A stretch of DNA of 64,000 nt from the NCBI GenBank assembly GCA_002633005.1, contig NMRA01000391.1, positions 236,159-300,158 of the forward strand. Reading direction: 5' to 3'. Under the pieces are notes generated by a model. It was not told the origin of the DNA. It was given only the letters and a program-made list of their open reading frames with translations, and ran no database searches. The DNA is from Phoronis australis (Eukaryota > Animalia > Phoronida). A program made the translations under genes and the position numbers. Numbering within the stretch: position 1 is the stretch's first letter; every line of letters begins with the position of its first letter. This document shows positions 1 through 64,000 of this stretch, one piece after another.

Positions 1-326
1 TTAATAGAATTTGGAGGGTTGGCAAAACCATTGTCACATTTCTCTGGCCTGATTTTTTCGAATATATGTTTTATCTAGTGCACTGCAGACGGAAACTCAG
101 CGCGGCAGACAAAGTCGCTGAAAGCGGAGGTTTTGACGCCGGCGGCGTTCTTAAACTTTGCAAACAAGGGAAGAAAATAAAGTGACAAAAAGGTTTAAGT
201 ATTATATTTTGAAGTGAGTTCATGACCCAAGACAATAACTCGTTACCTGTATTGTAATTCAGATTGCTAAACCACCGTCTCGGAGTCCCGGCGTCGTTGC
301 ACTCATTGTGATCATCAATCTTTTTC

Positions 327-551
327 TAAAAGTCGGGGAATCGCGCGTTTCCTTAGCACTAGGCGCTAAATCTTCATTCTTTAAAAGTCAGGGATGGGTG
401 CTTAACTGAGCAGTGGGCGCTTAACTAGAAATCTTGAAAAATTGCAGGGGGGCGCTTAACTGAGCAGTGGGCGGTTAAATCGAAAATCCACTTTAAAAGT
501 CGGGGATGGGCGGTTAACTGAGCATGGGCGTTAACCCGAACGATTACGGTA
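327..551. repeat. Subterminal ~55-bp tandem repeats ending in ...CGATTACGGTA, probably the right end of a DNA transposon/MITE entering from the left
   Basis: Four copies of an AAAAGTCGGGGATGGGCG(C/G)TTAACTGAGCAGTGGGCG-like unit; ends in ACGG-TA. Confidence 0.55.
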
Positions 552-2058
552 AATTCACACACTAAATTTAATAAAGATCCTGTAGTGGGTTTTGGAGATA
601 CAGCTATGGGTGAAAAACAAAACAAAACTACCACTAGAAGGCGCCACAGTAGTCAGTCGTCATCATCAAAGCTCCTCTTCACACTGAAAACATATACGCC
701 AATTTTCAAAACCATCCCTAGAATGATTTGGTTGATCAAGGGGTGGACGCCAAAAACAAGATTTGCAAACAGCAAAAATGGCCACTAGGTGGTGCAAAAT
801 ATCTCGCTTCCATCCAAAAACAGGATAACGGTGTCACCTCACCAATAGATGCCTATATTCAAAATTTTATAAAAATTTGTTGAGGACCTTTGAAGATACA
901 GACTGGTAAACATAAAAAACTAAAATTGCCACTACAGGGCATACCAGAAGTCAGATCGTCCGAAAATCATTGTCGTCCGTTGTCTACATCATATAAATAC
1001 ACTTGCTAAATAAAGTTAAGATCCTGCAAGCAGTTTAGGAGATACAGTCATGAGCGCAAAAAACAAAACTACCACTAGGAAGCGCCACAGTAGTCAAGCT
1101 CATCGGAAAATCATCGTCAGCCATCCACTTCACAGTAAAAACACAAATGCCAATTTTTACAATTATCCTGAAAGCGGTTTGGTTGATAAACGAGTGGACG
1201 CCAAAAAAAAACCAGACTCAAAAACAGTAAAAATGGCCACTAGGTGGCGCAAACTAGGTCAAATCCATCTGAAAATGGAGAGATAGCGTCACCTCATTAA
1301 CAGATGCCAGTATGCCAAATTTTATGAAAATACATTGAGGACCTTTAAACATACAGAGTAAACGTAAAAAAATAAAATTGTCACTAGGGGGCAAACCAGT
1401 AGTCAGATCTGTCTGAAAGTCGTCATCTTCCGTTAACATCATATAAATTTATTTACACTTAATAAATTTAGTAAAGATCCTCCGAACGGTTTAGGAGATA
1501 TAGCCATAGGCACAAAAAAATGCCACTAGGAGGCGCCACAGTAGTCGAAGTTGTCGGAAAATCATCGTCAACCGTCGTTTTCATAGTAAGACCATAAAAG
1601 CCAATTTTCACAATCGTACTTAGAGCGGTTTGGTTTATAGAGAGGTGGACGCTAAAAAGCAGACTTGAAAACAGTAAAAATGGCCACTAGGTGGCACAAA
1701 CTACGCCGAATCCATCGGAAAACGCAAGGTTATAATCGCCTCACTAATAGATGCCTATATAACAAAATTTTGTGAAAATATGTTGCGGATCTTTGAAGAT
1801 AAAGAGGTAAACGCAAAAAACTAAAATTGCCACTAGGGGGCACACCAGCAGTCGGATCCGTCCGAAAGTTCACTCATGCCGTTCCATCCATGAAAGCAAC
1901 ACATGTGCAAAATTTCATGAACATATGTCAATTGGTTTTGGAGATAGAGCAGCGGACGCCGGACGGACGCCGGACGGACGCAGCCCGGACGGACAGACGG
2001 ACAGACGGAGATGACGGCATAATGCGTCCACATATAAATATGTGGGCGCATAATAAAA
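552..2058 (+). mobile_element. HINE/Helentron-like element carrying a tandem array (~150-bp monomers in a 3-mer higher order), GGAC microsatellite and 3' hairpin
   Basis: Nine monomers marked by a CCACTAGRNGGC-like core at 631, 782, 929, 1072, 1237, 1381, 1523, 1684, 1830; GGAC/AGAC repeats at 1953-2009; hairpin ATGCGTCCACATAT-AA-ATATGTGGGCGCAT at 2022-2051, then an A-rich tail. Confidence 0.65.
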
Positions 2059-2399
2059 TTGGGTCTCATCTTTTTCCTTATTCAACCCCTTTTCCCATGA
2101 AGTTAAATTTGGTACTTAAGCAAAGTGTCAACAAAAGCTGCAGAGTTGAGCTTTCCCATAGCCTTTCGTAATTAACTGGTATTGAAGTAATCAACAGGTG
2201 GCGTAACTTGATATGACCTTCACCACTATCATAGCTGCAAAGTGACCCTTGCCAACAACTTAATGGACAACGAAGTTGAGCATCCCAACTATAGTGATGT
2301 GTCGACATTTCATTGTTAAATCCACCCGTTTACTATTAATATTAACTTCAACTGCTAACTTCGATCAAAGGCCGAATTTAAGTATTTCCTCCAGCGAAA

Positions 2400-2759
2400 A
2401 CATTAAAAATGGCTATTAGGTGGCGCAAACTACGTCGAATCCATCCGAAAACGGAAGGATAGCGTCATCTCACTAATAGGTGCCTACATACCAAATTTCA
2501 TGAAAATCCATTCAGGACTTTTAAAGCGTAAAAAAATAAAATTGCCACTAGGGAGCACACCGGTTGTTGGATCCATCCGAAACTTCGCTCATACCGTCCC
2601 ATTCATGAATTGAACATATATGCCAAGTTTCATGAACGTATTTCAAAGGGTTTTGGAGATAGAGCAGCGGATGCTGGACACCGGATGGACGCCGCCCGGA
2701 CGGACGGACGGAGATGACAGCTTAATGCGTCCACATATAAATATGTGGGCGCATAAAAA
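2400..2759 (+). mobile_element. Second, shorter copy of the HINE-like element 3' end
   Basis: Two monomers, GGAC microsatellite and the identical hairpin at 2725-2754. More diverged relatives at ~21340-22130, ~27030-27680 and ~34960-35033. Confidence 0.65.
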
Positions 2760-2980
2760 TACTTGTTACAAAACTTTTATTCGACAATTTGCAATAACAA
2801 CGTACCATCAAAAAGCTGACGAAATCTCGTCCATAGCCTGATCTTCCAAAGAAAATTGTGAATGAAAACAAAGGTCAGCAATCAACAAGAAATGACCTCT
2901 ATAAATGCTCCTCCAAAATTTCATCAGAGTCTTGGGCAAAAATCTTCGTCGGCTTGAACATTCGTGTATATTAACTTTAC

Positions 2981-3149
2981 CTTGACTTGAATTTTTGTCC
3001 AGTTAGGTTGTCTCCATCCAGATATCTTCCTTAGGCAAGGAATCACATAGAGGTTACATGTCACAGTGGCTGACACAGGGTTCCCAGGGAGACCAAAGAA
3101 CAGTTTGGCGCGGCCATCATAGTTCAGTGAAGCAAAAGTGGTGGGCTTG
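2981..3149 (-). CDS. GPHN: gephyrin exon 17 ([56 protein letters not shown])
   Basis: TTTCAG acceptor, GTAAAG donor; GLPGNPVS motif; gene continues left of the window. Confidence 0.97.
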
Positions 3150-6100
3150 CTGAAACAAGACGTTGTTTTCAAGTATATTTTTGATTGGATTATCAGATAA
3201 CACACATGCTATTTTAGTTGATCAAAGTTTATCAATTAAGATTTTAAATTGATATCAACCATTTCTATCATAAATTCAGTGAAAGGTACCACATGATTGA
3301 TGGCTGATACTTTTCATGCAAACTGTTTTAATACAAATTCTTATCACTGATCAATGTTACGATAATAGGATGCTTTGTTACCAAGAATTGAACTCCTTAA
3401 CTCTCAAAGACCTATATAACTATATATTTTTTTAATCCTTGACCACAGAATCCTATTATGTGCACAAACTCAATGCCCAGATGTTTATGGTGGTATTTTT
3501 ATAACATGATTTTCACGTTCAAATCGTAACTTCCATTTCTTTAAGTAATGTTGACATCCCCAGGCCTTTTAGTCTGAGTTTAGCTTGTAATCAAAATCAA
3601 GACTTTCAGTTTTTTAAAGGAATGACCTCTTCATTTCTGACAGTGGTGTTGTTGGTTAAAAGGACTATAAAAATCCCAGATACGTTTTTGAAACTTACAT
3701 TATAAAGTAATAGAATTTGAAAGTTTTGTGCAAAATAGTCCTAGGCAAGAACGTACTTGTAGATAATTCATCAGTCTCCAAAAAAGCACAGTTTTTAGAA
3801 AAAATCCTGTAATTATGAACACCTGGGTATTGCTCATAAGATTCTGTGAACATCAATGGTTTTAAAAATAGTTTTATGTGCCTACCATAAATAGTTATGA
3901 TCTTTTGTAGCAAAGGTATCCTACTGTCTTAAAAAGGTTTCCATGAATAATATGAGTAATGATCATTTATCAACCCCAGTTATACAATTAATGACTTTCA
4001 CTGAGGTCAATAAGTAGGTCTTCTGGCCTCAACTACATTAGATAATGACTGATTTGGGAGCCCAAGTCATTAGGGTTGGTGGGCTCCCAAAGTATGTTCC
4101 ATGACTTTTAAGTTGCCTTATCAAATTACACCCTATCACCTGCAGACAGTGCATTTACTAAACCCTTTGTGTTTCCAATGCAATAAACATAATCTGGTGG
4201 AAATAATAACAGGCCCACCACTTTCTAAAGGTCCATTCCCATACAGTTAACTCAGCTACTATCCAAGCTTCCATGTTAACTGTGTTTAACTGCAAAGTTA
4301 AGCATTACGCTTCCATCAGCACGGAAGTTAACCAGAAAACTTGTTCAGTGAAGTGATTGTCTTGGTGTTTTTGTCCCAATTAAAATGGTAAGGACCTATC
4401 CTTCTCCCCAATAAGAATGTCATCTTCACAAGGCAGCCAACAGTTGCCGTGATGGGAGCATAACAATGTACTAGAAGATTGACTCTTGAGTTAAGGCTAA
4501 CAGATGATCCGAACAAAGAGCAGTATGGTGGGAACTTGATTTGCGAACATCATACGTCCAATGATTTTTTAATATAAATAGTCCAGCAAATACATGGATG
4601 AATTGAAAAAGAATGCCAAACAAATAAATATTAGACCAAAATATTAACGAACATTAATCAATCACTGCCAGCTGCTGGCAAATGCAAGAAGTGACTCCTG
4701 CCGTTAACACCGATGTCATCGAGGTAAAGTGTTCCCATTGTAACGAAGCATCAATGCTTTGCTATTAAATCCACCTCTTTTACTGCGGAGTAAACTCGCG
4801 CTGGTAACATCGATTCAATATCGAAGTTAAGTTTTCCCATTGAAGAAGCTACAGACTTACTGAAGCTTCAAAGCCTGAGTGGGAAAGCCCTGGCATGTCT
4901 TAATGAATAGGCTTGACTTGCTGTTCGGCAGGAGCATCAACTTTGCTGTTACCACAATTGATGTCCTAAGAGACAGCATGGGGAAAAACCACATTGCAAA
5001 GCCTATGTTTTGATATAGCAAGGTTTGTAAATGCTAATTTCATGTCATGGCAATTTACTATTTCCTTGAACAACTAAATAAAGTACTTCTAATTCATAAT
5101 ATAAACTTCCCACATTTTAAGTTGCACATTTTCTATAAAAAATGAAGTTTATATGAAATTGAATTATTAAACTGAAAAATGCATTTCAAGAACCCGCAAT
5201 AGATGTAGATTATACATCTACCGTGGGTACCACAGCAAAAATCCTACGCATAACGTTAACTCATCAAATGCAACATGGCAAAATTTCCAGATCGTCAAAC
5301 AAAAACTGAGGTCGCCACAATACTGAAGCACCATATGCAGAAAATCCTGGACCATATAAACAACGTGTAACTGGCAACAGTCGATAAAATGAGTTGAAGA
5401 ACCGGCGAACTGAATGACCGGAAAATTGGGAGTATGTCTTGTACTCAATAACTGTCAAACTCCCCGTCCGATGTGATGGGGCCTGGCAACTTCGTGAAGA
5501 TTATGTCACCAAACAAAATCTAGGGTTGCACTGACCTGCAGGATGCCAAATTGAGCCCTGCTTGGTTAATAAACAAAAAAGCACCATTCAAATGGTTTTG
5601 CCCAAGTTGCTATTGGTTGCTTTCTTAAATCTGATCATAAAAAGGCAGATAATAAAAATGTGCTGCATGCATAACATAGGTCAGAGTTTGCATAGTTTAC
5701 AATAACCACATTGCAAAGATTCAATGAATGACAAGAGTAGTTTAGAATTACCAAAATTTGTGTATTGTGTTCTGTTTATTTTGAAAAAATTATCATGGTG
5801 AGAAGGCATTATTTGAGAAAAGGCTTCAATAAAACTGATGAGAATGAAGTTGAAGGAATATCTCTAACATTTTTGCAAGCAGTGTAACCATAGTTACAAT
5901 GTTTTTGGACTAAGCTATGAACAACAGCATTTAAGGTTAACATGGCTTAAAGTACTAGGCAATTAGTCACAACAGGTGCACCATAGAACTAACTCTATAT
6001 CTGACATTTCTGTTGCTTTCAGCAACAATTCCAATCACTTCAGCACACACGGTACGAAGTTTATATCAGCATATGCACAACGTAATAACTTTTAGTTTTT

Positions 6101-9100
6101 TTCTACTACTTCTGCAGAAAATACGCAGGTATAATCAATGCTATTTAATGGAACTGCATCAGCCTTTAAGATCACCAAAACAGCTCTAATGGTGTACGTT
6201 TCACCCAGGCACAATTTGTCATCATTACTAATTTTAACACAGAAAATATAATTGAAAGCACATTTATTTTTAATCACTGCTACTTAGACATATTTTGCTC
6301 CTGTCTAAACAACAGATTTAATATGTGTCTGTTAAAATAATAAAATAATTGCAGGTGGTCTGGCATAGTTGTACCAGATGTGCGCAGCAGCACACGTGGG
6401 TCCATTGCACTGATCACCTAGAACCATTTTTGTGCTTTATTACTATATAGTTAAAACGAACTGAGTAACAACAAATCTGGCTCAAGGGTCTAAGCACTGT
6501 GACCCAGTGGGACTCGAAGCCACAACCTCAAGTAAAGAAAGCGGGCACCTATCACACTAGGCCACATTGCCTCCTCAGTGTCTGCTAAAATGTTTGAGAC
6601 AATATCTTTGACCAAGTACATGCTGTTCACTTCACGCACTCTAAATTTTGTCATTTTGCATCAAATTCATTGGCAAATTACAACAAAATGTGCAACTTTA
6701 AACATCGGAACTTTTTACTTTTGACATTAGGCAAATCTTACACTAACAGGATTCGCACGCACGTGGACGAGAAACTGAGCACTGTTTACCTCAGAATATA
6801 CAGCACAGTCCTCGGCACATCAAAGGCTTGATGGTGCCATCACAGATTGAAGTGAGCTTGAAGGCCCTTTCACACTATTAATGTTGACACGTCAATGTTT
6901 TAGAGAGTTGCAATCAATATGAACGTTTAACTTCAGTCCTGGATCGAAGTTAATAACGCCAGTTAACTTCGAAGTAAACAGGTGGATTTAGCAGCGGAGT
7001 GTCGACCCTGCGGGATAGTATGAACAGTCAACTTTGGCCCCATCGTAGTTATCGCCAAGGGCCACTGTCATCGTCAACAACTAAAGGGCAGTGTCCTAGT
7101 TAATAGTTGCTTATATTTTGCTCAAATAATGACCCAATCGAATTAGAAATAAGTTTTATGTCAATTAGCACATATAAATTTCTCAATGGTCATATTTAAA
7201 AAAATCTTAGTGTGCACGCAATGCATCAGCGGTACCTTGTGATTACTTCAATGACAACAGCGCCACCTACCATTTACTCCGATGTCTGTTTACTACCAAA
7301 ACTGGTATGAATGGTTCAGTTAACTTTGCAGTTTACGCTGACACTCCACTCAGACTGGAGTTAAGTCAGTATGAAAGGGCCTTAAAGTTTTTATTCATTG
7401 GTTTAGCTGAACGTGTTTGATGAGACAAATGCTACTGTAAACCAAAATGCCTGTTAAGCGTACGACTTTCAAAATCAAAAAATGAACAATAAGTAATTTA
7501 GCAAATGACCAACATGATTGTTTTTAAAATTGATAGTGGCCGTCCTTGAATTTTTAAAACTGATCCATTATAAGAGATACTAGCAAATAGATTTTATTCA
7601 GCATCGCGGCTAAGCCATGAACATTAATTTGTGAATTGATCAGGACGAGTTCAGTCAGTCTGGCTTAGTCTCGTTTAGGCTTGGGGGTAACAAAACCCCA
7701 AATGTTAGCGTAGGCGTTGCCTGATGAAAACTAAAACAATGAATGAGGAGGAAAACGTCAAAACAAAATTATGAGTGAAAGTACTCACTAAACCTTTCAG
7801 ATGCTTGAAACGGACAAAAAAGAACTTGGTCATATTTTGGGAAAGATAGGGTGTTTTGTGGTCATAAGTCATTGTTTATAATGGAAAATAATCGACAAAT
7901 GTCATTTGGTTACATCAATGTGATTGCAAGCTGCATTTCAGCACGCTCAGCATAGCTGAGCACACTCAGCATGCATGTGCTTATTGTCCTGTCCACACAG
8001 AAACTAACCCTAGGACAACTTGCACTAGTGAAACTTGTCCCACTGAACGCGGATTGGCCATACGCACGCACGCATACACACATATCCAATAATTAGACTA
8101 AAGCGGAAGGCTACACTCTGTGCATGACAATAGCTGATGCAAATACAGCAGGGTAACAAGACCCGTTTGTTTGTAGCTACAACAGATAATTACTTCGACC
8201 TTGCCCCAGGTTTACGGACACACAGCAATTAAAAGTGGTGGAACTTACGCCGCAATAAGTTACCCTTCTTCGACAAGGTAGAGCAAGTTACACTAGTGTG
8301 AGTAGAGTCCAGACAGTTCCCAAACTTAGCGACAACTTAAGTTTCAGGAGTAACTTGTTCTAGGGTATTAACTCAGTGTGTGGATTGGCACTTAAGTCTG
8401 GGCAAATGATGTGTATTGAAAGTCAAAGTGAATTGTACCCAATAGTACTGTAGATCCTGGGATCTGATCATGACGAGATTTGCATTATTGTACAAAAAAG
8501 TTTTAAAAAGGAATTAAATGACATTACCATATATAGCAGTGGTCCATATGAATATATCAGTGGTCAATGTGGAAAATTAGGTACTCCAAAATATATACTG
8601 CTTGTGAGTTTATAGCTTGAAGTAATCTGTCCAAATCATACAATAAGAATTCTATCAACCAAAATGGACGGCTGTGGCTTACCACCTTTTCCTAGCAAGT
8701 GTCAATGAACAATTCCTTCTATTTCCAATTTATCGTTGGCTGTGGCTAACTGAAGCCTTCCCAAACTATGACTGTCATTACAGACTAACACTTAAAACAA
8801 TTGTCAAACAAATTAACAAGAAAAATGATACTTCTGGGAGCAATTGGTTGTTCAACGATATAAATATTTTATTCAATGAACAAAATAATTGAAGACAAAA
8901 GCAATTTATGATTGCCCGAGAGTTTCAATAGTATTAAATATCAAAATGTCAGCCAAACAGAAATACACAAATTTTACATTGTACACCAAAGTCTGAACAA
9001 GTACAAACCCATTTTGCTATGCCATTACATTTTATGTTTTCTATGGAAAGCCAAAGCGGAAAATTCCAGGACACAAATTTTCTATTCAAGAATTAAACTC

Positions 9101-12100
9101 TCTAAAGTGCAGAACCAAAAAATATACTCAAAACCAAAATTTAATATTGCGCCAGAACCAAAATTTTTAAAACTTCAGGACCAAAAATTTTTCACGCCAG
9201 CACACAAAATGTATCGCACCAGGACATAGAATTTCTTGCCAGGAGAAAATTTCTTGCCGGGAGAAAATTTCCTGCCAAGAGAAAATTTCTTGCCACGAGA
9301 ATATTTCTTGCCAAGAGAAAATTTCATGCCAGGGCAATGACGATCCATTGTGTCTGTAATACTCAGTCGCATTCAAGTACATTGTGTCCAATTGTACATT
9401 CTTGACTTCTGTTGTAAAACATGGAAGAAAACAAAAAATTAATCTCATTGTCACTGACTGTTGTCAGTGAGACACTGTGTACCTATTACATCATCTCTTT
9501 GAGTGGTCAAGTGCTTGCGGATGGACATGTCATCTCCCGACATGAAATTTTCCTGACGTGTGAAGTTTTCCAGACGTGCGAAATTCTCCTAACGTAATTA
9601 ATTCTGCATCCTGGCATGAAAAACTTTCCGGCAGTCCTGATGTGATAAATTAAAGATGCTAGTGTGATAAATGTTGGTTTTGAGAATATTTTTGTTTCTG
9701 CAGAGAATTTAATTCATGAACAGAAAATTAGCATCCTAGAATTTCTTTTGCTTTGTCTTTCCATATTTTTCAAGTACCCCATTACAATTAGGCTTGTGGT
9801 TACTGGGGCTGGTGAAGCTAGCAGGATGTAAGAATAATACATATCTCACAAAATAATGTAAAATGCTAGAGTGGCAAGATGCTGTTAGGGAGGCTCTCCC
9901 AATAGCAGTTGGTAGTGAAATCCTGTCACGTCTGAGAGTATCAGTAGTCGTTCTACATTTTCAAACACTGCAGTCCATTGACCCACATTCCAAATTTTTC
10001 TATCTATGTCAAATTCTTGGGAGCCATGAAAACAGTCCGGAAATAATTACACTACCACAGAATGAGACAAACCTGACAAAAAGTACGAGAAGTCAGACAC
10101 GAAATGAAACCTGTTGGTTTTCAATTCCTTAATTATGTTTTACATCACTTAATAAAAATTTGAATCCAAGATGACATATTCTTTAGCTCAATATCAGATT
10201 GATTTAGCTTTTAAACAGAAGTTTTATAGTCACACAATGCATTCTTGGGATTTAAATGCTGAATGGGATACGACGTTTTGCAGTTACTATGTATTAGATT
10301 TGATTTTATATCTAGAAAACAATAAAATCCATAAGTTTTTGTGAATTTATTTCAAATACCTGATGACACACTGTTGTCTGCCAGACATGTGGTGACATAA
10401 AGGCACTTTACCACAGTACACTTATAGGACTTCGCCATTTATCAAGTGAGGTTTGCTCCAAGATAGCTGTTGACTGACACTCAAGGGTTCCAGGTTTGAT
10501 TCCACGGCGAGGCTGATCACAGATAATCACGTTTTCTTGTCAATAATGTTCCTTTAAGTCATATGATGCAAAAATGCAGTCTCAGGCAAACACTAAAAGG
10601 TATTTTTCCTTCTCAGGTATTGTCAGCTACTACATGAGAGATGACAAAGTAGTATTGTCTCCATGGGATACTGGGGTTCTCGTTACGTGATATTACCTCA
10701 GGTACCTATGTCACCCATTGACCAGGTATTACGTTGGTCTAGATTTGGAATGCAAGGCAGTATCCACTAGTTGAAGGCCATGTTCCCAGGAATACAAGTG
10801 GAGGACAGGTGATACACAGTTCAATTCACATATTTATCATGAATGGTTAAAATTAAGACAGCACACAACATACCCAAGAAACAGACTTCAAAGTATTTTA
10901 ATTAGATGATCTGGTGGCTCCCTGGAATCATGCACAACAAAAATGCATGTCCAGAAATGCTGTATAGGGACTCACAAGGTTATGCAAGCACAACAGGCAA
11001 GCAAGGGTGAGATACCTAATTGGATTAGCATTCCTAAATTCACTCAATGTAATTTAGCATTCATTAAAATCCTATCAAATTGTTACTAAGTGCAAAGCAG
11101 AAGGCCTAGGATGAAGAATTCTGTTTCACTGTAGAGTTATTCAACAACAAAACCAAGTCATTTACTACCTGAAATGCATAGTCCACACCACAAACTCCTT
11201 CTCACCAGCTGCATGACATCTGACCTTTGTTGTGCCCATTTCGGCACTGCCTTTGTTCCAGGTAGTGCACCGGGTCATTATATGGAATCGAAGAGTTCTA
11301 TTTTTTTCACCGCCAAAATAAACGATGTCATTAAAAACTAAACTCTTCCTTGAGCAAACTAAATTATTTAGTGATGTTAGAAAAACTGGTGTTCTACCGT
11401 TATTTTGCTGCTAAAATTGTGGTACACTCCTTTGGGTCGGCTTTCGACGCCAGGAAATATTGCGCCACCTATTGGCCAATTTCTCCGATTCTTCTATAAC
11501 GATTCGTCCCAGTTCCACGAGGTTGCGTACATGTCATAACAACAGGAACTGGTTCCATTTCATTACAAGTTTTTAGTACTTTAATACCAGCAAACCCAAT
11601 TTCAGAACAAATTTTGCTGCTGCGAAGCTGTCATCATCTTCTGGAAGATGTCGCCAAATTTTAGGGAATGGCGTATGTCAGCGTGTCACGAGCGTACTGT
11701 TTTTAAAACGATGCCAGACTTCTCTGTTACAAAAGGTGGAGAATTACACAAGTATGGCGTTAAACGGCTGTAAGTTTCACGACGAGGTGACGAGCTGAGT
11801 TACCAGAGTTGTGTGAAAGTTCGATGTGTAACGGAGTTCAACACACAGGTACCTGACTATAGTTGACGATGGTCTTTGTACAGCTAGCTGGTTTTCTACT
11901 TTAGTATGTACATTAATTTTATGAACTTAAAGCGATTTCACTAAATACACTTTGTGTACAATACAGTATTTTAAATGGTTCCTTGGTTTTCACTTTGAAG
12001 AGTAGCTGATTACCAAAAATTATTTATGGTAGGGTCAAATGTTCTGGTAAGAAATTTGTGCTGCCTGGAGAAACAATCTCGCAACCGCGCACCCTGCTTA

Positions 12101-15100
12101 AATCGGAAAAAATATTGATTGAAGCCTTAAAACAAAACGGTCTGTTAAAGAAATATTCCTGTCCCTTGCGATGAAAACTAATGTTTTCTTGAAGGTGTAG
12201 CTATTTGCCTCTCGGCATTTCCTACATACTAACAGCTCCTTACAAATATCACCCTTAAGCTCAACTCCAGAAGAAAGTGGCTTCCAGGATCAGATAACAT
12301 AGTCTATTGTGAAGCATTCTGTTTGTTAGGGCTCACAAATTATAAACCAATTATGCACCATAGTTACTTCTCTTGGTCAACAAACAGACCACAATCACAC
12401 TGTTTTGGCTAATATTTATTTTGCATTTCTTCCAAAAAAAAACCCTATAGCAAAATAACATTTCATGGGGAGTTGAATTCCCGAAGCCAAACAGATAAAA
12501 ATCACCAGTTTTACTACACGATAGTTTTATTTATTTCAGCCAGTATTTTATTACCCTGAAGTCATTGCTGATGTGGTGCTTGTCCTGTCGGATATTAAAG
12601 AACGCTAGACCAGTGTTCCTAACATCGAAGGATTCTGTCTACTGTGATCTGTGTGCAAAAACATTTTCGAGTTTGGGAGACACTGAAATTCTAGCCAAAT
12701 AGATTTTTATTGATTCTGAAGATTGGGACATGGGCAATTTTGCGTTTCTCATGTCTAAAATATCAGACAGTGTATTTTGCATCAATAAAAGTCTCGAGAT
12801 AAAACCGTTGAAAAACAGCTGCCCACCCAACATAATTTGAAATGGGTAATTTTTCTGTGTTTCTCATAATTCTGAATATGGGACAGCCAATATTGTCTAT
12901 TTCTAAAATCTGGAACTCAAGCTCCGACCTTGAGCAAAGTAATTCATTTCACGCCATCCTAAATTGGAGAGCTAATTCATAAATTGGTTTTACTCGTATG
13001 TGTCTGGACAATCCAAATGAAAACGTTAGGCTCCTGCACTGTGGGATGAGTTACCTGATTTCGCTGATCGAAAACTTGGGTTAGAGAGGTGTTGTTATCA
13101 GTTTGACCGTGAAAGCAAGAGGAAAAGGTTAGCAAACTAATCATGTTTACATAGCCCTGCTCTCTTATTGTTTTCGTTCATCTGATAAACTCACATAATC
13201 CAGCAATTATGTTGTAAACAGAGCGCCTAATGCTAACCAACATTTAAAAAATACTATTTCCAGACGAAGTTCAACAAATGTCTTGAAGATGTTTTTTTAA
13301 GAAATATTATCACCAAAAAAATGGTTGACTTTCAGAGAAATTAGACTTAAAATTCAACTGCTGATTCCTAAGTGTGACTGTAAGCTCTGACCACAGCTTT
13401 TTACCAACACAAGGATTGTTGGTCAAGTTTAATCGAATGTGATCCTAGATCAGATCATGGTGTTGGAAATTTCTTGGTTTTAACAATCCAGGGGAACGGT
13501 ACATAACAAATGCATATGAATGGTATGTAGCGAGCGGAGGCATGCAACACAAAAGTAAAGGATTATTCAAAACAAAGAAAACATGCCACAAACTTCTCTT
13601 CAAAAAGAACGTACACAATATTGGTTTTACCACTAAAGAAACATGAGCCTGTAATATTGGCTAAATCACTAGACTAGAAACCCAACAAACACAGATTGTA
13701 AGATTAGCCAGAATAGCACTAATGAAATCGCAGATTAGTGGCCCACAACGTCAGTCTGACATTAGTGCCATCTTGTGGGAATGCAAGTCGTGCCACTAGC
13801 AGTCTCATGGTTTTACTCAATGTAGCTGATTAGCTCCTAATATGTGATTGAAAGCTTTCAATCTATGCTAATATGCAGAATCGCTAGAATCGCAAGGTAG
13901 TTCGTCGTTCTGTGTAAGCAGCGCCCCTAGTATTCTACAGGTGTAGAACCACTGATTAGATGCTAATGTGCGATTGAAAACCTTCAATCGATCCTAACTG
14001 GAAGAATAGCCAAAATCGCAAGGTAGCCCGTCATTCCGTGTACGCAGCACCCCTGGTGTTGTGCAGGTGTAGAATCGATTAGTTTCTGTCAATCGATGCT
14101 AAAATACAGCATCACTAGAATAGCAAAGTAGCCCGTCGAAGCAGCGCAACATTCCCTCTGTAAGCAGCGCTCATTAGCTGCTATATGTGCGTCTGCAGTG
14201 TCCCTCAAACACTGACAGTTAGCGCTGTTGTTTAAACAATATGGAGGATTCCTGAGACCAGCAAATATGTGCACATCTTAGAGTGGTGTAATGTTTAGGG
14301 GAAGACTGCTGTTTCCCTTCAAACCTTATTGCTAATATGCAGGTCAGTTTTGCTAATGTAGCGAATAAACCAATACTACGCTGTGAATGAATGTAGATGA
14401 CATGAGTATGTGATATTGTTACCAGCTGACTATGGTTAAGTTCATAAAGTTGGAAACATAACATGGCAGAGAAGTGGAATAAAATTCTCAAAAATATAAA
14501 TACGGTAAACATAAAATTTACCGTTTTAATTGTTGTTGGTACTTTTTAATTATCACTCTTAAAAATGCTGCAAAATTTGAACCTTTGTATCGATGTAACA
14601 AGACTTGCTGAGAACAGCAATTTTGTACATTATCTATGTGAGCAAATTGAAGAAAATTTACGGTTCTTGTATCACAGCTCAGCAGACGACATTGAGTAAA
14701 TTACATATTCAAGGTCAACTTTTTCTTCCATGCCTTTCGAGTAAGAGATTTACTTTCGGTTTTCAAAATTAACCCTAACTGAGCATTACACCTTAACACA
14801 CAAACATGGGTGCAGATGAGAAACATACTGAACACACAGACGTTTTGACTCAGCAAACAGTTTAAGTACTAAACATACCCTGGCTTCATGAAAACTCGAC
14901 CGAAGTGTATGTCAGCAGAAAGGTCCATCACCAGCACTTGCTTGAGAAGGTCCTGAAGAGAAAAAGGAGAAGTCACAAGATATAAGAGAATTCATTTTAC
15001 TTCGATCTACAAAACAGTCAATATTAGCCTGGGAGAGCTGTTCTCTGACTACAGCTAAATGTATAACGGATAAGAAAGTTTGGATATTAAACAAATGAGA

Positions 15101-18100
15101 GTAGATCTAGTCTTTAAAAAGAAACCATAGCCCATAGTCTCATTTATCTACACTTACTTAATGTTAGGTGCAAAATAAAATTAAGTTGTTCCGGCCCCTC
15201 GCATGACGGACAGTAAAATAGGTGTGCAACTCGTAACATTACATTAGCAATTTGACAAAAGAATAGTTTTTCAATGTAAAAACAAATGCAGTATTTTTAC
15301 TAATCTAGTGTGAATCAACAATCAAAACAAAAAAAATCAATGAAATAATTTATAGTCCGACCTCAGAGGAGTGAGAGATAGGTGAGAGAAGGCTGAGTGA
15401 ATGTAATAAGCAACAACTTTGATTTAGTCCGCCTATCAATACACTTGATTATGGTCTAAGCGAAGAGGTTTAGAGCAACACAGTCAGGTGATACTCCTGA
15501 AATTTGGTCTCACGCTCTACATAAGTATTTGTGAGAAATAACTTAAAACTCACCATAACAAGAGAATAAAGTATCTGAGAATATATCCATCATTGTTAAT
15601 AACTGATAAAAATAGTACACATTATTTCTTGAGGTAGCGATGTCTTAATAACATGACTACAACTTTATTCAGAAACTGTGAACTGGGAGCATGACACCAA
15701 ATTTATATTCTAAGTCTTTAAGTTACTTTCATGAAGCAGACCTAAGATTAGCTCTGGCACTTACAGAGTAAGACTGATATTAGTGGGATGAGTTCCGTAG
15801 ACACAAGAATCATGTCAAGGAAGCTAGCTTGTGATGGTGTGCTGAAATGCTTGTAGTACATGGTGATATCTCCAAAAGTCGTGCATGATTAGGGCTTTCT
15901 TGCCAGGGATGTCTCGCTTCTACGCAATGTACACCTGACATAACATTATGTATTGTAATCTGATTACAGCATGCAACAACATGTGGAGCATCATTTGCAA
16001 ACTAAAAATTTGATTTATATTTCAAAAAGACTTAAAAGTCTTGGAACAAAAATTTTAACACAATGGCGGTATTAATTGACAAATTTCGAATAACATTTCT
16101 AAAATACACGTAAAATCGTTTAAAAATCCTTTGAAGATTGTTGTTTTGATGTTTGAATATTGTCTATCTTCATGTTTGTCATCAAATCTACATTGAACAA
16201 CTGAAATAACCACACCCAGTAAAAAGATCTGATAGGAAGTTGAAGCTTAGTGGGAGAAATGCTCATTTGCACAAGTAGGTAGGTAGGTGGTGCTACTGGA
16301 TAACTTTAGAAAATTGCAGTTTCTTCCTACGACCAGTGTTTAGTAACATTCAGCTACAGAATCAATAATCCTGATTAGAAAACTGATTGATGTTTAATAC
16401 CTCTTACATCACTGGAAACCATTTATATCTAGAGTAAGTAATTGAGTGGACAATTCCTCTTGAAACCCAATCATTTAAAAGCAATCAAAGGAAAATTAGG
16501 CACAAACTTGGGACTTCCAATGTCAAACACACTAATAAATTAAACAGACACTACAGATTTACAAATATTTATTCTTACAACAGAGAATAAATTTAAAAGC
16601 TTTGCTTGATAGATTAAAGAAAAAAATGATCATTAAATTATAATTAGCTGAGTTGACAAACCTAGTATAGAATAATTGCCTGCTTCAAGGCATCACCATA
16701 TAAAGAACTACGGTAAAAATTCTGCTGTTTGGGAGCCTCTAAGATTTGGGACGTTAAAATTCAAACAGAAATTGAATTTTCCTAATGACTATGGCGGGAA
16801 GATATATTTAAAGGCCAATGTCATTTGACCAATGAATTAATGGGGGTGGATACAACATGCGGGGGTAATTACAAATTCACGAAACTACCCAAACAGCATT
16901 ATACATTGCCAATATGAATGATTGCGTCTGCAGTAACACAATCATATTTCTCCCACAGAACTCTAGCCCTGAAATGTCACCTGTCTCATATGACCAATTT
17001 CTATTATTAGAACTTGCGACCCTGAGACTAGACACGAGAGTTTGCATTGAGTTTTGATCAAGTGTTGTAGTTATCAAATTCAGCTTAATTTTATAGCTTC
17101 ATTTTCATTTTGACATTTTTGTTCATCACGCAAGATTCTTCAGCTACGGTTCTAGACAACCAGCAATTTCCCAGCAAAATAAATCAATAAACCGGATAAT
17201 TACATTGGTCATTCTTTATACGCACCGACCCATGGCCCTGGCCAGATACCAGGAATAGTCTGACCTCTGATATCTTTTCATCTCCAGTCTCAGAACCACT
17301 TTTGACAACCAATCAAACTACATGCTAGTTTTTCAACTAGTAATTTTGGGTGTTACAGTGTTTGAAAAAAGAAAAGAAAAGAAAAAAAGAAAAAAAAATT
17401 ATTTACCGGTGTTAGAAAAGCGTTCTGTCGTTAATCAGCTACTGCTAAAATTGTGATGTATTCTTTTGAGTTAGCTTTTGGCAATTACGTCACGTGACCT
17501 TGACCAGTTTCTCTCCCCCCCCCCGATTTTTTATCAATTGTTCTCCACAGCGAGCGCAAGTTTGCGTAACCGCCGTCACAACAAATTATCGGATCTTGTT
17601 TCATTTCAAGTTTTTAGTATTTTAATACCAGCAAATCGAATTTTAAACCAAACCTTCTTGCTGCAAAGCTGTTGTCATCTCCTAAAAGACGCCGCACAAC
17701 TTTAGGAAATGGCACATGCTGTTTTTTGAAAACTGGCGACACATTTTTCATTGTAAAGGCGGCGAATTATGATAGAAAATGATGTTTATTTGATTATTTT
17801 CCACTTACAACCAACAAGGTGAGTGTCAGTTGACTACCAGATTTTGCATGCACCCCTGAACAGGTCCGTTAGTAGTACATGTTGATGTAAGTTTCACGAG
17901 GAGACGAACATAACTACCCAGGAAATCAACAGGCTGTGTAAAATTTCAGGGTCTAACGGACCTCAACACACAGTTGTATGACAGTCTTCATACAGCTAAT
18001 AGTCGGAAACTAACCAAAACTTAAAAAGGTTACAGAGCTGAGTATTGGCTGGCTGCTTAAGCTGGCTGGCTAGAGTCCACACTGCCCAGTCATGCCAGAG

Positions 18101-19031
18101 TCAATTGTTGATACGGACTGGTTCAGCATCAGCTTATTTTCGTCTGACGAGGACGAAGACTAGGTATCACTTTGTGTTGCCTCAGCTCAAACAGGCAGCC
18201 CTGGTGACCCGACATTTCATACTTAAATTTCTCATTCCTACAATTTGAAGAACGCCACTGAACTACACGATAAAATAGGACACTGACTTTACCCCGCCAA
18301 ATACATCACAAGAAGCAGTGCTCTAAGCAGGTGATTTTTTAGTTTCGTTTGAAAATATATTTACTTTTTGCTATTGAATTATTTGTGAAATTAATTAACA
18401 ACTCACAGAAAACTACGCAAAATTTATTCTCAATAAAATAGAGTTCCCTTTTAAATTACTTTAGTGTCATCTGCTACTCTGTAGGTGTCTCAGTCTATTG
18501 GGTTTCACACTTGTGTATGTATTGCTTGAAAATCTTACTGTGTTACTTTCCACCTGTCTTCCTGGAGGGCTCTGTTTCCGTTCCTAGCATTTAAGTCACC
18601 AAGTTAGGCCAGACGTACAGAGAATAAATGACTGTGATCATTTTAAAAAGTTGTCTCCTTTTGGAGTGTTGGACGTCTCCTGTTCGAATAAGTGATTGGG
18701 ACCAGACGTGCTGGGCGGCAATACGAGAATTTATGGTCGAAACTTTAGAGCGTGGAAAATAGTTTAGCATTCAATGAGACTTGCTTGAAAGAAGGCCCGT
18801 CAGTTTGTAGTAAGAGAATACAAGTACACAATGTAAATCACACAAAAATGTAATTTAATTTGAATTTTTAATTAACTTTACGTGTACTAGGAACAACAGG
18901 ATCAACGAAATAATGCAATTGAGCCAATGAAGTTCAGAGACGTAATTCGTAGAAAGTTTTTAAAATGAACTCCAGTATCACTGACTCCACGAGGTAAAGC
19001 TAATAATTATAGTTACTATTATTATTATTAC

Positions 19032-19062
<31 letters not shown>

Positions 19063-22000
19063 GCGATTACTATTATTATTTCCGTAACTATTATTATAAC
19101 AATTTTAGTATTACTTTAATCACTACTATTTGGTAGTATTTTGTCAAGATTCAATGACTGAAGTAACCAAAACAGTATTCTGTAATCCATGAACAAATGG
19201 CCAAATTTGACTCTAGATGCAAGGCAACCACCACTAACTACTATGTTTGTTTTCACAGCACTTTGAAAGTCTATCTAATCACACCCTGTGAAAATTAACA
19301 AGCACATGTCCTAACATGTTTTTAATACATTCTTAATGGCCACACACAGACCACGTACTTTGTGGTTTTTTATCGAGGTGATGGGGTGCCCCAGAGCCAA
19401 CACCATCCTTCCACAAAATTGATGGTCTTACCCACAGCATGTTTCCCATAAACTCTGAAGTGATGAATGTTTATGCATGACACATCAGACCTAACAAGAG
19501 GCTACAAGCCTAATAAGAGGCTAATTACCATTTCTCAGAGAATACTTAAAATCTCACCAAATTAGGACATAATACGTCTGACACGTGAAATCTTATTTTA
19601 TCATTTTCCTTGAAACATGTGTAGCATCAACGTAAATGCTTTTCCCTGAATGTTCAAGTTTTAAAACACATCTACCATCAAAGTTTTGAAAAATTTTGGA
19701 CACTCACAACAATGTTAGAAGCCCTTGAAAATGGAATTAGGAGCGTTTGTTGCAATTATTTGTAACAAAACTGACTAGATTTAACCGTAATCTAGTATTT
19801 GAAAAAGGTTTTCAACACGGTCTAAGAACAAAAACTAGGACAGCATAGACCTCAAACAGGTAAATGCCAATAGAAAACATTATAAATACAACTCTTAAGC
19901 ATTGTGAAAGCATAAAAGCTGCTCTTTGGCCTGAACCAATTTCTAACTCAAGGTGGGTGAGTTGAGGGATGAAAATGCAATTTCCTTCATGAATAAACAT
20001 TTTGAGACGTTGAATATTTTTGTGCAAGTCATTTGACATAATATTATATTGTGGTGATGGACCGTCCAGAATAATGGCAGGCATGTTAAGACCGTCCAGA
20101 GTTGGCAGGCATATTAAGACCGTCCAGAGTTGGCAGAGTTGTAAACCACAAGTCCTGCCTCTCAATTACTCTTTATTGTACTTTTAAGTGACAGCATAAG
20201 GATAAGATTTGCATGAAGAATTAAGATGTACGATTTCACTTTCTGCCCCGTTTGTGGACGAAAACAGACCCAGTGATAATTGTGTGGTTAGCGTATAATA
20301 CCTGAAGCCCGCAAGGTCACTTCACAGTCAAAATGCTATTAATTTCCCACAGTGACAATTAGATGGCATGACAGAGGCCAAAAGAATTTACAAAAATGGT
20401 GGTAAATATACCAAAGCATTACCACAAGACCATACAAGAATGCAAAACATTGTCTTACCAACTAATAGTATTGTCATCAGGTTGTCACTACAATGAAAAA
20501 TGACTATTCTATCATTCTTGATGTGAGCAAAAACTTTAGTGCATATGCAAGTTTATGACGTCTCACGAGTATATCAACTTGATCAAGTAACACCTCCCAA
20601 TATTCTATATTAACCAACCATTGAATAGCTTAACATCAGAGAACACCCCCAAAATCTTATCGACTTGTCCTAGGCCTAACTCAAATCATCAAAATTCCTC
20701 CATATCTTTTCAAGCTAAAAGTGCGGACAATGTGTAGGAGTGACCACCATTCGAGATATTTTACAGTTAACATATTGCTAGCATACACTGTAGCTCCATG
20801 GGGCACACCTCCACTAAACATGACACCCTTCGGAGACAGTGGCCACCCTTATGATATCCCAACTTTCCATTGCACTACATATGAAAATCATTAATTTCCA
20901 TTCAAAAACAACTAAGATCATGCCCAAAAGGCATAACTAATTCTGGTCTACGAATACATAAATTTGAAATAAGCACAGAAATATAGATAGCAAACATAAA
21001 TATTCATTAGCACTTGATGTGGACAACAGATGGCATGTAGAGCTGAGACTTATAAAAATGTTTATTGCAATAAATTTGGTTCCTTTTATGAAAACCTAGT
21101 CTGTGTTGTGGATTTCTAGTTGCTCACTTTTACAAAAGGGAAAATCCCTCCAAGACTAGTTTTTTACTCTTTGCTTGGCAAATCATCGTGTTTCACGCTT
21201 TGCTTACCTTCGTTTACATGTTTCACACTTTGCTTACCTTCATTTACATGCCTTTGTGAAGCTTGTGAAACATGAGCAACACAGTGCATCGCATACGGTT
21301 TGTTCCTAAGGGTCACTAGGATGTGCTGCAGAAGTCGAATAAGCCCGAAAATCAAATGGTGCCAGCTCACTGTCACCACATACCGCTGAGTCTCCCCCAT
21401 AACAACACTCAAAATACTCTTGTCGAGGAACAAAATTGTGCTGGCACATGGTCATCATACATGCCCATGTAAAGTTTTATTGAAATCCATACAACATTTC
21501 AAAACATGTCACTCACAAATGTTCTTCCCAAAAACAGTAAGTAAAAGATGCTTCAGAGGTCGAATCCATCCGAAAAACAAAATGCCAGCGCACTGGCATC
21601 GTATACCTCAAAGTCAAGTTTTATCAAAATCTGTCCGCTGGTTATCTGGAAATGCTCTTCCCTCAAACAACGCTTGAAAACCCCATGTCAAAAACAAAAT
21701 GGCCACTAGGAAGTACTACAGTAGTAGAATCTACCCAAAAACATAATGGTGCTGCATTGCCATCACAAATTCCCATGTCAACTTTCATTGCAATCCTTCA
21801 CTGGGTTCTCTACATATCATCTGGAAACTCTAACACAAAATGACTACTACAGGAACTACAGGTGACACTACAGTAGTCACATTCGACAATCAAATGGCAT
21901 TGGCGGCGTTGGCGCAATCAAGTTTCAATGAAATTTGCCGCTCCGTTCTCAATCCTGAAATGCTCTTCTCCCAAACAACACTAAAAAAGCCTTTTTGATA

Positions 22001-25000
22001 AGAAAATGGCACCTAGGAGGTGCTAGGCAGTGGCGCCCACACATTGATAACACACACCTTTGCGTGAAGCTTCATTGAAATCCGTCAATACGTTTTCTAG
22101 AAATCATCTAGAAATGTTCTCACACAAAATGGCCCTTCTTCATCAGTCATTCTTTGCAGTATTTCACACCCGCCGTGTCCCAAAGTGTGTGCCATCAGCT
22201 TATGCTCTGTGGTGGCATTACTGCATCATTTTATCTTCACTTGAGAATGAAACGAAAATCAGTATGTTTCGAAATATCGTGCGTCTTTTAATTATGTCGC
22301 TAGGTCAGTTACTTTTTCTACGTTCAGTTGAGAGTAGAGTTTTGTTCCGAAGGCACGAACGTAACGGAATAAAGACTGTGGACAATGAAAAGTGTCAGCC
22401 AGATAACCCTTAACAAATGTGCAAAACATCAGAGATCTGTGTCCAATTGTGCAAGTACTGTCATATTAAAAACAACTGGTCAAAAATACAATATTAAAGG
22501 GAAGCTCGCTTAGTTCAGTCTATGCTCAATGTGGCCTCCATCTTTCTCCACGACTAAACGGAGCCGTTTCGTCCAACCAGAAACGCTTTTCCATTTTTCT
22601 TACATCGAGATTTCCTCCCATGACATAATTATCCTGTCTTTTAAATCCTGCTCAGTCAATTTGATTCCCATTCCTCAGTAAACTTTCTCCTTCAGAGAGT
22701 CCCATGACATGGTCCATTGGATTGCAATCAGGACTGAGGAAAGGCCATTCATACTTTTTGATGAATTTTGGTGTGGTCTTGTTCGGGAGTGAAGGAGCCC
22801 CATTTTGCTGAAATATGTAATTGTTTCCAAACAGTCGCCTGCAATCCAAAAAAATTTTCATCCCATAACTCCATGTAGCGTTGACTGTCAAGCTTGGCTT
22901 TATAAGTGTCAATAATTTTGTTTTCTCTTCCCAGGATACTCCAGGGGAAACCATTATTTTATTTGGAAACTGTGGAAGTGTCATGATAGAGTTGAGAAGG
23001 CTGAATTTCTCAATTTTCTTTCCCATAAATAAGGTCATTTTGGTGATTTTTCTAGCGTAAAGTGTTTTTCATCAATGAAAATGACTCTTCACATTAGTGG
23101 CTGAATGCGGTCATGCAAGTATCAGCATCGAGTTTTTCTTTTCCTGCTAACATTTTGATACCTGTCTGTATCATACCCTCCACAAAGAGCCCATCGCTCG
23201 AAACATGGGGAATATTTAAATATATTTTAGTACCGACGCTCGTTTTATTTTTACTAGTTTTACTATTTTATATTCTTATCCATCGGTAACTGCACAGCAT
23301 TCCAGCATTTATTTGATTAATTTATAAATTTTGATCTCTCCTTGATACCCACATTTTTTTGAAGGCTTTTAACTTCATTTTCTGCCATTCTTTGCACAGA
23401 AGACTAAATTTGCTCACTTGTAAATCGCTTCTGAATTAACTCAGAGATTTGTGATTCCCGGGTTGTCCTTCTGGGAATGAGTCAGTTCCTCAAAACGGTC
23501 CTCGTTTTCTTTAGAACATGAAGTCTTGGGTCTTCCAATGCCACTATTTTAGCAATAACTTAACACTTAATGTGTATGTTTATCTGACCAAGAATAGCAC
23601 GACAAACCATAATTTTGCATTCATCCCTGTAGACCTCCAGTCAGTGCTCTGGGAACACCGTCTACCCATTCTCCAATCCATCTGGCTTTTGTCCACCTCC
23701 TGGAAGGTCCCACTGACCACTGGGAGCAAATACAGACCTCCTTGTGGGTAATTACATTGTGTATTGGCAATGTCAATCAATGACACCATATCTATGTGAA
23801 TGGGCACTGTTAAGAAGACACCAAAGAATATCTACCATACACAGTAAAATACTAAAACCTCACTTCAACAGACTCTTTGTTAGTTAAGATATATTTTAAT
23901 ATGGATATCCAGACAGTACCTACAATACTAAAACCTTGAACAACAAGCCATGTCCAATGCCATGTGAAGATTTATCTAAATTTGACCAAGCTTTAATGCT
24001 CAAGCTTAATAGTATGTTGCTATATTTGATATTTTATGCCAAACAAATTCTTTTCTTCCTTAAACTGTCTAACCATTGGTGTTATCTCTAATACTGAAGG
24101 CTACTGGTGAGTTAGGTTACCGTATCAAAGTTGTCAAAGAAATCTTGAAAAGGCTTGTTTGGGCAAATCATCTTCTTTAACATTGCAAGCTTGGATATTC
24201 TTGTGGATCTTGGTAACCACAACTAGATGCAAGCTTAAAAAAGACGGATGGTCAGTAAAACATAAGTCAAGCAAACTATCAGTAGTGAATTCCATCAAGC
24301 AAGGCTGTTTCCTACTGACTGGTGATGAAAAATTCCCATGGCCTGTTAGCATATGGCAGTATACCACGTGTGGTACACACATTAAAATCGAGGGATCTGC
24401 AACACTGCTGACAACAGTGAAACCTAGAATACGTTAAGCTCAAGAACTTTGAATAGCATTGGTCAAGCTTCAATACCTTTGTAAAAGTTTGAATAAGAAG
24501 GCATACTTTTAGATTGATTGATCATGTCATTAAGCATTATTTAAGCTTGATGAATTTGGTGTTGTGCTCAAGTGTTCTATGTGTCATTGTGTCAACAAAA
24601 AAGCACAAGACAATCAACAAGAAGCAGAAAGTAGTTGCATTGAATGGGGGTCTCAGTGGAACATTCTATAAGGATTCTTGCAGCTCATTACATTTTGACA
24701 ATTTATTTCAATAAAAAAGTACAAGTGGTCTGATGTAATGTGCAGTGCGTCAGACGTGCACAGGCCTCATGGTTGGGCCCATTGCAGTGATGTGCACACA
24801 AATTCCCAAGTTACCCTTCAATGAAGGCTTCAGTAGCAGTTTCTCGTACTTACAGAAAGACCTAATATAATAGTCTACAAAACAATCATAAATCTTGAGA
24901 ACTACACAACCTACAGTGACATCTAGGACCATTCTGAATGCATACACGTTTAATAGTGCCGGATGTAATGAATTGTCAGGTATACTATAGCGCAGTGACA

Positions 25001-28000
25001 ATGAATACACAAGAAAATAACTATTACACTGAAGTCAACTCCGTCAGCCAACAAAAGACATACTCAAACAATATACAAAACAGGAAAAACATGGTTATTA
25101 AAGCTGTGAGAGAACAAGAATGCGTTTTTAGTTCCTAAGCAACAAAAATCAAAACATGTAATGAGTGAATAACATGACACCAAGCACTTTTAACAGAAAA
25201 AAATATATGAAATAATTGTGAGCAATTCTTAATGCTGACATATTGGCTGTTCGTGCTAACAGAATTTGTCTGTTTTTTGCAGTATGTCTTAAAGAGACGG
25301 ATGCTATTGGTAACATGGCAAACAAAGGATAAAATGTCTGCTTATTGTCTCAAAAAAGTGGCAACAACACAATTCAGTGTTGAGCTTTGAGAGCAAACTA
25401 GGCTTTTCTAAAAGCAAAGTTCACTGGCTTGAATTCAAGAAGTATATCTGAATTTTTTAAGACCCTTACAGATAACTTGAACATCAACAAACGATTTCCC
25501 TATTGATTTCAAGGACACCACACATCCCATCTGACATCATACAAGATCTGGACTTGGCATGTGCTTAACATCTCAATCACTGCTACTCAAAATTACACGA
25601 AACATTGGATGATATCAAGGGATCAACAATCGAAAAACAACCCAGCCGACATAGTGATCAGCCAAACAACAACAATAGACACTTTGTCCTCAGTGGGTCT
25701 GTGCTGGAGAGGTTAACAGAGGTCAACTGATGACCCTGATTTGGCCATAATGGGGAAGTAAACACCATCATCTCCGATCTTCTCCCAGACAAATGTGGTG
25801 TCAAGTTTTGCACTGAGAGCCCAGTGTGAGAACCAAGACCAATGGCCCCAGTGATAAATCACAAGTGGTTGCAATCATTGCTAAGGGCCATCAACATGGT
25901 TATCTGATCCAGGCTGGGTACAGCTATGCAGTGGCCTGGAACTGATCTCACTGTCGGGTTCTAGTGAAGTTCAAGTGTTCCACTGATGCTGCATAAATCA
26001 CAGGCTACCATCAGATGGTGAAGTGGTGTCATCAACACAACATGGAATTCCACCAATTACTGTCAGTGCAAACAGTTACAAGTAGTTGGTATGCAACACT
26101 GGCCAGACAGCAAGCTCAGGAATAGTGAGAAAGCAGTGACCCACTGTAGTCCTGGATCAGTGCTCTGGCTCTGCAAATGTGAAAATTCGGAAACTATTTG
26201 GCAGGGACTGGAGGAGGCCTGCGATTGTCTTACTCATTGGATAAACAAGGAGTGACCACTGCATAGAGTCACTTTATCACCAGAAAGTGGAATCCAAGGG
26301 TTCACTATCATTGGCAAAAAGTCCTTGACATATAATAAATACATAAAAAGTCAAAAAAGTCCTTGACATACACTATTTGATCATTATGACTGTCCAGAGT
26401 AGCTAGGATGTCCACTCGGGTCAGTTGAAATTCCTGGGCAAACCTCAAGTCTTTTTTCAGCATATGACATGCAATTTCAAACCCGTACACATTAGTGTCC
26501 ATTATATGAAGTCCCTGAGTTTTGCATTATGCTGCCCTTCAGAAGTAGACTTTCACTAAATGTGAATGAAATCTCTGTCCGGCTGTATTTAACTTGCGTG
26601 AGTTTTACATCAAATCTCATGCAATACCACCATCCAAAATAGAGACCAGTGCCCCAGGGTAGTATGTACAGCTCAAACTCTGCAGAAGAAACTACAGATA
26701 AGACGTATCTAACTACATCAATGTACTGTCACAGTGGCAGAACAAAATATTGTCATTTAAGTGTCCAAGACTCGTCCACTAGACAACGCTGGCTCAGAAC
26801 AAAGGCACTTGACTCCTGTTCAAAAGTCAATGGAGTCAGAGAGCCAAGTTTTCTAAGAGAAACTATATTACAAACACACAGCAAAGGCAAATTATGGGTG
26901 TGCTTAGTGATTTACTGTAGCTGCAGATTTTGCATTTTGAAGCACACCAAATGCCAAACAGAACAACGCAGAGCATTGAGATGCGACACTGTGTTCATCC
27001 CATACTGTGCAGATACAAGGGATGATCATTATTTTAAACATTACCACTAGGGGGAGCAATGCTACTACACTTCAAGTAACCTCTAGAGGGCACAAAAGAC
27101 ACACAACAATGCTCTTCTCAAAAGGAACAAACCCGTCATCTTTTATCACGATTCTTCAAGTAGTTTGGAGGATAAGGAGTAAGACGGAGGACAAAGCACA
27201 GACCCAAAAACAATTTTATAACAAAGACCATTTGGAAACACAAGCGAACATAATAGGTTAAATCTGTTTGAAACAAGGAATGTTCGGTCATCTACATGCA
27301 AGTAATTTATCCGCCAAATTCCATGAATATCAATCTCAACAAACTTGGCAAATCATGGAAAATGCAAAGAAAAAAACAAAACTGCCACAAGGATACTCTG
27401 CAGTTGTAATATTTGAACCGAAGTCTACATCTAGTTGTACTGTCCTCAATAGAAGCACATAGAAATTTCATTAAAATCCACCAAAGATCTTGGTAGATAT
27501 TGAGGCACAGGCAAAACACACCAGGTGGGGCAGAATATGTAGAATCTACCTGGAAACAGGAAGGCGTCGTTGTCTCCTTAACAGGAACCTATTTGTCAAA
27601 TTTCATGAAAATCTGCCACGGAACTTCAGAGATAAAAGGCAACAATAGAAACTGAAATTAACAATAAGAGGCACAGTGCTGTCAGATGAGTACTAAAATT
27701 TACTCGTGCGATAGAAAAGTGTACTCAGTCGCTATGCATTGTGTAGCCATGACAATCACTTCCCTTTTCCACTCAAAACTGTCACATCCACCAGAAGTCT
27801 TCATGCAAATCACAGTTAGGAGGTAAACTGACGCTAAGGTGATTTACTTCACAGTGTGAAACTGTTCAGATAAGATTTTGATTCAGAACAATTTGTTTTG
27901 GATCAAAATTATCCTAAAAGCATTATTATGTTGAGGTACTAAAGACAAATTTTGTTTGCAATGTAAATAGCTCAGTGCACAACTCCAGCAATACATAAAA

Positions 28001-31000
28001 TATTCATCACTGTAGACAATGATGTATTCCTCAAAATGTGTAAAAAAGCAACTGCAAATCAGATTAGATATCCTGCTGGAAATTTCATGTACTAATGTAG
28101 TGTTCACATGAGACAGCATTTTTGCGTCCTTTCATACGATCAAACTGAACAGACACACATTGGCTTTTAGAGTGCATCACCTTAGACGCAGTTGTAATAG
28201 GTTGCAAAACTAAATTCGTTCTTTACTTTTTTGGTAATCTAAGCACATTTTCTGTTTGCTAATTGGCAATATTCAGTTAAAGTGGTCCCGCATCTTGAGA
28301 ACCAGTTTTCTACACTGAAAAATGGGTATCAAACTGGTTCTCAAAATCTGGGCCTCCTGTATCGCTGATTAAACTACCGTAACACTAGACTTGCTTCATT
28401 GTCCCAATACGTAATGCTTGTCAGGAGTAAAATAGTGAATAGCATGTTCTGCACTAGTGATTCTGGTATACAAATGGATTCCAAAAATTAAAATGGACCC
28501 AAAACATTTGGAATATGGGTCCACTGGACGCCAGTATTTAGAAGGGCATAGAACACTGATCAATGGTTTTAATTATAAAAGTAAAAACTATTTTTATCTT
28601 TATTATTATTTATTAGTTAATAACCAACACAAAAACCACAACACAAATAAGGTACGTCAAAGCACAGGTGCCCTCTATTGTGCAGGTCTGTAACCAATGA
28701 CATGCTTCCCTACATGTACAAGAAACAATACATTCATTCACTGAAGTCAGGTACATCATACAAACAAATCGCGAATAAAAAAATTACCTTTTCACCCATC
28801 GAGACCCCTCCAGAAGTGACAATGATGTCAACTTTCCTTAAGCCATCGGTGAGTAATTTCAACAACGCTTCCGGTCTGAAAACAAATTCAGACCGAGGTT
28901 AATAACAACTACCCGTCAATGTTGACCACAAACACTACAAATTTCTGTTCCATTGAAATATTCATTATGTTGCCATTAGATACCAACTCGAGATCTAGTA
29001 TGAAATTCCAAAATGAGCAACATATTGTATTAAAGTTGTGTAGGATCTTATTAACAGAACTGTACAATTAGCGAAATAGCTACAAATCTATAGATTTTAA
29101 ATCTGTAAAAGATTAGAGAACATTTTTGACTTTTCACTAATCTGTTATCAATTGGGTCATGTGACCATTACATTCTAGCAAAATTTAGCAAAAAAGAAAG
29201 GTACATCGATAGCAAACCCTGCTTTGTATATGGTATATTTTGGGCCTATGGCCATATGTAATATATTTCAATAAAACACAACAAAACATAACTGGTGGAA
29301 TACAATATGTCACGATTTCATTCAACCAAAATGTGCATACTTAATTTGGTTAACATCTTTATTCATGTGGAACAGGTCCGCGATGTTTTTTTGTTAAAGA
29401 GACATTTCTTTTTTATTCGTTACATTTCGCAAACAGAAATTAAAACCAGGTTATCCAATCACACAAAATATGCGCCAAAAATTTTCCACACCACGACAGA
29501 AAATGCCAATAAATGATCAGATCAAAAAACGTAAAAAGTGTCGAAAAGAAATAAATTTTGTCAATTTCATTAATCCTTCAAAAATAACAAAATGGTAATC
29601 ATATCAGCAACCGAAGGAACTGTTAAGATGAAGCAACTTGAACGTCAGTTTATTTTCTGAGTTCCTGATCCTATTTCATTAAAGCCAAGTATAAGAATGG
29701 AATCAGTGCTTCCAAATGCCAGCACACAACCACGGATTTGATATTAGCAAACTTCTGCTAACTTCCAATCAGAGATAAATAGGAAACAAAATCTCAGATG
29801 TGACACTATGAAATGAACTATAATGACGGACAGAAGTTAAGGCCAAAAATACAAGTTTCGTCTTTACATACTCAGACTAAACAATAATGCTGGTCCGTAT
29901 CGTTTCAGCCAAGGTCTCGTGTGTTTTTGAAAACCTGCACAAAGGCATATATATAAGTAAAGATAAGCAAGGTTTGAAACAACATGACTTGCCAAGCCAT
30001 GGGTAAACAAAATAAACAAAACCTGCATAATTTTTGCTAGTCTTAGGCGGATTTCCTGGTTTTTAAAAGTGAGCAACACAAAATACCTCACCACCAACTC
30101 AATTATCAAGAACAGACCAAATCTATGTAAGTAATCTGTTTTGGCCTTAAACACTGAATACCTGTCTTCAGCAATTCCAATGTCAATAACATAAAAGCCG
30201 TGTTGTCGTAGCAAGGTAAACAGAGTCACTCTGTTACTGTCTCTGATTTTACCCTCAGGGAGTTCACTGTCTGGTTCAACAAGCTGAAACAAGACAAAAA
30301 CACATCCTAGAAACTGTGCTTTACAAAATTTGTGCAAAATGAGAAAGCTGGGGTTAACTTCTACAGGTCTGATACATTTTGTTAAGCAGATTTTGCAAAA
30401 GCTCAACAAATCAGGCAATGACAGGGAAAATGCAAGCACCGTCATGTGTGTTATTCGATAAGAAGCAATTTTAAGAGGAATTACACAGGTCATTTTAAAG
30501 AGTGAGGGGTTCAGGGGTTTAGGTTCACGTTAACAGTATAAGAGAAACTGCAGTTTGATTTTAAGATAACACCACATCAGGGTTGTCAAACCATTAAACA
30601 TTACACCTGCAACCTTCATGTTAGAAATCCATATTTCGAAAGTGAAAACTTGAAGTTTCTAAGACATTCAGATAGTTTTAATTTCAATCGAAAGATGAGA
30701 TATCCCAAAACAACAATTTTCAGTTTCAAATCGTATCGTGTTTAATAAAAAGCAACATTGCGTAAAAACTCAGCACATCACATCGATATTATGGCTTTTA
30801 CAGTCAGTATGGTTGATTTCTCCCCACATTACCATGGCTCAGCAAATCTCGATGAACCATTGTAATTCCTGACTACTTTTTAGGAGCCCGCGTTTTCAGT
30901 GCTCAAGTTATCACGGCGAAACGCGGTGAATTCCCTTTCCCATTCTCAAAATGTAGCCTACTTCATCGAAATATGTGTCTCCAGTTTCACTCTCAACATC

Positions 31001-34000
31001 TTAACATGATTTCCGAACCAGATGATATCCCACAATGCAAGGGCAAGTAAACACATTTTCCATTGGTCAGTACTTCACAACTGTGAGCAACTGCAACTGA
31101 ACAATCACAAAAGGAAATTCTGTATACAAATTGCATTATACACTTGTACTCAGGATAGTTATTGATCTAGTATTCTCTACTATTTCCGTCACTTTCAGTT
31201 TTTTTTTCTGTCTTGATCTTCACTGATCTGGTGCTTTGAAACGCTGATAATTTTAAAGACATTTTTAACTTTCATCTGATTTTTAAAAAATAAATGCAAT
31301 GCACAAAATCTATAGCATCTGAAAATGCGCTGCGTACTTATTTGTTAGGCCACAGAATATGGATAAATCCATAAAAGTTTAATTATTTTTTCATTTATTG
31401 TAATATTTAAAATGAGGGTGGCCTCTTCAATGATAGCACTGCTTTCAAAGTTGCCAACCCAGCCATATCACGCATTGAAGTCTACCTTAAAAATTCAATG
31501 AAAGTAAAAACAATTTTAAAAATATTTTGTTTTACATCTCATTATTAGTGCTACAGCTAAACTCCACAACTATAGTAACATCCCAAATTCAACTTTCCCA
31601 TTGTGCCGAGGTAGAAATCGCGCTTCTGAGTTCGGACAAGCAAAGAGTGATCACGCCCGACCCTGCTTGTCAAATTTATTGATCATTGTACAACAGTGAA
31701 ACTCCACTGACGTAAGAGTTACCAAGAATGCTGTAATAATCTTGGTGTCAAAAAGTGATTTCCAGCAGCACAGAGCAATTAGCGGGTACATGACTACCTG
31801 GAGAATTTTGCAGAACTAAAAAAGCTCTGTGGAATTACTGGATGTAACTACTCAATCAATTCTACAGCCCAAACTTATCTCAATCTGGTCACTATCTTAA
31901 TCCGGTTACCTGTTTCAATACCAAAGACAGCGTTACGAACATCTTCGATATTAAAACAGTATTCAAATGAGGACTTTTAGAAAAACTTCAGCACACCAAA
32001 GCAAAACCATGCCAGCATACCTCATTTCCAGTTGACATGACACCCACAACTGGTCGTTTGAAGCACTTTACTTTGGTCACGCCTACTGTTGCTAAGAGAC
32101 CAACCTCTGGGGCTCCAATGAGTGTTCCCGCAGTCAACACTGTCTGGCCCTTTTGGATATCACAACCGATGGGTCTACAATGCAGATGGCTTGGTACAAG
32201 TTAAAGCTGCATTTCTCCTGTTTAGCTGGTTAAACAAACGAAAGTTGAATTGGCTTTTTATTGTCATAAAATTGGCCTTGTAATATTCCTAACCTAATGC
32301 TACCTATTCAAGTCAAAGTTAATGCATACATGAGCCATTTAAATAGTAGGGCATATTGCAGCCTTAAACTAAACACAGTAGATTTTCCATGGTTCAAAAA
32401 CAAAGTTGTACTCGATGAAAACGAGTGAGAGTCTTCATTTTGGTGACAGTTAAATCTCAAAATAGACATGACTCGGGCTGACTGGCGGTCACCTCTACAG
32501 CATTTTCACACAAAAACTAAAACTAATTACTTGCCATGGGAAAGAGATAACAAAATTGAAAATTTTACAAAGAGGAAATGCAACAATACCTAAATAATTA
32601 TAATAATAATTATACCACATTATCAGCCTGACATGGCCAATACAACTGTTACAGTTAAATAACCCATTTAGTTATTCAACGCATGTTGAATAACATTTTG
32701 GCGGGAACCGAGGCTAGTTTCGAGCCCGCTTCGCAGGAGTTTCGAGTCATTGACTTAACCACTGCAACACTCAGCAGCTGACGTCATCGAACGTAAAAGT
32801 AGTACGCGCAATAATCACATGTTCAACAAACGGCATTGTACTGACATTTATACGCTAAGAAAAAGTAAGATGCACAATTTCAATTAAAACAAAATCTTTA
32901 ATTCAGTAAAATTTATCTCTTATCTGTAAATCATCGATTTCCAGTTTGAATGCGGGTAATGTCGTTGGGATCCTTTGACATGGGCTTTATACTCAGTAAC
33001 CAGTGGTAACGTACTTTAGCAGACAATATTTTACAGTTGAAGCTCAGCATGATAAAATGTGCAATAAGCTAGACTAGTAGCTTTTAAAACTTATTTTATA
33101 GATTCGCCTGATTTCTGTTTTGTTTAAATTTGCAATTGGTTTTTGAGTAAAAACATTATTTTAGTTGTTCTTGTCTTTTTGTGTTAATGTAAATAGGCCC
33201 ATTGTAAATAACTCAGCAAGGTCACGGTCTCCGACTCCGGGCCTCTGACATAGAAAATAGTTACAAAGAAGAGGAGAGATCGATTCATTGAAATGTTTCT
33301 CTTTCAGTATGTGGTATAAATAGGTTATTACATGTTCTCAGTTTGTTATCCCATTATCTAGAGCCCTCGTGGATTTTGTAGAATTATCCACTCGGGATTA
33401 CGGAGGATAATGACTTCGCCATGTAATAATCCATATATATCCAATTTCAGGAATGACTGTAATGAGGCCGTTTTCTAAAAGTAATTGCCAGTCATTTTAA
33501 AGCCCCATCCAACACCATTTTTGAAAACCACTGGTTTGTTTTATAATACAGTGAGTTACAATTCCTAATTACATGTACAGCATGGACTTCTTTGATTGCT
33601 TCAATGTCAAGACTCCCCTCCCCTGATTGATTTCAGTTTGAATTCTGCCATCAATTTTGGCTTGACCTCAATAGCATGGGTATTTAAATATCACGCCACC
33701 TAAAATTCATGGCAAATTTCTTTTAGGATGCTCCTAGGCTAGTAAATCATTTGGTTAGCCATATAGCTTTATAACAGATGAATACATTGGACAATGAGTC
33801 ATAGAACGTGTTTTCACAAGACACCAATATTTCGAGGACCTCTACCTAATGTCCTGACCAGCCGTTGGAGTGGAGAGTATGTTAACCTCTAACTCTGTCT
33901 TCCCGTCATCCCCTTCCTTGACCAGCTCTGTGTCCTCTACTTGCACCACAGCATCGGCACCAGGTGGCAGTGGTGCACCAGTGTTGATTCTCATACACAC

Positions 34001-37000
34001 ACCAGATGTCACTGTCTCTGTAGGCTAGAAGTTGACGTCACGAAAAATTGTAAATGACATCTCTGCAGTGATCAAGAGACTACTTAAAGCGACATTATCT
34101 TTAAGAAAAGCAGTTTTCTAATATCAGCCCCAACCTGGAATCAAACTCATTCTCAGTCGTTGCAGTATAACCCTCTGCTGGCAGAGCTAACACAACTTCA
34201 AAAAGGCAGAATCATTGGTCTCAACTTTTCCCTTACCATGATAAGACTTGTTTTATGTTCTGAATAACCCTAATCAGGTAAAAACACGTGTCAAAACCAT
34301 GAATTTTATTGACATGAAAGACCAAAAACAGACTCAGAATCAGCAAGAGAGACCAAAAACTGACAGAATCAAAACAAAACGTACCACTGATCCAGCGGTA
34401 GACCCTCCAAGCACTTTACGATGACCACTACCATCAGCAGCTAAAACAGGCCAAAGGGAAAGAAGTTCAACACAGACATTAAGAACAGCTAACAAAACAG
34501 GTTAGTATATTGGACAGTTTACAGTACAGTAGAATCACACCAATTTAGGACACGATGAGACTGACAAGTGAAAGTTTGTTTTATCGTGTTTTATATGAAA
34601 CATAGGTAGCACCAAATTAATTGCATTTCCACGCTGAGGTTTTGTATCATGACTAAAATCAAAGATTCAAAATGAAAAATAGTGGGCATTCACAACAATG
34701 TTAGAACTTAAAAGCCCATGAAAATGAAGAGCAATTGCTCAAAATTGGCAAGATTTTACCCATACAATTGGCCACTAATGGAAAATGAATAATCACAACT
34801 GAACAAGAATTCCGTCTACAACATGACACATTGATATGCACCCACCATGTGCGTCGCATACAGCGCAGATACAACGAATGATTATTATTTTAAATATACC
34901 CATGAAAAGAAGTACTGACTACTGATACTGTTAAGGAATTCAGAAGATACAAAGGCAAAGTATAAAGGCAAAAAACTAATATTGCCATTAGGGGGCACAC
35001 CGGTAGTTGTATTCATATGAGAGCACATAAAAATACACGAGCATCCCTTGGTAGTACAACATTGCTGAGGCTCTTTCTAACATCTTTAAGAACTAGAAAT
35101 CTGAGCTTTTACCCAACAAGCAACTGTGTTTGGATAGAAACTTTAAACATATATATTGTTATTGTTTGTAAACACAAACATTATGATCCTAATTTTTAAA
35201 ACATAGAATTCGAATGCCAGTCTCAAGATTGAGGGTCACAAATTTTCCATCATGTGGGGGACCTGAGGTGCATAATGTTGTGTATCAAATTTAAATTCCA
35301 CAGTATCAAGGTTGACTGGTTAGGGCTCCTGAGAAGCACAATATAGAACATTTTGTGCAGAATTCTCACCAAGAACAGCGTACCCATCCTTGATAGAGGC
35401 TGGAAATGGTGGCAGTGGGTCCTGGGCTACGACATCTTCAGCCAGGACACATCCTCTAGCATCTGCAATGGAAGGCTCACAGTTAAGTCCAAACTTGATA
35501 AAAATGCCACAGAACACCATGGTCATGAAGATGATAGGTATTTAATTATGCAAGGATCTACAATGTTGACAGCATAACAATCATCACAGGATTGGGTAGG
35601 AGCAAAATTTAGTTTTTACCTGCTGAAACCATGATACAAAAAGTACAGGATAAGCGGGAATATTTTGCCAATTTTTTGTCTTGTAAAAAATCTCCAGTTC
35701 AGGCAATCTAGGAACAAAATTCAAGCAAGATTTGAATTTTCTAGATTAAGGCGTTCATCATTTTTCTCAAATACTGGACATTGCATTTTGAATCAACAGA
35801 ATCTCAAAACAGACCTACAGTTTAAAAAATTGTAGAACATGAAAAGAATCCTACGAGGACACTCTAACTGGTCCAGATTGGGCAACTTGAATGGAATTCG
35901 AATCATTCTGTGCCACAGATTCTGCCAGCAAAGACACCATGCTGATGTGGTTAAACAAACAGCCTTGGACTGCTAATGTTAACGTTCTCTGGATAACGAG
36001 ACCCATCATAAACACATTGGGGCGACATTTTGATAGTTTGTAAATATCATATTTTATTTGAATAACTTGTGAAAAGCACACGTGATTAGGTTGTTGAATT
36101 TTGAAAATTGGACAAGAAATTTGATTTTTACAACCTAAAATGTTTGTTTAGGTTGCAATATGTTGCTCATTTAAATTCTGCAGGGTGTGCAACATAATTA
36201 GGCTAATTAGCAAACCATAAGGCAGTAGCTGGATTTTGAGGTAAGCCAAGTGTCATCGTACAATTCTTGGCATGAAATAGCTGATGACACGTTTTCATGC
36301 CGCAACCAGTGTTTAAAATCGAAGCAACTGATTGAGGTTGTTGATCGTCATTCTTGAATTTAGAACAGCCAGTATAGCATATTTCTAAACTTTGGAGGAA
36401 GTTCTAACCTTGAGCAAAATAACTAATTTTTCACTGTCCCAAACTAGAGGATCACTGTACAGTATAGGCAGTAGAAGTGGTGGTGTTGATAACTATATTG
36501 GAATGTGTTTATATCCTGTAGTTACATATTCTATCCTGTTGTTGTTTATGGTTTACTGGTTCCTGTTTTGTAGTAGTCAGTACTGTATTAGTCATATATT
36601 CCTAGAACTGATTGACTTCCTGTACATTTCTGTATATATTCTATTATTTGTTGATATGAATACACTTTTAGTTCGACAGCCAACTGGGCAACTTGTCTTT
36701 ATCTCCAATGACTTTTCAGTGTCGCAAATACTGTTTTTCATAATTTGGTAGCCACGTTCTGAGTAGCCCTGCATTTTGAAAGTACGGAAGAACACCCCAC
36801 CCATTTTGTGTAAGAGCCTAGGATGGAATTTGCCTTTTTCTCAATAATGTCAATGTGGCAATTTATCAGCACGTTTTTAGTAACCTTACGTTTAAAGTCG
36901 ACCATTTCAGAGCCCAAATCCAGTGCTTTTCTCATCACTGTTGCTAAAGCCTCTTCTACAGAAATGAGAGGGAACGCCGATTTCCTGTCTCGTCTAGCGA

Positions 37001-40000
37001 CTCTCGTGTCGTCAACATCACCTGAATCAACATGCTACACAATGAACAGGCAGTATTCCGCACGTCTAGTAAAATATTGCTTAATAAAGATACGAAATAT
37101 GAACTTACTAAAATCCAAATAAAGGATCAAAAAATTAAACAAATTCTTAAACAAATTTAAAATAGCTTTTGTGCTCCATTAATTCATTAATTTATAACAG
37201 AAAAATACTTTCCTAGTTTCTGTCATTTGTAATAGTGGGTGCCACCTGGTGGCAAATTACAGCCAAATTCAAGTTGTCTACTATGAAGATAATGGGCTCA
37301 GTGTTTTTGTGTGAGGCAGACTGATTATGAAAGAACTATAATGAAGTCTTACTTTTCAGACTAGGAGTGTGATGATGATGGTGGTGTCCATGATGGGGAT
37401 TACTATGGTGATAGTGGTGATGACCATCTCCATGGCGATTGCTGTGGTGATGCTGTAATGCCAGAAAAGATCATAAATAACTTAGCCACATATTTACCAA
37501 CACTTGAAAATGAATCAAGTCAACAAAGGGTCTAACTAATGAATATTTATTAAGTACCTAGACACCTTTTTTTTATAAGGCAAAACGGATCTACTTCATA
37601 GAATCAGATTTCCTTCAGAGTTAGAGATTTTAAACGGAATAATTTGAGTAGCAGATACCAAAGTTGAATATTTATGGTCCTTAAATGCCAAAACTAGGAA
37701 TATAATTCAGCTAACTTCACAATTCTGGCCACAAAACAAGTAATGGGCCCTTTGCAGCAGTGGCTCAAGTGGTTGTTCAGTGTTGGAATGTGGCGATGTT
37801 CTTCTTTTGGTTTTAAGAAACAATAAACATGGCATGCAGCAAGTAATCAGAAAAAGCAAGGCAATTCCCAGACCATTTTTATGCCATGAACCACTTTGAA
37901 ATATGCCAATTTTTCACTAATATTTCTACACAAAATAATACATTTTCCTCATAGTCGGGGTGTGCCAAGTAAACTGAAACTAAATGCTTCATAGTTTCTA
38001 GGTGAGCAATTATATGAACCAAGTGACTAACCAAGCGTGAACTTAACAAAACACGACCAACAGGTTGTCAACGTGATCCAATTAAAGGAGAATGCCACCC
38101 GATTTAATTGGTCTTTTTTACAATCTTAATCGGTCTATATCCACATCGCCTCTTATATGGTCGACCTCACCTTGCCGAGAGGTGTCGAGTTAACCTGTGA
38201 GGAAGGTGAGAAGCGATGCAGCGACGTCACTGGTTCGTCTGCAGAGTGAATGCCGCTATATTGCGGTGCATCGGTTCCAGCTTGTCCGAACTATGAAGCT
38301 TTTTCGACTTCCTCGAGAGCCCGAAATGCTTAGGAAGTGGCTCGCGGTAGAGAAGAATGAAAGGTATGCTGTTAATAGCAAGTATGAGGCCGTGAAACAT
38401 CTCCGTGTCTGTGGCTGGCATTTCGTCGACAGTGATTTCTCCGACGAATTCTGGCTTACCAAAGAACTATCCGTTGCCTATGCATGTTCACGGCGCCTCT
38501 CTAGTATTTCTTGATCAGTGTATTCCGGTTCAAACTGATAGCCTGTGAAACCTAACGATCCGACCCGTGAAGTCTTCGTTGGATGAGCTCCTGACTAAGT
38601 CGAGATTGGCGCCGTGTAGACGTGTATTATCCTGCGTTCTGTTTCAAAATGAATTATTCTCATCCTAAAATGATCCAAACCAATGCTTATATGAAAATAA
38701 TCACAAAGCCCGTCTCCTTTAGGTACAATTTGTAATGCCTTGGAGTGCTTGCGAGTGCAAATGTTTTGAGATCGAAGCCAGCAATGAATAAACCACTGCG
38801 TTACCGGCTTTTGATGCCGGCAACAAAAGTATACAACTGACCGGGCACTGAGGCCGTGTGAGCGCATGCTAATTCAGTGTTTGCTGCTGTGAAACAATTA
38901 CTCGCTTTTATATGCTATTGTCACATGTTAGGGGAATCTTTATTTAGAAACAAAAATACATTATTCAAATCGTTGTTACTGTACAATCTTTGCCCTGACA
39001 GTCTGTGGAAGGGGAACCCGATTTTGGCGGCTCCCGACAAGTACTACCGGTAAGTAGATTTTCAGTTTCGTGGCTAATTCACATAAATAATTACGTGCAC
39101 ATTATTTCTTTGGCTCACTATTATATAGTCTCTTCATGACTGAAGGTTTAGTTTCCAACTCAAGCTGGTTTATGTTCGTGCCAGTCCCGGCGGCCGTGAC
39201 GGGCCTGATCGGGTTCCGAGCCACTGGCCGGGATAACAAGCGTTTTGTGTATTTAGAACTCAAAAAATCACAAGTATAAACAACACAGATCTACGTTCTC
39301 CTGTCTGTATTTCACGGAAGAATACAAATTTATCTCCGAACGGACCCCAAACTCCTGCTATGGACCTTAGTAAATTGGCCTGCCAAACTTTGTAGGCTAC
39401 GGTGTGTCCAAATAATAGCGAAATAAAACAACAAGTTTTAATAAGAACTCGGTGTATTTTTAAGGGTTTTACATCGAAGTTTGATGATTTATTGGTGTTA
39501 AACGATGAATTCAAGCGATAAGCTGACACCACTTACCCGTGTTGTGAACTGCTGAACAGACTGCGTGTGAAACCAATTACGTCATTGGATAATTTCAATA
39601 CCTCCGTCTGCCATCAGGTGTCAGGTAACGCAACCGTACCTGCCGTTATCGAGTAGAACTACTCGATCTAAATTGATACAAAATAGGTTGTTTTTTGGGT
39701 GGCATTCTCCTTTAACAATAACTAAGTTACTTCATGCTGTTCCATTATATACCACTGCAGATAACCCAAGATCGGTGAATCATTCTTTTGAGCACATGAC
39801 CCTCAGTGACACAACACTCATCCAGGTCACCCCTTTCACCTAATGTTTTTAAAAAACAGCATGAGATATCGCATATGAACAGATGAATCAACTGGTGAAT
39901 ACAAAATGTTCATACAATATAAACACAGGGAAAGAGGTGTGTATTTAAAGACACGGCTTTGCGTTGATGTTTTCTGAAGTGCAAAACCGACTGCGAATTC

Positions 40001-43000
40001 ACCTTGTGAGACATAAAGGAGACAAAATATTACTTTCACAATTTTGGGTGTGTGAAATGAAGTGAGTGTGCTAAATAAGTGTAGAATTATCGAAGTAAAA
40101 TGGATTTTGTTATTTTACAGGACAATACAAAATTGCCATTGGAGAACAGTAGCAAAAAACCCTTTGTGACTGCAAAATTGAATGTACTATGCAATCAATA
40201 ATTAATCAACAACAATATGATGTCATAGGTTCCATTTGATCAATTTAGCCAGTTCTGCCAGGTGAATCAGTAAACTAAGACATCTTATTGGCTTGTAAGT
40301 CGGAAGTTGTCATCAAAAACTAATCAAATGTCATAGCCGGTTGACCTACCAGAACCGGCGAAGTCAATCCAGTGCAACCAATGTCATTATCTACCGTTCA
40401 CGCAACCTGGCCATGACAAGTGAACATGACATATGCTGTCAATGTTAGCTATATAATATATTGACCATATAAAATGCATGTGTCTGGCAGCACATGCCAC
40501 AAGACATCTATTTTTTTAAAATTGCCTATGAATGGTTCAAATGAAATGTATAAATAGAAAATTAACATACTTTTTATTGTGCCCTGTAAAATGCAAAAAC
40601 ATGACGCAGTCTCAAATAATTAGTAATACACGGATAATAACTCCAGAGATAATAATTATATGGAATAGTGTTTCCACAAAGTGGCATTTCAAATAAAATT
40701 ACTGTTCAGTTTTTATGGTTTTTGTTGTTGTTGTTGTTGTTGGTGGAATGTCCTACCCAACAACAAACTAATATCATCCAGTTCATTCTCTGCGACCGTT
40801 CCTGATGTGTTCATAGTATTTTGGTGAAGACCAAAACTGCTATCCACATTATTACTATGTGCCAATTGATTGACATTCTCTGAACTGTCACCACCTTGCA
40901 GAATAATAACATGCTGTGCGCCGGAGGAGTCTGTTACGCGATAGTGGACGGACTGCTGAGTTGCATTTGCCAGGGCAGATTCATTTATAGATATCTCAGC
41001 ACAGTCTGTAATGGTAGCTGAAGCGGTAGTTGTGACATGGGTGGGGTGCTTAGATAGTGATATCATAGCTTCTGCCTGCTCTCTAATGTCGTAATGTCGT
41101 TGAGATCGCCGCTTTTTTATACCACAGACAATGTGGCTAATTTTACGCTTAGATGGAGTCTGTGACGGTCCTTTGATGCCTGATCTACTCAATGCGTCAT
41201 GTATTTGTGACGTCGTAGCCTTGTCAGCATGTGACACAATGACATCACGCATGTCTTCGTCAATTCGTAATGACTGGCTGTGAGGTGGTAGCCACATGAC
41301 ATTGTCTTCCGCTGGTACGTGACTGCCCGTGATCCAAACACGCCACATGGATGTGTCGCTGATGAACATTTTGAGATTAACCAAAACACTGCAGTTGTGA
41401 CGGTCCTGTTTGTGAAGCATTCCTTTACAACCTGCAAGGGACAGCCCCACTTCAGACTTGTAAGTCAAACTGTGTCAGTAGACAGCGACAGTATTAGGTT
41501 TTTGAACGTACACGTAACAAAAGACGGTCAAAGTACATGGTCAAAAGTCTATGAGCATGGCACTTACAAGAAAAAAGAAAATAAACAACAACTTCGCAAA
41601 CCTTAACTTGTATTAAACAATAGCATTAAAATGTTAAAACACATTATAACAATAATAAAAGTGAAATTTTATTTTAAAGTAACACAAAACAAATGCTTTA
41701 TCATTTTTACAATCTATTCTGTAGCAACTGTCAGACAGTGTTTCGAGAAATTGTAGGCATTAACAACATTTTAACATTACAGATTTTTTAAAAGTCTAAA
41801 AATTAAAGAAATGTTTTGGCAGTTATTTTGTCCGAAAGTGGTGACATTGTAGTACTAGTACTCACCTGGCAAACACCGGCCATAACCACCGCACCTCCTC
41901 CTACAGTTGCCATGGCCAGGACACCACAAATACCAGTTAACCACATATTCATCCTTACACAAGCCTTGCTGTACTTTGGCCAGCTTGTCTCGTCCTGAGT
42001 CAGTCAACACAAAGTTATCATCCAAACGGTTGCGTTCATGAATAGCATTTCCCCTCTGCCAACTGCCTTTGTCAATGGCAGACTGACATCTTTCTACACT
42101 GACGTAATCTTTCTTAACTTCCCGCTTGCCTCGATTCAACACAACATCTTTAATTAGAGAGTGTGAGTAAAGAAACTGCTTCAACTCCCACCCAGGGGGA
42201 ACATGGACAACTTCCCCAGGGTCTTTGATTCTTGTTCTGAACACTCTGGATGGACATACTGATTTATTTGTACTGGGGGGCGCTAGTGTTCTGTCTTCAG
42301 TTCTTTCACTGGTCTCTTTCTCATGGCATGTGTACACGTCCACACACACACAGCTTGCAGCTTCTCTGTCATCTACAACTGAGATGTAGTCTGAAGAAAC
42401 TTCGCCAGCACTGTGCTCCTGCGTGAGGATCCTCTCCCCACTGCCAGTCTCAAACGAACTCTGCTTAGAGCTGGCTTGACCAGCCGTCAACTCTCTCAAC
42501 CTCTGCCTTGTGATTACTGTTGATGTATTCAAGTTCTCAGAAAGGCAAGGACCACTGTCGAATTCCTTTTCTGTCTCATCACTAATAGCATTGCAAGTAG
42601 TTCCACCATTACCACCACCAGTGGCAGCACTAGTGCTTGCGACTGTTTCTTTACTCATTGCAGTCTGTGCACCCTGGCAGATAAAAAACTGTCTGTTAAG
42701 GACTCGTATTGTACCCACTGTTAATTCCTCCACAAACCATGAGTCTTGAACAGTAGCTTTAGCCAGCACCATCTTCTACCCTTACTCTCCAGCAGTTGTG
42801 TACACAACATGCATAATTCTTTCACAGACTAGGACCCCAAGAACTAACTTCACACATTCAAGATCTTCCTAAAAATTTCTACATAATATTGTTCTCAATG
42901 GAAATGAGTTGTACTCCACAATTAAAGCTAAGAATGATGACTTCTACATGCGACATTGAATACACCTAACATGAACCTGAGTTCACAATGAGATGAAAAG

Positions 43001-46000
43001 TCATTCAAGTTTATGTTTGAATTAAGTTTTAGTTTGGCAATTAAATCACGGGCTGACAACATTTTCAAACTCAGACTTTGCTACATACATTGTAATGTTT
43101 CTCAATATTTTATTAACATTTAGTCTTATCTAATTTTGTACTCTGTGACTATCAAGCCAGTACCAGATGGATATGTCATGACAATAAATCTATGTAACAA
43201 CCATTATAACTATACTTTATTTCATTACTAACAATCTCTCATGTTAGCAGTACTTATTGAGAAAAGTACATTACAAGTATTTAACACCATGATTTAACAC
43301 AGACAGCACCTAATGGGCCGCGGCTCTCTATTTTCACTTCCTGGGACCAACTTCAATGAAGAAAATATGTTTTATCAAAAAATAACATATTACCAACTAA
43401 TTTCTTACAAGGCCGAGTTTCATCAGCCAGTGACAATTGCCATCAATGAAAGCCAACAATAGGCAGCCTACAACGCTCAACAATGCAAGCCATCAGTAGG
43501 CAGCCTACAACACCCAACCATGCACGCCATCAGGAGGCAGCCTACGTCTCTCTGCATACTTACGGATTTGTGATGACCCTGGACAGCCTTATGTGTTGCA
43601 GAAACATTTTCCTTGTTGCCACGGAGTAGGTCAACTGCATGAGGTATAACTGGAGCAACAAATTCCAGACATTCCTAAAAAAGCCAAAAGACTCAAAATC
43701 AAGTCAACATCTGCATCAATTCATACCACAAGGGATGGACACATTTCCATGACTACGCTTCTAACTTCCGGCGATGATTCAATCTTCAGTCCCAGACCAG
43801 CAGAAACTAAGTTAAAAATCCCCAGATCTGCACTGCTGAACTTCACACGTGCACTAAAAATGGTCCTTACTTGGTGACCTAACTCCACCTTGGAGGCCAG
43901 ATTCCATGGCTGCGTCTAGGGTCCACAGCTGAAATTTAGAAACGCGGCTTTGGAGCATTTTTGTTGTAAGTGGAGTGAAAGATGTGTCTGGGGATTTGTA
44001 TCATGGGTTAGGCATCTACAATTCTGGGACTGGAGTTTGGAGATGCAATTGTGGAATTGTTTCCACACATTGACATCGGACCTCGGACCATTGAGTACTT
44101 CAGGTCAGCAGTTAATGTCTTCTCTTGTTTTGTCAACTACATTCATTGTACTCTCACCTGCATCTTAAATTTTTCTGTGACTTCATTTATTTATAACCCC
44201 TCAATTAAGACAGTCACAGCAAAAGACCATAAACAGAGACCTAAAATACTCCTGCCAAGGATTTTGAATACAGTTAAGTGGAAGCAGTCCTGCTGTGGAT
44301 TTGTCGCGTGAGATGACTAGACAAGCAAAGGCAACAGCACCAGTGTCTGTAAACATTATCTTAGACCAAATGCTAAGCATTAACAGAAAAAAAATATGGC
44401 CTAGGTGGCTACGCATTCTCCAACCACTCTCAAAACGAGTTCGATGACTACTTACACATAAGAAGGTTCTCAGGAGTATCAATCAGAAGTTTTGTGCAAT
44501 GGGCCCAATTTTGTGTCTTGCATATACCTGATGGAATTCAGACATTGGATTTTCTTGAAACTTTCACCAAAAAGAGACCATGGGATTATTAATTAAGTAG
44601 CATCACCTATTTATGCCAATTTTTATGTCCACCCCATATTACCACATTAAAACGTAGCCCTACCACCTATCAATCCCAGACAAAGTCCAGCAAAATACCT
44701 GAGCTCCCTTTTTGCTTCCTGGCAAGTTTATGATGAGAGTATTCCCTCTCATTCCACACACAGGCCTGCAAATGGTGGAACAGTCACAATCAGCGAGTAC
44801 ATTCACTAACATGACATTGGTGTGTCAACAGTGTAACCCAGTGATAACAACAAAAACATATATGCTACAGCATCCTTTGGTAACCATAACTATTGGTCAC
44901 TAAACACAAAACTGGTGGCTGCCCACAGGTACTCTCATTACTTGGCTATGCAGAGCATGCCTCCAAATGGGTTCATTTTTCACCAAACCAACCATGACAT
45001 AGTTATTATATTATCCTGCATCAATGTAACTTTCTGCAAAAATTCCTATAGGAGGCTCGAAATTTTCAGAAAAAATCACAAATTAAACAATTTAACCATC
45101 TGGTAAACACCTGAGTAATAATGATGTTTCCACAAACTGTACAACTAGGCCATTTGGTTGGTATATAGGTAAAGATACTTACCTGGATAGGGCTGCCATG
45201 GGTGTTACTTCCAGCGACCCTTTTAACATGGTCAGGATGAGGCCCATAGCCTCACGCTCAATCACCTCCTTTGTGGCCTAAAATAATGAGAAGACATTAA
45301 GGTACAAACGCGAATTAATAAACAAGTTGTCTTTCACTCATTCCCCACACACTGAGATACAATTATAATCATTTAATGCTAACTATAGGCAGATAAGATG
45401 ATACAAATTCATTATCAAATAATTGTTTGCCACAGCATTCCCACTCCTACCTAACTGCAGTGACAGGTCTGGCTGCTTGGAGGAGGCATTGGCCAAAGAT
45501 CAAAACTTTGATACCAGACAACAAGTCAAAATGCCCTTCTCTGGGTAGTCCACTATTCTACACAAACCACCTAGGTGTTCTCATTGCCAGCATTCTATAT
45601 TCACGAATACATTTTTCTCGCACAAGCTGCAGGTTAATAGTCAGATAGAATGTGCCTACATTTTAAGGACCAGTTTTCTCCACAGGCATCAAACTGGTTC
45701 TTGAAATGTAGGCATGTTATATCTCACTATCGCCCATTTTTCTCTCAGCAACAGCCTCATCCCCAAGCCTTAAGATGGCGCTGAACGGTTTAGCAATTTG
45801 AGGCTTTATGGGAAATCAAAAGTGTCAGAATTCTGACACATTTTTACGGAAATCGACGGAATATCACAAGTAACATAACTTTGATATTTTCTGCAGTATG
45901 ATATAAAAATGAAAATTAATGGTGTATTGCAGCAGTTTAGGTCTAAATATTGCAAAAATGATGTATTTTGATTCAAAAAACAGATTAATTTCTACGACAC

Positions 46001-49000
46001 TATTAATAAAATTTTAAAAAGAATTGAAAATAAGTACGCGGAGAACCTTTATTTCAAACAATAACCAAAACAATGCCTTCTGCTTCATGAATGGCAGTAA
46101 CAATGCCTGTGAAAATAATTAAAACCTGCCTTTGTTTTAATGACGTCAAGACAGCGGCCAATCATTGTGCAGAAACCAATTCCTATAACCAAGCCTCAAA
46201 TGACTAAACCGATCAGCGCCATCTTGAGGCTTGGGGACAAGGCTGTGTCTAGCATAGACAAGGAAATAGAGGTTTTGTCAAATTTTGTGATTTTTGATAC
46301 CTTTTTTGAGCCTCTATTCCTTTTTCAGCGAATTTCAAAGTCAAAGGCCAAAAATGTGATGCAGAATAAAGTTTCCATGGTGACGCATAGCGGTTATGAT
46401 GTGAAACGACTCACTGAGAACTGCATAATGCAGTGCCTCCTCAAACTTACCTCTGGAGTGACATCTCTTGGTGAGAAGCCAGTGCCACCTGTTGTCAATA
46501 TCAGATCCAAGTGATTCTTATCAGACCACTGAAGTAACACGTCCTAAGAGTGATATAAAATGATAGGTGATGAGGCAACCGAATAAGAATATACAAGAAG
46601 GGAAAGATTAATATTAAAGCATAGGTTAAGTAATGGAGTGAAGGTTTCCATGCAGATTCTGTATCCATTGACCTGCAAGATTTCTAAACTTCTTGGACAC
46701 TAAAACATCACAACAAAGATTACACCAGTCTGTCAACAGATGTCAAGGAATAACCTTTGAAAGCAGGAAACGATTGGCAAAAATTAATTTGTGAAGTTTC
46801 CAACAGTGAAACCCCACAAAAGGTTCCAAGCATTGCAAATTTTTCGTAGCACTCTCTCTCTCTCTTGATGTTCATGAAATATTTTGAACTTGAATGCATT
46901 TAAAGTTGTTATAAACTAGCTTTTGATTTAGACCATTTACCTGACTAAGAGATTAATTTCAAATCATTTCTTAGTCAAATTCGAGGTAATTTCAGGGTTT
47001 CAAAAGATCTGACAGTTTTTTGCTTAAGACCCGGCATGTTCTTAATGAATAATTAATTGTCAGTTCTTTACAAGCCTAGAAATCACCTTTCATGTGAGTA
47101 AGTAACAAGTTGAGACCAGTTAATATATCAAGTGGTCTAACTCAAAGTCCGCTTTTTTGACAGAATACGAATTCACTTTAAAAAATGTATAATTAAACAT
47201 GGATCAAAGTTAATTTGAACAGATAACATTAATTATCAGTGCCAATATGTGACAATACTCCAAGTGTGGAAGGTACACTAATTAGAAGACAACAACAAAA
47301 GAACAAGACAGTACCTAAAACGATCACAAATGATAATCATGATTACCTTGATCTTCGGTACTTCATCAGGTACAATGGCTCGTTGACTGACCACTCCATT
47401 TAACCTATGAACAGAATTCCAACATTGAACTAGATCACAAGAATGTAACACTTTGCTGGCAAAAGAACACCAGTCCAATAATAAAAAGAGTGAATTAAAA
47501 TAATAAACATCAGCCCAATTGTGAAGTCCCTACTAACAGACTTATGGTACTTTAGGCAATGAAGTTATGTTTTTTTCACAATCTTTATGCTCAGGGTTCT
47601 CCATTTCCCAAAATTAAGATGGGAATGTAGTTATTAAGCACCTAAAGGGCATGCAAACAAACCACTGAAGGTCGTTTGGGGATAGATAGGGAAAGGGCAT
47701 TACATACCATTACCTTGGACTGTTAAAACCAAGAAATTACCAACATCACGATCTGATCTAGCATCACGTTTGATTAAACTTGACAAACAAGCGTATTGTT
47801 TTAGCACACAATGCTGTGGTAGTAAGTGGGTCAGAGCTTACAGTCACACAAAGGAATCAGCAGATGAAAGTTAAGTCTAATTTCTCTGACAGTCAACCGT
47901 TTTTCTGGTGACAGTATTTCACAAAAAAACACATCTTCTTCAGGACATCTGTTGAACGTCATTTGGAAATTTAAATATCTGTTGGCGTCAGTTTATCACG
48001 ATAAATAAAGTTAACTTCTTCAACTCACAGCTTTTTATTGGTGATAAGATGCTTCAAGTTAGGCCCACTCTTGTCTTCACAGTTTCCAAGAAAGCAAGTG
48101 TCGCTAACTGCAAAATGAACATGAAATTTGCAATATGATACACGCAACACATGCAGATCATAGTTCGTTAGGATTTACCTGTAAAAAAATGTTTAAGTAT
48201 TACAACTAAGTTCTATCCTGTTAGAAACTCAGCCAATTTCACTCCACTTTGTACAGTACTTCATCAATAGATTTGTACAATAACTGCTGGCATCATAACT
48301 TCTATTGAGCACCGATCTGAGTTGCTTTTGTGTGGAGCAGGGCAAGTGAGTTTGAAGCACAAGAACACTGTCTAGCAGCAATAAATTGTAATGCTGTACA
48401 ATGAAGCAGTTGATATTTTAATTGCGTATCTTCTGTACTTGAATTCTTCAAGAAAAGTTACGTAAGGATCACATTTCCCTGAACAATACGATAAAAATTA
48501 GCCAGAAACGATGTACGCTTGGATTCTGCATGTTGACCGGTACTTCAATCGTGACAAACGTCAACAATACTATAGTTCCACAAGTTCACTTCACATGCGC
48601 TCTATAAACTATACAGTGTGCGACATGATGCACACATGCGACAAGTGCCTTCTGAGCACAAGGCACGTGACATGCAACAAAACATTCATGTGGAGAATTT
48701 CTCGCTTACACTGGTCACCGCTTGGATTCCCTAAGCCCCAGACAACATTTATGGAGCCTATTCAGCTCGCCCTTTGTATTGACGAGATGTGAGCTAATGA
48801 AGTGGAAAGGTAATAGCTAGCACTACTTTCTTAACAATGGTGGTTGTTACTACACCCAAATTGTTATTCTCTGGCATTTGTACAGAGTTAAAGGCTGCAA
48901 TGTGGAGAGCAGTTTTAACTTGGTACATTTTAAATATTACAAAAAAAAACTAAAAAGTTAATTTGCGTTGATCTTGACAAAGGGCCACTTCTCAAAGGAA

Positions 49001-50243
49001 CGTTGGTTTTAAATATGTTCCATACCTGTTTTCATTACTTTCATTTAATACTCTTGTCTACTTGTTTTTTTTCTTACCAGTTAGGGTTGCTATCTTTTTA
49101 TTTTGTATTTAAACAAAGTATCAGAACAACTTAGAAGTCAGTTAATTCTGAACCCATCCCTAACTTTTTCAGATTACAGCTACACCAAACATGTCACAGT
49201 AAACAAAACTACATGCGTCATTAGTTCAAGTTCAATCGTTATTAGAACTCAAATCATAAAATACGTACAAAAGTGCAAACATGGTGATAACCAAACTGAG
49301 GATTTGGAACCTCTGGACGAATTTTGGTTGCAGTAACTACTTAACTATTCTAGCTTTGCCTCAGTCATAAAAAATGAAATCACAGTTCTTGCCCACCGAC
49401 CAACCTCATCCACTTTTTGCACTCTCTCGTTGACTACAAAGCTAGCCATCTTATTGTCTTCACAGGTGTTCCATTACCGTTCTACAAGCTACTATCGAAA
49501 TTGGCACATTTCCGCGAATAGCAATTTTAGTGTACTACTCCTGGAGCAGTAAGAAACATTAGTTGCCGATTAGGAAAGGAGATGTAGCCTCCAATGAGAT
49601 TGGGAGGTAGTTAGAGCACATATGAAGGACACCAACTGAAGTTAAGTAAAGAAGTCTGCTTAACCTCCCTTTTAGGGTTTAGGCAAATACTCTTCTGCTC
49701 AATCAAACATTTGTAAATGCACAATTGTGCTAGATGACAAGATGTCCTGCCTCATGAGCTTAACTCCAATTTGATCATGCCTATGGTATTTTTTGGACTT
49801 TGGACTCAATTTTATGCATACTGATTTACAGGTAAGGAAATGTCTTATCCCAAGCCATAGACCCCATCCAAACTTTTTTTTGGGAGCAGACAGCAAAGAA
49901 ACTAAGTCAAGAACTTATCACTATCACTAGATATCAATCACTTCATCATAAATTTAGTTATCGGGAATGTGAAGAGGATCCGGCAAACTGACATGCAATT
50001 GATTGCGGATTGTAACACTATCACTTATCAGCCATAGGCACAGGTAAGAAAGCAAGAAACTTCAAAGAATTGGCCGCTGAAGTTGAGAGTATCGCCGTAG
50101 ACGTCTCCAGACTCCTACATCAACTAATTCTTAGGTTATGCAAAACATACGTATGGCCTTATTCATTGTTTTGAACACAAACCTGTAAGGATTCCAATTT
50201 GAATTTTGTTTTGGGAACTTTGCGAAGCCGAACTATCCGCCAT
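2981..50243 (-). CDS. GPHN: Gephyrin / molybdenum cofactor biosynthesis protein (G domain + E domain), 17 exons in window, 3' end outside window
   Basis: join(complement 50183-50243, 48029-48107, 47347-47404, 46451-46543, 45183-45277, 44699-44765, 43564-43674, 37353-37452, 36890-37021, 35370-35462, 34385-34440, 33846-34024, 32021-32174, 30162-30283, 28788-28875, 14879-14952, 2981-3149). All introns GT-AG, phases consistent, 1731 nt = 577 codons with no stop. Hallmark motifs: [101 protein letters not shown]. Confidence 0.97.
6335..6574 (-). mobile_element. tRNA-derived SINE
   Basis: Minus strand reads GGAGGCAATGTGGCCTAGTG (A box) ... GCTTCGAGTCCC (B box), then a GACCCTTGAGCCAG core-like segment and a TTATTTTATTATTTT tail; no intact cloverleaf. 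Confidence 0.7.
6862..7382. mobile_element. PIF/Harbinger-like MITE
   Basis: TIRs AGGCCCTTTCACACT / AGTATGAAAGGGCCT (one mismatch), TGA/TAA flanks; related internal sequence in reverse orientation at ~2300-2385 and ~4760-4840. Confidence 0.65.
9042..9765. mobile_element. Foldback-type MITE with long imperfect TIRs and an internal 18-bp minisatellite
   Basis: TATGGAAAGCCAAAGC...GAATTAAACTCTC versus GAGAATTTAATTC...GCTTTGTCTTTCCATA; about six copies of AGAAAATTTCTTGCCAGG at 9228-9332, inverted degenerate copies at ~9535-9590. Confidence 0.7.
11375..11885 (+). repeat. Dispersed repeat, copy 1 (copy 2 at ~17410-17995)
   Basis: Colinear shared blocks: CTGCTAAAATTGTG, AAGTTTTTAGTA.TTTAATACCAGCAAA, TGTAAGTTTCACGA.GAG, TAACGGA..TCAACACACAG. 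Confidence 0.75.
13325..13507 (+). repeat. ~180-bp dispersed repeat; other copies at 52872-53060 (+) and ~47700-47900 (-)
   Basis: Shared GAAATTAGA...CTGCTGATTCCT..GTGTGACTGTAAGCTCT...TCAAGTTTAATC...GATCAGATC.TG.TGTTGGAAATTTCTTGGTTT. Confidence 0.8.
13838..14170 (+). repeat. Degenerate tandem repeat, ~125-bp unit, about 2.5 copies
   Basis: GATTGAAA.C.TTCAATC.AT.CTAA...AATCGCAAGGTAG...CAGGTGTAGAA repeated. Confidence 0.7.
14879..14952 (-). CDS. GPHN: gephyrin exon 16 ([25 protein letters not shown])
   Basis: CTTCAG acceptor, GTATGT donor; [10 protein letters not shown] motif; flanked by 13.8 kb and 11.7 kb introns. Confidence 0.97.
17410..17995 (+). repeat. Dispersed repeat, copy 2 (see 11375-11885)
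   Basis: Same colinear blocks as copy 1. Confidence 0.75.
19004..19100 (+). repeat. (ATT)n microsatellite
   Basis: Imperfect ATT/ACT run. Confidence 0.9.
22435..23560 (-). mobile_element. Decayed Tc1/mariner-superfamily (maT/DDxD-type) transposase
   Basis: Frameshifted fragments in correct order: [27 protein letters not shown] (~23550-23455), [13 protein letters not shown] (~23085), [44 protein letters not shown] (stop 22510-22512). Confidence 0.88.
28788..28875 (-). CDS. GPHN: gephyrin exon 15 ([29 protein letters not shown])
   Basis: TTTTCAG acceptor, GTAATT donor; TSGGVSMG motif. Confidence 0.97.
30162..30283 (-). CDS. GPHN: gephyrin exon 14 ([41 protein letters not shown])
   Basis: TTTCAG acceptor, GTATTC donor; GKIRDSN motif. 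Confidence 0.97.
32021..32174 (-). CDS. GPHN: gephyrin exon 13 ([51 protein letters not shown])
   Basis: ATTGTAG acceptor, GTATGC donor. Confidence 0.97.
32609..33321. mobile_element. Probable non-autonomous element bounded by short inverted repeats, containing a tRNA-like remnant
   Basis: TTATACCACAT at ~32610 and ATGTGGTATAA at ~33309; minus-strand A/B-box-like segment at ~32700-32775. Confidence 0.35.
33846..34024 (-). CDS. GPHN: gephyrin exon 12 ([60 protein letters not shown])
   Basis: CTTCTAG acceptor, GTAGAA donor; MoeA TGAPLP.GADAVV motif. Confidence 0.97.
34385..34440 (-). CDS. GPHN: gephyrin exon 11 ([19 protein letters not shown])
   Basis: TTTTAG acceptor, GTACGT donor; phases fit both neighbours. 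Confidence 0.93.
35370..35462 (-). CDS. GPHN: gephyrin exon 10 ([30 protein letters not shown])
   Basis: TTGCAG acceptor, GTGAGA donor; MoeA DGYAV motif. Confidence 0.97.
36890..37021 (-). CDS. GPHN: gephyrin exon 9 ([44 protein letters not shown])
   Basis: VARR.R.S.FPL.S motif at the start of the E domain; GTAAGG donor; an alternative phase-0 acceptor would start the exon at 37034. Confidence 0.92.
37353..37452 (-). CDS. GPHN: gephyrin exon 8, His-rich linker ([33 protein letters not shown])
   Basis: ATTACAG acceptor, GTAAGA donor, 100 nt, phase 0 in and 1 out; matches the phase-1 acceptor at 37021. Confidence 0.8.
38086..39711 (+). mobile_element. Kolobok-like DNA transposon (non-autonomous) with degenerate THAP domain
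   Basis: Perfect 15-bp TIRs AGGAGAATGCCACCC (38086-38100) / GGGTGGCATTCTCCT (39697-39711), TTAA on both flanks (38082-85, 39712-15), purine-purine 5' terminus. THAP-like remnant LFRLP...RKWL...[13 protein letters not shown] at ~38250-38514. Confidence 0.8.
40573..40578 (-). terminator. Putative polyadenylation signal of the nested gene / alternative terminal exon
   Basis: AATAAA on the minus strand about 135 nt after the stop codon. Confidence 0.5.
40713..41431 (-). CDS. Nested intronic gene, coding exon B ([21 protein letters not shown]...[11 protein letters not shown]...polyQ, stop)
   Basis: Acceptor CCCTTGCAG|GT in phase 1 joins the two longest ORFs of the window in frame (…GRCLPG-CKGMLH…). 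TAA at 40713-40715. Total 541 aa from ATG 42772 or 503 aa from ATG 42658. Confidence 0.85.
41866..42772 (-). CDS. Nested intronic gene, coding exon A: uncharacterised Cys/His-rich putative zinc-finger protein (N-terminal S/T/E-rich region plus first half of the Cys domain)
   Basis: 305-aa ORF ending at a perfect donor CCAG|GTGAGT (41866/41865), phase 1. The start is ambiguous: ATG 42772, ATG 42658 (MSKETVAS), or splicing into the acceptor at 42673. Confidence 0.85.
43440..43545. repeat. Short tandem repeat (~37 bp, about 3 copies) just downstream of the gephyrin exon 7 donor
   Basis: GCCATCA..AGGCAGCCTAC(AAC) units. Confidence 0.7.
43564..43674 (-). CDS. GPHN: gephyrin exon 7, end of G domain ([37 protein letters not shown])
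   Basis: TTTTAG acceptor, GTAAGT donor, 111 nt, phase 0/0; PHAVDLL motif. Confidence 0.95.
44699..44765 (-). CDS. GPHN: gephyrin exon 6 ([22 protein letters not shown])
   Basis: TTTGCAG acceptor, GTATTT donor; INLPGS motif. Confidence 0.96.
45183..45277 (-). CDS. GPHN: gephyrin exon 5 ([32 protein letters not shown])
   Basis: TTTTAG acceptor, GTAAGT donor. Confidence 0.96.
45751..46246. mobile_element. MITE with ~55-bp TIRs
   Basis: ACAGCCTCATCCCCAAGCCTTAAGATGGCGCTGAACGGTTTAGCAATTTGAGGCTT is the near reverse complement of AAGCCTCAAATGACTAAACCGATCAGCGCCATCTTGAGGCTTGGGGACAAGGCTGT. Confidence 0.8.
46451..46543 (-). CDS. GPHN: gephyrin exon 4 ([31 protein letters not shown])
   Basis: CTCTTAG acceptor, GTAAGT donor; G-domain GGTG signature. 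Confidence 0.97.
47347..47404 (-). CDS. GPHN: gephyrin exon 3 ([19 protein letters not shown])
   Basis: TTCATAG acceptor, GTAATC donor; IVPDE motif. Confidence 0.95.
48029..48107 (-). CDS. GPHN: gephyrin exon 2 ([27 protein letters not shown])
   Basis: TTTTGCAG acceptor, GTGAGT donor; MogA-type DxSGP motif. Confidence 0.95.
50183..50243 (-). CDS. GPHN: gephyrin exon 1 ([20 protein letters not shown])
   Basis: ATG at 50243, donor AG|GTTTGT, phase 1; joins exon 2 to give GILT-VSD. Confidence 0.9.
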
Positions 50244-50680
50244 TTTCGCCTAACTAATTATATAGTCTCAAATCAAATAAATTATTCTAATATATTAGTA
50301 ATTTCTAGCTTTTGCTCTATTATATAACAACTTAAAAGATCCAAATAGAGTAATTATAATGTTATAAAATGCACACGTATCTTTTTATTGTATTTTAAAT
50401 TTTATGTTTTGCTAAAACTGAGACTGCGTTTCGTCAGAGACTGTTGGTCACGTGTGGACGGTAGGAGGATCCGAGCAGCTGTTTGTTTACAAGTAGAAAG
50501 GGAACGTGTTTTTAACATGTGAAAACAAGTGCTTAAGTGTGTGTTTTAAGTTAAAGTTGCATAACAATGCAATGTCTATTTGTGAAATTTCAATTTTGAA
50601 ATGTTTTAATCGTAAACCGTATTAAGAAAATGAGCGTGGTTGTAACCAGTTCTTTGGCCTCCGGGCCTTCTCTGTGAGTG
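50244..50680. promoter_or_regulatory. Putative bidirectional promoter between GPHN (-) and TPC (+), with a GTCACGTG E-box at 50447-50454
   Basis: Divergent genes; locally CpG-richer segment 50425-50480; candidate TPC first-exon donor CT|GTGAGT at 50673/50674. Confidence 0.5.
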
Positions 50681-52353
50681 CTGTGGATGGATATGGATAG
50701 GGGAATGGCACTCAGTGACGAGCCTGACTTGTTGGCAGTTTGATGCACCAACCCTGCTATCTGGGGCAGGGTCCTGAGTGACCAATAGTTATTGCCGAAT
50801 TGTGGTGCTAACTTTTGAGTGAAATTATACTAAGAACAAGAAAGTTTAATTAATTAGTGCAGATCGACTTCACCTGGCTTTTTTGATGATCTTTGATTCT
50901 TTGCTTTTGTAAGAATTAAGTTGGATTCAATCCTGTCGCGAGTGTGATCTACTTGGACAAGTGTTAATACAGTTGTGATGACCGCATTGTCCGGTGCGAG
51001 AAAGACCCAATTCAGTGTAATTATCGGACCATATACTATGGCGAATTTTCAAATGCATTAACCAATAATTTTTTTCGTTAAAAACGAACACCATGGCGAT
51101 ATTCAGCTGGAAAAAAACAAGCACGTATGGTTTTTGATTTTTAAAAATCGAACTAATAAGCTAAAAACTCATAAACTTGAACGATCATGCATATTAATAT
51201 ATACTCCGTGGATTTACACTCAAACGCTGATCAGAGTTAGCAATATCGTATGCATTATTTGTTTAATATTCTTTCAATCTCATTTAACCAGATTTTTGAC
51301 CAGGAAACAGTTGTCCTTATCTTGTACCCACTCTTCATTTTGTGTGACGGACAAAAAGCTAGATTGAATTGTTATGTAGTCAGTGCAACTGCCTTTTATC
51401 CAGCTATTCCAAATGTTCAGTTTGGCTATCTCCATTTGCACTTTCGTATATTTTTATGATTTCAGTTCTAATAAAGTTTAAATGTGAACTAATGACACGT
51501 GTAGTGTTGTTTGATGTGAAAATGAAATGTTCAGTGTAGCTGTAATCTGGAAAGTTCTCAATTAACTAAACTAATTAAGTTTCGTTGGCGATCAAAATTT
51601 ACCACAGACTGTTCTGGTAGTTTAAAAATAAAATATAAATATATCAACCCCTTCACCGTAAGAAAAAAACAAGTAGACAGGAGTACTAAAAATGAAACAA
51701 TGAAAACTGGTATGAAACATTTTTAAAACCATCGTTCCTTTGGGAAGTGTCTTTTTGTGAAGGTGAACATAAATTAACTTTTTAGTCATTTTGTAATATT
51801 TAAAATGTACCAAGTTAAAACTGCTCTGCTCTTGCAGATGGTAACTCTGTATAAATAGTGTAATAACAACCACCACTGTTGAGATAGTAGTGCACTTCAT
51901 TAGCTCAGATCTACATCAATACAAAGGGCAAGCTGAATAGGCATTGTGAAACTTGTCTGGGACTAAGGGAATCTGAGTGGTGACCAGTGTAAGCCAGAAA
52001 TTCTCCACATGTCACTCCGCACTGGTCAAGCATGGACACATTCATTGGTCAGATGCATTAAACGTTAGTCGCTGCTACTGTAGACCATCTAAAACTGTGA
52101 TGAATGGTTTTAGACATTACATATTTGTTCAAAAAGTAATCTCTTTGTTATGAGATGTCTGGAATTGTTTTTTTTTTTCATTCACACATGGTCTCCCAAT
52201 TTCATGAACCTAGCTTGAACTAATATTCTGGAATTCACATTAATTAGTTTTCTGTAATTTTTCATACAGGTTGTCTACTTGGTAGTGATGTCGGTGACTG
52301 TGAGAAGTGAATTTGCCGATAATAGCTGAGACTTCAACAACCACTGGCATATC

Positions 52354-52500
52354 ATGTCGTCTGTCAACCATGTGACTGATGCTGACAATGTGGTAGTAGA
52401 AGGTTCTTCGTCGTCTGCTACCAATGGTGTTAGTCACCATACAGGGAATCACAATGTTTCATTCCCACCTTCACAAAGTACTGGACTGCTTGACAGTAAT
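52354..52500 (+). CDS. TPCN3: TPC coding exon 1 (MSSVNHVTDADNVVVEGSSSS...SQSTGLLDSN)
   Basis: In-frame upstream stop, GTAAGA donor in phase 0; low-complexity N-terminus with an LL pair; upstream acceptor TTTTCATACAG ends at 52269. Confidence 0.65.
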
Positions 52501-55500
52501 GTAAGATTTAATCTTTGACATTATATGTAATTTACATTCCTTTATTTAATTAGACATTTGTAGTGCTCACTCCGCGCGTGCTTAATTTGGAAGCTCGAAA
52601 GTTTAGAGAGGGCGTTAAGTGAGCCGAGTATGCGTGTTAAAAAACAAAATTTTTGATGAGTAGAGAGTGAGCGCTTATGGACATACCTTAACAGTCGATC
52701 AGGTTTATTTCCAAGTACCTACATTTAGGTCAGACTTCATGAGTAAATTAGAACTGGTGAACTGTTTGTTAATTTAGAAGTAAATGAGTTTTGTCTGTTT
52801 TGGGAGCTCAAATTCATACAAAACTGATACTTTCACTTTCACCTAAAAATACTTCAAACAAAGAAAAACAGTTGACCCTCAAAGAAATTAGATTTAACTG
52901 TCTGCTGATTCCTTTGTGTGACTGTAAGCTCTAACCCACATACTACCACAGCATTGTTTACAATAGGCTTGCTTGTCAAGTTTAATCCAACCTAACACTA
53001 GGTCAGATCGTGATGTTGGAAATTTCTTGGTTTCAACATTCCGGGGAATGGTCCGTAACATTCTCTTTTTGCCTCTTCTTCACTGACTGGAATAGTTCAT
53101 TGCTGTTTATTACAGACCATGCAGGTTGCTGCCACTCTTGTTTTGGATGCCAAGTATGGGCGTAACTTGACATTCAAGAAGGACCCAGACTCTGTCAAGT
53201 GAGTTGTGTTGCATAGCAGTTAAGTTTAACATAGACTGTGTTGCTGTCCAGTGACAATCTTTGTTTTCAACCAAACAACATAAAAGTAAACAAAAGCTAA
53301 AACAATGATAGTGCAGTATTTTTATATACATACACTATATATGGTAAAATGCCACCAATTTTGGATAAAATAATTTCTAAAATTTTCCTTTTCTCATTTT
53401 TCAATGGCTTCTTACGTGGTTGCGAATGGTCATAACTTTCAAAACAGTTACAATTATGGTACACACCATGACCATGGCAACCCATTAAAGTGGTGACTAC
53501 AATATCTTTCGTGGAAACAATCAGAAAATTAAATTTCACTTGTCAGTCATGTCCGAAATTGTTGAGGTTTTACTCTACAGCATCCAAAGTTTTGATGGAC
53601 ACACTAACTTTGCATCATCTCTTGGGGGTCGGACAAATTACGCCATTTTCCCCGGTTGCTCCCAACTTGCTCGATTCTATAGCCCAACAACAAATTGGGA
53701 AGTTTACCCCTGTAGCCAATATCTTACACGACTGATTAACTCCATTCTGGCATTTATGGTTGGAGGGCCAGCTCTCTTTTGTTCGATAATTGCTCTAATC
53801 TACCATAAGGTGGTATCTACCCTGACTGGGCTGTGCTGTTAAAAATAAAAGTTAAGTTATAACATATTTGAACATAAACCAATAGCATTTCTGAAATCTT
53901 TGTCAAATAGTGATCATGTTTAGTTTTTGGATCGCCAAAATCGCCCAACTGCAACCGAAGTTGTGACAATCTGTTCTGTCTGAATACACCAATTCACTCT
54001 GAGTTTGACTATGTTTACACAGGTCTGTAATAAGCCTGGTAGATAATTGACCTGCTTGTTGTCATAACTGACAAAAGAGTGTGCTTGACAGTTAACAAAG
54101 AAGCTATATGTTATCACAGGCTCAGAACCCCCTACATCTGGTAAAGTCACTAAAAGGGAAAACGCTGTCATGAACTGACAGTCACAGGGCGAGAAATGTG
54201 AGTGAATCAGAAAATGGCTGCAGTACAAAGCATACTCTGCAGCTATTTTCCAATTTGTTCACAATGATCGTCCGTTTTTCGTGATGGGAGTGTTAAGTCT
54301 ATCAAAATATTGGATGTTGGGTTTAGTGTATATCGAAGTTATTGGACTATGGATATTGCAGAGTTTTTGTTAACCTTCATATAAAGACCATATGTATTTG
54401 CGTCTAGTTGGAAACATGACCATAGCATTTATTCCTTTAATCAGATTACTTGCTCTTCTTGCCTAGGTTTTAACATTTTGTTGTGTGCTTGTATGCATGT
54501 ATCCATAGAGAAAGCTTAAGTGTTGACAGCATTTTTATTGATTGTTTGGTGTTAAGTGACAGAATCTGGGCCTGTTTAATGAAGTCACTTAAGTCTTAAG
54601 ACAAATTTGGTATTACGCACCATACAATTGTTATTGAAAAATAACTGAATCACGCTTGAACAAAAGTGCTGTCTGTGAGATTATTCACATACTTGATGGT
54701 TCGTGAGATATTTGATATGAATCATTTCTAGACTATAATGCACTCATAATTTCTTTACTAAGTATTTATTCACCAATTCTGAAGTGGGAGTATAAGGCCA
54801 CGTTTCTGTCTTAAGTCGCAGCCTTAGACCCAGATCTGCTCTTTCAGACATTTTGATTTAGCGGATTTGTTGACGTTTCAGGCAAACGAGCTAGAGAATT
54901 GCAAACACACAGTAATTCAGTTATTTCGCGCAAAAACAATTGAAAAAACGGTGAATTTCCGTGGCTGATTACATTTTTGCAAATAATTGGTACATTAGCA
55001 AATTGAATATTGTGTTATAACATCTACATCCTGCAAATCATGATTGTAATAGTCTAACATGTTTTTAATCTTTACTTTTGTGAAGATATTTAACGAAACA
55101 GAATTTCACTTGTCGGCCATAATTTGTGCTACGAAAGTGGAGAATTGCCACGACTGTTTTCATCAAATTCACTACCTGAGATTTTTGGTCCATCAGATTT
55201 TAACAGATAATGTCAGTATGTCTGTGACAATCAGTTGGATTACAGAAGGTGTTCTGGTGCCATCTACCTTGACATCCCTTTATGGTGTAATTATCACTAT
55301 CTGCCTACACTTTGTGGTCTAAAATGCCATTGATGTTGGACGGATGATATAAACTCAACACATGAATTGAGAACTCTCGTATCACCCTGTAACTAATATT
55401 ATACAATTTATTTTTGACATTTTCTGTTTAACTTACTGAGTATGACCGGACATTAGAGTTACCAGTCCATGTATTTCTTTAGGAACTATATAATGTTTCA

Positions 55501-58500
55501 TCACTTCCTGATGAGGTGGACACTCTACCTGTTGATACTGGTCATCCTGGCTCTGGCCATCTTTGAACGTCCAGCTGTGGTTACTTCACCTTATTGGGTG
55601 AGTGACGGTTTAATTTTTCCATTACATTGTTGTCTTCTGTGGTACTAAATTCTGTGTATAGCAGCAAAACTGTTTAGATTCATTGTCCTTAGAAAATTGT
55701 GAAGATAGGATTTGACACTTAACTGAGACTTAACTGACTGAGGTAAGATCGTTTAATTCAGTTGAGAATTGCTAGTCGTACCTGACATAAACAAGAAAGG
55801 GATATGGTGGATACTTGGTGTCAGGAAGGGTTATAGTAACAAAGAGGAGAGATGAAAAGATTTTGTTCTCCTTTCCTTTCCAAAATCCCTCTTCCATTGA
55901 TCGTAAGTAGTTGCCACACATTTGTGAAACTTGATAATTATGCAAAATTTTTGACCATGAGTCATTGTTCTGAAGCCGTCACCATTTGGAAAAGTGAATA
56001 TCTGGTGCCATGTTTTACTTAGTGTTAAGTTATTATTCAGCTAGTGTAGTCACACAGTCACTAAGTGTCTGTTTACCAAATGATTTCACCAAATCAAGTC
56101 ATTCCAATCATCAGTCCTATATCCGTTAGGTTATCAGAGTTTAACAATCAATTCAAAAACCTTTAGTTGCTAGAAATAAATTAAACTCCCACACAGCACT
56201 AATTAGGTCAAGTCGAATTCATAACTTTGACCTTGAACATATCAAGTTAACAAATTAAGATAAATCCTCCTGTTGAAGCAATCCCTAAATTCCGCAGTGT
56301 TATCGTGTGCAATTGGAAGGTAACTCTCCCTAAAAACAAAAATGAAGGGTTCCACCCTGCCAATGCTTGAAACAAAACAATGGTTATCAAAGATAATGCT
56401 GCATGGGGCTTTACTTGGATTAAACATAATTTCAGATTGTGCTCTATGCAATCACTCAGGTATCCAACTTATGTTGGTTACTTTGATGTACTGAGTGACT
56501 TCATTTCCAGTCTGTTCCAGGCTTCCATGTTAGTTGAGGGCTTATGTACTGAGTGATTTCATTTCCATTCCATTCCAGGCTACCATGCTAGTTGAGGGCT
56601 TGTGTTTGGGCTTCTTCCTCTTCAGAGCACTGCATGCATCCAGATTCCAGACAAATAAAGATTACTTTGGAGATAAAAAGAACGTTGTTATACTAGTGAT
56701 TATTGTGGTATGTTGATTTTAATAAAGTATTGTTCTCTTCAAGTTCATAAAATTGCAGTTTTCCATTTTTTCAAGGCTGATTGTATTCAATGTTAAAGTG
56801 TGCACAATTTTACCAAAGTTTTGTTTTACGAAGTAAATTAATATAAAACCAACCATGTTAGTGGTGAAATAGGGTTTTCCTCAACTTGTATTTTTGATAA
56901 GCGAAATTTTAAATTCCATCATATGCCTTGAATTGAAGAATGTCTACCATGTAGTTGATATGACAGCTGATCATTTGATTTACATCTTCATTTTTGTTTG
57001 AGATGTTAGAAAAAAGCGCTTTGATTTTTACAATCCCTTAGTTGCTAAATGTTTCTCATTTGGTGTTTATGTTTCATGTATCGTGATATGGTCAGTTGTT
57101 GGCTGTTGATTCGTTTCATGCCAATCAATACTTAGCCACACCCCTTGATATTTTTAATGTATTTCCTTACTATTGTCCAACACATTTTGAATGGTGCATG
57201 GAAATTCTTAACAACATCCATTCTGACTTTGATATCAGATCAGTGCTCAACTACATTCATTCATATTTTTTAGCTCTCTTTCTTTGATATGATCTGCTAC
57301 ACCATTTGAAGCAGTACTGAGTCAAATCTGTTGCACTGTCTGATGTCAATAAATAATTAGCCCCACCCATTGATACTTCCAGCTCACTTTCATTGATATG
57401 ATCTGCTACACCATTTGAAGCAGTACTGAGTCAAATCTGTTGCACTGTCTGATGTCAATAAATAATTAGCCCCACCCATTGATACTTCCAGCTCACTTTC
57501 ATTGATATGATCTGCTATGTTGTTTGGACCAGTGTGACACCAGAGAATGCCAAGCCCCACCCATTCCGCTGGTCACGACCTTTACGACCATTATTCATTG
57601 TTAACTTTGGTGAAGGGAAGGAGGTAAATACCTTTATATTCTTAAACTTCACCTGCTCAATTAAAGCTCTCCTATACAATCAAGTAAGGCAGGTTGAAGG
57701 TAATTGTCAGTCGTCCTGTAACCCTTTCATATTCCGTCAAAACAACTTTTTAAATGAGTGCATCTTTTCTGAATTCCTTGTCTTAAGCTGTCATAGAATC
57801 ATTTGTAATCACCTGACCATTTTTGTGAAAAGTATGACTGGGTCTAGTACGACATCTTTTGAACTTAATTTTGCGAATGAGTGTTGTCACTTATTTCTCA
57901 CCCTTGCCATATTGATTAAAAAATTTGGCTGGTTGACGTGGCAAAAAACCCTCCGTTCATCACAAAAATTATTTAGTGTATTAAGCTTTATAAAATTGGT
58001 CTCAAATTTCTGCTTAATCAAACTGGAGATGATATTAAGGCTTCAAAAAAGGAGTTGCTTATTGCTTGAAACCTGGCTCTCCAAGTTGGCATCTCTTATG
58101 TCATTTTATGCCCGACTTTGCTCTGAAGGAATAGCAAACTGTCAGCACTAATCAAACCCTCAAATTACTTCTCGTCTGAGTATGAAATAAGTAGAGACCA
58201 AATATGTAAATGTATTATTATTATTTATGTTATAATAACATTATAAATGTATTATTATTATTTATGTTATAATAACATAAGGGTGCCAGTAAATACAATC
58301 TCAAAGACAGAATATTCACCACACCCCCAGACTTAATGGGCTTACTCAATCACCTAATAACAATTAAATCATGACATAATATATTGCACACACTCAAATA
58401 TGACCGCTTCAGACTACCGTAGTTTATAAACAAATAATTACTTCTAACCTGCAAAGCGTCTTGAATGAATTTCGCTAGAGTTGTCTAAATCAAGGTTTAA

Positions 58501-58687
58501 TACACTAGATGGACCGTGAGTTTATAGCTGTTGTAATTTTGTAAGATATTGATATTTACCTCACACAGATTCGCCGTGCCTTCAGAAATATTCGACGCAC
58601 AGTTCCAGGGATCATCTATGTGCTAATTCTCTTTTTCTTCAGTGTGGCAGTCTATGCACTGTTGGGCATGCAGTTGTTTAGAAAGAG
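52354..58687 (+). CDS. TPCN3: Two-pore calcium/sodium channel, TPC3-like; 5' part (N-terminus to S5 of domain I), continues beyond the region seen
   Basis: join(52354-52500, 53116-53198, 55483-55597, 56579-56707, 57492-57623, 58569-58687), GT-AG and phase-consistent. Protein reads AATLVLDAKYGRN..., LALAIFERPA, DKKN, LTFIDMI, RWSRPLRPL (S4), IRRAFRNIRRTVP..., all typical of two-pore channels. Paralog assignment to TPC3 rests on recalled similarity. Confidence 0.88.
53116..53198 (+). CDS. TPCN3: TPC exon (TMQVAATLVLDAKYGRNLTFKKDPDSVK)
   Basis: TTTATTACAG acceptor, GTGAGT donor; pre-S1 helix motif. Confidence 0.88.
55483..55597 (+). CDS. TPCN3: TPC exon, S1 (NYIMFHHFLMRWTLYLLILVILALAIFERPAVVTSPYW)
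   Basis: TTTCTTTAG acceptor, GTGAGT donor; LA.FE.P motif. Confidence 0.92.
56579..56707 (+). CDS. TPCN3: TPC exon, S2 (ATMLVEGLCLGFFLFRALHASRFQTNKDYFGDKKNVVILVIIV)
   Basis: CATTCCAG acceptor, GTATGT donor; 129 nt, phase 0/0. Confidence 0.92.
57492..57623 (+). CDS. TPCN3: TPC exon, S3-S4 (LTFIDMICYVVWTSVTPENAKPHPFRWSRPLRPLFIVNFGEGKE)
   Basis: CTTCCAG acceptor, GTAAAT donor; R-x2-R-x2-R S4 pattern. Confidence 0.93.
58569..58687 (+). CDS. TPCN3: TPC exon, S4-S5 linker and S5 (IRRAFRNIRRTVPGIIYVLILFFFSVAVYALLGMQLFRKR)
   Basis: CACACAG acceptor, GTTAGT donor; basic S4-S5 linker. Confidence 0.93.
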
Positions 58688-60383
58688 GTTAGTGGCTTAT
58701 ATATATAACTTTGTCAGTTCAACACAAGTCAGCAAATTTTGGCATAAATTCTTTAGTGGTGACTTATTAGGCAATTAGAATTTTGTACGATTCTTGACAA
58801 TTATATCAACTTTTAGGAAAGTTTTCTTTGATTGGCATACGTGTTGTGCAACTGTCACTAAACTACATTTGGTGAAGTTTGAGCATTTCTAAGAATGTAA
58901 TAATCCTTGGAAAAAATCCAATATTAGTATTTACTTTTGTCCCAAACTGAAGAATTTTGAGTTTACCATTCATTTTGTGACTTGACATGTGACAAGGTGC
59001 GTAGCTCGGTCTGGATTGGAGTAGTTTGAAAAGAAAACAATGGTATATCTCTGTTGTGGTGTTCGCCTCAGTTTGACTCGAGCGAACATCTGATAAGTTG
59101 AAATATCTACCTGACTTATTTTTCCTCAGTCCATATCGCAGCAAACCTTGGTGAAATTCAACCAGTTTAGGGCACACTTTATTGCCTCAAGTTTATTGCC
59201 TTTCTATTATTTCGAATCTAATGCACCGTACATGACCTATTGTCTAGCTCAGCAGAAGATAACTGACTTTTCAGGATACTGCTTTCTGAGGTCAAGAGTT
59301 GCTATTATGGTGGAATAATTAACTTGTATACTGTAAAGGGTAGAGCATTGTGATAATTTCTTGTGAATAACCTCGCCAGAAAGATGTGTTTTTTATCAAA
59401 ATTTCTGCAAAATTCCAGAATTGTACTCGGAAAAGGAGCATGTTTTCTAAAAATAGAAAGATTGATTTTCTACTTAACACAAATCTGCCATCACATTGCC
59501 CTTTTTTATTTCATACAGCTTTTAAGATGAAAACTGATATTTTCATAAGAATCATTTTAGTTAAGTGCTAGTCCACGAGAGCACCAGCCATGAGCGGCAA
59601 GGTGGGGGTCAGCCGATTTTCACCAATTTTGGCACATAGGTAGTCCTATGGGATCTATAAACAGCGGTAAAATATTTCCGCAAAATATTGCGTTTTTCTA
59701 AAGTTATAGGCTCAAACACATTTTACAGCTTCGCAGCCATGTTTTCACGGTATAAAAACTGTCCAGGTTTAACCGTTCATATTTTTCCTTGAACGAAAGG
59801 TATTGATTTATTATTCACTTGGCATTGTTTAGTGGTGCCTGTAGATTGTTACACAGATGTCTTGAAACACGATTTCGATTTACCACCCTCATTTATTAGT
59901 TTCACTACACTGCCCCCCGTTATGCCATTTTGAGGTTGTGTTCAGTACACTGCTGTACCAAATCTGCCCCCACTGTTATGAGAATGTTGACAAAACATGT
60001 TACTTTCATTTCATAAAATAAAAACTTTGTCAGCCAGTTTATTAGTTATATATCTTGGCACCTCAAATGCACTAAAATGAGAAATTTTCATATATCTGAG
60101 ATCGATGCGTGAGCACCGTAAAATCCGATCGTCCTTCATGTTTTTCGATACTTTGCAACAAGTTAGTTCCTCCTGAATGTTTTGAACGTTTTACTACTGA
60201 TCACTTAGGGCTATAGTACCCCTAAATACCGTACATGGCTCCATTTTGTAAAAAGCCGATTATGTCCTCCACAGTGAACAGGGTTAGACATGAACTCGAC
60301 AAATGTAGGTTATTTTGATTTACAGTTGTTTTACTTTGCAATTTCCTCATGGGTATTTCTTCACACATATTCAAGTCAGATTT

Positions 60384-60662
60384 NNNNNNNNNNNNNNNNN
60401 NNNNNNNNNNNNNNNNNNNNNNNNNNNNNNNNNNNNNNNNNNNNNNNNNNNNNNNNNNNNNNNNNNNNNNNNNNNNNNNNNNNNNNNNNNNNNNNNNNNN
60501 NNNNNNNNNNNNNNNNNNNNNNNNNNNNNNNNNNNNNNNNNNNNNNNNNNNNNNNNNNNNNNNNNNNNNNNNNNNNNNNNNNNNNNNNNNNNNNNNNNNN
60601 NNNNNNNNNNNNNNNNNNNNNNNNNNNNNNNNNNNNNNNNNNNNNNNNNNNNNNNNNNNNNN
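60384..60662. other. Assembly gap (N run)
   Basis: Run of n characters. Confidence 1.
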
Positions 60663-62049
60663 TTGATATGATCTGCTACACCATTTGAAGCAGTACTGAG
60701 TCAAATCTGTTGCACTGTCTGATGTCAATAAATAATTAGCCCCACCCATTGATACTTCCAGCTCACTTTCATTGATATGATCTGCTACACCATTTGAAGC
60801 AGTACTGAGTCAAATCTGCTGCACTGTCTGATGTCAATAAATAATTAGCCACACCCATTGATACTTCCAGCTCACTTTCATTGATATGATCTGCTATGTT
60901 GTTTGGACCAGTGTGACACCAGAGAATGCCAAGCCCCACCCATTCCGCTGGTCACGACCTTTACGACCATTATTCATTGTTAACTTTGGTGAAGGGAAGG
61001 AGGTAAATGTCTTTTATATTCTTAAACTTCACCTGCTCAATTAAAGCTCTCCTATACAATCAAGTAAGGCAGGTTGAAGGTAATTGTCAGTCGTCCTGTA
61101 ACCCTTTCATATTCCGTCAAAACAAACTTTTTAAATGAGTGCATATTTTCTGAATTCCTTGTCTTAAGCTGTCATAGAATCATTTGTAATCACCTGACCA
61201 TTTTTGTGAAAAGTATGACTGGGTCTAGTATGACATCTTTTGAACTTAATTTTGCGAATGAGTGTTGTCACTTATTTCTCACCCTTGCCATATTGGTTAA
61301 AAAATTTGGCTGGTTGACGTGGCAACAAACCCTCCGTTCATCACAAAAATTATTTAGTCTACTAAGCTTTATAAAATTGGTCACAAATTTCTGCTTAATC
61401 AAACTGGAGATGATATTAAGGCTTCAAAAAAGGAGTTGCTTATTGCTTGAAACCTGGCTCTCCAAGTTGGCATCTCTTATGTCATTTTATGCCCGATTTT
61501 GCTCTGAAGGAATAGCAAACTGTCAGTACTAATCAAACCCTCAAATCACTTCTCGTCTGAGTATGAAATAAGTAGAGACCAAATATATAAATGTATTATT
61601 ATTATTATTTATGTTATAATAACATTATAAATGTATTATTATTATTATTTATGTTATAATAACATAAGAGTGCTAGTAAATACAATCTCAAAGACAGAAT
61701 ATTCACCACACCCCCAGACTTAATGGGCTTACTCAATCACCTAATAACAATTAAACCATGACATAACATATTGCACAAACTCAAATATGACCGCTTCAGA
61801 CTAGTTTATAAACAAATAATTACTTCTAACCTGCAAAGCGTCTTGAATGAATTTCGCTAGAGTTGTCTAAATCAAGGTTTAATGCACTAGATGTACCTTG
61901 AGTTTATAGCTGCTGTTCTAATTGTATGATATTGATATTTACCTCACACAGATTTATAGCTGCTGTTCTAATTATGTGATAATGATATTTACCTCACACA
62001 GATTTATAGCTGCTGTTCTAATTGTATGATATTGATATTTACCTCACAC
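60663..62049 (+). repeat. Near-identical second copy of ~57284-58568, including a copy of the TPC S3-S4 exon at 60871-61002; probably an alternative haplotype placed in a gap
   Basis: Direct match with scattered SNPs and indels; bounded exactly by the N-run (60384-60662) and a single n (62050). Confidence 0.85.
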
Positions 62050-64000
62050 NAAAGTTTTTATTGTATTAATTTCAAGGGCATGGAGTCTTCTACATGTCCA
62101 TGTTATTATTTTTAGTTTTCTCGTGGGGGCAGCTTCGCTATAAGGGTACAGCTTACTGCTGGTTTTTCACAAGACGGAAACGTACCTCCACGAAAACAGT
62201 TCCAGTGTTACCATGGTAACCGATATTGCGGTTTCGGTGCCGTTTTTACTGACATTGGTCATGAACCTATCATGTGATATCAAAATTGTTCAGAAACGAT
62301 TCTGTTTGAAGCAGAAACTATGGAGTAGAAAATTTGGTCAAAAATGACTCATTCCACACCAAGAAATTGCCTCATTTTGCCCCCCAGAACACTTCCCTTC
62401 TATCTCCTAAACCACCAAACTTTGTGGTGTCATACTTCACCCATTTTCTCTCATCCCTAATATGATTTATCAGACTAAACATGGATCTGAATGATTGACC
62501 CCCCACCTTGCCGCTTGTTGGCTGTACTGTGGTCAGTGGATCCGTGGACTGATACTTAAAGCCTCAATTTTCTGTTTTGACGGCATCTTATTCAAAAACA
62601 AGCCCTTTTTGTCTGGAGAACAACATCGATAGCATAGTGTCTGTTTCATTTGAGTCTGATAAGCTATTTTTGAGATATCGTGTTGGCAAAATTTGAAATT
62701 TCATCACTCGTAACCATAAAGTAAAACATCAACTTTTTACCTGGAGGTAAAGTACAGCATGAAGAGCTAAACCATTAATGGGCAGGCAAATTTGGACTTA
62801 AAATTTACGGCTTAAAAATAAAAGTGATATGACATTCGATTGCCAATCACAAAAGAAAGGCCCGACTTAGACATCATCGTACCAAAATGAACAACAAAAA
62901 AATTGTAAAAATAAAATAAAAGCAGTTTACGCCTTTCTTGCTCCTGCTGTGGTTGCACTCAAGCGTGGATTTCGATCGACGAAACGGTACTTGCCACTGG
63001 GCCGGCCTGGCTGGGAAGCGTACAAGGTAGCGTTCAGGTGTGATGATCTCATCGATCACTTGGTCCGCCCATCTGCTGGCAGCTCGACCATTGCCTGCTG
63101 TTTCTCACTGCATTTAAACACCGCCAAAGTAGCCGTTTATTCGAAAATAATCATGTAAGGAAACGCCCAACCACGTTACACGGTGACCATAGATGCACGA
63201 CAAAAAGAAGAATATTGTCGAGTCACTACCGTAATTGATGCGGGCTGGAATAGTTTCAGAGATTATGCCAACACAATGAAATATGGTATATTATGTGATA
63301 CTAATTATGGTATATTATGTGATACTAATTGACAGAAATCTTTTCAAAGGTCTTTTAAACACATGCTTTGCTAATTTTTTAACTTTTTGAATAGAATGAA
63401 CTAAACAAGTCGAAAAGCGTACTAGATAAATATTCTAGGTCCAGAGCGGAAGTACATTGAAAAGTGCCTCAACAAACAACAAATTTAAAAGCGTAAGGTA
63501 TGGTTTTACAGCTTTTTTTGTTACAAATTCAAATGAAATATCAAAAGTGACCTGTGACTAAAAGTTAAGAAGTTGTGTTTTTACAACTGAAAACAATTAA
63601 GCTAAACTAATAAAGCTTTGTGATCAATCAATTGACAGTGTACACAGATCATACAATGGGGCTCATTTATCTTATGCTGATAAACCCACTGAAATCTTTT
63701 GTGCACTACATGGCACTTCGCTTTTTGGAAAACGCGGCACTTTCGAACTTTACTTCACCAGGCACTGCTGCGACTTGTCTCCATTAAAATGAGTAATTGT
63801 GAATAGCAACTCCGCTACAACTGGGCTGATAGCAGAGATTGTTAAGTCCACTCCATTAATATTGTGTCTGAAGTCACCCATTGAAGTGTGTATTATCTGC
63901 GATTGGTAAACATATTTTGGGTGTTTTGATCAAGTTAGTTCGTTCTTAAAATTTCACACACGGACAGTACTAGGAACCGTTAATTAGTTTCTAAGTTCAG

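Follow-up and report, generated by a model that had tools for sequence, protein, structure and literature searches.

A probable second gephyrin product in Phoronis australis and other animals: the G domain joined to a transposase-derived, predicted DNA-binding domain through alternative terminal exons

Gephyrin is a molybdenum-cofactor (Moco) synthesis enzyme and a synapse scaffold. In the phoronid Phoronis australis its gene probably yields a second, conserved product, in which exons 1-7 are spliced to two terminal exons nested in intron 7 and which is predicted to be a trimeric, DNA-binding nuclear regulator. The window, the whole 64,000-nucleotide stretch of contig NMRA01000391.1 that was analyzed, carries these nested exons on the same strand as gephyrin, in frame with exon 7, and they are transcribed. 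Their domain descends from the N-terminus of a Mutator-like (MULE) transposase, of which the RNase H/SWIM part has been lost. The relevant features are as follows.

50183..50243, minus strand: gephyrin coding exon 1, with the ATG at 50243 (exon model; RNA joint 48107-50183)
43564..48107, minus strand: gephyrin coding exons 2-7 (tblastn, exon model, motifs, RNA joints, PDB match)
48107-48029, 47404-47347, 46543-46451, minus strand: gephyrin exons 2-4
45277-45183, 44765-44699, 43674-43564, minus strand: gephyrin exons 5-7
42674..43563, minus strand: proximal 890 nt of intron 7 (GTAAGT ... CAG), which splicing to exon A would remove
41866..42673, minus strand: nested exon A, a linker plus the front half of the MULE-derived domain
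41432..41865, minus strand: 434-nt phase-1 GT-AG intron dividing the Cys cluster, at a position common to orthologues
40713..41431, minus strand: nested terminal exon B, the rest of the zinc-binding module followed by a predicted helix-turn-helix
40573..40578, minus strand: AATAAA, which may serve the fusion isoform as poly(A) signal (sequence motif)
37353..37452, minus strand: canonical gephyrin exon 8 (His-rich linker), matching the loose ends of 4+4 reads at 43564

Exons 1-7 of the host gene comprise 188 codons without a stop, and three of their introns are seen as RNA joints. Exons 2-7 complete a G domain that is 61-62% identical to those of Lineus and Lingula, and the motifs of the catalytic Asp pair of Mo-insertase G domains (gephyrin D61 and D94, whose roles are treated in the available part of PMC9458074) are both present. 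The seventh coding exon (43674-43564), for which gephyrin 1jlj is the best PDB match (E 4e-4), ends in phase 0 directly before a GTAAGT donor. Two phase-0 acceptors compete for this donor: that of exon 8 at 37452, an exon whose 3′ end is predicted from a GT donor, and that of exon A at 42673 (CAG/GGT). Use of the latter leaves a frame of 188 + 508 = 696 aa open. The splice sites, phases, reading frame and AATAAA of the original prediction all lie on the minus strand where it had put them; the acceptor at 42673, which it called strong, is an ordinary one, with 11 pyrimidines in the 17 upstream positions against 9-14 for the ten other acceptors of the gene. The fusion chain carries no E domain, as its stop codon (40715-40713) precedes all E exons.

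Exon A opens with an acidic, Ser/Thr-rich linker of about 147 aa (42673-42233), its seventh codon being Met, and continues into the first half of the captured domain (42232-41867), which is 27% identical to a MULE N-terminus. Exon B, with 34% identity to a MULE, supplies the remaining half of the zinc module and the predicted helix-turn-helix with its basic end (41429-41085), and finishes in a low-complexity tail. The AATAAA at 40578-40573 is the sole AATAAA or ATTAAA in the 712 nt past the stop. The nested exons are single copy within the window. Since proteins from seven phyla match their coding part at 41-58% identity and 40 of 41 genomic ORFs break at the position of the internal intron, the nested ORF is more than a chance reading frame.

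Named homologues come from molluscs, annelids, nemerteans, brachiopods, echinoderms, hemichordates and cephalochordates. A G domain stands in front of the nested domain in 35 of the 39, and 31 of those 35 have no E domain. The presence of such models in seven phyla indicates that the fusion is not peculiar to the Phoronis australis genome. Many of them are RefSeq entries labeled isoform X1 or X2, and the annotation sources (RefSeq and GenBank submissions) are independent. Haliotis rufescens has the fusion (XP_046338106.2) as well as full gephyrin (XP_046338115.2; available part of PMC13262936). Furthermore, a 2,952-nt Logan contig encodes an entire 935-aa fusion without an intron and differs by three residues from a Mytilus RefSeq isoform; genomic ORFs of its cluster end at the intron, and we infer that this contig is cDNA. 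Together with homology of the domain to MULEs, the named homologues and the contig bear out the proposal that alternative terminal exons join the gephyrin G domain to a transposase-derived domain.

Four models read through from the G domain and the captured domain into the E domain (Owenia, Liolophura and two from Diadema), one of them flagged LOW QUALITY. They show that the nested exons lie between G and E exons in three phyla, and thus linkage of the orthologues to gephyrin, which the original prediction had made a point on which it could fail, holds in the annelid, chiton and sea urchin. The same models could be taken to mean that the nested exons are an internal cassette of a giant gephyrin rather than the end of a separate isoform. 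This is extremely unlikely: only 4 of the 35 G-bearing models continue into the E domain, exon B contains no GT[AG]AG donor but does have a stop and the AATAAA, and no loose end inside exon B is listed in three RNA runs at a threshold of 3 reads.

The original prediction underestimated the age of the fusion, as both protostomes and deuterostomes carry it. It is likely an overlooked protein more than 550 million years old. A phylogenetic tree places the fused rows on one side and the MULEs on the other at 58/89, a value that is not starred and leaves a single origin without statistical support, and groups the deuterostome fused rows at 94/91. The probable history is one capture that predated the protostome-deuterostome split and was retained by selection for a gene-regulatory role. 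Four diverged proteins encode G and captured domain in a single ORF; their G domain is only 22-25% identical to that of the window and has lost the N-terminal TVSD motif. No metagenome locus was found for these four, and their sole outside match is a Ciona gephyrin (E 4e-4). None of the 80 matches listed is a named fusion from a vertebrate, an arthropod, a nematode, a cnidarian or a tunicate. The absence from vertebrates and these other groups is weakly supported, because an unfiltered HMM search, whose listing stops short of its 80 weakest matches, added 102 proteins, of which 18 were checked by name.

Transcription in Phoronis australis was assessed in three raw-read runs labeled as the same species, about 19% of each being read, with a threshold of 3 reads for a joint. 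Sense-strand RNA falls on both nested exons in all three, with depth at 41840-42301 in each run and none at 41532-41839, within the intron at 41432-41865. The expectation of junction reads was thus answered in part: the nested exons are transcribed in the sense direction, whereas neither 43564^42673 nor 41866^41431 is listed at 3 reads in the fraction of the three runs that was read. The contig run X4 has zero depth on gephyrin exons 5-7 and on the nested exons alike. Eight reads connect exon 7 with exon 8 (4+4 loose ends at 43564), which means that full-length host mRNA is also made. Exon 7 to exon 8 splicing dominates these few reads, which lend no support to the suggestion that the fusion is produced at the expense of full-length gephyrin. 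Depth arithmetic is consistent with one 43564^42673 read against the 8 to exon 8, and the footprint of one read stops exactly at the acceptor 42673. RNA 3′ ends had been expected near 40550; zero reads cross the AATAAA in the three runs.

All three runs have almost no depth over 42302-42609, despite coverage of 41840-42301, and one run has six unspliced sense reads at about 43072-43401 in intron 7. The gap and the intronic reads would fit a shorter or independent transcript. On such an account the nested exons are a separate gene that begins independently within intron 7 or exon A, and the database fusions are annotation merges or minor read-through. The unlisted fusion joint and the Met early in exon A would agree with it, as would the four named homologues in which no G domain was detected (Saccoglossus, Mytilus coruscus, Aplysia and one Mya model), and CSB-PGBD3, too, has a cryptic promoter that yields a solo product (PMC2268245, available text). 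Against this stand the fused models of seven phyla from independent annotation sources, the intron-free contig that covers G and both nested exons, the phase-0 fit of the exon A acceptor to exon 7 with a read footprint ending there, and the diverged lineage with both parts in one ORF. A separate nested gene is therefore very unlikely. Joining of exon 7 to exon A instead of exon 8 is seen in the gene models of relatives and in the contig, and in Phoronis australis it is suggested by the single depth footprint.

The captured domain is homologous to the N-terminal part of MULE transposases, with E values to 2.5e-27. The unfiltered HMM search also returned proteins in which the domain is N-terminal and is followed by a MULE/ZSWIM RNase H; the RNase H call is above the cut-off for P0177 (PF10551, E 2.3e-8) and below it for P0160 and P0159. 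A tblastn search of the window with three MULE catalytic regions found no RNase H (DDE)/SWIM region at E 1, and none of 26 inverted-repeat pairs in 37400-44700 convincingly brackets the nested exons. A recent transposon insertion was considered and rejected, given the absence of inverted repeats and of the catalytic domain and the conservation of the intron.

Several features relate the domain to the WRKY-GCM1 type of zinc finger, for which criteria of the insert-containing form are given in the available part of PMC1702500. All 39 fusion rows have C109, C115, C119, C125, C129, H139, C141 and H165, and each of these eight residues recurs in 8-10 of the 10 MULE-type rows. In the predicted model (pLDDT 91), C109 ends strand 2 and C141 starts strand 3, as the Cys criterion of that type has it; the insert between them is 31 residues long (criterion 20-70) with four invariant Cys, and W157, the Trp expected in strand 4, occurs in 39/39 fusion rows. 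The HxH at the end of strand 4 is absent: H165 is usually followed by xP, and the invariant H139 may substitute. As the HxH pair is not kept, the domain is best called WRKY-GCM1-like and not a strict member of the superfamily. Fold matches are weak, every Z being below 8: WRKY1 (Z 5.0, rmsd 3.5, 76 residues aligned), AFT2 (Z 4.7 and 3.7), GCM (Z 2.8) and HTH, Myb and homeodomain DNA-binding domains (Z up to 6.0), with five WRKY-GCM1 members among the top 50 of 48,161. Scores were no higher when the zinc module was folded by itself, the best WRKY-GCM1 member then reaching Z 3.7, and at E 0.001 Foldseek found nothing similar to either model. ESM Atlas look-alikes at 0.85-0.90, which are leads only, fall in GCM, ALS2CR8, ZSWIM3_N and FAR1 clusters. 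Pfam has nothing for the nested exons and sub-threshold matches only for orthologues, FAR1, GCM, WRKY and FLYWCH being unmatched in both, and a PDB sequence search found no match. Judged by its sequence, the domain is a conserved two-zinc family absent from Pfam.

The domain is predicted to fold as a WRKY/GCM-like sheet with two zincs and a helix-turn-helix, each of these sub-domains being basic (pI 9-10). By analogy with known G-domain trimers, the fusion protein would present three DNA-binding heads on long, flexible linkers, much as BTB multimerizes the FLYWCH fingers of mod(mdg4), and mixed trimers with full-length gephyrin may form. The fusion could also be made without its domain acting as a sequence-specific transcription factor, serving as a MULE repressor at transposon ends, a chromatin-, RNA- or protein-binding module, or an E-less competitor that caps the gephyrin lattice. 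The low Z scores and the altered HxH pair leave room for this, and transposon ends of the cognate kind may exist, since molluscs and amphioxus still have related MULE-type proteins. However, the putative DNA-reading strand residues are near-invariant over seven phyla, as are the zinc ligands, a pattern that would be more in keeping with an unchanging host target than with an arms race against fast-evolving transposon ends, and both basic sub-domains resemble DNA-binding folds. Such other roles are unlikely, though less so than a separate nested gene.

An addition to the regulator reading is that the G domain serves as a Moco-pathway sensor, in which binding of molybdopterin or MPT-AMP switches DNA binding, location or stability. 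Both catalytic Asp motifs are retained in the window, and among 34 fusion rows one is kept in 30 and the other in 33; G domains bind MPT with a KD of 0.1 uM (PMC9458074, available part). Precedents are the Aft1/Aft2 regulators, which derive from MULEs, and the WRKY-GCM1::isochorismatase fusions of fungi, for which a sensor role was proposed (PMC1702500, available part), as well as MoaB2, a bacterial G-domain homologue that modulates transcription (PMC11656743, available part). On the other hand, the G exons are common to full-length gephyrin, so their conservation is uninformative on the fusion; the linker varies from 128 to 519 aa without sequence conservation, which speaks against tight allosteric coupling; and in the four single-ORF fusions, which keep the domain behind a diverged G, ligand chemistry may be dispensable. 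Sensing is therefore a doubtful addition. Equally tentative is the wider idea that the gephyrin locus of the protostome-deuterostome ancestor was a switch between a Moco enzyme and a molybdopterin-sensing transcription factor, maybe held or released by mixed gephyrin trimers, that was lost in vertebrates as gephyrin turned into a synaptic scaffold.

Among the closest known arrangements is CSB-PGBD3, for which the available text describes a piggyBac element in ERCC6 intron 5 that is restricted to primates, is about 43 My old and has its entire transposase in a single exon (PMC2268245). Both cases combine same-strand transposon coding sequence in a host intron, an in-frame 3′ splice site, an own poly(A) signal (a candidate here) and an alternative terminal exon alongside full-length host mRNA. 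The gephyrin case differs in being Mutator-like, in comprising the N-terminal part only, in two exons with an intron within the zinc module, in lacking inverted repeats, in spanning protostomes and deuterostomes, and in having a metabolic enzyme domain as its host half. Like mod(mdg4), it combines a common N-terminal oligomerization domain with an alternative C-terminal exon set bearing a WRKY-GCM1-type zinc finger; mod(mdg4) has a POZ/BTB domain and many FLYWCH exons in insects (PMC1702500, available part), whereas in the gephyrin fusion a catalytic G domain has a single alternative end, whose two-zinc module is larger and is accompanied by a helix-turn-helix. The WRKY-GCM1 type shares the MULE N-terminal origin, the Cys pair around an insert and the Trp in strand 4, and GCM also the four Cys in the insert, AFT2 and GCM structures being among the fold matches; here HxP replaces HxH, and the domain is fused to gephyrin G by alternative splicing and does not stand alone. 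With gephyrin and other Mo-insertases the fusion shares identical G exons and both catalytic Asp, full-length G-E coming from the same locus (available parts of PMC13262936, PMC9458074 and PMC11489736).

No published description of a gephyrin-transposase fusion isoform, and no paper linking gephyrin with a Mutator transposase, was found in literature in which subscription journals are thinly covered; gephyrin, MoCF and molybd do not occur in PMC10027918, nor do transpos, zinc finger or mollus in PMC11489736. Gene models from seven animal phyla thus contain a second product of a heavily studied protein that is absent from the literature searched. The ancestral bilaterian locus would have made a Moco enzyme and a predicted DNA-binding protein, the latter of which vertebrates may have lost. 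The fusion is perhaps ten times older than CSB-PGBD3 and pairs a predicted transposase DNA-binding module with a ligand-binding enzyme domain rather than a chromatin domain. It bears on a standing question, the existence in animals of transcriptional sensing of Moco status; were the sensing reading true, the protein would be the first animal regulator of Moco or molybdenum status and among the oldest host-transposase fusions. Ultimately, many invertebrate database entries named molybdopterin molybdotransferase are the fusion isoform.

The minus strand of the window carries a complete gephyrin gene, whose G-domain exons lie at 50.2-43.6 kb and whose E-domain exons lie between 37 and 3 kb, as placed by tblastn with annelid and chiton gephyrins. 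Coding exons 1-7 form 188 stop-free codons, and three introns among them are backed by RNA joints. Within intron 7 lie two nested exons, A (42673-41866) and B (41431-40713), which together encode a conserved domain whose cysteine cluster is split by the intron between them. The signals of this candidate alternative ending are as follows:

43564, minus strand: donor of gephyrin exon 7, phase 0
42673, minus strand: acceptor of nested exon A, phase 0
41865-41432, minus strand: intron between exons A and B, GT-AG, phase 1
40713, minus strand: stop of exon B in the exon model
40578-40573, minus strand: AATAAA, the sole such signal in the 712 nt past the stop

The original prediction joined exons 1-7 to the nested exons through phase-0 sites in an open 696-aa frame followed by AATAAA; the exon model contains that frame, with 508 codons from the nested part, and the signal is present. 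The acceptor at 42673, which had been called strong, exists, but its pyrimidine content (11 of 17) is ordinary: ten other acceptors of the gene have 9-14. In the E-domain part, tblastn gives two very long introns, 14955-28788 (about 14 kb) and 3148-14878 (about 12 kb). Intron 7 also holds a 1.6-kb element (38082-39715) that has no relation to the nested exons. Its terminal inverted repeats are 19 nt long, match perfectly and start with TTAA, and positions 38194-38514 hold an ORF with a THAP domain (E 2.5e-6); the heavy read depth of the element on two strands comes from other copies. The TTAA and THAP pattern is reminiscent of Kolobok elements.

Part of exon A matched 12 proteins at 48-58% identity in a sequence search, and a profile built on the whole domain yielded 80 matches, 39 named and 41 unnamed. 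Domain mapping placed a G domain ahead of the conserved domain in 35 of the 39 named matches, and the E domain is absent from 31 of these. The other four (Owenia, Liolophura and two Diadema) read on into E, which shows that in three phyla the nested exons sit after the G exons and before the E exons. No G domain was detected in Saccoglossus, Mytilus coruscus, Aplysia and one Mya model, the last of which has a RefSeq cluster mate that does carry one. The species behind the named matches belong to Mollusca, Annelida, Nemertea, Brachiopoda, Echinodermata, Hemichordata and Cephalochordata; the 80 profile matches include no named vertebrate, arthropod, nematode or cnidarian fusion, the matches of a wider HMM search being named in part.

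The unnamed matches comprise 36 with only the first half of the cysteine cluster, four with only the second and one with the whole, a split which shows that the intron within the zinc module is common to relatives. The whole match is an ORF of 935 aa, carried by a Logan contig of 2,952 nt; a Mytilus RefSeq isoform differs from it at 3 residues, and the genomic ORFs that cluster with it end at the intron. We infer from this that the contig represents spliced RNA across the G/nested junction. Haliotis rufescens, found among the fusion matches, also has full gephyrin according to PMC13262936. The observation is real, and the existence of the fusion in these animals is very probable.

Searches of Pfam and PDB sequences returned nothing for the captured domain. 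At E 0.001, an HMM search run unfiltered over 1.84 billion representatives gave 230 matches. Among the best 150 of these 230, proteins ranked beneath the orthologues carry the domain N-terminally (E 2.5e-27 to 1e-14). A MULE/ZSWIM RNase H region (Pfam) then follows, above the cut-off in the protein P0177 (E 2.3e-8) and below it in P0160 and P0159, and P0160 has a SWIM-like Cys/His motif. Among these MULE-type proteins are two from Glomeromycota and one from Mytilus. Direct alignment with the exons of the window gives 27% over 130 aa and 34% over 74 aa; the window holds no trace of the MULE catalytic region and no inverted repeats bracketing the nested exons. Eight Cys/His positions, enough for two zinc sites, are present in every one of the 39 fusion rows; among the 10 MULE-type rows, each is kept in 8-10.

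The Lineus domain model has a confident fold (pLDDT 91). Over its first 175 residues it resembles WRKY domains (Z 5.0, with rmsd 3.5 over 76 aligned residues) and, at Z 4.7, AFT2; for the last 65 residues the matches, at Z up to 6.0, are helix-turn-helix DNA-binding domains from transposases and from Myb and homeodomain proteins. All of these scores are below Z 8. Foldseek found no significant match for the models, and the zinc module modelled alone had lower fold scores than within the whole domain. Leads from the ESM Atlas (GCM, ALS2CR8, ZSWIM3_N, FAR1) point in the same direction. Measured against the WRKY-GCM1 definition in PMC1702500, the domain has the insert, the Cys pair and a Trp in strand 4, and it lacks the HxH pair; it is therefore called WRKY-GCM1-like. 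With a pI of 9.2-10.0 the domain is basic, and an acidic, unconserved linker of 128-519 aa separates it from the G domain.

Related copies occur in other settings. P0111, P0116, P0117 and P0119, single-ORF proteins from contigs of 1.8-3.9 kb, combine the conserved domain with a G domain that has diverged strongly, and have no E; outside this group they match only the gephyrin of Ciona, which likewise has a diverged G domain, so that a tunicate source is a guess. The Mytilus galloprovincialis protein VDH95965.1 (P0140) bears the source name "gephyrin", yet it is a MULE-type fragment without G or E, and its label is a name transfer via the fusion. Diverged copies in stand-alone host proteins of Branchiostoma (P0147, P0167), Dreissena (P0133) and Octopus (P0185, P0188) suggest that the domain was domesticated separately on other occasions too; the matches include no G-domain fusion from Octopus.

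A tree of 27 rows (16 fused, 2 diverged-G, 7 MULE and 2 solo), from which 30 rows of a larger quick tree were dropped, including the two half-domain rows of the window, separates the fused and diverged-G rows from the MULE and solo rows with support 58/89 (not starred). The deuterostome rows group at 94/91. Given this tree, the shared intron and the shared position after the G exons, a single capture predating the protostome-deuterostome split would be the simplest reading.

G domains are described as trimeric, with MPT as the ligand that they bind and adenylate (PMC9458074), and the G domain of the window retains both catalytic Asp motifs; on these grounds a trimer with three DNA-binding heads is the likeliest product. 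It would assemble on the G domains, with transposase-derived heads predicted to bind DNA held on flexible linkers, an arrangement analogous to that of mod(mdg4). Whether fusion or full-length gephyrin is made would depend on which of two mutually exclusive acceptors, 42673 or 37452, both phase 0, is used. The whole chain, from fusion to trimeric, predicted DNA-binding product by this choice of acceptors, we consider reasonably probable. Pterin sensing by the G domain of the fusion is possible though unlikely, with precedents in isochorismatase fusions and Aft2 (PMC1702500) and in MoaB2 (PMC11656743). Conservation of the G domain is uninformative on this point because its exons are common to full-length gephyrin. 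A mainly structural role is favoured by the length and variability of the linker and by the diverged-G lineage.

Three raw-read RNA runs labelled P. australis, aligned to 40300-44900, gave 40, 31 and 21 reads from about 19% of each run. Sense-strand depth covers both nested exons in all three, with zero sense-strand depth at 41532-41839 in the nested intron. Exon 7 reads with a loose end (4 each in runs X1 and X3) run on into canonical exon 8 at 37452. The junction reads predicted for the fusion were not listed: neither 43564^42673 nor 41866^41431 appears at the threshold of at least 3 reads in the sampled 19% or so, although depth fits one read of each. In X1, 63 nt in bin 42610-42763 and 6 nt in the next would be the footprint of one read stopping at 42672, where a 43564^42673 read would be cut; in X3, 52-53 nt in bin 41378-41531 would fit one 41866^41431 read. 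Counting against the junction are the near absence of depth over 42302-42609, towards the 5' end of exon A, in all three runs, six unspliced X1 sense reads in intron 7 (43072-43401) and the lack of reads over AATAAA in these runs. Depth dips may stem from read filters, and the intron 7 reads and exon A gap could reflect pre-mRNA, low depth, allele divergence, filtering or a shorter transcript. The exact exon 7/exon A junction in P. australis is likely; in these samples the fusion seems to be a minor product next to full-length gephyrin.

CSB-PGBD3 is a known instance of the same kind of fusion (PMC2268245), and fusion proteins are already in RefSeq as "uncharacterized isoform X1". No description of a gephyrin G-domain fusion was found in the literature searched; a 2026 Mo-insertase phylogeny (PMC13262936) removed splice variants, and the text covered comments only on a Pinctada protein of 1,183 aa that includes a G domain.

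Elsewhere in the window, a 97%-identical duplicate (about 57292-58300 and 60671-61687) flanks an N gap at 60384-60662 and probably arose in assembly. An exon within this duplicate belongs to a gene on the plus strand, transcribed away from gephyrin, that resembles a two-pore channel.
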